The position numbers and the translations under genes were made by a program. Below the pieces are notes generated by a model, which made no database searches, had not been told where the DNA came from, and worked only from the letters and a program-made list of their open reading frames with translations. 64,000 bases of DNA, taken from positions 62,001-126,000 of the forward strand of contig CATNEN010000006.1 in the NCBI GenBank assembly GCA_950097015.1, read 5' to 3'. How positions within the stretch are numbered: position 1 is the first letter of the stretch; each line of letters opens with the position of its first letter. Shown here piece by piece: positions 1 through 64,000 of the stretch. This DNA comes from Macrostomum hystrix. Its lineage: Eukaryota > Animalia > Platyhelminthes.

Positions 1-191
1 GCATACAGATACAGTAAGCAAGCACACAATCACAAGTGTGTTCATTTGTCTTTTAAGGGCGTAGATTGCACAAAAATACCCCAAAACCTTCTCTCTGCGG
101 CTGCACCCCAAATGAATTTAGCCTGACTGCGGAATCGAGCTCAGGGACCTTGGTGCGAGAGGCAAACGCGTTAACCGCTCTGCCACTCACC
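1..191 (-). mobile_element. tRNA-derived SINE family 1, partial copy
   Basis: Minus strand reads GGTGAGTGGCAGAGCGGTTAACGCGTTTGCCTCTCGCACCAAGGTCCCTGAGCTCGATTCC (A-box/B-box head), matching the other copies. Cut by the window start. Confidence 0.8.
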
Positions 192-285
192 TACTAATTT
201 CGAATTATAATATATACGCACATACTACTGACGCTGGCGATCCTATTAGGCCAACTTATTTAGCGTTACAAAGCATCCTACTCAC

Positions 286-3200
286 CTTCTGTCCAACAAT
301 GATATAGTTGCCGTCGGGCGTGGCCTTGACGGATAGCACTGGTCCGCTGTGTTCGCCAGGAAAGTGGCACTGAGTCTCCTTAGTAAAGATATTCACAACC
401 AGGGTTTGCCCATCCGCGCAGCCCAACACGGTGTGCTTGGAGTCCGTTGTGACTGTCATCGCGGTGACCTTGTCACTGACGCTGTCCATCTCGTGGATGT
501 GAGCTCCTGTGGCGATTGATTTGACTAGGACGCGCCCGTCCGCGCAGGCCACTAGCAGGAAGGTGGATTCGGCGCTGAGGCAGACGCAGCTCACTGGGCT
601 GATCAAATCGTCGAACGTCATCATGAGGCTCATGTCGCTGAAGTACCAGACTTTCACTTTGAAGTCGTCGGCGCCACTGATGAGAAGCGAGCAGCTGGAG
701 TTGAGTGTGGCCGCTCGGACCCGACCAGTGTGACAGGTGGAGTTGAATTCCACAGAGAGGCCAGCGACCCGAATCTTGGCGAGGCTGCCATCAGCTGAAC
801 CGGAGACCAGGTAGCGACCGCAGCGGCTCAGGTGCAGTGTCAGCACAGGCTTTGGGTGCAGTCTGAGAGTGGTATGAGAATTAGAATCAGTGCGAATCGG
901 TTGTAAAGCTGGATTTATTGGTCTTTAAATCCAAAAGACGCTCGAAGATCATAGGTCATGAGAATGGTGTGCTCCTGAGGATGGTGTGCTCCTGAGGATG
1001 GTGTGCTGCTGTGGATGGTGTGCTCCTGTGGATGGTGTGCTGCTGTGGATGGTGTGCTCCTGTGGATGGTGTGCTCCTGAGGATGGTGTGCTCCTGTGGA
1101 TGGTGTGCTGCTGTGGATGGTGTGCTCCTGTGGATGGTGTGCTGCTGTGGATGGTGTGCTCCTGTGGATGGTGTGCTGCTGTGGATGGTGTGCTCCTGTG
1201 GATGGTGTGCTCATGTGGATGGTGTGCTCCTGAGAATGTTGTGCTCATGAGGATGGTGTGCTCCTGAGAATGGTGTGCTCCTGAGAATGGTGTGCTCCTG
1301 AGAATGGTGTGCTCCTGAGAATGGTGTGCTCCTGAGAATGGTGTGCTCCTAATAATAGTGGTCTCATGAGGATGGTGTGCTCCTAATAATAGTGGTCTCA
1401 TGAGGATGGTGTGCTCCTAATAATAGTGGTCTCATGAGGATGGTGTGCTCAATAATAGTGGTCTCATGAGGATGGTGTGCTCCTAATAATAGTGGTCTCA
1501 TGAGGATGGTGTGCTGCTGAAAAAAAATTAATAAGACTAAATCGCGATCTTGGTTGATCAACCAGAAAGTTTTTAAGTCTCACTTGATCAGTTGAGTCTC
1601 CTCAGTTCCATGGGTGTCGAATACAAGAACTTCGCCGTTCATATTTCCAACCGTCAGCAGATGGTTGTTCGGCGTGATGTCCAGACAAGTGACTGGCGTT
1701 GTGTTGTCTGTCAGAGTACATAATTATAGTGAGTACAGGCACAGTGAGGAATCAATTTCCGCCAGTCTGAATGCCTGCTTCAACTTTACGAGCTATGCTG
1801 ATCCCTCGATAATAAATTATGGCCACGGGAACCGAGATAGGAAAAAATGATAGCAGCCGCATCAGGTGGGCGATGGCGTGCCTGTCGGATTAATTCGCTA
1901 CTCGCGGGTCCGGAAAGAAAAAGTCGGGTAACTACGCTAGGCGGAGGGTGAGGCAATCGGTACGGTTGATTAGGTCCGAGAAGACTCCGATCTACGAGCT
2001 CCTGAAGGCAGGCCTTATTTGAGTTAAAAGTCCCTAAAAGCTTTGTCGCGTATGGGTAAGCGTGCGAGACCTGTCTTCCTAAAAAAGCCCCAAACTTATC
2101 TAGCAAAAGAAAATAATTCACCTAAAACTCATGCGATTCATGCACTTTCAAGTATTTTACCGAAGCATAAATAGATTTAGAGGTCATGTTTAAGCAATAT
2201 CGTCACCAAAACATCCCCCACAATGCTTTCTACTCCAGAGTCCTCACGATAGAGAGTGCAACATCACCAACAAACATCCCCCACAATGCATTCTACACCA
2301 GATTCCTCACGATAGAGAGTGCAACATCCCAACAAACATCCCCCACAATGCTTTCTACACCAGAGTCCTCACGATAGAGAGTGCAGCATCACCAACAAAC
2401 ATACCCCACAATGCTTTCTATTCCAGAGTCCTCACGATAGAGAGTGCAACATCACCAACAAACATCCCCCACAATGCATTCTACACCAGATTCCTCACGA
2501 TAGAGAGTGCAACATCACCAACAAACATCCCCCACAATGCTTTCTACACCAGAGTCCTCACGATAGAGAGTGCAGCATCACCAACAAACATACCCCACAA
2601 TGCTTTCTATTCCAGAGTCCTCACGATAGAGAGTGCAACATCACCAACAAACATCCCCCACAATGCTTTCTACTCCAGAGTCCTCACGATAGAGAGTGCA
2701 GCATCACCAACAAACATCCCCCACAATGCTTTCTATTCCAGAGTCCTCACGATAGAACGATCGCACAAGCCGGCCAGACGCAGCGTGGAACATGCCGACG
2801 CTGTTCAGCTCGCCGATGACAAAGAAGTACTGGGCATCGTGTGTGCTGACCAGCTGGCCCTGAATCTCGTTGCTGTCAACTGTTAGACGCAGTCTGAGCT
2901 GCGGAACCGGCAGCCAGAAGCTGAGCGGTACAAGCAGCGGATAGGACACCAAGTCGCACCAGGCCATGCACTGCTGCACTAGCGACTGGAAGTAGGGCAG
3001 GCCCTCTATAGAGCGAAACGGTTTTGTAGGCCAGAATCGATTAATAGCTAAAACCCTGCAGTAGGACGTGAAAACGTCCGAGAATGGTCCCAAACCATAT
3101 AAATTTGTGGCACTGTCGCAATACAGGCTTGGGGCTTGTCGTGTAATTTACGCCCTTTAGGGCCAACTTCCAAGGCACAGTGAAACTGCACACTGCCAGT

Positions 3201-6200
3201 CAATGAGAAAGTCAGTGCAGATGTTGCACTCCTGTTTGAGTGCCTGCGTACAGTATCAGTGTGTGTGTGCTCAGGGGTCAGCGGAATGGGCAGAATTGCC
3301 TCCTCGCTGGCTGTGGGTCTAGTGTCTACAGGGCAACAGCCCTGCTGCGATTGTTATTAATCTTACTAATGTGGCAGTTCTTGCCCAGGAGTTTCTTTCA
3401 TATGACAAGAACGATCTTCAACACCAAGTGGCTTGCGGGGAAATTTAACTCGTAAAAAAGTTAAAAAAATATAAAAGTTCGAAAGCATCATTCTTTAGTT
3501 CGGATTGGTACGAAGGAAGTGCTTTACATATATCACACGAAGGCCCATCTCCTACCTTGTTCTATTTCTTTTGTGAAATATAGGTCGCATTTTGAATGAA
3601 GCACTAGCATGGCTTTCAACATCGCCCCAATGAGAAAGGCTTCGCTGACCCTAAGCAATCGGGTTATTTGCACTTACTGCAACGACCTCGGAAGCGAGCA
3701 ATCAGCTCGCAAGCCAGATGCAGCGGATCCTGCTTGAGCACGTGTTGCCCGATTTTCAGGCACTCTTCCAGTAGTTGGATCTCGTGATCTACGTAAAATG
3801 TCATGGCTTCTTCTAATCGAAAGCTCAGGTGGACAGGCGAATAGGTGAGCAGGGTCAGCAGCAGGTGGTCAAAGTTGAACAGAACTCGCTCCTTGAATGC
3901 GTTCAGCTCGCCTGTGCAATTGTGTTTCGAAGAAAGGTAAAACTTTGCGACTTTTTGGCCATTTAAAATAATACTTTTAGTTAAGTTTAATGCTAATAGG
4001 GGGTGAGTGGCAGTGACGCGTTTGCCTCTCGCACAAAGGTCCTTGAGCTCGATTCCCCGACAAGGCCGACCCCGACATTTATTTGGGGAGCAGCCATGCA
4101 ATTTACGCCCCTGAGGTCCAACCTCCAATGCACAGTGAGAGTGTTCACTGCATGACTATGAGAAAGTCAGGGCAGATGTACACACCTGTGTGAGTGTATG
4201 CCTGCGTACAGTATCTGTGTGCGTGTGTGCTCAGGAGTCAGCGAAATGGGCAGAATTGCCTCCTCGCTGGCTGCGGGTCTAGTGTCTATCTATCTATTTG
4301 CAGGGGGCCCGGGGCACTTGTCGCACAAGCGACGGAGCGGCACGCCCCCAGACCGGCGAACTAGGCGGTTAGCGCCCATCGCGCCGCCTCCCCTGAGCAG
4401 GCACCACACACAGCAGCACAGACCAGCCGGGGAGGGCAGGAGGCACCCAGAATAGGCAGCAGTGTCCCCCACCCCAGCCCCACACGCACAGAGCATATCA
4501 AGCCGGGGCGGAAGGCTGATAAGAAATCAGTCCTGAGGGGGGGCCGGGTGATGAGTGTACACTTATCCAATCGCGCTGACGGAAGTCCAGATAGCGTGCG
4601 GCGTTGTACACCCGCCCCAAGCCACCCCCCGCAAGGCCTCACGCCCCAGCGCCAACGCACACAACTCACACAACGCAGAACAGGCACACAGAAGGTAGGA
4701 GCAAAGCTATTATTTCAAGCTTTGATTGCACGAAATATGGTGCACCTCCGCCGATCGCTACTGTCCTAACGCTCCAACAGGTCCCGAAATTAATCGTGCC
4801 TTGAAGGGAGAATCGAACTAGCGTCTATTGGAGTGCGAGGCAGCGACGCTAGCCGCTGACCCACTCGCCCCTCGGGTCTAGTGTCACCAAATGATGTGCC
4901 ATTGCCCGCAGCCCTCCTGCGGTTATTATTACTCGTATTATTATTATTAATAGATACGTGTAGGCGACGCGCCTCAAATGCAGGAAATTTCACTAGCGCA
5001 CGGCATGTCCCGCATCCGTTGCCGGGTTTTTATTATCAAAAACAGCGTGGAAGGGAAGATGATATCGAATTAAGCCGATTCGCAAGCTGCCCATTGCCAC
5101 CAACTCATCTTGGCTGATGCATGTATGAAGTATAATATGTACTCATTCCCTGCTCAACGAACTGAACTTTCGCAGTACTCGATGCGTGTATAGCAAAGTG
5201 CTGACAGGGCAGCAGGCCATCCCTTCCCCATCACATGATTCCCACTGAGAATTTGCTCACAGGTGAAGCAAAGTCCCCCCCTGCAGAGGCAAGCGAAGAT
5301 TCCCTACCTTTTCAAGCCTATTCTACGATTTCCTTATGAAATTAGCGGACTTTATCCATCTTGTGAGCAGGATTCCTAGCCGTATATTAATTAAATAGAT
5401 TGGCCTCCTTCAGTATCTATGGATTGGGCGCTGAGCTCTGACCACGTGCCGCATTCACCTACCTCTGCAATCGCAGGTGTTTTTAGATCGTCCTTATGCA
5501 ATCATCTTTTACTGTTTGTTGCTGCTTTTACCTCAAAGGAGCGCTATACTGTAAGAGGCTTTTCGGAAATCCTCCTGGCAGATTGTTTGTTTGATAATTG
5601 TTTTCAGTTTAATTTAAGACTCACCGCATCTTAGCAGGCAGTGCCACAGCATGTTAAGCCGCCTATAGTTGTAGACACCGTCACCGAACACCAAGGGCTG
5701 CGGCGTGAGCAGCAGTTTGGTGTGCTCAAATTTCGGCGGTATCGCTTTGCCGTCGCGCCAGCGCTCCAAGAAGAGGTCGCAGAGGCTCTGCTGCAGCTGA
5801 ATTGCTGTTTGGTCAGAGCAGTATCTCTCGGACAGTACAGAGCACATCCACGCGCCGCCACTGAGGCTCAGGACCCACCGGTTGAAGCGGAACCGCGGCA
5901 GAAGGAAATATTCTGGCAGTTGTATTGAGGCATTGTTTAGTGTTTGTTCATTTTGAGAGAGGACTTTGGATAAGCTGTTTCTTACCTGGGAGTTTGTTCT
6001 TGGGTCTGGGAGCTTATTTTTAGTTGAGGAGACTGCTACTTTGACCGTGAGTTTGTTTATTGGCAGATTTGGGAGTATGTTTACTGAATTGGGGATTGGT
6101 TGATTGATCTGGGAGTTAGTTGATTGATCTGGGAGTTAGTTGATTGATCCGGGAGTTAGTTGATTGATCTGGGAGTTAGTTGATTGATCTGGGAGTTAGT

Positions 6201-9200
6201 TGATTGATCTGGGAGTTAGTTGATTGATCTGGGAGTTAGTTGATTGATCTGGGAGTGGGTTGATTGATCTGGGAGTTAGTTGATTGATCTGGGAGTGGGT
6301 TGATTGATCTGGGAGTTCGAAACATCATGGGCTGCTGTGTGAGCAGCAGAAGCGATCGAGCTACTTGAAGATCGTCGAAATTTCTCGGCTCAATTCTAGA
6401 GCTTTTATTCAACGTAAAGTAACAATGCTCGCTCTAAGAAGATGCAAAATATTTTCTGCAACAAAGTGGCATTAAATTTTTAGGGAAATTTTTGACTCTG
6501 GCGAGCTTCTAAATTTAGTAGCTAGCTGCGCACACTGCTAGGGCTTTTATCTCTTTTATCTCCGCTAATACTGCAGAAACCGCCTAAGTAACTATAAGGC
6601 CCACTCAAGCCCTTCCTCAGCTAATTATAACCCCTATCCGACAATTGACAGATCGCTTATAGGGAGCTCGCCTAAGCTTGCGGGGGTGGGAATGATTCAG
6701 GTTCGCGTTCGGCCCCCCCTAAAAACGGGCGAATTCTGTGTGAGGATCAAATAACAAGGCAAAAATGGAGGAAGACTAGAAAATCCCGAACGCGCCGGAG
6801 ATGCCGGAGATGCTGACTGATAGAATGGGATTAGATTTCTGAACAGGTCTGAGCAGTGCTCAGTGCAAATCAGTGTCTCTCTGGGCGTCTCTCTCTAATG
6901 AAAAGAAAAGACTGCTACTGATATCAGTAAAAAAATCAAATTTCTTTAAATAGGCTTCCTAGAGTCTCGTTTTGGTGAGTGTGTTGTAAAAACTGACGTC
7001 GCTTATTTGTGACTTGCGTGACATTCGCTGTCAATTCTGCATGGACTTTAGTAGCTGGGTACAGAGACTAACAAGGTGTAATAGCAGGGCGCGAGACTCG
7101 TGGACGATTTGTGGATACGGCTTATGGGCCAATGGGCCAATCGTAAACAAATAATCCATAGAGAAGACAGCAATGTCAGCTTTTAATAAGATAAGAAAAC
7201 AATTTGCCAGTTGTTTCGTTGTTCTATCATAGTTACGTCTAGTTACGAGCAATTAAATTAGCTCAGTTACGAAGGGGTCGTAGCCTACTAGTTGGAGCTT
7301 CGGACTCAAAACAATGTGAGTCATTTAGCAATCCACTTAATTCTACGTGGCTTCAGTCCACCCAGCTTTGACAATGGCCACCAGCATGAGTGCTTTTTAC
7401 AGTAAAAAGACAACGCTATTTTTCCCTCGGGAGAAAGACCACAAGGGTATTGTTGCGATTGTTGTCCTGCATGTTAAACCCTGCGTGTACGTTAACTATC
7501 TCTGTCTCTCTCACCTGCCCCAGCGCACGCTTTAATATCGATCGCTCTTACCCCCTCCATTTTGAGCCCCTTGCTGTCCTTTCGCCTCCATATCTTATCT
7601 AGTTCATGCCGGCTCGCTCGCTTGACCGCCAAACAATCAATAAAATAAACTGATAATGGACTTGTCGTCTCTCTTCGCAAATTAGAACATTTTTCTCTAC
7701 AGGTATTTCAATTACCCACTGCCTACTTCACGATAGCTGCCAAACCGAATGACCGAATTTCGTGAGAATCCGCCATTTATCAGCCGCCTTTTACAATGAG
7801 AAAACTTTCAAAGCCATCCGACGTCAGCATCTTCAAGATATTCAACTATTTTTTCGGAGACCCTGGTGACAAGGACAACTAACATTGCACTGTATGAACC
7901 TCCTAGGCGATATTCTTGGTTCCGAAAGAAATTATATATATATTCCATTCAATATAGACGAGAGTCGTTGAATATCTCTGATTCTGGAAGTTGTTTCATC
8001 GGATGGAGCGGAAAATTTTGACCCGTTTCTGGATTTGCATGGCGATTGGTTGAATATTTTAGGTGATGCATGAAAAGAAAAGTGTGGGTTTTTAAATGCC
8101 CCACTGAAAATGACGTACGGAGATGCATTTAAGAGTCTCATAAAATGCTTCACATACTTAAATTGTACCACTGCAGCTCTGTCCCGTTGCACACTAAGGC
8201 AGCATTTCATTGAAAGCAAGCTGCATGACATTTTGCCATCTTCTGAATGCATATATCGCTTAAAATTGGACCTCAACTACTTATCTACGAGTTGGGCTCC
8301 CCGCACTGACCCAGGTCGGCCTTGAGACAAAGCCATGCAGTTGCCGAGAACCTATAGAATCCAGCCGCAGTGCCGTCCAGATCGCTGCGCCGACTCTCAG
8401 ACGCTGGTGGCATCAGTCGGTCGTCCGAGGTGAGCAGGTCCAGCAGCTCTGTCTCAGTCAGGCCCCATTCAGAGGCCAGCAGGAGGCCCAGCACAATGGA
8501 AACCAGCTGACGGCCGTGCCGCAGCTCCAGGCCGTCCATGCAGAGCAGGAGGGCGGAGCGCAGGTCGCTAGGCGGTGCCGCAGCTCCGGCGCCCGCCACC
8601 ACGCTGGTCATCAGGTGGCCGCATCTAGCCAGCAGGCGGGCCCGCTCGGCCGCCTCTGTCGGGCTGGGCAGACTCGATGAAGCTGATTGCCTTGTGCCGG
8701 GCACGGAGGCACTGGCACCGGCGTCTGTGACAGCGGCGTCTCCCGCCTGCTCCCACCCGGTGATGCGCAGGCGGCTGTCGGTGCGCTGGGCGAAGACGTC
8801 GATGAAGGGCAGGCAGCGGCACTCCGGCTTGACCGTCACCAGCATGTGCACGTGCGGCGGCAGCCTCTCCAGCAGCCAGTGAAAGCGGGCCGCCACGGAG
8901 CCCCTGGAGCGGAGCATGACGCAGTCGAGATCGTCGACCAGCACAAGGCACTGGCGTCTGGCCCTGCCGCCCCGCGTTGGCAGGCGCGTCAGCTCGGCCA
9001 GCAGCGAGCGCAGAAGCGAGGCCAGGCTGTCCAGCGACATCGCTCGAGGCGGCGCCGGCTGTCGCTTCCGCGATCCTCCGCCGCCTCCATCGAGGGCTCC
9101 GCCGCTGCCGGGGGCCTGCAGTAAAAGCTGAGCCTGCCGACACAGCGACTGCAGCAGGTCGTGAGCTGACAGGACCAGGCCGCACTCCCTGAGGAAGCGG

Positions 9201-12200
9201 CAGATGACTAGGGTGTCCGGACTTGCTGCCAGAGCTCGGCGATGCACCCGAAGCAGCAGGCCAGTCTTGCCGGAGCCTGGCGGGCCCTCCACCATGATGG
9301 GATAGTGCAGTGCGGAGTTGCCCTGCTCCCACAGCCGGCCCAGGCGATCGTCCAGTTCGCGGCTGGACGAAGAGTCGGTGTCAACGAAGAGCTCGCGCTG
9401 CAGCTGCCGCTGCTCCAGCTGGCGCAGGAAGTGCTCGGAGTCGTAGATGTCGCACACCAACACCCGGCCAGTACAGGCCGTAGTCGCCGGCTCCGGCTCC
9501 ATGTAGGCTGATGTCGTCGCGGCGGCGGCCGCAGCCGCCTCCTCGGCAGCGAAGAACTCCGCCCGCGCCGCCCGGAGCTCCTCGACACTCTGTCGCAGAC
9601 GGCCGCGCACAAACCGGAGCAGTTCGTCGATGTAGTCCTTGTGCTCCGGAAAGTCGACGTCCAACTGTTGTCCTGCTTGGGTGGCCGGAGTGAAATCAAA
9701 GATTTAAACCATACTGCAGCCAGGTAGTACGCAAGCTCTACTCACCGTCGAGTGAGTCCAGTTCTACTCTCATTGTCCAGTCGGGATCGACTCGGTTCAG
9801 CATGGTTGGCCAGTCCTGTGTGGCCTGCAGGCTAGCTGGCAGCGGGGGCTGCTGAGCCGCTTTGGAGGGTGTCGCCGCCGCAGCCGCCTTGCCTCCCTGG
9901 GTGGCTGAAGATTGGCGAGTTTTTAGAATGACGTCAGGAGTGGCGATTTCTTAGAAAAACATCAGGAGTGGTGATTTCTTAGAATAGCATGAGGAGTGTC
10001 GATTTCATAGTAGAACATCAGGAGGGGTGATTTCTTAGAATGACGTCAGAAGGTGTGATTTCTTAGAAAAACATCAGGAGTGTTGATATCTTAGAAAAAC
10101 ATCAGGAGTGTTGATTTCTTAGAAAAAACATCAGAAGTGTTGATTTTTTAGAATTGCATCAGGAGTGGTGATTTTTTAGAATGGCGTGGAGTTGATTTTT
10201 TTCAGAATTCACTGCTCTATTATTCCCAGTTTTGTGTCGTGGATAATTTTTTTAAACACAAAGAAAGACAAACAGTGCATTTTGCTTGTTGGTCCTAGCT
10301 TTGATTTTGGTTATAAATTTGAAACTAGTGTTGTCTGTTTGCGTGATATTTCTCTTCAAAATAGCAGCATTTAGCTCCAAGAAAGCGTTTGTTGACAAAA
10401 GGAAATAAAAAACGAAAGTAGAAAATCGTTACCAGCCAACCCTGGCTTCAATAAGTAGCCAAGATTTATATTTTTGACTTGCTTGCACTGTCTTAAGATG
10501 GCTAGAGTGCTGAGCTTAGGAGCCATGTAAACAGAACACTTCTCGAAACTAGAAGCTTCCCAACTGAGAAAATTCCTAAATCAGATGAGATGAGATGAGA
10601 AACTTTCAAACTGAGAAACTTCCTTAATCAGAAACTTCCCAAGTGATGAGAAACTTCTCAAATGATGAGAAACTTCCCAAATGATGAGAAACTTCCCAAG
10701 TGATGAGAAACTTCTCAAATGATGAGAAACTTCCCAAATGATGAGAAACTTCCCAAATGATGAGAAACTTCCCAAATGATGAGAAACTTCCCAAATGATG
10801 AGAAACTTCCCAAATGATGAGAAACTTCCCAAGTGATGAGAAACTTCCTAAGTGATGAGAAACTTCCCAACTGAGAAACTTCCTAAATCAGAAACTTCCC
10901 AAATGATGAGAAACTTCCCAAATGATGAGAAACTTCCCAAGTGATGAGAAACTTCCCAAAGGATAAGAAACTTCCCAAAGCATGAGAAACTTCCCAAGTG
11001 ATGAGAAACTTCCCAAAGCATGAGAAACTTCCCAAAGCATGAGAAACTTCCCAAGTGATGAGAAACTTCCCAAGTGATGAGAAACTTCCCAAGTGATAAG
11101 AAACTTCCCAAGTGATGAGAAACTTCCCAAAGGATAAGAAACTTCCCAAAGCATGAGAAACTTCCCAAGTGATGAGAAACTTCCCAAAGCATGAGAAACT
11201 TCCCAAGTGATGAGAAACTTCCCAAGTGATGAGAAACTTCCCAAATGATGAGAAACTTCCCAAAGCATGAGAAACTTCCCAACTGAGAAACTTCCTAAAT
11301 CAGAAACTTCCCAAATGATAAGAAACTTCCCAAGTGATGAGAAACTTCCCAAATGATGAGAAACTTCCCAAATTATGAGAAACTTCCCAAATTATGAGAA
11401 ACTTCCCAAATTATGAGAAACTTCCCAATTGATGAGAAACTTCCTAAATCTGAAACTTTCCTATTCTGACGCTTGGTAATTCCGCTAATCAGATTTCACC
11501 TCACTGTCACTCACGCCTGATGCACCTGTAGACAGCTATCAGTTTCTCAGTATTGCGGCCAATGCCGAGAATCTTCTCGCACAGCTGCTCGCAAGCTGAA
11601 AACGGAATTTAAAGATTCATAACAGAGTAGTAAAAGTGAAATGGCACAGTTTAGTTACAATGGCAACAACTGACCGGGTTTGCAGGGATTCTCCGGTGCT
11701 TCGGCTTCAGGTAGGATGCCGAGGCGGCGGCCCCAGGCTGTGCCCTTCTCAATCAGCTCAACCAGGCTGTCGTATTTGAGCACCGAACGACTGTGAATAA
11801 AGAGAGGTAGATAAATATAGATTACACCTAGCCAAAAGTCACTAACAAGTACTCACTGATTTTTCCATTCGAGGTCGTCAACTGCGTAGCCAGGCTGTCC
11901 AACGGTGCTAGAAATCTCACGGTAGACAGCTGAGAACACCTCAGCACCTGCATGGCCGGGTTTAGTGTCAGTGGCAATGCCAACTAGGGAAATGGCGGCT
12001 AGGAAATGGCGGCTAGGGAAATGCCAGTTAGGGAAATGGCAGCTAGGGAAATCGGGTGATAGGGAAAATGGCAGCTAGGGAAATCGGGTGCTACGGAAAA
12101 TGGCACCTAGGGAAATCGGGTAATAGGGAAAATGGCAGCTAGGGAAATCGGGTGATAGGGAAAATGGCAGCTAGGGAAATCGGGTGCTACGGAAAATGGC

Positions 12201-15200
12201 AGCTAGGGAAATCGGGTAATAGGGAAAATGGCAGCTAGAGAAATCGGGTGATAGGGAAAATAGGGAAATGGCAGCTAGAGAAATCGGGTGATAGGGAAAA
12301 TGGCAGCTAGGGAAATCGGGGTGATAGGGAAAATGGCAGCTAGGGAAATCGGGTAATAGGGAAAATGGCAGCTAGAGAAATCGGGTGATAGGGAAAATGG
12401 CAGCTAGGGAAATGGCAGCTAGGGAAATCGGGTGATAGGGAAAATGGCAGCTAGGGAAATGGCAGCTAGAGAAATCGGGTGATAGGGAAAATGGCAGCTA
12501 GGGAAATGGCAGCTAGAGAAATCGGGTGATAGGGAAAATGGCAGCTAGGGAAATCGGGTGATATGGAAAATGGCAGCTAGGGAAATGGCAGCTAGAGAAA
12601 TCGGGTGATAGGGAAAATGGCAGCTAGGGAAATGGCAGCTAGAGAAATCGGGTGATAGGGAAAATGGCAGCTAGGGAAATCGGGTGATATGGAAAATGGC
12701 AGCTAGGGAAATGGCAGCTAGAGAAATCGGGTGATAGGGAAAATGGCAGCTAGAGAAATCGGGTAATAGGGAAAATGGCAGCTAGAGAAATCGGGTGATA
12801 GGGAAAATGGCAGCTAGGGAAATGGCAGCTAGAGAAATCGGGTGATAGGGAAAATGGCAGCTAGGGAAATCGGGTGATATGGAAAATGGCAGCTAGGGAA
12901 ATGGCAGCTAGAGAAATCAGGTGATAGGGAAAATGGCAGCTAGAGAAATCGGGTAATAGGGAAAATGGCAGCTAGAGAAATCGGGTGATAGGGAAAATAG
13001 GGAAATGGCAGCTAGAGAAATCGGGTGATAGGGAAAATGGCAGCTAGGGAAATCGGGTGATAGGGAAAATGGCAGCTAGGGAAATGGCAGCTAGAGAAAT
13101 CGGGTGATAGGGAAAATGGCAGCTAGGGAAATCGGGTGATAGGGAAAATGGCAGCTAGGGAAATCGGGTGATAGGGAAAATGGCAGCTAGGGAAAAAATC
13201 GGGTGATATGGAAAATGGCAGCTAGGGAAATCGGGTGATAGGGAAAATGGCAGCTAGGGAAAAAATCGGGTGATATGGAAAATGGCAGCTAGGGAAATGG
13301 CAGCTAGAGAAATCGGGTGATAGGGAAAACGGCAACTCACTGATCCCCTCCGCCCTGGCAAAAGCCAAGATCGCAGCATGCTGAGCCGGTGTCAGGTGGG
13401 TCGGAATAACCTTGGATACCGACTGGTTGCTAAGCAATGCCTTGGAATGGATGAGGATTAAACGAAGTATGCTATCGAGCGGCAGCACGAACAGCAAACA
13501 CGAGCTGCTCTGACAATCAGTTTATGAGTTTTGCTCAATATTTTCCTACTCGAGTCTTCAACACTGGGTTGGATCAACTCACAAGCCACACAGAAAGCTC
13601 TAAACTTTGCGTGCAGGATATGTTACTCAGATATTTTGATCAGTAATTAAAAGCATTCTGCCATGCATTCGGTGCGGGTGAACGAACTTTAGTGAAAGAA
13701 AAAATCCCGCGTTTTTTTGTTTGTTTTCAAGTTCTGCTTGAAATTTCCATTCGCTAATAACTGACACAACTACTGCTGTATGATATTTATTTATAATATA
13801 TCAATATGTATTAATAGTAATAATTTTCACCCGCACCAATCAGGCCAGATGTGCAGCCGACAGCACAGCCACAGCTATTGCGCGGCGCATCTGAAGACTG
13901 CATACTACTACTACTGCTACTACTACTGCTACTACTACTGCTACTACTGCAAGGCAGCGGCATACCAGGCAGCAGGCGCCACTGCCTTTAGCCGCAGTCT
14001 CAGTCAGGTCGGTTTCCAATGCGGCAAAGCTCGGCAGATCCAGGTACGGATGCCGTGCGTAATTGAGGAACGGATCTAATAGCAGAAATTCCAGGCCGCA
14101 TTCGCTGGCAAATGTTTGAATTTCTGGCAGCACCAGCTCCCAAATTAGCTGGCGCTCGTGGCAGAAATCTGAAATATTTTTGTGATCAACAACATGCAGC
14201 GTGAGTGAGTGAGTGAGTGAGTGTGTATATATATATATTAGAATTATAATTGCAGGAGGGCTGCGGCAGTGGCACATCATTTGGTGACACTAGACCCGCA
14301 GCCAGCGAGGAGGCAATTCTGCCCATTTCGCTGACTCCTGAGCACACACGCACACAGATACTGTACGCAGGCACACGCTCACACAGGTACATCTGCCCTG
14401 ACTTTCTCATCGTCAGGCAGTGTACATATTTCATTGTGCCTTGAATTTTGGCCCTCAAGGGCATAAATTGCACGACAAGCCTCCAAGCCTTCTCTCCGCG
14501 GCTGCGCCCCAAATAAATGTGGCATCGCCGTGGAATCGAACTTTGGAACCTTGGTGCGAGAGGCAAACGCGTTAACCGCTCTGCCACCGACCCCCGTGGG
14601 TGTGTGTGAGTGTTCCAGTGTTTCCTGTTCCTCCAAAATTGCAGCAGCAACTCAACCGGAGAGAGAAAAATTCAGTCTCCGCCTGAGGCGTGAAAAGGGA
14701 GCAGCCCAACCTCCCTCATGGGAGAAACATCCGCAATATCGAATTCTGACGGCCTGTTGCTCCATGGAGGCCGGGAATGGGATTTATGAATCTCGGCATT
14801 AATTAGGAGCCGAGATTCTATTTCAACACGCTGAAGGGAGAAACGCTGGAGGAATTAAAATTAGTCCCGGCTTAGCGTAGCACTTAATATTCTCGCTTGA
14901 GCTGGGATGAATTTATTACAACATTAATTTCAAGGAAGGCCTCGTTTCAACATTCAGATTAGTCTCTAATTCCACAGTGCCTGCAAGACCCTCAGGGTCT
15001 GGTCCATGTGGGATTTGTGGCGTCCCAATGCTTCACCTACTGACGCGCCTTTCGATGCTTTTCTACCAGCTCTTCATTTTCCGATGATCTCCCTGAGTTC
15101 TCACTGACATGCCCCTTAGATCTCCCTGACGTCTCCATGACGTTTCTCGGACGTCTTCCTGAGGTCTTCCTGAGGTCTCCCTGATGTCTCCCTGAGGTCT

Positions 15201-15354
15201 CCCTTATGTCTCCCACGTGAATTCTCACCAGCTGATATCCCCCACCTGGTGTCACCCACTCACCAGCCCCGTTGGACAGCAGGAAGAGCTTAAGCTGTGG
15301 CCGGGGCTTCTCTCTCCAGCCGGCGTCCGGTCGAGTTCCCAGGTTGGCGCTCAT
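286..15354 (-). CDS. NACHT- and WD40-repeat protein (NWD1/NWD2-like), multi-exon, 3' end continues beyond the left edge of the window
   Basis: Exons with GT-AG ends and consistent phases: 15264-15354, 13966-14168, 13341-13509, 11857-11947, 11675-11790, 9746-9904, 8311-9672, 5625-5912, 3678-3911, 2751-3005, 1584-1707, 286-862. The N-terminus LFLLSNGA|DFCHERQLIWELVLPEIQTFASECGLEFLLLDP resembles the NWD/TEP1-type N-terminal domain. Walker A GPPGSGKT and Walker B CLVLVDDLD lie in exon 8311-9672, followed by QPLVF..YNYRRL and WD40 repeats (HTGRVRAATL..SGADDFKVKVW). Upstream coding exons cannot be excluded. Confidence 0.85.
960..1518. repeat. 17-bp minisatellite (TGTGGATGGTGTGCTCC and variants), intronic
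   Basis: Direct tandem repetition. The 17-aa periodicity of the ORFs equals 3 units. Lies in NWD intron 863-1583. Confidence 0.95.
2212..2757. repeat. 63-bp minisatellite, about 9 copies, overlapping a splice donor
   Basis: Unit CCAGAGTCCTCACGATAGAGAGTGCAACATCACCAACAAACATCCCCCACAATGCTTTCTACA. The last unit runs into the exon ending at 2751. Confidence 0.95.
3095..3362 (+). mobile_element. SINE family 1, 5'-truncated or degenerate copy
   Basis: Contains the family body (GGCTTGGGGCTTGTCGTGTAATTTACGCCC...ATGAGAAAGTCAG...CAGCGGAATGGGCAGAATTGCCTCCTCGCTGG) and an ATT-type tail. Start is approximate. Confidence 0.8.
3999..4950 (+). mobile_element. SINE family 1, full-length copy interrupted by a second SINE
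   Basis: Head GGGGGTGAGTGGCAGTGACGCGTTTGCCTCTCGC at 3999. The body breaks at 4286 and resumes at 4886 (ACCAAATGATGTGCC...GCCCTCCTGCGGTTATTATT). Confidence 0.85.
4287..4872 (-). mobile_element. tRNA-derived SINE family 2 (586 bp), nested, with 13-bp TSD
   Basis: TSD CGGGTCTAGTGTC at 4274-4286 and 4873-4885. Minus-strand head GGGGCGAGTGGGTCAGCGG...GTTCGATTCT (A/B-box-like). The 3' end is GCCCCCTGCA followed by a (TAGA)n tail. Confidence 0.8.
6095..6316. repeat. 20-bp minisatellite (TGATTGATCTGGGAGTTAGT)
   Basis: About 11 tandem units in NWD intron 5913-8310. Confidence 0.95.
9922..10185. repeat. Degenerate ~28-bp minisatellite (TTTCTTAGAAAAACATCAGGAGTGGTGA)
   Basis: About 9 diverged tandem units next to the acceptor at 9905. 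Confidence 0.85.
10550..11460. repeat. 19-bp minisatellite (GATGAGAAACTTCCCAAAT)
   Basis: Tandem units. The 19-aa ORF periodicity equals 3 units. Confidence 0.95.
11984..13336. repeat. Compound 15/16-bp minisatellite (AGGGAAAATGGCAGCT + AGGGAAATCGGGTGAT)
   Basis: Fills nearly all of NWD intron 11948-13340. Confidence 0.95.
14237..14595 (-). mobile_element. SINE family 1, full-length copy
   Basis: Minus strand: GGGGGTCGGTGGCAGAGCGG (A box)...GTTCGATTCC (B box)...GCCCTCCTGCAATTATAATT tail. Confidence 0.9.
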
Positions 15355-15784
15355 GCCGTTGGTAGACAATCAACCTGAGGCGAGTGTCTGACTGTGAATT
15401 GTCTTAGAAGCAGACTAGGGGTAGCGCCAGACTACACACAGCTCGCTACTGCTACTGCACTGGGATAGAAGGAAGTTAGAGTCAGCGAGTGTGCAGCGCT
15501 TCTCATCCCTTAGAGCCGCGGGCGCCCCACCCATTTCTCATCCCATACAAGCGCGTCCGCCCCAGCCTCGCCTCATCTAGGACCTGGCGATCTTTCTTTT
15601 CTCCAAAAAGTCGAAGCCGTTAAGACTCGTGCGCAGATTTCTGCAGGCGTGCAGCCAATCCGAAGACGGGAACAGAGGTGAAGGGCCTCAGTTGACGGGG
15701 AGGTTTGGGGGGAGATGAGTGGGGAAAATCGGCCAGCAAGCTTTTGCCGGGATTAATAAATAAACATTTTCATCCACCTCTCTG

Positions 15785-16453
<669 letters not shown>

Positions 16454-17812
16454 CTGTCAAGATGCGACTATAATGTTTGTATAACAAAGCTAAAATCCTC
16501 AAAAGTTTCAACGAGGGTGAATAAAGCAGATTAATTGGATATAGAAACCTTTGGCTGATATATTGACTCTTAATTAGACTGAAGCAGTCAAGATGCCCTT
16601 GTCGAGTCATATTGAACAAACGGGGTTTTGCATGCTCCGAGGAAAGATTGATTGTTATTGGCTTAGCCCTCAAGTAAAAAACCATAAATCTCACCTATGG
16701 GCTTGGTTATTCCACCTAAAATGGATGCAAGCGAAGCCATCTTAATGCATATTATCAGCTGTACAGTTGCTGCTGTTGCTCGAGTAGAGCTCACTATCAG
16801 GAAAAATATTTGCTTCACAAGTGAAATATTCTTCAATCGCAATTAAAACGATAATTAGACAGCAAGTCGTTTTACTGTAAAATGTTTTTGCTTAAATAAA
16901 TAATCTTTTGATCTTCGTTGAGGCACAACTCAATGTTTTAAATCAAATCGCCTCTTTAAGGACTAACTTAACACTACTTTGTGCTTATTGTGTGACCTTG
17001 CTCTTCGATCACTTGTAGGCAACAAAAACATCGGCGAGGAATTAAGCTTAGTTATCGAGAAAAACATTTTTCTTCAGATTTTTGTCCAATTCTCCTACCG
17101 TTTGCTTCTTTGAAGTTGTATGATGAACATTTTTCGAGGATCCTAGAAGCAGTTATTAAAGTAAAAAATTACAGGCAGAAATGTAAATTATAAAATGTTT
17201 TTATCTCTTGATAATGGGATAAGAACTAGTTGGCAAGGCAAGCACCGTGCCTGGGTTACTTTCCCGACTTCTACTTTTACTTTTCTCATTCGGTCCACTG
17301 TACATGCACTAACAATCAGGGAGCAATTACATATCCCGATTATGTCCAAAACTAATTCGTAAACAAAATTCGTGAGATAAACGAAAAAGAAAAAAGTCAA
17401 TTTTAGGCACGGAGTGTAATTTTTAGAATTTACTATTATATCGTGTTATTTAATAATAAAGTGTAATAATTTTATGAGTACATGTTATTAAAATACACAG
17501 CCAAGCAGCCATGCCTACAGCCTAACGTTGCCCTCAAAAGTTGTTTAGCGTACCCTTTTTACAGTATAATCAAATGTTTTTTCTAAAAATATATATGTTT
17601 TTATGCTAACGAAAAGCGTTGTCTCAGCCTAAGTTTTTATATAAGGGTTGTGTTTTGTTATGAATGAACTCGCTTCAATAGAAACTCACTCTTTTGGTTT
17701 TTAATTCTTGATTATTTTTATCGAGTTTTCTTTAGATGTGAGAAGTTGAAGACGGACTGAAAACGATCTATAATAACTTTATATAATATTTGAACATATA
17801 AAGCTGAAGAAA

Positions 17813-20800
17813 ATGTCACTGACAAGTCATCAAATTGCTTCAATTACCCAGTCATCAATTAAAGGCCCAGCAACATTCAAGTCTTCACAAAGTTGTCATG
17901 CAAGAAAACGTGATCCTCAATCAAAGAATCAAGCGGAAAATCTTTCACCGTACAAAGTACATGATACAGTCCATTCGATACTAGAAAAATCTGGCGGTGA
18001 TTTAGAAAAGGTTGGATATTGCTTTCAGTGTTATTATTATTCTTTGTTTATTTTCATTTAGATGTGTCCCAATATATCGTCGGCGCGGATTTGCTGTTGT
18101 GTGGCTTGTGGATGCTTTTTTATAGTTATACTCGTAGTTTACTAATTTATATAGTTTTTAAAGTAAATAGTTTGCAATTTAGCTGTCGGGGCTTAATATT
18201 TCACAAACTAAAATCGATATAAAGTTAAGTTATTTTACAATGATGTACAGACTCTGTCTCATCATACGAATGGGGTCAAAGTTTATTTTTAATTAAATTT
18301 CGGCAAGCTAATAGTTTTCCCTATTTTGCATCATCTGAGTAATATTTGTTCATTTTAATATATACGGTAACTGAAGCTTTGTACTTGATTTTAATCGTCG
18401 CAATTAAATTTTGAATAAGACTTTTTTCGCAAAAATACACAATACATTATAAACACTATGTTTTGCTATCACCAAAAATAATATCTTATGTATGCATATA
18501 TACATATTGGTTCTGTATTGCATATGTTTTTATCTACCTTATACAATTATACTATATATACAACATATGTAATCAAAAGTCAAAACTTATTTATTTATAT
18601 AAATATAATAAAACGTTTTATACAATTCAGTATATATATATATATATGTAAATGTCATACTTACATAATATTGTAGGTATTGCATTAGTTATTATTTAAG
18701 TGTTTCTTAAATGTACCCTTATCCAACGGAAAATACCGTGTGGTCTTTTAAAGGTAATTGATTGAAAAATAGTTTCACTACATTTCCCGGATTACGAGCC
18801 CGTAAGCAAAGGATTCAAATTTATAATAATAAATAGCCAAAACCCGGAATTATTAATAACCTGTACAAAATTACTCATCAAAAAGCAACAATGATCTCAT
18901 TGCTAACCCAAAAAGGCCTCCCAGCTGCTGGACGAGCGCCTCAAAGCCGCCAACCGAATGATTCGCGAGCTCTCCGAGTCCGGCGACTCGCTCAGTCACG
19001 AAGAATTTCGTCAGCGAATGCGCCTGCTCAAGTCGCAGCATCGCAACACCGTGGAAATGACTGAGGACCTGCGCACCGCGGCTGCTGCAGCCGCTGGCAG
19101 CAACGGTCGCTCCGTTGCCTTTCAGGAAGCCAGAAAACCGCCGCTGCCACCGTCAGCTGCTCATGGCCTGCCTGGCAGGCGTGTTGGCGGTCAGCCATCG
19201 GGCGATGTCGAATCGGATCAGGTTGGTTCAATAATTTCTGACCCCAATGAATGTCACTGACTCGGAATCTTAGAAGTACAAGAATAAATTCTGCAGGCTA
19301 CGGTGGAGACACGTTACGCTGATCAGCAGATGCAGCAGCAGCAGCAGGAACAGCTGCGCAGTCGTGTGAAAGCGCTTTGGTCAGACTTTGACGTGCACAG
19401 CTCCCGTCAGCGACCTCGCCGTTCCGCCTCGCTGGACCGCCACATCGGAATCGGGCGCCCTGGCTCCGCGGCTTCAGCGCCTGGCGAACGACGCCGCCAA
19501 CCTGTCGCTCGACGCCGCGGTGGCAGTCAGAGCGGCGGCGACGGAGAAGAAGGCGAGATTGGTTATCTCGACGATGGCGACTACTTCGACTATGATGACG
19601 ATGGCCTCTCGTCGTCAACGTCCTGGCGTCATCGCGTCACTGTGCCGCGACCGTTTAGCATGACCTTGCGCGAAGAGGCTGCCGCGGCAGCCGGCAGTGC
19701 GGACGGCCGGCAGCAGCTGTCGGGGCTGCGTAAGTCGCGCTCGATGCGCATCCTGGCAGCTGATGTGCAGCGTCAGCGCGAAGCGGTGGAGGCGGAGTGC
19801 CGCATTCGGCCACGGGCCGCCCCAGTTCCGGCGCATGTTTATCAGCCGCTGCTGCGCGAGCTCGAGCAGCAGCGAGAGGCTCGTCGTCGCGAGGTGCGCC
19901 AGCATAGCGCCGAAATCCTGCGCGCCACGGAGCGGCCGTTCTGCTTTACAAAACGCGAGGCGGAGCGCAAACGGCAGGGCCGCGACCGGCCGACCGAGGC
20001 CGACAAGAAGCGCGGCTATCACCGGAGCGGCGCCGGCGATCGGGAGGCCACGGTGATTCGCGCCAAGCCAGCGCCGGCCAGCTGCTCCGCCGAGCGAGCC
20101 AGGCAGCTCCGCCTGGAGGCCGAGCAGCGGCGCGAGAGGGCGCGCGCCAGATCCGAGGCTAACCTGCGCCGCTCTGCAATGCCCGGCGACATGGCCGAAC
20201 GTCAGCGCATCATGGACGCCAAGCGCAGTGCCCGCCTGGCCGCCAGCGCGTCCACCGCGGCCGGCGGTAAGCAGGTTGTCGGACGCGACGCGCCTGACTT
20301 CGACCGTCTGCACCGGCAGTTCCAGCTGGGCATGCTGGAGCGCCAGGCTGAGGTTCGAGTGACCCGGCCGGAGCCGTTTCGGCTGCTCACTGAGCAGAGG
20401 GCGAAGGTGGCTCAGGTGAGTTTGAGTCCGATTCTCAGCTTCTGTGCGAATTCAGATGTGCCAGAAAAATGTGGGGTGTCTGTAGATCCTTTTCTTTTGA
20501 GACTTTCGATTTTAACAGCAGAAATATCACAGGAATAATAACAATGATAATTGCAGGAGGGCAGTGGCACATCATTTGGTGACACTAGACCCACAGCCAG
20601 CGAGGAGGCAATTCTGTCCATTCCGCTGACTCCTGAGCACATACTGTACGTAGGCACACGCTCACACAGGTGTGTACATCTGCCCTGACTTTCTCATAGT
20701 CAGGCAGTGTACACTCTCACTGTGCATTGGAGGTTGGCCCTCAAGGGCATAAATTGCACGACAAGCCTCCAAGCCTTCTCTCCGCGGCTGCGCCCCAAAT

Positions 20801-23800
20801 GAATGTGGCCTCGACGCGAAGTCCAGCTCAGGGACCTTGGTGCGAGAGGCAAACGCGTTAACCGCTCTACACTCACCCTCTTTTGATGTTTAACAGTATA
20901 AACGGCTATTTAAACCCCAGTTCATCGTAAGAAACTCAGTTCGGGTTGGATCGTGAAGTTGGCAGTGGGTATTTGAAAAACCTCTGTGGTCTCTTCCCAG
21001 GTGGAAAATAGCGTGGCATTCCTACTGTTAAGGATTTCGGATCCTGTCTGTAGGTCTGTAGATAAGTTGGATTGTCTGCACTCTTGCAGGTGCACACTGA
21101 AAAGTGTCTCGCTAGCGACCAAGATCCAAAGGCCAATAGGACATTGTACGACTTCTCACTGCGCTATCCGACTGACCCGGCGGATGAGACGGAGGCTGCG
21201 GATGCGGCGGCAGCTGCCGCGGCTGAGAGAGAGCGGCGACGCAGGGTAGAGCAGAAACGGTGAGGCTACAGTACGATTCAACATGAGTACTTACGGAGAA
21301 TGTATGCCACAATCCTACTGTCAGTTGTATACAAGTACATTACATTATCCTACTGCCAGTAGTGCAGAACTTACTATCCTACTGTCAGTAGTGCAGAACT
21401 TACTATTCTACTGTCAGTAGTGCAGAACTTACTATTCTGCTGTCAGTAGTGCAGAACTTACTATTCTACTGTCAGTAGTGCAGAACTTACTATTCTACTG
21501 TCAGTAGTGCAGAACTTACTATTCTACTGTCAGTAGTGCAGAACTTACTATTCTACTGTCAGTAGTGCAGAACTTACTATTCTACTGTCAGTAGTGCAGA
21601 ACTTACTATTCTACTGTCAGTAGTGCAGAACTTACTATTCTACTGTCAGTAGTGCAGAACTTACTATTCTACTGTCAGTAGTGCAGAACTTACTGTCCTA
21701 CTGTCAGTAGTGCAGAACTTACTAATCTACTGTCAGTAGTGCAGAACTTACTATTCTACTGTCAGTAGTGCAGAACTTACTATTCTACTGTCAGTAGTGC
21801 AGAACTTACTATTCTACTGTCAGTAGTGCAGAACTTACTATCCTACTGTCAGTAGTGCAGAACTTACTATTCTACTGTCAGTAGTGCAGAACTTACTATC
21901 CTACTGTCAGTAGTGCAGAACTTACTATTCTACTGTCAGTAGTGCAGAACTTACTATCCTACTGTGAGTAAATTGCAGTTTCTTTATCATGGCAAACCAT
22001 TGCAGCACCAGTCCAGAGGACGAGTACAATGAGAAGCTACGCGAGCTAGACCGCAAGATGAAGGAGAGAGATCAGCTGATTGCTGAGCAGGCAGGGGTGA
22101 GTAAAAAGTAACTTGTATATTGACTTTAAGCCTTTTGTAGTAAAAGAGATATCCCTTTTCTAAAAGAAAGAAAATACATTTGTACATTCTGTAAAAGAAA
22201 GGAAACAACTTATTTAGTTAAAACAAAATTCCTTAGGAGAACGGAAATCCCTTATTTAGGAGAACGGAAATCCCTTATTTAGGAGAACGGAAATCCCTTA
22301 TTTAGGAGAACGGAAATCCCTTATTTAGGAGTAAGGAAATCTCTTTTTTAGTAGAACAGAAATCCTTCATCTAGTAGAAATTAAATCCCTTACTTAGGAG
22401 AAAGGAAATCCGTTTTCTCAGAAAAACACAAATCGCCTCTTCAAGTAGAACTCAATGCGCAAATCCTGTTTCGCCTGCGCAGCTGATCGCCCAGCAGAAC
22501 GCATGTGCCCGCTACCGGCAGAGTCTGCTGCAGGCAGGTGTCGACCCGGCTCGAGTCGCGGCTCTGGTTGGAGCTTATCGGGAGCGCGAACTCGCGACCT
22601 TCGGCGGTGACGACGCTGGCAGCGACTATTTTAACGATGGCTTCTCCTCAAGTGAGTGCAATATTTAGCTATAAACTAGCAAGTTTTGCCCCCCTTCGGG
22701 GAGCAGAAATACTTTTAATTCGTCTAGTATATACTTTTTAGCAGCTGAATTTACAGCTTTTTAAAGCTACTATGAACCCCCAGTTGACAATGATCCCCCA
22801 GTTGACAATGATCCCCCAGTTGACAATGAACCCCCAGTTGACAATGAACCCCCAGTTGACAACGATCCCCCAGTTGACAATGATCCCCCATTTGACAATG
22901 ATCCCCCAGTTGACAATGATCCCACAGTTGACAATGATCCCCCAGTTGACAAAGATCCCCCAGTTCACAATGATCCCCCAGTTGATGATGATCCCCCAGT
23001 TGATGATGATCCCCCATTTGAGAATGATCCCCCAGTTGACAATCATCCCCCAGTTGAGAATGATCCCCCAGTTGACAATGATCCCCCAGTTAACAAAGAT
23101 CCCCCAGTTCACAATGATCCCCCCAGTTGATGAAGTCTCCCCATTGATGATGATCCCCAGTTAACAATGTTCCTCCAGGTGACAATGTTCCCCCAGTTGA
23201 CAATGATCCCCCAGTTGATGATGATCCCCCAGTTGACAATGATCCCCCAGTTGACAATGATCCCCCAGTTGACAATGAACCCCCAGTTGACAATGATCCC
23301 CCAGTTGACAATGATCCCCCAGTTGACAATGATCCCCCAGTTGACAATGATCCCCCAGTTGACAATGATCCCCCAGTTGACAATGATCCCCCAGTTTACC
23401 ATGATCCCCCAGTTCACCATGATCCCCATTTTGATGATGACTCCCCAGTTGACGTTGATTTTTCAAACGCTGGGTTAGCCAAGATTCAAACTCAGGTTTC
23501 GCCATGTTTTAAACCCTGGTGGGCTATGATTCAAACTCTCGTTTTGCCATGATTCAAACTCTGGTTGGCTATGATTCAAACTCTGGTTTAGCCATGATTC
23601 AAACTCTGGTTTAGCCATGATTCAAACGCTGGTTTAGCCATGATTCAAACTCTATTTTAGCCATGATTCAGACTCTGGTTTAGCCATGATTCGGACTCTG
23701 GTTTAGCCATGATTCAGACTCTGGTTTAGCCATGATTAAGACTCTGGTTTAGCCATGATTCAGACTCCAGTTTTGCCATGATTCGGACGCTGGTTTAGCC

Positions 23801-26350
23801 ATGATTCAAACTCTGGTTTAGCCATGATTCAGACCCTGGTTTAGCCATGATTTAAACTCTGGTTTAGCCATGATTCTAACTCTGGTTTAGCCATGATTCT
23901 AACTCTGGTTTAGCCATGATTCAGACTCTGGTTTAGCCATGATTTAAACTCTGTTTTAGCCATGATTCAGACCCTGGTTTAGCCATGATTCAAACTCTGG
24001 TTTAGCCATGATTCAGACTCTGGTTTTGCCATGATTCAGACTCTGGTTTAGCCATGATTCAGACTCTGGTTTAGCCATGATTCAGACGCTGGTTTAGCCA
24101 TGATTCAGACTCTGGTTTAGCCATGATTCAAAATCTGGTTTAGCCATGATTCAAACTCTGGGTTAGCCATGATTCAAACTCTGGTTTAGCCATGATTCAG
24201 ACTCTGGTTTAGCCATGATGCAAACTCTGGTTTAGCCATGATTCAGACTCTGGTTTAGCCATGATTCAGACCCTGGTTTAGCCATGATTCAGACTCTGGT
24301 TTAGCCATGATGCAAACTCTGGTTTAGCCATGATTCAGACTCTGGTTTAGCCATGATTCAAACTCTGGTTTAGCCATGATTCAGACCCTGGTTTAGCCAT
24401 GATTCAAACTCTGGTTTAGCCATGATTCGGACTCTGGTTTAGCCATGATTCAAACTCAGGTTTAGCTATGATTCAGACTCTATTTTAGCCATGATTCAGA
24501 CTCTAGTTTAGCCACGATTCAGACTCTGGTTTAGCCATGATTCAGACTCTATTTTAGCCATGATTCAGACTATGGTTTAGCCATGATTCAGACTCCAGTT
24601 TTGCCATGATTCAGACTATGGTTTAGCCATGATTCAGACTCTATTTTAGGCATGATTCAGACTCTGGTTTAGCTATGATTCAGACTCCAGTTTTGCCATG
24701 ATTCAGACTCTGGTTTAGCCATGATTCAGACTCTAGTTTAGCCATGATTCAAGATCTGGTTTAGCCATGATTCAAACTCTGGTTTAGCCATGATTCAAAC
24801 TCTGGTTTAGCCATGATTCAAACTCTGGTTTAGCCATGATTCAAACTCTATTTTTGCAATGATTCAAACTCAGGTGTGCTATGATTTATGATATTTTATT
24901 TACGAAATGAAAAAAATAAATTAAAATAGTCTTCAATCACTACTGGCTGAAAATTAGTCTAAAATGATTTGACGCAGTGCAGAATCGAACCCTAGCCTAG
25001 CCTATAACCTATTCCTAGTGCCTACACATCGGCTATTCCGACTGTTGGTTAGTGGGTGCAAAAATCAGCCTTATAAAATGAATTCTCAAAGTTCTGGCTT
25101 TGTACAATGAAGTGAGAAAATAGAGTACACTCAGTCTCGCGGTTGGTTGTGTACATTTATTTCCAATTTGTCTCCAGAGTGCAGGCTTTAAATTCAATCA
25201 GCTAGGGGTTGTTGCGCAATTTGACGATGCAATTCTAATTCAGTGGCAGTCAGTGAATGAAATTCTCAATAGGCCAAGATAGTTTGACCTTTGAAATGGT
25301 CAAAAAACATGTTTTTCGAATATTTAATCCCCTTAGCAATAAATTTTAGCTTAATAAAAATACGTGTAAAATTGTCCCCATATTTGGCATCTTTTAGTGA
25401 AGAAATGGTGAAAATCGGTTGAGCCGTTCGGGAGAAAATCAATTACAAGCAACCAACCAACCAAGCATTTCATTTTTAGTATAGTGGGGGGGGGGATGTC
25501 TAAAGCACTCTTGACAGATGCAAAGTACACTACTGTTGTGAGTAGAGTAACAATCTTTTACGCTAAAATAAAATTACTGAACATAGAGTAGAGAAAACGT
25601 AGATAGCTAAGTCGACTGCATTTCTGATTGATTGCGGTCTGCTACGATTCCCACTGCCGATTCTGCTACGAATCCAATTGTTATCCTGCTACGATTCCAA
25701 TTGTTATTCTGCTGCGATTCCAATTGGTATTCTGCTACGATTCCAATTGTTATTCTGTTACGATTCCAATTATTATTCTGCTACGATTCCAATTGTTATT
25801 CTGCTACGATTCCAATTGTTATTCTGCTACGATTCCAATTGTTATCCTGCTACGATTCCAATTGTTATTCTGCTACGATTCCAATTGTTATTCTGCTACG
25901 ATTCCAATTATTATTCTGCTACGATTCCAATTGTTATTCTGCTACGATTCCAATTGTTATTCTGCTACGATTCCAATTGTTATTCTGCTACGATTCCAAT
26001 TGTTATTCTGCTACGATTCCAATTGTTATTCTGCTACGATTCCAATTGTTATTCTGCTACGATTCCAATTGTTATTCTGCTACGATTCCAATTGTTATTC
26101 TGCTACGATTCCAACTGTTATTCTGCTACGATTCCAATTGTTATTCTGCTACGAATCCAACATGGATATTCGTGCTGGAAACAATAACAATCATCATATC
26201 GTTTCGATTAAATTTTATTTGCCCGTCGCTCTTGCACCTCCAGAGCCGAATGAGAGCGAATTCGATGACGAACAGCGCGAGCAGCTGGACGAGACGCGAT
26301 TCGGGGCGCCTAGTCCAGAACCACAGAGATCTGCGGGCTGGAGGCTCTGA
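17813..26350 (+). CDS. FAM161: FAM161A/B-like ciliary/centrosomal protein (UPF0564 domain), 7 exons, about 716 aa
   Basis: Phase-consistent exons 17813-18010, 18925-19221, 19297-20415, 21090-21259, 22006-22096, 22483-22651, 26244-26350. Family-like motifs: N-terminal TSHQIASITQSS, TVPRPFSMTLRE, RAKPAP, PDFDRLHRQF, TRPEPFRL, EYNEKLREL. Confidence 0.85.
20534..20880 (-). mobile_element. SINE family 1, full-length copy in FAM161 intron 3
   Basis: Same head, body and CCCTCCTGCA + ATT tail as the 14237 copy. Confidence 0.9.
21314..21964. repeat. 29-bp minisatellite (CTACTGTCAGTAGTGCAGAACTTACTATT)
   Basis: About 21 units in FAM161 intron 4. Each unit contains the palindrome CTACTG-T-CAGTAG. Confidence 0.95.
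22232..22415. repeat. 23-bp minisatellite (AGGAGAACGGAAATCCCTTATTT)
   Basis: Period 23 (22235, 22258, 22281, 22304), degenerating to the right. Confidence 0.9.
22770..23452. repeat. 18-bp minisatellite (GTTGACAATGATCCCCCA)
   Basis: Tandem units in FAM161 intron 6. Confidence 0.95.
23478..24885. repeat. 23-bp minisatellite (GCCATGATTCAGACTCTGGTTTA)
   Basis: About 60 units in FAM161 intron 6. Confidence 0.95.
24940..25484 (+). mobile_element. Putative non-autonomous Helitron/Helentron-like element (left boundary uncertain)
   Basis: 3' region AAATCGGTTGAGCCGTTCGGGAG...(CAAC)n...TCATTTTTAGTATAG resembles the ends of invertebrate non-autonomous rolling-circle elements. Recognised by pattern only. 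Confidence 0.35.
25640..26160. repeat. 23-bp minisatellite (CTACGATTCCAATTGTTATTCTG)
   Basis: About 22 units. The 23-aa ORF periodicity equals 3 units. Confidence 0.95.
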
Positions 26351-26454
26351 GCTGCTTGATCTAAACTTCGAGCTGTTTATTTCTACAACTTGGAGACTGA
26401 TAGGTATTGCGACTCTAAATAAGGATAGCAGAGTCTAACAAGGGAAAGCGGTGA

Positions 26455-26690
26455 CCCAGTGGAAGCTGTGGCGATCCAGGGGAATCTGAGGCGATCCAGG
26501 GGAAGCTGAGACGATCCAGGGGAAGCAGAGGCGATCCGGGGAAGCTGTGGCGATCCAGGGGAAGCAGTAGCGATCCAAGGGAAGCAGTAGCGATCCAGTG
26601 GAAGCAGTAGCGATCCAGTGGAAGCAGTAGCGATCCAGGGGAAGCTGAGACGATCCAGGGGAAGCAGTAGCGATCCAGGGGAAGCAGCGG
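26455..26690. repeat. 20-bp minisatellite (GCGATCCAGGGGAAGCAGTA)
   Basis: Period 20 (26571, 26591, 26611, 26631), downstream of the FAM161 stop. Confidence 0.9.
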
Positions 26691-27411
26691 AAACTTACGG
26701 AAGAATTAAATTAAAATTTGAAGTTTAGGCTACCTATCTGTCTCGAGACGGCCATTAATACAATCTGTATGTTTTTTTAAACTTACATTTTTTTCTGGTG
26801 AAAATGTACTATAATTCTTACTAGCATATTTCCGCACTGAATACTTCAAATAATTTCTGTTGTTTATTTGTGAGACTATAAACACTACCAATATTTCAGT
26901 TCACTCTGTCAGGTAAATATTGAACAACAAAACATGGAAAACAACATTTTCTAGATGTCTTTGCTTTCTATTCTATTTGATGCGTATAGTACTTTTCTGA
27001 TGCATTTACACAATGGACCAAATGCAGTGGAGTTCAACGGGATAAATTCTGTAGCTGTAAGTCTGTACCAAAGCAAGAAATCTTCATGTAACATACTACT
27101 AGATGAATGGCATTCAAGTAGTACACAAGGCACTCGGCTCAGGCATAAAAATTATCAACACATATGTATTGCTTCACCTGGCGTGATATGTGATTTACTC
27201 AAATATTCTGTTTTTCAGCCTGTTTACTAAGCCCATTAATTTCTTTGACAATAAACTAAGGACAAAAAATAATATCCATGCTCTTTTATGTTTAATCTGA
27301 GCAGCACATTTTGTCTCGTATCTTAAAAAAATCTTGTAGCTAATTTGATAATATTTGTCAATAAGTATTTTCATTGAAAGAAGGAGAACGTTAAAAAACT
27401 GTTTTAATAGC

Positions 27412-27933
27412 AATCAATCTCAGCCCACAGGTCTCTCAGCCCACAGGTCTCTCAGCCAACAGGTCTCTCAGCCCACAGGTCTCTCAGCCCACAGGTCTCT
27501 CAGCCCACAGATCTCTCAGCCCACAGGTCTCTCAGCCCACAGATCTCTCAGCCCACAGATCTCTCAGCCCACAGATCTCTCAGCCCACAGATCTCTCAGC
27601 CCACAGGTCTCTCAGCCCACAGGTCTCTCAGCCCACAGGTCTCTCAGCCCACAGATCTCTCAGCCCACAGATCTCTCAGCCCACAGGTCTCTCAGCCCAC
27701 AGGTCTCTCAGCCCACAGGTCTCTCAGCCCACAGGTCTCTCAGCCCACAGGTCTCTCAGCCCACAGGTCTCTCAGCCCACAGGTCTCTCAGCCCACAGGT
27801 CTCTCAGCCCACAGATCTCTCAGCCCACAGATCTCTCAGCCCACAGGTCTCTCAGCCCACAGGTCTCTCAGCCCACAGGTCTCTCAGCCCACAGGTCTCT
27901 TAGCCAACAGATCTCTCAGCCAACAGATCTCTC
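27412..27933. repeat. 16-bp satellite (CTCTCAGCCCACAG[G/A]T), left arm
   Basis: Same unit as 34314-41845, separated from it by the LINE insertion. Confidence 0.97.
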
Positions 27934-28026
27934 TTGACTTACTTGACTTAGCTGCAGGGGGCATCTTCCGGATGCAGCGGGGAGGCGTTGCCGCCCATTC
28001 CGCTAGCCCCTGGCGACCACGGGCAA

Positions 28027-31000
28027 CTAGAGCTGCGGTGTCGCGCAGGGGGATCCGGTGGTGCCGGCGTCCGCAGCGCGGTCCTCCTCCGGAGTGTCCA
28101 GGAGGTGGAGGGTTGCTCGCCCGGTGGCCCTCAGGTATCGGACGAGCTGGCAGATGTTCTCAGGCCTGAAAACGTCGGGGAGATCCGGGTTTGGGCCGAG
28201 ATAGGTGAGCCGGTCCTGAGTGAAGGCGGGGCAGTCGCAAATAAAATGCTCTGCATCCTCAACATAGGAGAGGCAGAAGGGGCATTCCTCACTGCGGATT
28301 TTGCCTTGCAGGAAGCGGTGCCTGGCGAAACAGCCATGGCCAGAGAGGGCCATGGTGACTGCCCTGATGTCCTTGCGGTTCAGTCCAAGCAAGGCTTTGC
28401 GAAGGGCAGTGGAGGGACAAGGGACAGCAGCGCGAGACTGCCGACAATCGGCGGTGTTGATCCATCTGTCCTTGTGCTTTGAGGTCACCCACTGGTTAAT
28501 CCGAGTGTTGACGACGGCGGTAGGGGTGGAGACCGCAGGCACGGGGCCAAAAAGCGAGCCCGTCGAACCGGCCTTGGCGAGGCTGTCGGCCAATTCGTTA
28601 CCAGGGTGGCCAGAGTGCCCTGGAATCCACCTTAGGGACACCTTGTTGTGGGTCCCTAAGCGGTTGAGTTGCGCGACGCAGTCGAGGACTGTGCGCGAGC
28701 AGGTGTGCGTGCGTCCAAGGGCATGGATCGCCGCCTGGCTGTCCGAGTGGAGGAAGATTTCCGCTCCATGGACGTTTTGGTTGATCAGCTCCAGGGCGCA
28801 GGAGCTGATGGCGAGAACTTCGTTCTGGAAGACGGTAGAGTTTATGCCGGTGTGCTGGGAGAAGGTCGCCAAAGTTTTCCCTCCGGACATAATGCAGTAG
28901 CCGAAACCAGAGATCGAGTTGATTTGCGATCCGTCGGTGAAGCAGTGAATTTCACGGGGTTGGCCGTGGTCACGTACTTCCTGTCGAGGCGGAATGCTGG
29001 TTTTGAATTTTTGCGGTGGGCACAGCGTCGACGGGATTCCGTCGGAGAGAATTTTGAGACCTCCTGCTGCGTCCAGGTCCCGTAGGCTGAGGTCGCCATG
29101 GGGCTGGAGGTTCCGCTTGCTGAAGGCAAGTTGCTTCCGGATGGAGATACCCGCGTCCAGAAGACGACGAGCCGTCTTCATCGCCTCCCCCTTGATAAAA
29201 AGATCTAAAGGGGGAAGGTCCAGGAAGGCATTCATGCCAGCGAAGGGAGTGGAGGGTGCCGCACTCATGATGGCTCGACAAGCACGGCCCTGCACCTTGT
29301 TTAGGGCCTCCAGGACCCCTTTGGTCTCCAGGGCACTATTCCAAATGAAGCCGGCAAAAGAGATGGCCGGTCTTACAATGGTAGTGTAAATCCACCAGAG
29401 ACGGCGGGGGGTGAGGCCCCAGGTGGCGCCGAAGGCTCTGCGAATCTGCGCGAGCGTCGCAAGAGCTTTACGGGTTTTGAATTTGACGTGAGGTGTCCAG
29501 CTCAACCTGTGGTCGAGGATGACACCTAAGCATCTGGTTTGCTTCTCCATGGCGATTGGTTTGTCATAGAGAAGGAGAGGCTCAATCCTCCAGTTTCGTT
29601 TGCTGGTGAACATAATGGCGACGGTCTTGGACTCAGAGAGTTTGAGGCCGCAGCCATTGGCCCAGCGTTCGGCACGGTGGATGAAAGCTTGCAGAAGGTC
29701 TCTAAGGACCGGGGGAGACGGTCCGGCCACGGTGGCGGTGACGTCGTCAGCATAGCCGATTTTTTGGACCGGGTCCGGGTCAGGGCTGCAGAGCAGTTCG
29801 TCCATGACAAGGTTCCAAAGGATCGGACTGAGAACGCCACCCTGCGGGCCTCCCTTCTGGACATTCACAGAACGGGAGTGTCCAAGCAGGTGCGAGGTGG
29901 CAGTTCGGTGAGAGATCATATACATGATCCAGCGGGTGAGGTGCTCGTGCGTAGCCCGGCGTTCCAGGGCTCGCCTAAAGGCTCCGAAGAGCACATTGTC
30001 GAAGGCACCATCAATGTCGAGGAAAAGCGAGAGAGCAAAACCGGTGCCAAGCACGGCGCGCTCCAGCTTGTCGACGATGGCATGCAGAGCACTTTCGATG
30101 GAACGTCCGGATCGAAAGGCGTGCTGGTTGGCGGAGAGCGGGGAGTTCCTCAGCTCAACGTGAAGGAGGCGCCAAAGAACAAGCCTTTCAAGCAGCTTAA
30201 GAAAGAAAGATGTTAAGCTGATGGGGCGGAAGGCTTTGGCGGAGTGGTAGTCTCCCTTCCCAGGTTTGGGGATGAAGACGATAGTGGCTTCCTGCCAAGA
30301 CCTGGGTACGTACCCGAGGGTGATACAGGCCTTGAACAGGTTGCAAAGGAGGCCGAGGAACCTGTCATTTTTTACCGCTTCATGTAGGAAGGCGGGGTAA
30401 ATGTTGTCAGGTCCAGGCGACTTAAAAGGCGAGAAGGAGTTAGCAGCGCGAGCTGTCCGTTCTCTAGTGATAATAGTTGTCGCAAGGATGTGCCCACCCG
30501 GAGTGTGGTCCGGCGGGTCCTGAAGCGGCGCAGTCTGGGGGAAGGCGCTGGCGAGCATGATGTCCAGCGATTCGCCAGGATTCTCAGCAAGCCGGCCGTC
30601 CGGTCTTTTGATCACTGAGAGCTTCGACATTTTGTCAAGAGTGAGCGCTTTTACAACGCGAGAAGTTGGGCGGGCGCCCTCCAGCTCGGAGCAGTATTGG
30701 CGCCACTTTTCGGACTTCGCTTTCCTGGTGTCACGCTTAAAGTCACGAATCGCATTCTGGTAGGCGGTCAGGTCAGCTTGGTCCTTGCTTTTCCGCGCAA
30801 TCCGCTGGAGGGATTTGGCCTTTCGCCGGAGGGTTCCAAGCGCTGGGTTCCACCAGGGAGCGGATTTTTTGCCTTTGTAGGCTTTAAGAGGGCAAGAGGT
30901 TTCATGAGCTGTCAAGATGGTCATGCTGAGTAGATCAGCCAGATCGTCCACTTCTTGACAGGTGGCAGGAACAACGGATTCTAACTGGTTGGTCTGGCGC

Positions 31001-31731
31001 TTCACGGATTCCGCAAAGGCCGTCCAGTCAGTATTCCGGGCGTTCCTTTTCCACAGAATACCAGGCTTGGAGTAGGAGCTTAGCAACCGGAAACGAATGA
31101 AGCGATGGTCAGACAGAGATTCCTCTTCGTCCCACACCTGCCAGTTCCTAATCAGAGGGATCAGGCCCTGAGAGGCGAGGGTGGCGTCAAGGACCTCCGT
31201 CCATCGTCCATTGTCAAAGGTGGGTGTGCCACCCGAGTTGCAGAACTCAATATTGGTGGTGCAGATGTAGGCAAGGAGATCCTCGCCTCTGCAGTTGGAG
31301 GTAACACTGCCCCAGTGGGTGTGGTGGGCATTTATGTCGCCTGCCACCAGCAGCTCAAAGTCGCGGTCTGAGCAGTAGTCCACGAGGGAAGTGAGACTGG
31401 GCGGAACCGCAGGACCGTCGCCAGGAATGTATATAGAGGCGATGATGACGGTGCGGTTCGGGAGAATGTGGTTGGTTTGGATGACACAGAGGTCTTTGTC
31501 AGAGAGGTCTGGTCTATACCAAGCTTTTAGATCGGTAGTCGCGAACACAGCAGCCCTGGGGTTTTGGGGCATGAAAAAACAGTCAAAACCAGCAGGAATG
31601 TTCGGAATCTTACCTTTCTTCGTCCAGGGCTCTTGGAGGAGGATGATGCCCGGTTTTTCGAAGTCCACCACACGCGCCAGGTTGGTCGAGGCCGCGATGC
31701 AGTGGTGCAGGTTCAGCTGCAGGAAGCTCAC
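28027..31731 (-). CDS. LINE ORF2: APE endonuclease, reverse transcriptase, RNase H and C-terminal CCHC
   Basis: 1234 uninterrupted codons. APE motifs [32 protein letters not shown] motifs [18 protein letters not shown]. RNase H motifs FTDGS, SDSQ, WIPGHSG..GNELAD. Zinc finger CPFC...HFICDC. The first codon is GTG, with no ATG ahead of the APE motifs. Confidence 0.95.
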
Positions 31732-31766
31732 CCCAGGAGGGGCGGTCCGTGCGGCTATCTGCTGGC

Positions 31767-33255
31767 CTACGGCGAGTTGTTCAGGAGCGATTCCTCGTCC
31801 TCGCCGGTGTTTTGCCCGAGCTCCATCGGTTCCTCCTGAATCGGATCCAGAGTTGAGGCCGGGGCTGCCGCAACAGCGGCGTCCGTGTCCTCAACCCGGT
31901 TTTCCGCTGGGGGTTCCGATGAAACATTGGGCCGGGTGGTGCTGCGGTGGCGTCCACTGTTGGGGTCCGACAGCTGTCTGGCGCGCTGAGTCAAGCCAGC
32001 ACGGATGGTGTTACGGGCGGGTTTCCGGCCCTTACCACGTCCGCCTGTCGTTGCGGCTCGCGCGGCTTTGCCCCTGATAGGGTCCGCATCCTCGGAGTGG
32101 TCGTGACGATCAGGAGTCTGTGTTCCAGGGCGCAGGGGCCCGGCAGAGCTCTGGTTCGTCCGTTTCCGCTTTTCCGGGGGCGGCGGGCGAGTGGCGTCGG
32201 ACTCGAAGCTGAAAATCTGCATTCGAGTGAGGCCTGCACTGATGTAGGACATGTCTGGGCAGCGGAGCATCCAGCTGTCCGACAATCCTAGGATGGCCGT
32301 GAAACCGTCTCCACCAGGTCTGGTGATGGTTTCATGAACCACGACACCGTTTTGCTGGCAGATCCGGGTGGATTGCCAACAGCAGGCGGCGCAGTTCTCC
32401 GGCGTTGGTGATGGCGCTGCGAGCTGGAATCCAAACACGATGACGGTGTGTCTGGGGGCGCTCGTCCTCCCTGTAGATAAACAGGTTGCCCATTTCCGTG
32501 CCCCAGTCGAAGGATTTCAGCATCTCGAGGAGTTGCTGTCCGGACTGGTTGTCGGCAGGCTGGACAATGAGGGCTTGGTCCTGGATGTCGGTCTTCAGGA
32601 CGTGCAGTACAGTGCCGCTCAGTGCCAGTTTGACCAGATGGGAGTCCAATCTGCGCCAGATCTGGTCGAGTTGCGCTGTTGTGAGGGGCGTCTCCTGGCC
32701 TCGGATAACCAAGGCCGGCTGCCTCTTTGCCATAGCAGCGTAAGTGCGCTTTGGCCTTGTGGTTTGGCCGGCGCCTCCCGCAACGGGCCCCCCAGCAGTC
32801 GTCGGAGTTTCCGGATGACTGTGAGAGGTTCCGCCGCGAGAGGAACCGGATGCCCCAGAGGCCTGGGCGGCACTTTTCCGCGCTTCCGGGTTTCCCGGAC
32901 GGCGCGAGGAGTCCGCCTCCTTGTTGGGTGCCGGTTCCTCCGCGATGTTCGCAGAGTTGCCGGCCCCCTCCTCGGAGGCGGTGGTTGGCGCGGATTCGCA
33001 GCCAACCGTACTTCCTGTTTTTCGCCGCCGGAATTCCTGGAGGCGGGCGAGGCTGCGGGCTTGCGTGGAAGGGGAGCGTTTGCTCTTTGATCCAGCCGCT
33101 CTGGTGTTTTCCTGAGTGGCGGAGGAGCAGGATGAATTTTGGGCGCCGGTGGAACCGGTGTCGCCCTGGCGCTGGTCCTGAGGATCTGCGTCGCCGGCCG
33201 GGGTCGGCGTTTCAGCAGGGTCCTGGGACGTGCTGGAGCTGTAGTGGGACTCCAT
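31767..33255 (-). CDS. LINE ORF1 (gag-like, DUF4780-like central domain), interrupted by a 1-nt frameshift near 32350
   Basis: The ORF 33255-32332 and the frame 32438-31767 join into [20 protein letters not shown] if one T of TTTT at 32350-32353 is removed. A basic low-complexity N-terminus, an RTYAAMAK motif and a folded-looking central region are typical of LOA/R1-group ORF1. Confidence 0.7.
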
Positions 33256-33374
33256 AGGTCGCTGGAAAAAGAGAAAGAAGAGAATAAAAATAAAAACCGC
33301 TAATGGCCGGATAGACTCCCCGGACCTTTCAGCCCCTCAGCGCGGTGAGACCTTAGGCATAAGAGGACACCTAA

Positions 33375-34045
33375 AGCAGTGCCAGGCCCGCAGACTGGCT
33401 GCGTACCCTGTTGAGGTCGAAGGGTGACACCTGTCCCTCAGAGCCGTAGCCAGAGGTACCTGATCACGCACAGGTGCACGAGCGCTGCGGACTGGCCGCA
33501 TACCCTGTTAAGGTCAAAGGGTGACACCCTTCCCTCAGAGCCGTAGCCAGAGGTACCTGATCACGCACAGGTGCGCGAGACGCTGCGGACTGGCCGCATA
33601 CCCTGTTAAGGTCAAAGGGTGACACCTTTCCCTCAGAGCCGTAGCCAGAGGTACCTGATCACGCACAGGTGCACGAAAACTGCGGACTGGCCGCATACCC
33701 TGTTAAGGTCAAAGGGTGACACCTTTCCCTCAGAGCCGTAGCCAGAGGTACCTGATCACGCACAGGTGCGCGAGACGCTGCGGACTGGCCGCATACCCTG
33801 TCAAGGTCAAAGGGTAAACACCTCTCCCTCAGAGCCGTAGCCAGAGGTACCTGATCACGCACAGGTGCGCGAGACGCTGCGGACTGGCCGCATACCCTGT
33901 CAAGGTCAAAGGGTAAACACCTCTCCCTCAGAGCCGTAGCCAGAGGTACCTGATCACGCACAGGTGCACGAAAGCTGCGGACTCGCCGCATACCCTGTTA
34001 AGGTCAAAGGGTGACACCTTTCCCTCCAGCCAGGGCTAGAGGTAC
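33375..34045. repeat. 97-99-bp tandem monomers (about 6.5 copies) in the LINE 5' UTR
   Basis: GTAC anchor recurs at 33456, 33553, 33651, 33748, 33847, 33946 and 34042. Confidence 0.95.
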
Positions 34046-34313
34046 CCAGTTTGGCCAGAGGCCCTGGATGGGTCATCCAGCGCTGTTGCCCATTCTGTCC
34101 GGCTGCCCTAGGGTCAGCCTTGAACACTCGCGGGACGTGTACCCATGGGTCAGCTGACGGGACAGCGTGGAGGAATCCCTGCACCCGGAGGTACAGGGCT
34201 CCTTCCTGCCAGGCCTGCTCAAAAAACGACTGCAGGTGTGAGGCATCGCAGACCTTAGCCCGTAGGCCTGGTCTGACTCATACCACACAGGCATTGTGTC
34301 CCGCCGGTGCGAG

Positions 34314-37300
34314 CAACAGATCTCTCAGCCCACAGATCTCTCAGCCCACAGGTCTCTCAGCCCACAGGTCTCTTAGCCAACAGATCTCTCAGCCAACAGA
34401 TCTCTCAGCCCACAGATCTCTCAGCCCACAGATCTCTCAGCCAACAGATCTCTCAGCCCACAGATCTCTCAGCCCACAGGTCTCTCAGCCCACAGATCTC
34501 TCAGCCCACAGGTCTCTCAGCCCACAGATCTCTCAGCCAACAGATCTCTCAGCCCACAGATCTCTCAGCCCACAGGTCTCTCAGCCCACAGGTCTCTCAG
34601 CCCACAGGTCTCTCAGCCCACAGGTCTCTCAGCCCACAGATCTCTCAGCCCACAGATCTCTCAGCCTACAGATCTCTCAGCCCACAGGTCTCTCAGCCTA
34701 CAGATCTCTCAGCCCACAGGTCTCTCAGCCCACAGATCTCTCAGCCCACAGGTCTCTCAGCCCACAGATATCTTAGCCCACAGGTCTCTCAGCCCACAGG
34801 TCTCTCAGCCCACAGGTCTCTCAGCCAACAGGTCTCTCAGCCAACAGGTCTCTCAGCCCACAGGTCTCTCAGCCCACAGATCTCTCAGCCCACAGATCTG
34901 TCAGCCCACAGGTCTCTCAGCCCACAGATCTCTCAGCCCACAGATCTCTCAGCCCACAGGTCTCTCAGCCCACAGGTCTCTCAGCCCACAGGTCTCTCAG
35001 CCCACAGGTCTCTCAGCCCACAGATCTCTCAGCCCACAGGTCTCTCAGCCCACAGATCTCTCAGCCCACAGATCTCTCAGCCCACAGATCTCTCAGCCCA
35101 CAGATCTCTCAGCCAACAGATCTCTCAGCCCACAGATCTCTCAGCCAACAGGTCTCTCAGCCCACAGATCTCTCAGCCCACAGATCTCTCAGCCCACAGA
35201 TCTCTCAGCCAACAGATCTCTCAGCCCACAGATCTCTCAGCCAACAGATCTCTCAGCCCACAGATCTCTCAGCCCACAGATCTCTCAGCCCACAGATCTC
35301 TCAGCCCACAGGTCTCTCAGCCCACAGGTCTCTCAGCCCACAGGTCTCTCAGCCCACAGGTCTCTCAGCCCACAGATCTCTCAGCCCACAGATCTCTCAG
35401 CCCACAGGTCTCTCAGCCCACAGGTCTCTCAGCCCACAGGTCTCTCAGCCCACAGGTCTCTCAGCCCACAGGTCTCTCAGCCCACAGGTCTCTCAGCCCA
35501 CAGGTCTCTCAGCCCACAGGTCTCTCAGCCCACAGGTCTCTCAGCCCACAGGTCTCTCAGCCCACAGGTCTCTCAGCCCACAGATCTCTCAGCCCACAGG
35601 TCTCTCAGCCCACAGGTCTCTCAGCCCACAGGTCTCTTAGCCAACAGATCTCTCAGCCAACAGATCTCTCAGCCCACAGATCTCTCAGCCCACAGGTCTC
35701 TCAGCCCACAGATCTGTCAGCCCACAGGTCTCTCAGCCCACAGGTCTCTCAGCCCACAGGTCTCTTAGCCAACAGATCTCTCAGCCAACAGATCTCTCAG
35801 CCCACAGATCTCTCAGCCCACAGGTCTCTCAGCCCACAGATCTGTCAGCCCACAGGTCTCTCAGCCCACAGGTCTCTCAGCCCACAGGTCTCTTAGCCAA
35901 CAGATCTCTCAGCCCACAGATCTCTCAGCCCACAGATCTCTCAGCCCACAGATCTCTCAGCCTACAGATCTCTCAGCCCACAGATCTCTCAGCCCACAGA
36001 TCTCTCAGCCTACAGATCTCTCAGCCCACAGGTCTCTCAGCCTACAGGTCTCTCAGCCTACAGGTCTCTCAGCCTACAGATCTCTCAGCCCACAGATCTC
36101 TCAGCCCACAGATCTCTCAGCCTACAGATCTCTCAGCCCACAGATCTCTCAGCCCACAGATCTCTTAGCCTACAGGTCTCTCAGCCTACAGGTCTCTCAG
36201 CCTACAGATCTCTCAGCCCACAGATCTCTCAGCCCACAGATCTCTCAGCCTACAGATCTCTCAGCCCACAGATCTCTCAGCCCACAGATCTCTCAGCCTA
36301 CAGATCTCTCAGCCCACAGGTCTCTCAGCCTACAGATCTGTCAGCCCACAGGTCTCTCAGCCCACAGGTCTCTCAGCCCACAGGTCTCTTAGCCAACAGA
36401 TCTCTCAGCCAACAGATCTCTCAGCCCACAGATCTCTCAGCCCACAGGTCTCTCAGCCCACAGATCTCTCAGCCCACAGGCCTCTCAGCCCACAGGTCTC
36501 TCAGCCCACAGATCTCTCAGCCCACAGGTCTCTCAGCCCACAGGTCTCTCAGCCCACAGGTCTCTCAGCCCACAGGTCTCTCAGCCCACAGGTCTCTCAG
36601 CCCACAGGTCTCTCAGCCCACAGATCTCTCAGCCCACAGATCTCTCAGCCTACAGATCTCTCAGCCCACAGGTCTCTCAGCCCACAGATCTCTCAGCCCA
36701 CAGGTCTCTCAGCCCACAGATCTCTCAGCCCACAGATCTCTCAGCCCACAGATCTCTCAGCCCACAGATCTCTCAGCCCACAGGTCTCTCAGCCCACAGG
36801 TCTCTCAGCCCACAGGTCTCTCAGCCCACAGATCTCTCAGCCCACAGATCTCTCAGCCCACAGGTCTCTCAGCCCACAGGTCTCTCAGCCCACAGGTCTC
36901 TCAGCCCACAGATCTCTCAGCCCACAGGTCTCTCAGCCCACAGGTCTCTCAGCCCACAGGTCTCTCAGCCCACAGGTCTCTCAGCCCACAGGTCTCTCAG
37001 CCCACAGGTCTCTCAGCCCACAGGTCTCTCAGCCCACAGGTCTCTCAGCCCACAGGTCTCTCAGCCCACAGGTCTCTCAGCCCACAGGTCTCTCAGCCCA
37101 CAGGTCTCTCAGCCCACAGATCTCTCAGCCCACAGATCTCTCAGCCCACAGGTCTCTCAGCCCACAGATCTGTCAGCCCACAGGTCTCTCAGCCCACAGG
37201 TCTCTCAGCCCACAGGTCTCTTAGCCAACAGATCTCTCAGCCAACAGATCTCTCAGCCCACAGATCTCTCAGCCCACAGATCTCTCAGCCAACAGATCTC

Positions 37301-40300
37301 TCAGCCCACAGATCTCTCAGCCCACAGATCTCTCAGCCAACAGATCTCTCAGCCCACAGATCTCTCAGCCCACAGGTCTCTCAGCCCACAGATCTCTCAG
37401 CCCACAGATCTCTCAGCCCACAGGTCTCTCAGCCCACAGATCTGTCAGCCCACAGGTCTCTCAGCCCACAGGTCTCTCAGCCCACAGGTCTCTTAGCCAA
37501 CAGATCTCTCAGCCCACAGATCTCTCAGCCAACAGATCTCTCAGCCCACAGATCTCTCAGCCCACAGATCTCTCAGCCAACAGATCTCTCAGCCCACAGA
37601 TCTCTCAGCCCACAGGTCTCTCAGCCCACAGATCTCTCAGCCCACAGATCTCTCAGCCCACAGGTCTCTCAGCCCACAGATCTGTCAGCCCACAGGTCTC
37701 TCAGCCCACAGGTCTCTCAGCCCACAGGTCTCTTAGCCAACAGATCTCTCAGCCAACAGATCTCTCAGCCCACAGATCTCTCAGCCCACAGATCTCTCAG
37801 CCAACAGATCTCTCAGCCCACAGATCTCTCAGCCCACAGATCTCTCAGCCAACAGATCTCTCAGCCCACAGATCTCTCAGCCCACAGGTCTCTCAGCCCA
37901 CAGATCTCTCAGCCCACAGGTCTCTCAGCCCACAGGTCTCTTAGCCAACAGATCTCTCAGCCAACAGATCTCTCAGCCCACAGATCTCTCAGCCCACAGA
38001 TCTCTCAGCCAACAGATCTCTCAGCCCACAGATCTCTCAGCCCACAGATCTCTCAGCCAACAGATCTCTCAGCCCACAGATCTCTCAGCCCACAGGTCTC
38101 TCAGCCCACAGATCTCTCAGCCCACAGATCTCTCAGCCCACAGATCTCTCAGCCCACAGATCTCTCAGCCAACAGATCTCTCAGCCCACAGATCTCTCAG
38201 CCCACAGGTCTCTCAGCCCACAGATCTCTCAGCCCACAGGTCTCTCAGCCCACAGGTCTCTCAGCCCACAGGTCTCTCAGCCCACAGGTCTCTCAGCCCA
38301 CAGGTCTCTCAGCCCACAGGTCTCTCAGCCCACAGGTCTCTCAGCCCACAGGTCTCTCAGCCCACAGGTCTCTCAGCCCACAGATATCTTAGCCCACAGG
38401 TCTCTCAGCCCACAGGTCTCTCAGCCCACAGGTCTCTCAGCCAACAGGTCTCTCAGCCAACAGGTCTCTCAGCCCACAGGTCTCTCAGCCCACAGATCTC
38501 TCAGCCCACAGATCTGTCAGCCCACAGGTCTCTCAGCCCACAGATCTCTCAGCCCACAGATCTCTCAGCCCACAGGTCTCTCAGCCCACAGGTCTCTCAG
38601 CCCACAGGTCTCTCAGCCCACAGGTCTCTCAGCCCACAGATCTCTCAGCCCACAGGTCTCTCAGCCCACAGATCTCTCAGCCCACAGATCTCTCAGCCCA
38701 CAGATCTCTCAGCCCACAGATCTCTCAGCCAACAGATCTCTCAGCCCACAGATCTCTCAGCCAACAGGTCTCTCAGCCCACAGATCTCTCAGCCCACAGA
38801 TCTCTCAGCCCACAGATCTCTCAGCCAACAGATCTCTCAGCCCACAGATCTCTCAGCCAACAGATCTCTCAGCCCACAGATCTCTCAGCCCACAGATCTC
38901 TCAGCCCACAGATCTCTCAGCCCACAGGTCTCTCAGCCCACAGGTCTCTCAGCCCACAGGTCTCTCAGCCCACAGGTCTCTCAGCCCACAGATCTCTCAG
39001 CCCACAGATCTCTCAGCCCACAGGTCTCTCAGCCCACAGGTCTCTCAGCCCACAGGTCTCTCAGCCCACAGGTCTCTCAGCCCACAGGTCTCTCAGCCCA
39101 CAGGTCTCTCAGCCCACAGGTCTCTCAGCCCACAGGTCTCTCAGCCCACAGGTCTCTCAGCCCACAGGTCTCTCAGCCCACAGGTCTCTCAGCCCACAGA
39201 TCTCTCAGCCCACAGGTCTCTCAGCCCACAGGTCTCTCAGCCCACAGGTCTCTTAGCCAACAGATCTCTCAGCCAACAGATCTCTCAGCCCACAGATCTC
39301 TCAGCCCACAGATCTCTCAGCCCACAGATCTCTCAGCCTACAGATCTCTCAGCCCACAGGTCTCTCAGCCTACAGGTCTCTCAGCCTACAGGTCTCTCAG
39401 CCTACAGATCTCTCAGCCCACAGATCTCTCAGCCCACAGATCTCTCAGCCTACAGATCTCTCAGCCCACAGATCTCTCAGCCCACAGATCTCTTAGCCTA
39501 CAGGTCTCTCAGCCTACAGGTCTCTCAGCCTACAGATCTCTCAGCCCACAGATCTCTCAGCCCACAGATCTCTCAGCCTACAGATCTCTCAGCCCACAGA
39601 TCTCTCAGCCCACAGATCTCTCAGCCTACAGATCTCTCAGCCCACAGGTCTCTCAGCCTACAGATCTGTCAGCCCACAGGTCTCTCAGCCCACAGGTCTC
39701 TCAGCCCACAGGTCTCTTAGCCAACAGATCTCTCAGCCAACAGATCTCTCAGCCCACAGATCTCTCAGCCCACAGGTCTCTCAGCCCACAGATCTCTCAG
39801 CCCACAGGCCTCTCAGCCCACAGGTCTCTCAGCCCACAGATCTCTCAGCCCACAGGTCTCTCAGCCCACAGGTCTCTCAGCCCACAGGTCTCTCAGCCCA
39901 CAGGTCTCTCAGCCCACAGGTCTCTCAGCCCACAGGTCTCTCAGCCCACAGATCTCTCAGCCCACAGATCTCTCAGCCTACAGATCTCTCAGCCCACAGG
40001 TCTCTCAGCCCACAGATCTCTCAGCCCACAGGTCTCTCAGCCCACAGATCTCTCAGCCCACAGATCTCTCAGCCCACAGATCTCTCAGCCCACAGATCTC
40101 TCAGCCCACAGGTCTCTCAGCCCACAGGTCTCTCAGCCCACAGGTCTCTCAGCCCACAGATCTCTCAGCCCACAGATCTCTCAGCCCACAGGTCTCTCAG
40201 CCCACAGGTCTCTCAGCCCACAGGTCTCTCAGCCCACAGATCTCTCAGCCCACAGGTCTCTCAGCCCACAGGTCTCTCAGCCCACAGGTCTCTCAGCCCA

Positions 40301-41845
40301 CAGGTCTCTCAGCCCACAGGTCTCTCAGCCCACAGGTCTCTCAGCCCACAGGTCTCTCAGCCCACAGGTCTCTCAGCCCACAGGTCTCTCAGCCCACAGG
40401 TCTCTCAGCCCACAGGTCTCTCAGCCCACAGGTCTCTCAGCCCACAGATCTCTCAGCCCACAGATCTCTCAGCCCACAGGTCTCTCAGCCCACAGATCTG
40501 TCAGCCCACAGGTCTCTCAGCCCACAGGTCTCTCAGCCCACAGGTCTCTTAGCCAACAGATCTCTCAGCCAACAGATCTCTCAGCCCACAGATCTCTCAG
40601 CCCACAGATCTCTCAGCCAACAGATCTCTCAGCCCACAGATCTCTCAGCCCACAGATCTCTCAGCCAACAGATCTCTCAGCCCACAGATCTCTCAGCCCA
40701 CAGGTCTCTCAGCCCACAGATCTCTCAGCCCACAGATCTCTCAGCCCACAGGTCTCTCAGCCCACAGATCTGTCAGCCCACAGGTCTCTCAGCCCACAGG
40801 TCTCTCAGCCCACAGGTCTCTTAGCCAACAGATCTCTCAGCCCACAGATCTCTCAGCCAACAGATCTCTCAGCCCACAGATCTCTCAGCCCACAGATCTC
40901 TCAGCCAACAGATCTCTCAGCCCACAGATCTCTCAGCCCACAGGTCTCTCAGCCCACAGATCTCTCAGCCCACAGATCTCTCAGCCCACAGGTCTCTCAG
41001 CCCACAGATCTGTCAGCCCACAGGTCTCTCAGCCCACAGGTCTCTCAGCCCACAGGTCTCTTAGCCAACAGATCTCTCAGCCAACAGATCTCTCAGCCCA
41101 CAGATCTCTCAGCCCACAGATCTCTCAGCCAACAGATCTCTCAGCCCACAGATCTCTCAGCCCACAGATCTCTCAGCCAACAGATCTCTCAGCCCACAGA
41201 TCTCTCAGCCCACAGGTCTCTCAGCCCACAGATCTCTCAGCCCACAGGTCTCTCAGCCCACAGGTCTCTCAGCCCACAGGTCTCTCAGCCCACAGATCTC
41301 TCAGCCCACAGGTCTCTCAGCCCACAGGTCTCTCAGCCCACAGGTCTCTTAGCCAACAGATCTCTCAGCCAACAGATCTCTCAGCCCACAGATCTCTCAG
41401 CCCACAGATCTCTCAGCCAACAGATCTCTCAGCCCACAGATCTCTCAGCCCACAGATCTCTCAGCCCACAGGTCTCTCAGCCCACAGATCTGTCAGCCCA
41501 CAGGTCTCTCAGCCCACAGGTCTCTCAGCCCACAGGTCTCTTAGCCAACAGATCTCTCAGCCAACAGATCTCTCAGCCCACAGATCTCTCAGCCCACAGA
41601 TCTCTCAGCCAACAGATCTCTCAGCCCACAGATCTCTCAGCCCACAGATCTCTCAGCCAACAGATCTCTCAGCCAACAGATCTCTCAGCCCACAGGTCTC
41701 TCAGCCCACAGATCTCTCAGCCCACAGATCTCTCAGCCCACAGATCTCTCAGCCCACAGATCTCTCAGCCTACAGATCTCTCAGCCTACAGATCTCTCAG
41801 CCCACAGATCTCTCAGCCCACAGATCTCTCAGCCTACAGATCTGT
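34314..41845. repeat. 16-bp satellite, right arm (about 7.5 kb)
   Basis: Continuous CTCTCAGCCCACAG[G/A]T units with CAAC, CTAC, CTTAG and CTGTC variants. Confidence 0.98.
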
Positions 41846-42099
41846 GTTGAAGAACTGAAGTGTGGCATTGAGTAAGTCCCCCAAAAAAGTCAGCGAGTCT
41901 GAGATCAAAGTTCGACTGACTCAAAGAAGTGCTTATCTCGCCTGGTACGCCTTCGTGGGCTTAGCACTGGTACGGGAAGCGCAAAAGTGTGACGAAAAAG
42001 TTTAAGATTTCTGATTAGAAAACTGTCAGAAATCAGCATTTTAATGACAACTCAAGGTCGCCAAAAAGCAATTAGCCCCATGTAGAAGAGGATTAATCA

Positions 42100-42375
42100 A
42101 CGACAGAGAGAAAAGTGACACTAAAACACAGACATACGAGACATGCATAAAATGCAGACAGATACGCACACACACAGACACAGACACACACAAAGAAAAA
42201 GACACAGACACAGACAAAGACGCACGAGCACACAAACAAAGACACAGATACAGACAAAGACACAGAAACACAAATACGCGCGCACACACACAGACAAATA
42301 CACAGACACAGATATTCTCAATAACTATACAGTAAATTCACACAGACATTCAAATAGACAATCACAGAGACACTG
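42100..42375. repeat. CA-rich low-complexity tract
   Basis: ACACAGAC-like degenerate repeats. Confidence 0.85.
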
Positions 42376-43395
42376 AAATATAGTTAGAGCATTAGGAAGA
42401 CCTACTTCTAATATAAAGAAGGAGATGAAATAAAACCTAACTTATGAAAAATTCCGAACTGTTCCGGCTCTCTGATAGTTTATTTGCAGTGAATTAAGTC
42501 AAGCAAATATGCAACAAGTTCGCAAATTCAATTCGATATTGAGAGGAATTCTAAAAAAATCATTAAAAATAAGAAACGGCAGTTCGATAATTTACTTTCT
42601 GATATTCAGCAGTAATAAGGCCAAAATTTCGCAGTTTGGAAAGACATGAAAAGTATATTTAATCACGAACAGAACGCATAGAAAAAGCTGGACCGGAGTG
42701 TTTTGCCGCATGCATTCGGTCGCCTTGATGATCTTCTGCAAGGCAACGTCATTCAAAGTTCACGCATTTATCAAATTGTGTGACTTATTTTGGAACATTT
42801 CGAATGTCAACCTAAAAGTGAAAGCTCGGGTGCTCATTGTACTATATAGTTGTAATTTCTCTCATATTGCACTTTTACAGAAAAGATCTGGCACGGAGTG
42901 GACGGTATAGACCAGCTATTATCAGGAGCTACCAGGTGTCATGCCGTGCCAGTCTTCAGGGGGGGAGTCATAGTCGCCAAAGTCATATAGTTTCACTCTC
43001 TTATCACAGATTTATCTAGCTAAATAGATTATGAGAGTTGACAGAGGCGAGAAACCAAAGCGCCTGGTACGAAATCAACGAGGAAAATTGTTCCAAAGAA
43101 CTATTTGTTTAGATTAAAAAAATGTAATCGTCCGCTGTGGTGAATGCTGCGATGGGTCGAAAGTTACGATCATTCTAAACAAAAATCGACTAAATCCCAG
43201 GTATTTTCCAGCTCGAACAGACTCGAAATGTTAAATATTAATCTTCGGTATCCGTGGTATCCGGTGCGCAGTTGCTATGCGTCTATTTATAAGTACATAC
43301 AGCCTAAACTGGCTCCGGGACAGAGCCACTCAGCTTCAGTTTGTCGTGGGGAGCAGTCAAAAGTACGAGTACATAGGCAGGTGGGCAGTGTGAGC

Positions 43396-44355
43396 TCATT
43401 CTCTCTTCTTGTCCTTGTCCGGCACCAGCTCGCCGTTCTCAGTGCCGCCCATCAGCTCCGTGGCGTGCTTGTTGATCCTCTGGCCGCGGCGCCTCTCCTC
43501 CCAGGCCAGCAGCCGCTTGCCCTTGACACCGCCGCCGGAGATGCCCGGACAGTCCCAGCCAAATAGGCGGTCCCAGGTGGAGAAGAAGGGCTGGTAGTTT
43601 GTCAGCGGCTTCATGTGGTGCATGTCGTGCTTTGGCCCGCCGCCGTAGATTGGCAGCCATTTGTGCGGGAAGATCGGCAGATCGTAGCCAGAGTGCGCCT
43701 CAACCGACATGCCAACGTTGAGAAGCATGAAGCACCAGTACGTCATCGGGTGGCACTCGAAGAACCAGCCGTCGATTGTAGTGAAGAAGCCCACCGTCAC
43801 GAGCTCCCACGGGTGCAGGTACTGAGTTGTCCAGCCAAACGTGGCGTGGTACTGGTGGTGAATGGCGTGGAAGTTCTTGTACAGCCAGCGGTTGCGGTGA
43901 TGGACCATGTGCCAGAACCAGTACTGAAAGTCAAAGATCATCATCATGGCCACGCTCTGATAGGCGAAGTCGTAGAATTTCGGCGCAAGCTTCGGGAAAG
44001 GCGTCGGTGGCACCCAGATCCACTGAGCGATGATGGTTGGCAGGATGTACACAAAGTTATTGTAGAGCGTCTTCAAGATCGCTTTGCGCATCATTGGCCA
44101 GGTGACCCTCTTGTCAGGTTGGATTTTGAAGCGCTTGACAATGCTCAGATCTTGGAAGTACAGATCCACGATGGTATAGGGAATATTGCACAGAAAGTAG
44201 AACCCGATGGAGAGGAAGACAGGAAACAATGGCGAAGTCATCCAGTCCTCGAAGCCTAGCCGGAGGTCCCAGATTGGCTGCAGCACGCGTTGCTCCGTGA
44301 CATTCTCCTCATGGAGGGTAAAGTTGCGATCTTTTTTGAAGAACTTCAAGTCCAT
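43396..44355 (-). CDS. Cholesterol 25-hydroxylase-like / fatty acid hydroxylase superfamily membrane enzyme, single exon, 319 aa
   Basis: ATG at 44355. Three histidine boxes (HMVHH, HAIHH, HDMHH), hydrophobic segments, EAHSGYDLP and NYQPFFSTWDRLFG, as in the sterol desaturase/CH25H family. Confidence 0.88.
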   Translation of the reverse strand: MDLKFFKKDRNFTLHEENVTEQRVLQPIWDLRLGFEDWMTSPLFPVFLSIGFYFLCNIPYTIVDLYFQDLSIVKRFKIQPDKRVTWPMMRKAILKTLYNNFVYILPTIIAQWIWVPPTPFPKLAPKFYDFAYQSVAMMMIFDFQYWFWHMVHHRNRWLYKNFHAIHHQYHATFGWTTQYLHPWELVTVGFFTTIDGWFFECHPMTYWCFMLLNVGMSVEAHSGYDLPIFPHKWLPIYGGGPKHDMHHMKPLTNYQPFFSTWDRLFGWDCPGISGGGVKGKRLLAWEERRRGQRINKHATELMGGTENGELVPDKDKKRE

Positions 44356-45258
44356 CGCTTGGAAGACTTGAAGAGACTTGAAAAAAAGCAAAAAAAGTTT
44401 GGCGCTCAGAAACTGCTCAAGGTCTCAGGGCGGAGCGCTGCCTCAAATACTGGTTGGACAACCCCAATACTGTCAGAGTACCTGACAGGTTGACGCCAGC
44501 GAACTCAGAACTATTCCGAGAATACCGTCACACCTGGTCAAAGGTTTTTTGGTCCCACCCTCTCAACAATGCCCTAGCACGGCTGACAGCTCACTGGCCA
44601 ATTAGTTGCGACGTGCCAGGCAACCAACCAACAGCGCAGTAGATTAGGTGCCAGGCATTTAGCAGGAATGTGAACTCAGGTCAAGCTTCATTTCTAGAGA
44701 AGTGCACTATCAGCTGACCGATGTTTGAATATTTTTGGAGATACAGAAAAATATATATGTAAGTATTTATAATATGTAAGTTACTTAAATATGTAAGTAT
44801 TAAGTATATGTAAGTATTTGACCACCACCCGGTGGTCTTTCTACTGTTGAAAAATATACGAGTACACTCATGGGCAGAAAAGTTCAAGAAATTTGGAATA
44901 TTTGATCATTCCAGGGCTGCAGACTGACGGACTGTTTGGTCATTGAGAAAAAACTATAGAGGCAAACAAAAAGTATTTTAACTATTCATATTAAAATTGT
45001 CAGAGTGCGATGATGCAATCATAGCTTACGCAATTGATGACTATGAAAACAAGAGAAATGGTCAATAGCAAGTCAAAGTTCGATTGAAATTTGATCGGTA
45101 TGGACAAATTGTAATTAATTTAGTCGAGAAACAAACCATTTCTTATATACTACTACGGCAGGGTGGTTGAGTAGTAAGTAATACTCATGAAAAGCTGACT
45201 TTATAACAATTCTTGCGAGACCGAGGCCCCAGCGTTCCGCAATCAGTAGCGGTATCTA

Positions 45259-46488
45259 CAGTGTTGGTCGCGTTACCAAAAAGTAACGGCGATGGTGGTA
45301 AAAATAGTAATAATTGCAGGAGGCTGCGAGCAGTGGCACAGTATTGGTGACACTAGGCCCGCAGCCAGCGAGGAGGCAATTCTGCCCTTTCCGCTGACTC
45401 CTGAGCACACACGCACAGAGATACTGTACGCAGGCACACGCTCACACAGGTGTGTACATCTGCCCTGACTTTCTCATCGTCAGGCAGTGTACACTTCACT
45501 GTGCCTTGTAGGTTGGCCCTCAAGGGCATAAATTGCACGACAAGCCTCCAAGCCTTCTCTCCGCGGCTGCGCCCCAAATAAATGTGGCCTCGCCGTGGAA
45601 TCGAACTTAGGGACCTTGGTGCGAGAGGCAAGCGCGTTAACCGCTCTGCCACCGACCCCCTTGGCGATGGCGGTAACGATCGTTACTGACCATTTGGTAA
45701 CGTAAAAATTAGGTAACGAAAAAAACACAAAATATTAACTGTCGTTACTTTTAATCGTTACTTTCAGTTTTTTTCGGTTAATTCCGAAGTTACTGAAAAA
45801 ATACCATAAATATGCTACTTTTTACGCCAGCATGTTATGAATATACGTGCTGATTTGTTTATCTGCCAGAACTCATATCATAATGTTGTAATTTCCAACA
45901 TCGTCCCTTTTTAGACTCCGTTATCATATCACTCTGACAGATCTTGACCATTTCGGGCTTGGGTTTAGCAGCCATGAGATCACGTGAAGATTTTAGATTA
46001 GATTGATAATGTTGATGATTGATAATGATCTCATAATTGACGTCAAAGTAAAGTAACAGACTACAGTCAGTCTATGGATTGACCAATAAATATTTAGCAA
46101 AGCCGCAGTTAGCAACAAAAACAAAGAAACTCAAATCCAAATAAATGCAAAATGTTATTAATATAAAGCAATAGAAATGGGAAGATGAACTTGCCAATTA
46201 TATAAATTTGACTATCTTTTTACTTGTAAGTAGAAAAGTCAAACAATTTAAAACGTTTCTTTTACACAGCAAAAGAAATAATTTACAGTGCTGCCAGTGT
46301 CCTACTAATTTTTTCGGAAACTGCTAACGAAAACAGGTACCGGGAAATGCACACGTACTGTTGGTAACGACTCGTTACCATCATTTTCGTTACCAGCCCG
46401 TGGTTACGGAAAAAAGTAACGTTGCGAAAAAGTAACGATCGTTACCAAATTGGTAACTAGTAACGAGTAACGCGCCCAAAACATCCTG
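45259..46488. mobile_element. Degenerate non-autonomous DNA transposon (hAT-like) with GTAAC subterminal repeats
   Basis: Left end CAGTGTTGGTCGCGTTAC versus right end GTAACGCGCCCAAAACATCCTG (imperfect inverted match). Clusters of GTAAC/GTTAC lie near both ends. No clear TSD. Confidence 0.5.
45302..45662 (-). mobile_element. SINE family 1, full-length copy with TSD
   Basis: Flanked by GGCGATGGTGGTAA (45288-45301) and GGCGATGGCGGTAA (45663-45676). Confidence 0.9.
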
Positions 46489-46970
46489 AATCTGTGAACC
46501 TCGTCTTCTAGAGCCCAATCCAATGTTGAGGACTTTCGGCGAGTTCAATTGAGTCAGTCGTGTCAGTCTCTTAGCATTAAAAAGGTAAGAGCTAGCTGTG
46601 TAGCTACCTGAAGCAGTTTCTTTCTAAAGGTAAGTTAAGAAAAGAAACGACATAGCAGATTATGCGTTAAGTTGTTAGAAAACAAAGCTCTGCATTAAAA
46701 CATCATTGTTAACGCGTCTTAATTTGTATTTCTGTAGAACTGTTCAGTTTTCGATCGCACTTTATCACAAATTTGTTATATCAGGCTTTCAAATTTCAGA
46801 TTGGAAATTCGAAACGATTGCTGGAATCCAAGATCTACCTGACGGTCACTGCTTATTCTTTCTAGGCTAAAAAGCTGTATTTTTATTCCAAACAGGATTC
46901 AGACACTAAAGAGACAAGAGTCTAAACCAGTTGCATTGCATGAACGTTGGCGCGCTTTGTTTTGCTTTCT

Positions 46971-47273
46971 CTACCAGGTGCAGAACTTCAGCAGGCATGG
47001 CGTCACACCGTAGGATCTGCGACGCACCACTGGACCCGAGGGCGTTGGCGCCGGCGGCTGCTGCGCCCTCTCGCGCTGCTCCTGGCGCTGCTGCTGCCAG
47101 TCCAGCATCATTTGGCGCAGCAGAAGCCGGCGAAGCATCGACTCGGAGCGCAGATCGGTGTCGTACCTCGGGTCGGTAGCAACTTCATCGTCTTCGGCGA
47201 CTGTCATGCAATGGACTCCATGCAGGACGGCCAGGCAGAGAAGAAGGGCGGTTGCAATGCTGATTGGGGCCAT
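46971..47273 (-). CDS. Secreted neuropeptide precursor (100 aa) with C-terminal SYGVTPCLLKFCTW
   Basis: Hydrophobic signal peptide MAPISIATALLLCLAVLHGVHC, then an acidic/Gln-rich spacer, an RRR cleavage site and a two-Cys C-terminal peptide. An acceptor (CCTACAG) lies just upstream of the ATG, and AATAAA is at 46882-46887 on the minus strand. Confidence 0.78.
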   Translation of the reverse strand: MAPISIATALLLCLAVLHGVHCMTVAEDDEVATDPRYDTDLRSESMLRRLLLRQMMLDWQQQRQEQRERAQQPPAPTPSGPVVRRRSYGVTPCLLKFCTW

Positions 47274-48599
47274 ACCTTTTAGTTGCTCTGTAGGACTTTA
47301 CAGAAAGAAAATAAGGAAAATTTAATTTTGCATCTCAAACGAAAAACTAGGCGTAGAGCAGCTTAAAAGACATGAATAGCTTACCAGTGTGACAAATTCT
47401 CTGTTGAAGCGGACTACAATAGACGCGATGCTCTTTGCTGGGTTCGGTGAATTTGACGGAAGCTGCAGTGGAGCCGGACTTATAGACGATTCCAACCAAC
47501 CAATCAAATCTTCGGATGGGGTAGAGGGCGATGGGCCCACCGTTCGCGCCGCTCAACAGCCAGACTGGCATCGGAAGAGTGGTGAGAAAAGGCGGGGGCG
47601 TTCTTCATATTCTGAGGCTTTCCAATCAGAAATCAACCCCAGACCTCAGTTACGATGCCTCCCACCGCTGCCACCTGCACCACTTGAGAACCTGTCGGGA
47701 GTGAGTGAATTGTATTTTGCACCCTTTTTCCATTCGCTTGATTCGTTCTGTAGATGCGCCCACAATAGGCAGCGTGCTCAGCAGACAATCTGATTATGCG
47801 AGCTATTTCAATACATTTTTCCTGGGTGTGCAGGTAAAACAACACTGCTTTTAAATTTCAAAATCTGAATGATTCCCTCCCGAGGGTGGCCGTACGGCGG
47901 CTGGTCCAGGAGGTCTGAGAGTCCCCAGCAGTCTCGTGGGACTAAAGAACCAAAAGCAGCTGGGCAAAAAAGGTGGATTCCGCCCACCAAATTTAAATCT
48001 GGAGCTCTAGAGCGACTTCTAGGAAAACTAGATAGGATGGCTTTGTGGACATCTGTTTGATGTGCTCGCTTGTGTTGCAGAAAGCTAAATTAGAAGAGAT
48101 GCGGAGGAGCAGCAGATGCTGCGGGCTTATCAGACGGACTGGGGGCCTGGGATCTATGGAAAATTGCTTCCACGACAGGCAACAACAGGCAGCTTGAAAT
48201 GCAGGTAATTCAAGCACATATCGGAATGTCCTATCTCTAAACTGGAGCTTTAAATGCCTGCCTTCGCTATTCTAGCATACACAAGCATATTATGACGCAG
48301 TCTTTCTATTCGACATTTTAAGCAATGCTCAATATACACATGCCTTGAACTGAATTTAATAAGGAGCGCTTCAAGCTCTCTTGCTAACAATAATTACAGT
48401 CTGTCTGGCAATACCACTTAGGGCCCACTTGACACCAAACACGAGTCTCTTCTGACAGATTGTTTTGAGAATCGCTTTGGAATTGTCTGGATGGCGGCTT
48501 CTGAGCTTGGCTTCCTACTTCCCAAAGCTAGCCACTAGCAGAGATAAGAAATATCCAGATATGCAGTAACTTCCTTATTGGCAATATGCCTATGTGTTT

Positions 48600-49432
48600 C
48601 AGCCGGCATAGTGAACTGTGCTTGTGTCACGGCCGGCATAGTGACCTGTGCTTGTGTCACAGCCGACATAGTGACCTGTGCTTGTGTCACAGCCTTCATA
48701 GTGACCTGTGCTTGTGTCACAGCCTTCATAGTGACCTGTGCTTGTGTCACAGCCGACATAGTGACCTGTGCTTGTGTCACAGCCGACATAGTGACCTGTG
48801 CTTGTGTCACAGCCGACATAGTGACCTGTGCTTGTGTCACAGCCTTCATAGTGACCTGTGCTTGTGTCACAGCCTTCATAGTGACCTGTGCTTGTGTCAC
48901 AGCCTTCATAGTGACCTGTGCTTGTGTCACAGCCGACATAGTGACCTGTGCTTGTGTCACAGCCGACATAGTGACCTGTGCTTGTGTCACAGCCTTCATA
49001 GTGACCTGTGCTTGTGTCACAGCCTTCATAGTGACCTGTGCTTGTGTCACAGCCTTCATAGTGACCTGTGCTTGTGTCACAGCCGACATAGTGACCTGTG
49101 CTTGTGTCACAGCCGGCATAGTGAACTGTGCTTGTGTCACAGCCGGCATAGTGAACTGTGCTTGTGTCACAGCCGGCATAGTGACCTGTGCTTGTGTCAC
49201 AGCCGACATAGTGACCTGTGCTTGTGTCACAGCCGGCATAGTGACCTGTGCTTGTGTCACAGCCGGCATAGTGACCTGTGCTTGTGTCACAGCCTTCATA
49301 GTGACGTGTGCTTGTGTCACAGCCGGCATAGTGACCTGTGCTTGTGTCACAGCCGGCATTGTGACCTGTGCTTGTGTCACAGCCGGCATATGACCTGTGC
49401 TTGTGTCACAGCCGGCATAGTGACGTGTGCTT
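48600..49432. repeat. 30-bp minisatellite (AGCC[GG/GA/TT]CATAGTGACCTGTGCTTGTGTCAC)
   Basis: About 27 units. Confidence 0.97.
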
Positions 49433-49460
49433 GTGTCTGTGCACAGCAGTCATACTGATC

Positions 49461-49800
49461 AGCGGTCTAACGCTTGGATAAGCGCTTGCCTCTCGCACCA
49501 AGGTCCCTGAATTCGCGGCGAGGCCACATTCATTTGGGACGCAGCCGCTTAGAGAAGGCTTGGGGGTTTGTTGTGCGATTTGCACCCCCGATAGCTAACC
49601 ACGACTGTACACAGAGAGTGTACACTGCCTCACGATGAGAAATTCAGGGTAAATTTTGCACACCTGTGAGTGTGTACCTGCGTATGCTCTGTATGCGTGT
49701 GTGCTCAGGAGTCAGCGAAATGGGGAGAATTGCCTCCTCGCGGGTCTACTGTGGCCGAATGATGTGCCATTGCGCGCAGTACTCTAGCAAATTTTTTTAT
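49461..49800 (+). mobile_element. SINE family 1, diverged copy
   Basis: TTGCCTCTCGCACCAAGGTCCCTGA...GGAGTCAGCGAAATGGGGAGAATTGCCTCCTCGC...GATGTGCCATTGC. Confidence 0.8.
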
Positions 49801-50767
49801 TACTTCGATGCAATGAAATAAGATAAAATGTGCCTTGGCATTGAGAAAGTTCGGCAATGAAGCCTCGAGACAGGATAATACGGATACAAAACTTCAGCGT
49901 CAAATCTCAGATAAAAGCCGTGAAAATTCGGACTAATTTTTTTATAAATCCGGTAAAAAAGTCGTGCACTCATGCATGAAGCGGAGCTGTCTATCTAGTT
50001 CTAAAAAAAGTCAGTCTGTCGGCGCCTAGAAGGCTTAAAATAGTTCGTCCTTCCAGCTCGCTCCAGTATCAAACCGGCCAGAACTGGTTGACACCGGTGG
50101 CTCGGCTCAAGCCCAGATGGTCTGGAGTGAGCAATTTGAACGGTGGAGAATGCCTAATATACACATTGGAGTTGCTCGGGTCGGGACGGCGACTACAATA
50201 GCGGTGAGGTATAATTTCAGAGGTGAGGCAACGCGCTTTCATCATTGATTTTCAACGCGGATTGGGCTTTTGAGCCCAATACTGCTATAGGCATTTCAGC
50301 AGAATGCAGGCACTATACATACTGGCTGCTTTCAACTGCCATTTTAAGACCATTACCAAATTGAAAATGGCGGCACAATACCCCTGCGCCATTGCAGATT
50401 CAATTCCGTTTACCTTGCAAGTCTCGGAAAGCGAAAAATATATCTTTAGCGGACGGAAAAACTAGATTGGGCCTAGATATGGTGGCCATTTTAGGGAATA
50501 AAAATACAGAAAGAGTTCCCGGATTGCGCAAAATAGAGGAGCCTAGCAACAATCACTTTGCTGTTGCTTTCCTAATTCTTGCTGGGTGACGTCTAAATCA
50601 TGTTTACTTCCTTATTTGCTTTAGCATTTATTTCAAAACAAATATCCACCCTAGTCCCTCTCACTTTCTCTCTTAATCAGATTCTCTGTCTATCTTTGTC
50701 TACGAGTACCCAACTTCTGCACAACTCAACTCACTTGCCTAACGAAAGCGCTTATTATATCAAGCTT

Positions 50768-51172
50768 GTCCGCTCTCACACTCTCTCCGCTCTCACTCTC
50801 TCCGCTCTCACACTCTTTCCGCTCTCATACTCTCCGCTCTCACACTCTCTCCGCTCTCACACTCTCTCCGCTCTCACACTCTCTCCGCTCTCCCACTTTC
50901 TCCGCCCTTCAACTCTCTCCGCTCTCACTCTCTCCGCTCTCCCACTTTCTCCGCTCTTCAACTCTCTTCGCTCTTCCACTCTCTCCGCTCTCCCACTCTC
51001 TCCGCTCTCCCACTCTCTCCGCTCTCACACTCTCTCCACTCTCACACTCTCTCCGCTCTCCCACTCTCTCCGCTCTCACACTCTCTCCGCTCTCCCACCC
51101 TCTCCGCTCGATCTCTCCACTCTCACACTCTCTCCGCTCTCCCACTCTCTCCGCTCTCCCACTCTCTCCGCT
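50768..51172. repeat. Pyrimidine-rich ~17-bp repeat (CTCTCCGCTCTCACACT)
   Basis: Degenerate tandem units. Confidence 0.9.
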
Positions 51173-54100
51173 CTATTTCCTCTTTTCCCATGTCTCCGCT
51201 CCCCTCTCTTGGATGACTCCTCGCCTCTTTCCTCTCCGTTGCGTTCTATCCTCTTACCTATGTCTTTCTATTTCTACTCCATTGTCGTATTTTTTCTCTC
51301 TCGATCTTCTCTGTATTCTGGATTTGTACTTCATCTGACCTCAGAACGAAATACTCTACAATTTATTCAATTTCTGACGAATCGTCGATGTAACGTATGC
51401 TTTACGGCGAAGCGCTAGAATATCACCTAGCGATCAATTCTCCCATAAGTAATCAATGAGAGTCATTCGTTGAATTCAATAGTAGTATATTTTAGCTTCA
51501 TAAGTCTGACGTCTCAGGGGCTACAAACAAAATGCGATTATACGTGCGCCTTCTCTCAATCTACACCAGAAAGCATGTCAATAGCTGACTGAAATGACAA
51601 CGTTAGTCGTGTCTGCACGTCTAAATATCATTAAAAAGTAATATTTTATTACTTAAATGGAATTGCGTTCATAAGAGTTAAAAATTCGCATTTATGGAGA
51701 ATCATAATCAAAAGACAAAGAGCACTCAAATTATACGCTCTTTGTCTCTCAATTGTATTTTTTCCTATCGTGGGCGAAGTGTCCAACGGGCAAGAATTAC
51801 CTGTCTCTTTGACTACACGGTGCGCGGGAGTTGTCCTAGGTTTAAAAAATAATTTAACAAATTTCATAAATTTAAGCATAGGAAGATATACAACATTAAA
51901 CAACATAACAGAACGAGTCTGAACGACAAAAAGTCGCGGTATTCCTATTTCCAAGAATCAAATTTAATTAGCAGCTACGGCGAATACATAGTACTTACCG
52001 TAGCTCAACAAACATGCCCAAGTATTATTGTGGCTCAGTAGAACTGTAGAAGTGGTCAATATTTAAAATAAAGCCTAAAAACTAACAATGCAACTCACAA
52101 GACACATTGCGATTGTTCTACTTTGGACTTTTTATTACTTTGCTCTCTGAATTATATTCACTAAATATAAAAATACCACACTGTAGTATAACGATTGTGT
52201 ACTATTTTCTTTTCTTGTATTTGATGTGTGGTTGCTGCAATTAATTATGTGTTACAAATATACTTGACCTTGTTTTTCACTAGGTATTATTAGGCCCCAT
52301 ATATTAACTACAAGTTGTAATTTGTACTTCATTTGCCCTTTCTTAAAATATGTTTAGGAGCAAGACTGTTTCTGCCACATTGCCCAAACAAAAAATCAAT
52401 ACTTAGCACTCACTTAAGTTAATTTATGTTAGCTTAAGTAAACTTGTGTAAAAATTAAGTAAATACTTTTTAATTCACCTTAACAATATCATGAATCACT
52501 GTACTTCAAACAAGAATAACTCCAATTAGATATCAGTAAAACACATTGTTTTTCATAAGGTAGCAATATTGTGACTGAGCAGTAATACACCTTTATACTA
52601 TGTACTGGTTTTAGGGATTCCAGTTGTACTTGGGATGCAAATGGACTAGGCCTAAAGTTGCCCAGTCAATCACTGGTTTTATTAGAAAAAATCCCTAATT
52701 ATTGGTTCCTCTCAGAAATTGTATATATTATTTATTGTTCAGAATGAGATGTATGTATTGATTGTAGGTAAATAAGTAAAACAGAATGAACTATTGGACT
52801 TAACACTTTTACTTTGAAAATTTCAACTTTCTAGTTTTTTTTGTTTCCACAATAGTAAGTTTTAATTTGCTGTAGATAACCTAGTCACATCCAAACTAGA
52901 AGCAGAAAGCAAGTTGGAAGTTTTGATAGAAAATTGCACACATATATATACTTGTATAATGTAATGAGGATGTTCCAGTGCATTATAACAATATTTGGTA
53001 CAATTAAACAAGTAGTTTGAATTTTTTTCATTTTTGTGTAAATTTAATTTACAAAAAATACTATATAATAGTTTGTATTAGGCCTATCTCACTATCACAC
53101 ATCCTTGAACATTGAACTTTCCAATACTAACATTAAAGTCAATAAATATTGTATATTTATTCTAGCCCTCAAGCTCACCATTGCTTTTCTAATCATATAG
53201 GCCAAGTTAATAAAGTTTGAAAATATATTCCTAGCTATTTAAACTTGTTTACAGCTATGGTGTTCCTTGTTTATGGATTTGTCATATATCATTTTCATAA
53301 CAATTTTACTAAGCTTCTTTATAGTGCTTTAAGTTTTGGTTTCTGTTTTGGTATTTCCTATATGTAGCCTAGAGATTGGTTGCAGTCTAGATATCTTAAA
53401 GGCTATAACTCCTAACGACTATCATTCTCAGTATTGCGGCTGTATGATGCGATCTCTTCCAGGTTTGTACCTCGGGATCAAATCAAGAAGGAACTCAAAC
53501 ACAGTTAGTTTCCTAATTAGTTAGCTTAATAGAGCTCGAAGATACGTCTCTCTTGCGCTCGTGGGCACTTTTTCCACTCTCCATTCTGCCTTATATAATG
53601 TCTTTAAAACCCCTCATTCCGAGGAGAAGACAATACCATAGCAACAGTACACATGAGAATTTGGGGTGAGTGAGGTTGCAGTCTCGAGTCTAGTACAGTC
53701 ATTATTATTAGACTAGTTGGTTGGCAGGCACACCAACCCCTTTTCTATGGAGGGTGGGGAAAAGTCCTGAAAATGCCTTAGCTAAGTTAGGAAGTGTTCC
53801 CGCTTCTACCAAGGCCTCTTTCCTACTGTTCATTATCCCCTTCCCTTCATCGATCCAGTCTTCTTGTGTGGTCTGGGCCTCCACCAGATCTCGTTCCAGA
53901 TCCGGGCTGCTCCGATTTCAGGCAGGGTGGGGTCAATGCAGGCCGCTGTGGGTCGGGATGGGCCGGGTTGGTTCGAGTCCAGCAGTTCTATGTCAGCACA
54001 GATGCGGGTCGATTTCAGGCAGCTCCACATCAGCATAGCTGCAGCCATGCCGGACCGGGTTTGCTCTGAAATGTATAGGTGAACTTGGGGCGAATCTTTG

Positions 54101-54224
54101 TCTTAACTTTCTGCTTTCAGTTGCTTGCCCTCTCTGCTGTTGCTATTTTTAGCCTAGTTTTATCCTAGAGCTCTCTTGAATTCCCTTCAGATTTTTAAGT
54201 CTTATATTCTTGTTGTGTATCAAT

Positions 54225-54580
54225 AATAATTTTAATAATTCCAGAAGGCAATGTCATATTATTTGGGGACACTAGACCTGCAGCCAGCAAGGAGGCAATG
54301 GATTCTGGCCATTTTAGCTTACTTCTAAGCATACACATACACACACAGGCACATGCTCACAGAAGTATGTAAATTTGTCCTATGTAAATGTTTCTCATTT
54401 TTAGGCTGTGTACACCCTTATTGTGCCTTGGAGGTTGGCCCTCCAGGGTGTAAATTGCACAAGCCCCCAAGCCTTTTCTCTGCACATGTTTCCTGCAAAT
54501 AAATGTGGCATTGCTACAGAATCAAGCTCAGGGACCTTGGTGCAAGTGTAAACCCATTAGACTGCTCTGCTACTCACACC
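54225..54580 (-). mobile_element. SINE family 1, old diverged copy
   Basis: GACACTAGACCTGCAGCCAGCAAGGAGGCAAT...GGAGGTTGGCCCTC...CTCAGGGACCTTGGTGC...CTCTGCTACTCAC matches the family. Confidence 0.75.
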
Positions 54581-55377
54581 ATTTTTTCTTCTTATATACC
54601 TGAGCTATTTAGATCCCTAAGTCAGGAATGTCACATGGACCCTAGAATATTTTAGCTTACACAAGACCATAAGACGTATTTTGGCATAGAATTCAGTTTA
54701 CTATTGACATATAGATATAGCCAAGACATTTGCCATCACTTTAACATTGTCCAAGCATAAATATATAACTTAACCTTGTCTCAAGCCTAAAACTAAGAAA
54801 GGAAGAAATAAGTTACATTGTAGCCATTTATTTATTGACCATAGGAGGCATGACTCCTATTCTAGCTTGTGTATATTAACAGGGTGCAAAATATGTGGGA
54901 AACTTAAATAGATATCCCGATTTCAAAGTTAGCTATGTCAAATTTTTATTAATTGTGATTAATACTCATACCTTAACTTTATCTACTGGGCTTAGTACTA
55001 CAGTACTAGCTATCTAGTATGATATGTTTAAAATATTGATAAAACTATAGTTAACAAATTAGAATATATTGTAGGGTTGGTTAACTCTAAAACAACCACT
55101 ACTAATAATTTTTAATTAGCTACTTGGCTAAAATCAACTTCCTTATTAAACGATTGTGCTTCTGTTGGCCATAGACAGTTAGTTTTTATGTAGACTTGAT
55201 TATTTCACAATGCATGTCACTGCAGATGGATCGATGTTAGTTAAACGGCTCAAAGTGAAATCTAGTCATTATTCTTATTTACTAAGTTATCTTATCCTGT
55301 AATTTAATTTTGCCATGCCGCTGATAAGTGGTCGCAAGTCCGCCAATGTCAAATCCCGCAGCAACAATAGTAGAGGC

Positions 55378-57959
55378 ATGGGCAACTCGCACACTTCGAT
55401 AGAGCCAAATCTGCGGCACGCCCAAGCTACTGGCGTGCTGCAACTGGTTGGAAAAAAACTGGAGGAATGGCCAGCAGCGGTGCACAAGCTAAATAGCAGT
55501 CTGCGAACACTGGATTTGTCTAACAACCGCATAGCCTCTGTCCCACCCAGCATTGAGGCAATGACGCAACTCAAGCAGCTCACACTCGCTTCCAACCGAC
55601 TGACGGGTGAGTAATACTGATACCAGAATCTCACTAATCTCACCCACTGATACCAGAATCTCACTAATCTCACCCACTGATACCAGAATCTCACTAATCT
55701 CACCCACTGATACCAGAATCTCACTAATCTCACCCACTGATACCAGAATCTCACTAATCTCACCCACTGATACCAGAATCTCACTAATCTCACCCACTGA
55801 TACCAGAATCTCACTAATCTCACCCACTGATACCAGAATCTCACTAATCTCACCCACTGATACCAGAATCTCACTAATCTCACCCACTGATACCAGAATC
55901 TCACTAATCTCACCCACTGATACCAGAATCTCACTAATCTCACCCACTGATACCAGAATCTCACTAATCTCACCCACTGATACCAGAATCTCACTAATCG
56001 CACCCACTGATACCAGAATCTCACTAATCTCACACACTGATATCAGAATCTCACTAATCGCACACACTGATACCAGAATCTCACTAATCTCACCCACTGA
56101 TACCAGAATCTCACTAATCTCACCCACTGATACCAGAATCTCACTAATCTCACCCACTGATACCAGAATCTCACTAATCTCACCCACTGATACCAGAATC
56201 TCACTAATCTCACACACTGATACCAGAATATCACTAATCTCACCCACTGATACCAGAATCTCACTAATCTCACCCACTGATACCAGAATCTCACTAATCT
56301 CACCCACTGATACCAGAATCTCACTAATCTCACCCACTGATACCAGAATCTCACTAATCTCACCCACTGATACCAGAATCTCACTAATCTCACCCACTGA
56401 TACCAGAATCTCACTAATCTCACACACTGATACCAGAATATCACTAATCTCACCCACTGATACCAGAATCTCACTAATCTCACCCACTGATACCAGAATC
56501 TCACTAATCTCACCCACTGATACCAGAATCTCACTAATCTCACCCACTGATACCAGAATCTCACTAATCTCACCCACTGATACCAGAATCTCACTAATCT
56601 CACCCACTGATACCAGAATCTCACTAATCTCACCCACTGATACCAGAATCTCACTAATCTCACCCACTGATACCAGAATCTCACTAATCTCACCCACTGA
56701 TACCAGAATCTCACTAATCTCACCCACTGATACCAGAATCTCACTAATCTCACCCACTGATACCAGAATCTCACTAATCTCACCCACTGATACCAGAATC
56801 TCACTAATCGCACCCACTGATACCAGAATCTCACTAATCTCACACACTGATATCAGAATCTCACTAATCGCACACACTGATACCAGAATCTCACTAATCT
56901 CACCCACTGATACCAGAATCTCACTAATCTCACCCACTGATACCAGAATCTCACTAATCTCACCCACTGATACCAGAATCTCACTAATCTCACCCACTGA
57001 TACCAGAATCTCACTAATCTCACACACTGATACCAGAATATCACTAATCTCACCCACTGATACCAGAATCTCACTAATCTCACCCACTGATACCAGAATC
57101 TCACTAATCTCACCCACTGATACCAGAATCTCACTAATCTCACCCACTGATACCAGAATCTCACTAATCTCACCCACTGATACCAGAATCTCACTAATCT
57201 CACCCACTGATACCAGAATCTCACTAATCTCACACACTGATACCAGAATATCACTAATCTCACCCACTGATACCAGAATCTCACTAATCTCACCCACTGA
57301 TACCAGAATCTCACTAATCTCACCCACTGATACCAGAATCTCACTAATCTCACCCACTGATACCAGAATCTCACTAATCTCACCCACTGATACCAGAATC
57401 TCACTAATCTCACCCACTGATACCAGAATCTCACTAATCTCACCCATTGGTTGGCTCGGCAGGCCTACCTGACCAGCTGAGCAGTCTGAGCAGGCTAACC
57501 GTCCTGTCGCTCGAGCAGAACTTTCTGCAGTCATTGCCATCCGGCCTTGGCCAGTTGAAATCATTGAAGACCCTGCAGCTGGCTCACAACAGATTCAAAG
57601 AATTCCCTAGGCCAGCACTGGAGCTGCCAGCTCTTGAACTGCTGGACCTGTCTGCCAACAGCATCACCCACCTACCTCCTGACATGTCCGTCCTGAAGGC
57701 TGTTGAACTCAATCTCAACCAGAACCAATTGAAACAGCTCACAGACAGTTTGGCTGACTGTCCCAGGCTGAAGATTCTTCGGCTGCAGGAGAACTGCCTG
57801 CCGTTGGACCAGTTCACGCCGGCATTATTGCGCAACTCGCAGCTCACCCTGCTAGCCGTTGAAGGCAATCTGTTCCTCATGAAACAGTTCGACCAGCTGG
57901 ATGGCAGCGATGCCTATCAGGAGCGCGTGACAGCCGTGCGTAGGAAGGCCGAACATTAG
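55378..57959 (+). CDS. LRRC57: Leucine-rich repeat-containing protein 57, 2 exons, 241 aa
   Basis: Exons 55378-55606 and 57463-57959 (phase 1). MGNS start, AQATGVLQL, LRTLDLSNNRI, CPRLKILRLQENCL, LLAVEGNLF and YQERVTAVRRK follow the LRRC57 pattern. Confidence 0.93.
55615..57446. repeat. 30-bp minisatellite (TACTGATACCAGAATCTCACTAATCTCACC[C]), about 61 units, filling the LRRC57 intron
   Basis: Occupies about 1830 of 1856 intron bases. Confidence 0.98.
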
Positions 57960-58020
57960 TGCTCTTGAACTCTTGGACTGCGATTTGGATTGCGTCATAA
58001 TTGGTTGAGAGCTGAGGAAC

Positions 58021-58026
58021 AATAAA
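58021..58026 (+). promoter_or_regulatory. Candidate polyadenylation signal of LRRC57
   Basis: AATAAA about 60 nt downstream of the stop codon. Confidence 0.45.
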
Positions 58027-58429
58027 AAACTGTTTAATTGGACATTTGGTTCCGAAGACCATCACGATTGGCAAATTGGTTTCAATTATTTTATCAGTCT
58101 GTCTGTACAGCAAGTATTACATTTTTGTATTGCTCGTGTTTGTTTTTTATTCCGAAAGTAAGACAACTCCTACACTACAAGAAGTAGTTGAACAAAACTG
58201 TGTGTACTTACCTCTGCTAATTTTTATGCATATGTCAATAAGGCTATTAATAATTATTTATTGGGTAAATAACTACAAAAACTCAACCCCTTAAGTTCAA
58301 AGAACTACAAAATCTCACATTAAGTAGTTTAGAATAATTCAAAATCTCACCCTGAAGAGTTGAACCTACAACAAAATCTCAGAAGGTTAAAACAAAGTTT
58401 AAAAGTTTATCCCTCTGAAGGTTAAAACA

Positions 58430-59440
58430 CCACAAAATCTCACCACTGAAGGTTAAAACACCACAAAATCTCACCCTCTGAAGGTTCAAACTACAAAAAA
58501 ATCTCACCCTCTGAAGGTTCAAACTACAACAAAATCTCACCCTCTGAAGGTTCAAACTACAACAAAATCTCACCCTCTGAAGGTTCAAACTACAACAAAA
58601 TCTCACCCTCTGAAGGTTCAAACTACAACAAAATCTCACCCTCTGAAGGTTCAAACTACAACAAAATCTCACTCTCTGAAGATTCAAACTACAACAAAAT
58701 CTCACCCTCTGAAGGTTCAAACTACAACAAAATCTCACCCTCTGAAGGTTCAAACTACAACAAAATCTCACCCTCTGAAGGTTCAAACTACAACAAAATC
58801 TCACCCTCTGAAGGTTCAAACTACAACAAAATCTCACCCTCTGAAGATTCAAACTACAACAAAATCTCACCCTCTGAAGATTCAAACTACAACAAAATCT
58901 CACCCTCTGAAGGTTCAAACTACAAAAAAATCTCACCCTCTGAAGGTTCAAACTACAACAAAATCTCACCCTCTGAAGGTTCAAACTACAACAAAATCTC
59001 ACCCTCTGAAGGTTCAAACTACAACAAAATCTCACCCTCTGAAGGTTCAAACTACAACAAAATCTCACCCTCTGAAGGTTCAAACTACAACAAAATCTCA
59101 CCCTCTGAAGGTTCAAACTACAACAAAATCTCACCCTCTGAAGGTTCAAACTACAACAAAATCTCACCCTCTGAAGGTTCAAACTACAACAAAATCTCAC
59201 CCTCTGAAGATTCAAACTACAACAAAATCTCACCCTCTGAAGGTTCAAACTACAACAAAATCTCACCCTCTGAAGGTTCAAACTACAACAAAATCTCACC
59301 CTCTGAAGACTCAAACTACAACAAAATCTCACCCTCTGAAGGTTCAAACTACAACAAAAGCTCACCCTCTGAAGACTCAAACTACAACAAAATCTCACCC
59401 TCTGAAGGTTCAAACTACAACAAAAGCTCACCCTCAAACC
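58430..59440. repeat. 33-bp minisatellite (CAAAATCTCACCCTCTGAAGGTTCAAACTACAA)
   Basis: About 30 units with degenerate edges. Confidence 0.96.
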
Positions 59441-60065
59441 TTTAAACTTACTTCAAACCACTACAAAAGCTCACCATCTGGAGGTTAAAATACTGCAAAA
59501 TCTGATCGTCTAAAGTTCAAACGACTTCAAAATGTGACAGTGTGAAATTATCAATGCTAAATAATCTAGATCTAACCAGTGAAATTGTCAATTCTGCTTA
59601 ATTATATGTTATGCTTTAAAATTCTCGTTAGCTATCATTTATACAGAAATGCATTATTCCGCAATATCGCTAGGTGATAGTGCTGTTATTGAAAACCATA
59701 AAGCATGCCTTGTCCCATTTCTTCTACAGTTGTTAAACTACAAGTCGTTTGACCGCCCGCTTGTTCGTAATTGGACAAAATCTAAATTAAGATCTGATAA
59801 CTTTGCCATCAGCTTGTTAATGTAGTTCTGATTTCTGTGATTTTTTGTCGTAAAAATTTCTCCGGGTGTTTTATTATACTTTTACCCTTTTGCTGTTGTC
59901 AAAAATTTTATCTGTCAAAGGTTTTCTGATTTAGTAAAACATAAAACGAATGATTGTGTAATGATATTTGCAAGACAAAAACCCTGAGTGCCGCCTCTTG
60001 CAAGAACAAAGTTGGATAACTACTTGCTGCTTAAAATTTTGTTTCACTCTCCTATGATGCTTTGG

Positions 60066-60540
60066 ACACCTGAAGGACATGGGGATAATTGGATCCCCTG
60101 AAGTACATGGGGATAATTGGATCCCCTGAAGGACATGGGGATAATTGGATCCCCTGAAGTACATGGGGATAATTAAATCCCCTGAAGGACATGGGGATAA
60201 TTGGATCCCCTGAAGGACATGGGGATAATTAATTCCCCTGAAGGACATGGGGATAATTAATTCCCCTGAAGGACATGGGGATAATTAGATCCCCTGAAGG
60301 ACATGGGGATAATTAGATCCCCTGAAGGACATGGGGATAATTAGATCCCCTGAAGGACATGGGGATAATTAGATCCCCTGAAGGACATGGGGATAATTAA
60401 TTCCCCTGAAGGACATGGGGATAATTAAATCCCCTGAAAAACATGGGGATAATTGGATCCCCTGGAGGACATGGGGATAATTAAATCCCCTATAGGACAT
60501 GGGGATAATTAAATCCCTGAAGGACTTGGGGATAATTAGA
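60066..60540. repeat. 28-bp minisatellite (CCCCTGAAGGACATGGGGATAATTGGAT)
   Basis: About 16 units. Confidence 0.95.
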
Positions 60541-60859
60541 TGCTCTGACAAATAGAGTTTAGAGGCCAACTGAAGGTTAGAGGACTCGAGGAGTAACTTA
60601 AAAAACAATTTTTGTGGAGTCACTGAAAAGTCATATTATTTGAAGTGTCTAAGCATTGGGTAATTAGGATTCTGTATATTTCTCAACATCCAGTGTTATT
60701 AGTTACTCATTTTGAATATAAAATTTGTTGACTCTGTTAGAAATTCATATCAATGTGGTTGATTCGTGGAGACTGTTAAATAGTAACAAAATCATTTAAT
60801 TAGACAACTAGTTGGACTCCGGTGTGCTCAGTTGGAAATTTAGAATATCCATTGCAGTA

Positions 60860-62730
60860 TTAAGCCTTGGGTATGCCCGCCACAATGCTGCTCTCGATGC
60901 CGCACTCGTCCTTGCCGCGGAGGATCTTGAAGAAGCCGCCGAGGCCCCAGTCGGGGTTCCAGGAGTTGGCCACCAGCCAGTAGGGCGTGCCATTCTCAAC
61001 GCCCCAGCCCAGGATCTTGACAGCGTGGCCGCCCAGCTCACCGCCAGTGGTGTGCTGGTACACGCCGGACTTGTAGGTCGGGAAGTCGGCGTACACAGTG
61101 AACGCAGCCTCGACCGGGCCGTTGGTCATGATCTCCTTGGCGATGTCGTCCTGCTTGGAGGACACTGTGTAGACTGAGGCGCCTGTTAATCGGGACGCGA
61201 GATAGCCGGGTGGACTTGCTTATCCTTCGCTCGGTTTTTGTCAAATCTTAACAGCAGGACTACCAAGCCATTTTACCGCCCGCTTTTATAATCCCCCTGA
61301 ATTTTTTCTGGCAGCGCCTGAATGCTAACAGCGCCGGGTGGTGACTGATTGGTTGGCAGACTAGGCTTTGGTGTACAGTGGTTGAGCTGCGCCTAATATT
61401 TAGTCTTGATCGGTGAAATTGGAGAAATTCGCGTCAGGGTGTCCAGAGTGGCTTAGTTCCACCTGTTGTAGCCCTTGTAGGTCCAGTAGCTCCGTCTAGA
61501 TAAAGGTAGGTGACCACCGAAGACGGAGATGATGCAGGCACATTCGCGTGACATGCTGATAAATTTTGAAGGCCTGGCAAGGCCGCATGAGGCGCAGTGC
61601 TAATTCGTGTATAGGGGTGGATGAAATACACTAGCGCTTATAGGAAAAATCAGACCTTCGGCTAGAACCATTGAATATCTCGACCGTCTGAAGAGCTGGC
61701 GACTTGATTCTTGTTTCAGAAGATGCGCAACAAAAAGTTGACCCGGGATTTTCCCATTGGTAGTTCTACTGTAAAACGAAAAGCGTCATTGACAAAGTGC
61801 TCACCAAAGTGCTTGTCGCTGCTGTATGTCATATTGTAGCCGGAGATGCACTCCTTCTTGCACTTAGGCGTCTGGGAGTCTCCGCTGCACGGCTGGTACT
61901 TGCCGGTGGTGTGGTGGTCGCAGTGCGGCAGGCTGTACGGCTGGCAGCCCTGCTGGGTGCCGTACTGGCCGCCAGTGACGATGCCGGTCTTCTTCCAGTA
62001 CTGCCAGGCCGACTCCGGGAAGCCGCCGTTGCAGCCCATGCCGCAGGAGAAGCCGCAGCAGCTCAGCAGGTCCTCGGCGCTGAGGTGCACTTGCACCTGC
62101 GGTGGTGGCAGATTTCGGGGTGATTCTTGAATTCACAACCAATTAAATATCTGAATGAGTGACTTATCCAATCAGACGCTTCCACGTCACTTTTCAGGCT
62201 AATTTGGCAAATCCCAGTCTGACGATCAGCCAATCAAAATCTTGCACGTCATTAGAAGCCAATCAAAGGCTTTCATGTTATCAGTCACTTGGTATTAACT
62301 TGGTGTTAACCTTGCCACCGCTGTGGATGCAGTGCCGGTCGGACATAGCCTCAACAGCGCCGAAGGCCCAACAGGAGCCGCAGTTGCTCTGGTCGCGCAC
62401 CTCCTGAATTGTCGGACAGTTTGGCCACTGGGTGCGGGAGTCGAACTCGGTCGGCAGATCGCCAATGTCCGAGCTCGGATAGCTCAGCACGGGCATTTCC
62501 GGCTTGTTTGGATTCGGAATGACGCCGAGAACTTTGCGAATATCGGACACAGTCTGAAACCTGTCAGTCTTGCCTGCTAGCCAGGTGGTGCCGGCATTGT
62601 TGACAAAGTCGATGAGCTCCTGGCTGAGCGGCTCGTGCATTGGCTGTACGATGTTCCTCTGGTCAGTGGCGTCCCTAGGATAAGCGCTGGTCGCAATGGC
62701 CAGAAGAAGCAAAAGGAACAGTCGCAGCAT
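60860..62730 (-). CDS. CTSB: Cathepsin B, 3 exons, 344 aa
   Basis: Exons 62311-62730, 61805-62096, 60860-61182. Signal peptide, [19 protein letters not shown] (catalytic Cys), occluding loop PHCDHH, GGHAV (His) and WLVANSWN (Asn). Confidence 0.97.
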
Positions 62731-63721
62731 TGTTTTCTGGTGCGTTGTCTCTGGTTGTTAGTTCGACGAAAAAAAATCTACGCTGATTGCTTGCTGTAGC
62801 GAGGCGAAACTTTTATTCTCCAGCTCTGCCTTATCATTTATCAAGCTAGCTATATCTGGAACTCTCACTCTATTCTTGCTGTAGCGTCAGCATTGCTGTT
62901 ATTATCTTGTGTCTTTGGCAAGTACCAATCGACCAGGCCGTGCTGCAGCGTGAGCACGAGTCGCACCAAGCTAACTGATTAGAGTCTGATAGCTCAGAAC
63001 TGACACTGACACTGACAGAATTTGACCCTTTCATGAAATTTTCTTCGAGTACCTGATAAGTTGGCTTTCAAGACCTGTGGATGTACAGCTGTTTTGTCTA
63101 TGGAATGGTGGCCGCCATAGGCCGTTGTTGTATACGCCAACGGCCAGCGATGTTGTATATTGAAAATCAATTCGCAAAACAGTGTTTCTAGTTTCTTAGC
63201 AAGCTAATTTCGTAGATAAACTATGAAACAGAATTTTCTTTCCGAGGTATTGAAACTCTGTTAATACACATTTCAGTAGTATGAACAGTATCACAATTAG
63301 CAAAAAAGAAGGTTTCATATCTTCGTGAACTAAGGCAGCTTGAAATAGTGTTTATCAAGTGAGACTGCAAGCTAAGCGGGCACCACAGCATTCATCTGGA
63401 TTCCAAGCTCTTTAGTGTCGCACAACTAGGTCATTCTTGTTCAGCTCTTTCTTTTCGTTCGAGACCCAAATTTGCGCCAACACATACAGGCACACACTGT
63501 GTTATGTACAAAGTTGATTCTATAATGATTCTGTGCAGTAACGACTAGACAGTTTTGGCGCTTATAATTAATTCCTTGCACAATGAGTCAGTAATTAGGC
63601 CATACGGCAATCTGATGTATCAGGTCGGGGCTCCATCCTCGATAAAGATCTTTGTTAAAAAATTGATTCCAGCCAGTTCAATATTTTAATTAGCAACTAT
63701 TATTACCTGCTGCATTTTGAA

Positions 63722-64000
63722 ACTGTTAGACTAGTGCCAGAACTGTCATACTAGTCCCAGAACTGTCATACTAGTCCCAGAACTGTCATACTAGTCCCAG
63801 AACTGTCATACTAGTCCCAGAACTGTCATACTAGTCCCAGAACTGTCATACTAGTCCCAGAACTGTCATACTAGTCCCAGAACTGTCATACTAGTCCCAG
63901 AACTGTCATACTAGTCCCAGAACTGTCATACTAGTCCCAGAACTGTCATACTAGTCCCAGAACTGTCATACTAGTCCCAGAACTGTCATACTAGTCCCAG
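63722..64000. repeat. 20-bp minisatellite (AACTGTCATACTAGTCCCAG), runs off the right edge
   Basis: Perfect tandem units. Confidence 0.97.

Follow-up and report, generated by a model that had tools for sequence, protein, structure and literature searches.

In the established model of stringent-type LINEs (reviewed in PMC3747384), the ORF2 protein recognises a folded structure at the 3' terminus of the LINE RNA, and a SINE that ends in this structure is copied in trans. A stretch of the genome of the flatworm Macrostomum hystrix, 64,000 nt long (GCA_950097015.1, contig CATNEN010000006.1, positions 62,001-126,000, forward strand) and referred to here as the window, raises the question of whether such a partnership links one LINE to two SINE families, SINE1 and SINE2, whose 3' ends resemble its own. 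Here, we present evidence that the 3' module common to these LINE and SINE elements is real and well supported, with a structure that is better defined than in the initial annotation of the locus, and we weigh the ways in which it may have come to be shared.

The LINE is inserted in a 16-bp satellite array (27418-27933 and 34316-41843) and is flanked by a target site duplication (TSD) of 12-13 bp, AGAGATCTGTTG, at 27921-27932 and 34314-34325. Its parts, all on the minus strand, are as follows.

27933-34313, minus strand: full-length non-LTR retrotransposon of ~6.38 kb, with the same satellite on both flanks
27933-27952, minus strand: LINE tail, GC followed by two TAAGTCAAG units, a tail type also present in six other LINE lineages
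27953-28012, minus strand: LINE 3' module, 60 nt, a three-way junction, followed by CA
28027-31731, minus strand: ORF2, 1234 codons open, encoding APE endonuclease, reverse transcriptase (RT), RNase H and a C-terminal Cys/His motif (Pfam)
31767-33255, minus strand: ORF1, in two overlapping frames (32332-33255 and 31767-32438) with a frameshift near 32350
33393-34026, minus strand: LINE 5' UTR, ~6.5 tandem 97-bp monomers

The tandem monomers of the 5' UTR recall the monomeric promoters of mouse L1. The satellite around the element has the unit ACAGATCTCTCAGCCC and forms an array more than 8 kb long, and minisatellites are unusually frequent across the window as a whole (33 TRF rows, with units of 16-97 bp). 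No further LINE was found in the window, where the remaining long open reading frames are host-gene exons. Those with host-gene domains include a NACHT/AAA ATPase-like frame (8285-9664, minus strand), a FAM161A/B frame (19303-20538, plus strand) and a fatty acid hydroxylase frame (43396-44391, minus strand).

This copy had been put forward as an intact candidate donor for the SINEs, a description that its reading frames contradict. ORF1 is interrupted by the frameshift near 32350, whereas a relative 74% identical to the window LINE (L001) has a continuous ORF1 of 525 aa. Additionally, ORF2 lacks an ATG at the position of the L001 methionine, and its first methionine is residue 54, which lies within the endonuclease. 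Judged from these frames, the window copy is full-length yet probably defective.

The Pfam domains of ORF2 are Exo_endo_phos_2 (96-212), RVT_1 (487-738) and RNase_H (927-1056). An APE endonuclease, an RT and an RNase H that follows the RT are thus encoded in one frame, as is characteristic of the I superfamily, and on this domain order the window LINE is an I-superfamily non-LTR retrotransposon. The best solved relative of its endonuclease is that of TRAS1, a member of the R1 clade, and the closest named proteins to ORF2 are gene models of Macrostomum lignano. The initial annotation had described the element as LOA-type, and the LOA clade (Loa, Lian, Bilbo) is indeed like the window LINE in its APE, RT and RNase H architecture. 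The ORF1 proteins of I, LOA, R1 and Jockey elements, however, are known to carry CCHC zinc knuckles, and the window LINE differs in this respect: its ORF1 has none, the 525-aa ORF1 of L001 contains no CCHC knuckle pattern and gives no zf-CCHC match in Pfam, and the ORF1 of more distant relatives carries DUF4780. To judge from these sequences, DUF4780 appears to be an ORF1 domain of this LINE group; a literature search on the domain found no relevant papers. Molluscs are the only other lophotrochozoans for which we found a published survey, and nearly all of their I-superfamily elements are Nimb or Ingi (PMC10294476). Because of the missing knuckles, the DUF4780 domain of the relatives and the composition of the superfamily in molluscs, the LINE is assigned here to the I superfamily and to no clade within it.

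SINE1 and SINE2 are short, non-coding, high-copy elements that are flanked by TSDs and end in a simple-repeat tail. SINE1 is ~350 bp long and is represented in the window by seven copies and one fragment; SINE2 is represented by one copy.

14235-14590, minus strand: SINE1, full length, ~356 bp; 3' module at 14251-14340, then a tail of (ATT)n type
20543-20868, minus strand: SINE1; 3' module at 20552-20635
45310-45655, minus strand: SINE1; 3' module at 45315-45403; 12-bp TSD ACC[G/A]CCATCGCC
3125-3349, plus strand: SINE1, 5'-truncated; 3' module at 3272-3349; the copy aligned with the LINE in the initial annotation
4016-4935, plus strand: SINE1 split by a SINE2 insertion, with SINE1 parts at 4016-4286 and 4886-4935
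49482-49790, plus strand: SINE1, older; 3' module at 49706-49789, partly decayed
54240-54573, minus strand: SINE1, old and divergent (~72% identity), with P1 UAGAAG/CUUCUG and pairing kept
4287-4872, minus strand: SINE2, 586 bp; 3' module at 4299-4395; (TAGA)3 tail at 4287-4298

The 3' end of SINE1 is CCTCCTGCA followed by (ATT)n, and that of SINE2 is GCCCCCTGCA followed by AA and (TAGA)3, so that the (ATT)n tail belongs to SINE1 and the (TAGA)n tail to SINE2. The SINE2 copy is nested within a SINE1 copy and is bounded by a perfect 13-bp TSD, GACACTAGACCCG, at 4274-4286 and 4873-4885. A 30-bp minisatellite of 28 copies (48593-49480) adjoins the 5' end of the SINE1 at 49482-49790, and the SINE1 at 20543-20868 begins 5 bp past the end of the FAM161-like frame.

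The head of SINE2 is related to that of SINE1. By eye, both heads contain an A-box-like sequence, TGGCAGAGCGG or TGGGTCAGCGG, and a B-box-like sequence, GTTCGATTC; no tRNA was found in them by ARAGORN, and there was no match to the Rfam tRNA family even at E-values up to 10. The first bases of the LINE (CTCGCACCGG, 34313-34298) resemble the CTCGCACCAAGG block of both SINE heads (e.g. 14545-14560), possibly by chance.

Both families extend well beyond the window. In one public DNA run from the same organism, ~19,700 contig pieces map to the 1.1-kb SINE1/SINE2 stretch. Many contigs of this run lack exactly 599 nt, the joint being ambiguous by 13 bases; they represent SINE1 copies without the SINE2 insertion. 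The sequence that follows CCTCCTGC family-wide in these contigs is AATTATTATT, and the tails of the SINE families are confirmed there. In a second organism, a 533-nt contig spans almost the whole of SINE2 and likewise ends in TAGA repeats.

The resemblance between the LINE and the SINEs had been noticed as an ungapped alignment of the LINE (27975-28012, minus strand) with SINE1 (3272-3309, plus strand). The alignment was confirmed at 31 of 38 positions, with seven differences, and the inner and outer stem sequences quoted for the LINE, SINE1 and SINE2 are all correct. The same annotation had described a terminal motif downstream of the stem-loop. The sequences and coordinates of this motif stand, GCCCCCTGCA being found at 27953-27962 of the LINE and at 4299-4308 of SINE2 (both minus strand) and GCCCTCCTGCA at 14251-14261 and 20552-20562 of SINE1. 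The motif is not a separate element, however, but the 3' strand of a helix. This helix, P1 (CAGGGG/CCCCUG), is formed by CAGGGG, which lies directly before the stem-loop, and by CCCCUG within the motif. Since the terminal motif pairs with CAGGGG, the stem-loop and the motif together constitute one three-way junction of P1, P2 and P3. P2 is a two-tier hairpin with a lower helix of 5 bp (P2a), an AAU/CC (3x2) internal loop, and an upper helix of 5 bp (P2b) that is closed by a G.U pair and capped by a 4-nt loop. P3 is a short second hairpin that varies in length and sequence. After the module come CA and then GC in the window LINE, AA in SINE2 or nothing in SINE1, before the tail begins.

Structure prediction agrees with this arrangement. 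P1 and P2 were predicted by RNAalifold from four LINEs. When modules were folded singly, from CAGGRG to CTGCA, the strict Y was the minimum-energy fold in 9 of 13, including the divergent LINE L002 and SINE2, and the other four folds were near variants of the Y; among 400 dinucleotide shuffles of each sequence, the Y topology appeared in none or one. The short stem-loops taken alone have folding energies that are ordinary for their composition (z of -0.5 to -2 for several LINE modules). No Rfam family matches the module at its gathering score.

To what extent the SINE ends match those of the LINEs was measured with covariance models built from LINE 3' ends only, which avoids circularity. One model (R2) comprised the window LINE and two relatives and another (R3) comprised three LINE loci, all outside the window; each was searched against the whole window with filters off (128 kb searched). 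These models replaced an earlier one (R1), built from LINEs and SINE1, that was dominated by the P3 sequence of SINE1, missed L002 and detected SINE2 only at an E-value of 0.94. The SINE1 copies are the top non-LINE matches of both LINE-only models, with E-values of 3e-10 to 6e-7. SINE2 is the next match, at E-values of 0.2 (R2) and 0.04-0.06 (R3) and with a weak score of 15-17 bits. Its model alignment nevertheless runs from end to end and stops exactly at the last body base before the tail, and a chance match at this exact terminus would be expected about once in 1e4 to 1e5 trials. Part of the case for SINE2 comes from this exact position, its score being modest. These searches show homology between the SINE 3' ends and the terminal part of the LINE 3' UTR, as would be expected of a stringent partnership, and by this measure the similarity between LINE and SINEs is far beyond chance. 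This similarity sets in with the first base of P1 and runs as far as CTGCA; given these bounds, the captured unit coincides with the structural unit.

The module was followed beyond the window in six further LINE lineages recovered from public contigs (L128, L001, L129, L130, L132 and L002). It is present in all seven lineages when the window LINE is included, although their ORF2 sequences are only 46-82% identical over the parts compared, and its length is exactly 60 nt in four of them. In all seven, GCAG comes next, then C or A, then TAAGTCAA(G) units. Three relatives were left out of this comparison, namely a 55%-identical LINE (P0002) and two whose contigs end 60 and 19 nt past the stop codon (L131 and L133, respectively). 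This distribution indicates that the module is ancestral in the LINE lineage. Three more distant relatives from metagenomes (L003-L005, ~35% identity) gave no match to R1, and on that account the module seems to be confined to the Macrostomum-type lineage. The tails of these distant elements are of other kinds: L003 has an AAT/TAA-type run (4990-5030) and L004 has three TTGGAAC units (5675-5710).

Relatives of the LINE at 45-82% identity are found in environmental metagenomes (L128, L129, L130 and L133 from JGI; L131 and L132 from ENA). Their presence suggests that these samples contain Macrostomum-like flatworm DNA. A search of metagenome and viral collections with an exact pattern of the P2 core returned more than 120 further loci, which were dropped as chance matches; none has flanking P1 strands.

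A covarying 3' structure common to the LINE, SINE1 and SINE2 had been proposed from the few copies in the window, and the wider comparison upholds it, with compensatory changes in both P1 and P2. Pairs were counted in 13 sequences aligned to R3, behind which stand only a small number of independent lineages, about nine. The counts lean toward structure because the structure of the model guided the alignments and the sequences share ancestry; with this in mind, 96.2% of cells are standard pairs, as against 44-62% when the partners are slid by 1-3 columns. Both sides change in 9 of the 19 pairs, a number reached by none of 500 shuffles (mean 4.4). P2a is paired throughout (100%), with four of its five pairs compensatory, and all 12 sequences with letters at the base of P2b retain its G.U pair. 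Pairing looked the same in smaller sets of sequences.

The individual changes can be followed from lineage to lineage. SINE1 has A-U at pair 5 of P1, where the LINEs and SINE2 have G-C, and in the module of the old SINE1 (54240-54327) P1 has become UAGAAG/CUUCUG, again by compensation. P2a takes the forms AGCGG/CCGCU, AGCGG/UCGCU, AGCGA/UCGCU, CGGAG/UUCCG and CGGCG/CGCCG, according to lineage. The variants listed for the SINE2 module across many genomic contigs (4367-4371) fall within the P2 apical loop or at its margin; a further listed variant has an extra C in the P1 3' strand (4302).

The tails behave differently from the module. UnaL2 and UnaSINE1, the best-studied stringent pair, have a tail repeat in common. 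A terminal repeat shared in this manner was not found here: the tail is made of TAAGTCAAG units in the LINEs, of (ATT)n in SINE1 and of (TAGA)n in SINE2. Among the seven LINE lineages none has an (ATT)n or (TAGA)n tail, and all end in TAAGTCAAG-type units, so that the relatives with SINE-type tails which the initial annotation had suggested looking for are absent from this sample (0/7). The marks of integration, in contrast, are alike. TSDs are 12-13 bp for the LINE, 13 bp for SINE2 and 12 bp for SINE1, and together with these matching lengths one SINE1 copy is truncated at its 5' end, a signature of the kind expected if the elements are integrated by one machinery.

The reading that we favour is stringent 3'-end recognition, in which the ORF2 protein of this LINE lineage would copy SINE1 and SINE2 RNA in trans by means of the module; on the sequence evidence, we give it a probability of about 0.7. 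The LINE RNA ends in a three-way junction of ~60 nt in which P1 clamps the hairpins P2 and P3, and the junction lies two bases before the short-repeat tail, where reverse transcription would start. The ORF2 protein would bind this structured 3' end of its own RNA and prime on the adjacent repeat tail at the nicked target, and a SINE RNA that presents the same junction would be copied in trans. The equal TSD lengths, the 5'-truncated SINE1 and the position of the listed SINE2 variants, mostly at the P2 apical loop, favour this mechanism. We infer that the module would be the recognition element of the protein and that each SINE would be driven by this LINE lineage and not by a sister outside the sample. 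The main difficulty for the mechanism is the difference in tails: the junction may suffice, the tails being free to change by slippage, or the partners of the SINEs may be unsampled sister LINEs.

In the latter case the module would still be the recognition element, but each SINE would be driven by a sister LINE bearing an (ATT)n or a (TAGA)n tail. The lack of either tail in all seven sampled lineages fits this explanation, as do the P1 (CAGGAG/CUCCUG) and the P2b closing pair (A-U) of SINE1, which are unlike those of every sampled LINE. Furthermore, SINE1 has slightly more matches to L128 (33/40) than to the window LINE (31/40), and the P2a of SINE2 (CGGCG) is nearer to that of the divergent L002 (CGGAG) than to that of the window LINE. 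Yet the sample comprises only seven lineages, mostly stray contigs, and no LINE in it matches the SINEs much better than the window LINE does; tails of SINEs partnered with I-clade elements have, moreover, been reported to change by slippage, to go by the title under which PMC3747384 cites Tu et al. 2004. Sister LINEs are accordingly a possibility that we hold only tentatively. A more distant prospect is that the module is a relic of the way in which the SINEs arose, by a template switch from LINE RNA onto a small pol III transcript, and that mobilisation has ceased to depend on it, the SINEs being copied through their tails or by some other enzyme. In both SINEs P3 has been replaced by unrelated, longer hairpins, and the tails differ, so that parts of the 3' end have been free to change. 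P1 and P2, however, have been kept paired by compensation within and between the SINE families, including the copy at 54240-54327; the G.U pair and the AAU loop are also kept, and the listed SINE2 variants lie in or next to the P2 apical loop save for the single addition to the P1 3' strand. We consider a relic improbable.

Coincidence of composition, with G+C-rich palindromes lying near the ends of unrelated repeats, might also give rise to such a resemblance; in its favour are the folding energies of the stem-loops alone, unexceptional for their composition (z -0.5 to -2 for several LINE modules), and the many chance matches returned by a metagenome pattern scan with 17 specified core bases. 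Against it, covariance-model E-values fall as low as 3e-10, the metagenome and viral pattern matches, more than 120 in number, all lack flanking P1 strands, and the Y topology almost never arises in shuffles. For SINE1, chance is already refuted, and as a general account it deserves hardly any credence.

The initial annotation had treated a pair of SINE families tied to an RNase H-bearing LINE as a novelty, and Tad1 elements, which carry RNase H, are among the LINEs for which SINE partners are in fact on record. The Tad1-clade pairs are fungal, Mg-SINE with MgL/MGR583 and SINE2-1_BG with Tad1-24_BG, and the Gecko SINE of Aedes aegypti, which has a tRNA promoter, is listed with the I-clade LINEs MosquI / I-74_AAe (Ohshima 2013, PMC3747384, Table 1; original description by Tu, Li and Mao 2004, Genetics). 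The claim of novelty in that form is therefore withdrawn. The Gecko/MosquI pair is like the flatworm pair in that the SINE has its 3' end in common with an I-superfamily LINE and the host is a protostome, the SINE heads here being A/B-box-like only, and in that tails differ and change ('The changing tails...', in the words of the title). The flatworm system differs from it in its host, which is not an insect, in comprising two SINE families, and in a LINE whose ORF1 is without CCHC knuckles; the element is moreover defined here as a 60-nt three-way junction across seven LINE lineages. By description, the Tad1 pairs resemble the flatworm pair in that the LINE partner belongs to another I-superfamily lineage; their hosts differ, being fungi.

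The pairs of the UnaL2/UnaSINE1 (eel), L2, CR1 and RTE type share with the flatworm elements a conserved 3' stem-loop just upstream of a short-repeat tail, a SINE 3' end derived from the LINE, and compensatory changes in the stem (Okada/Ohshima model, reviewed in PMC3747384). In contrast to these pairs, the flatworm LINE belongs to the RNase H-bearing I group rather than to L2, CR1 or RTE, its RNA folds into a three-way junction where theirs forms a single hairpin, and the tails of LINE and SINEs differ. Our literature search found no description of a LINE/SINE partnership in Macrostomum or in Platyhelminthes.

These observations add a LINE/SINE partnership from a superfamily with few documented partners. 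A bolder proposal, which we advance with some reserve, is that the 60-nt junction, with its P1 helix, two-tier hairpin, invariant G.U pair and AAU loop, might be the template handle of the RT irrespective of the tail, and that at least two SINE families captured it separately and rose to ~1e3 to 1e4 copies with tails of their own. If this is true, the junction would give this LINE superfamily its first structurally defined recognition module, and the partnership would be the first described in Platyhelminthes, in a species open to transgenesis. The module is small, sharply bounded and rich in compensation, and is thus a good substrate for asking how an RT recognises its template, that is, whether a stringent-type RT reads the geometry of the junction, the G.U pair beside the internal loop, or the tail. 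Macrostomum genomes are very repeat-rich, and a covariance model of the module would mark the 3' ends of several of their abundant repeat families at once.
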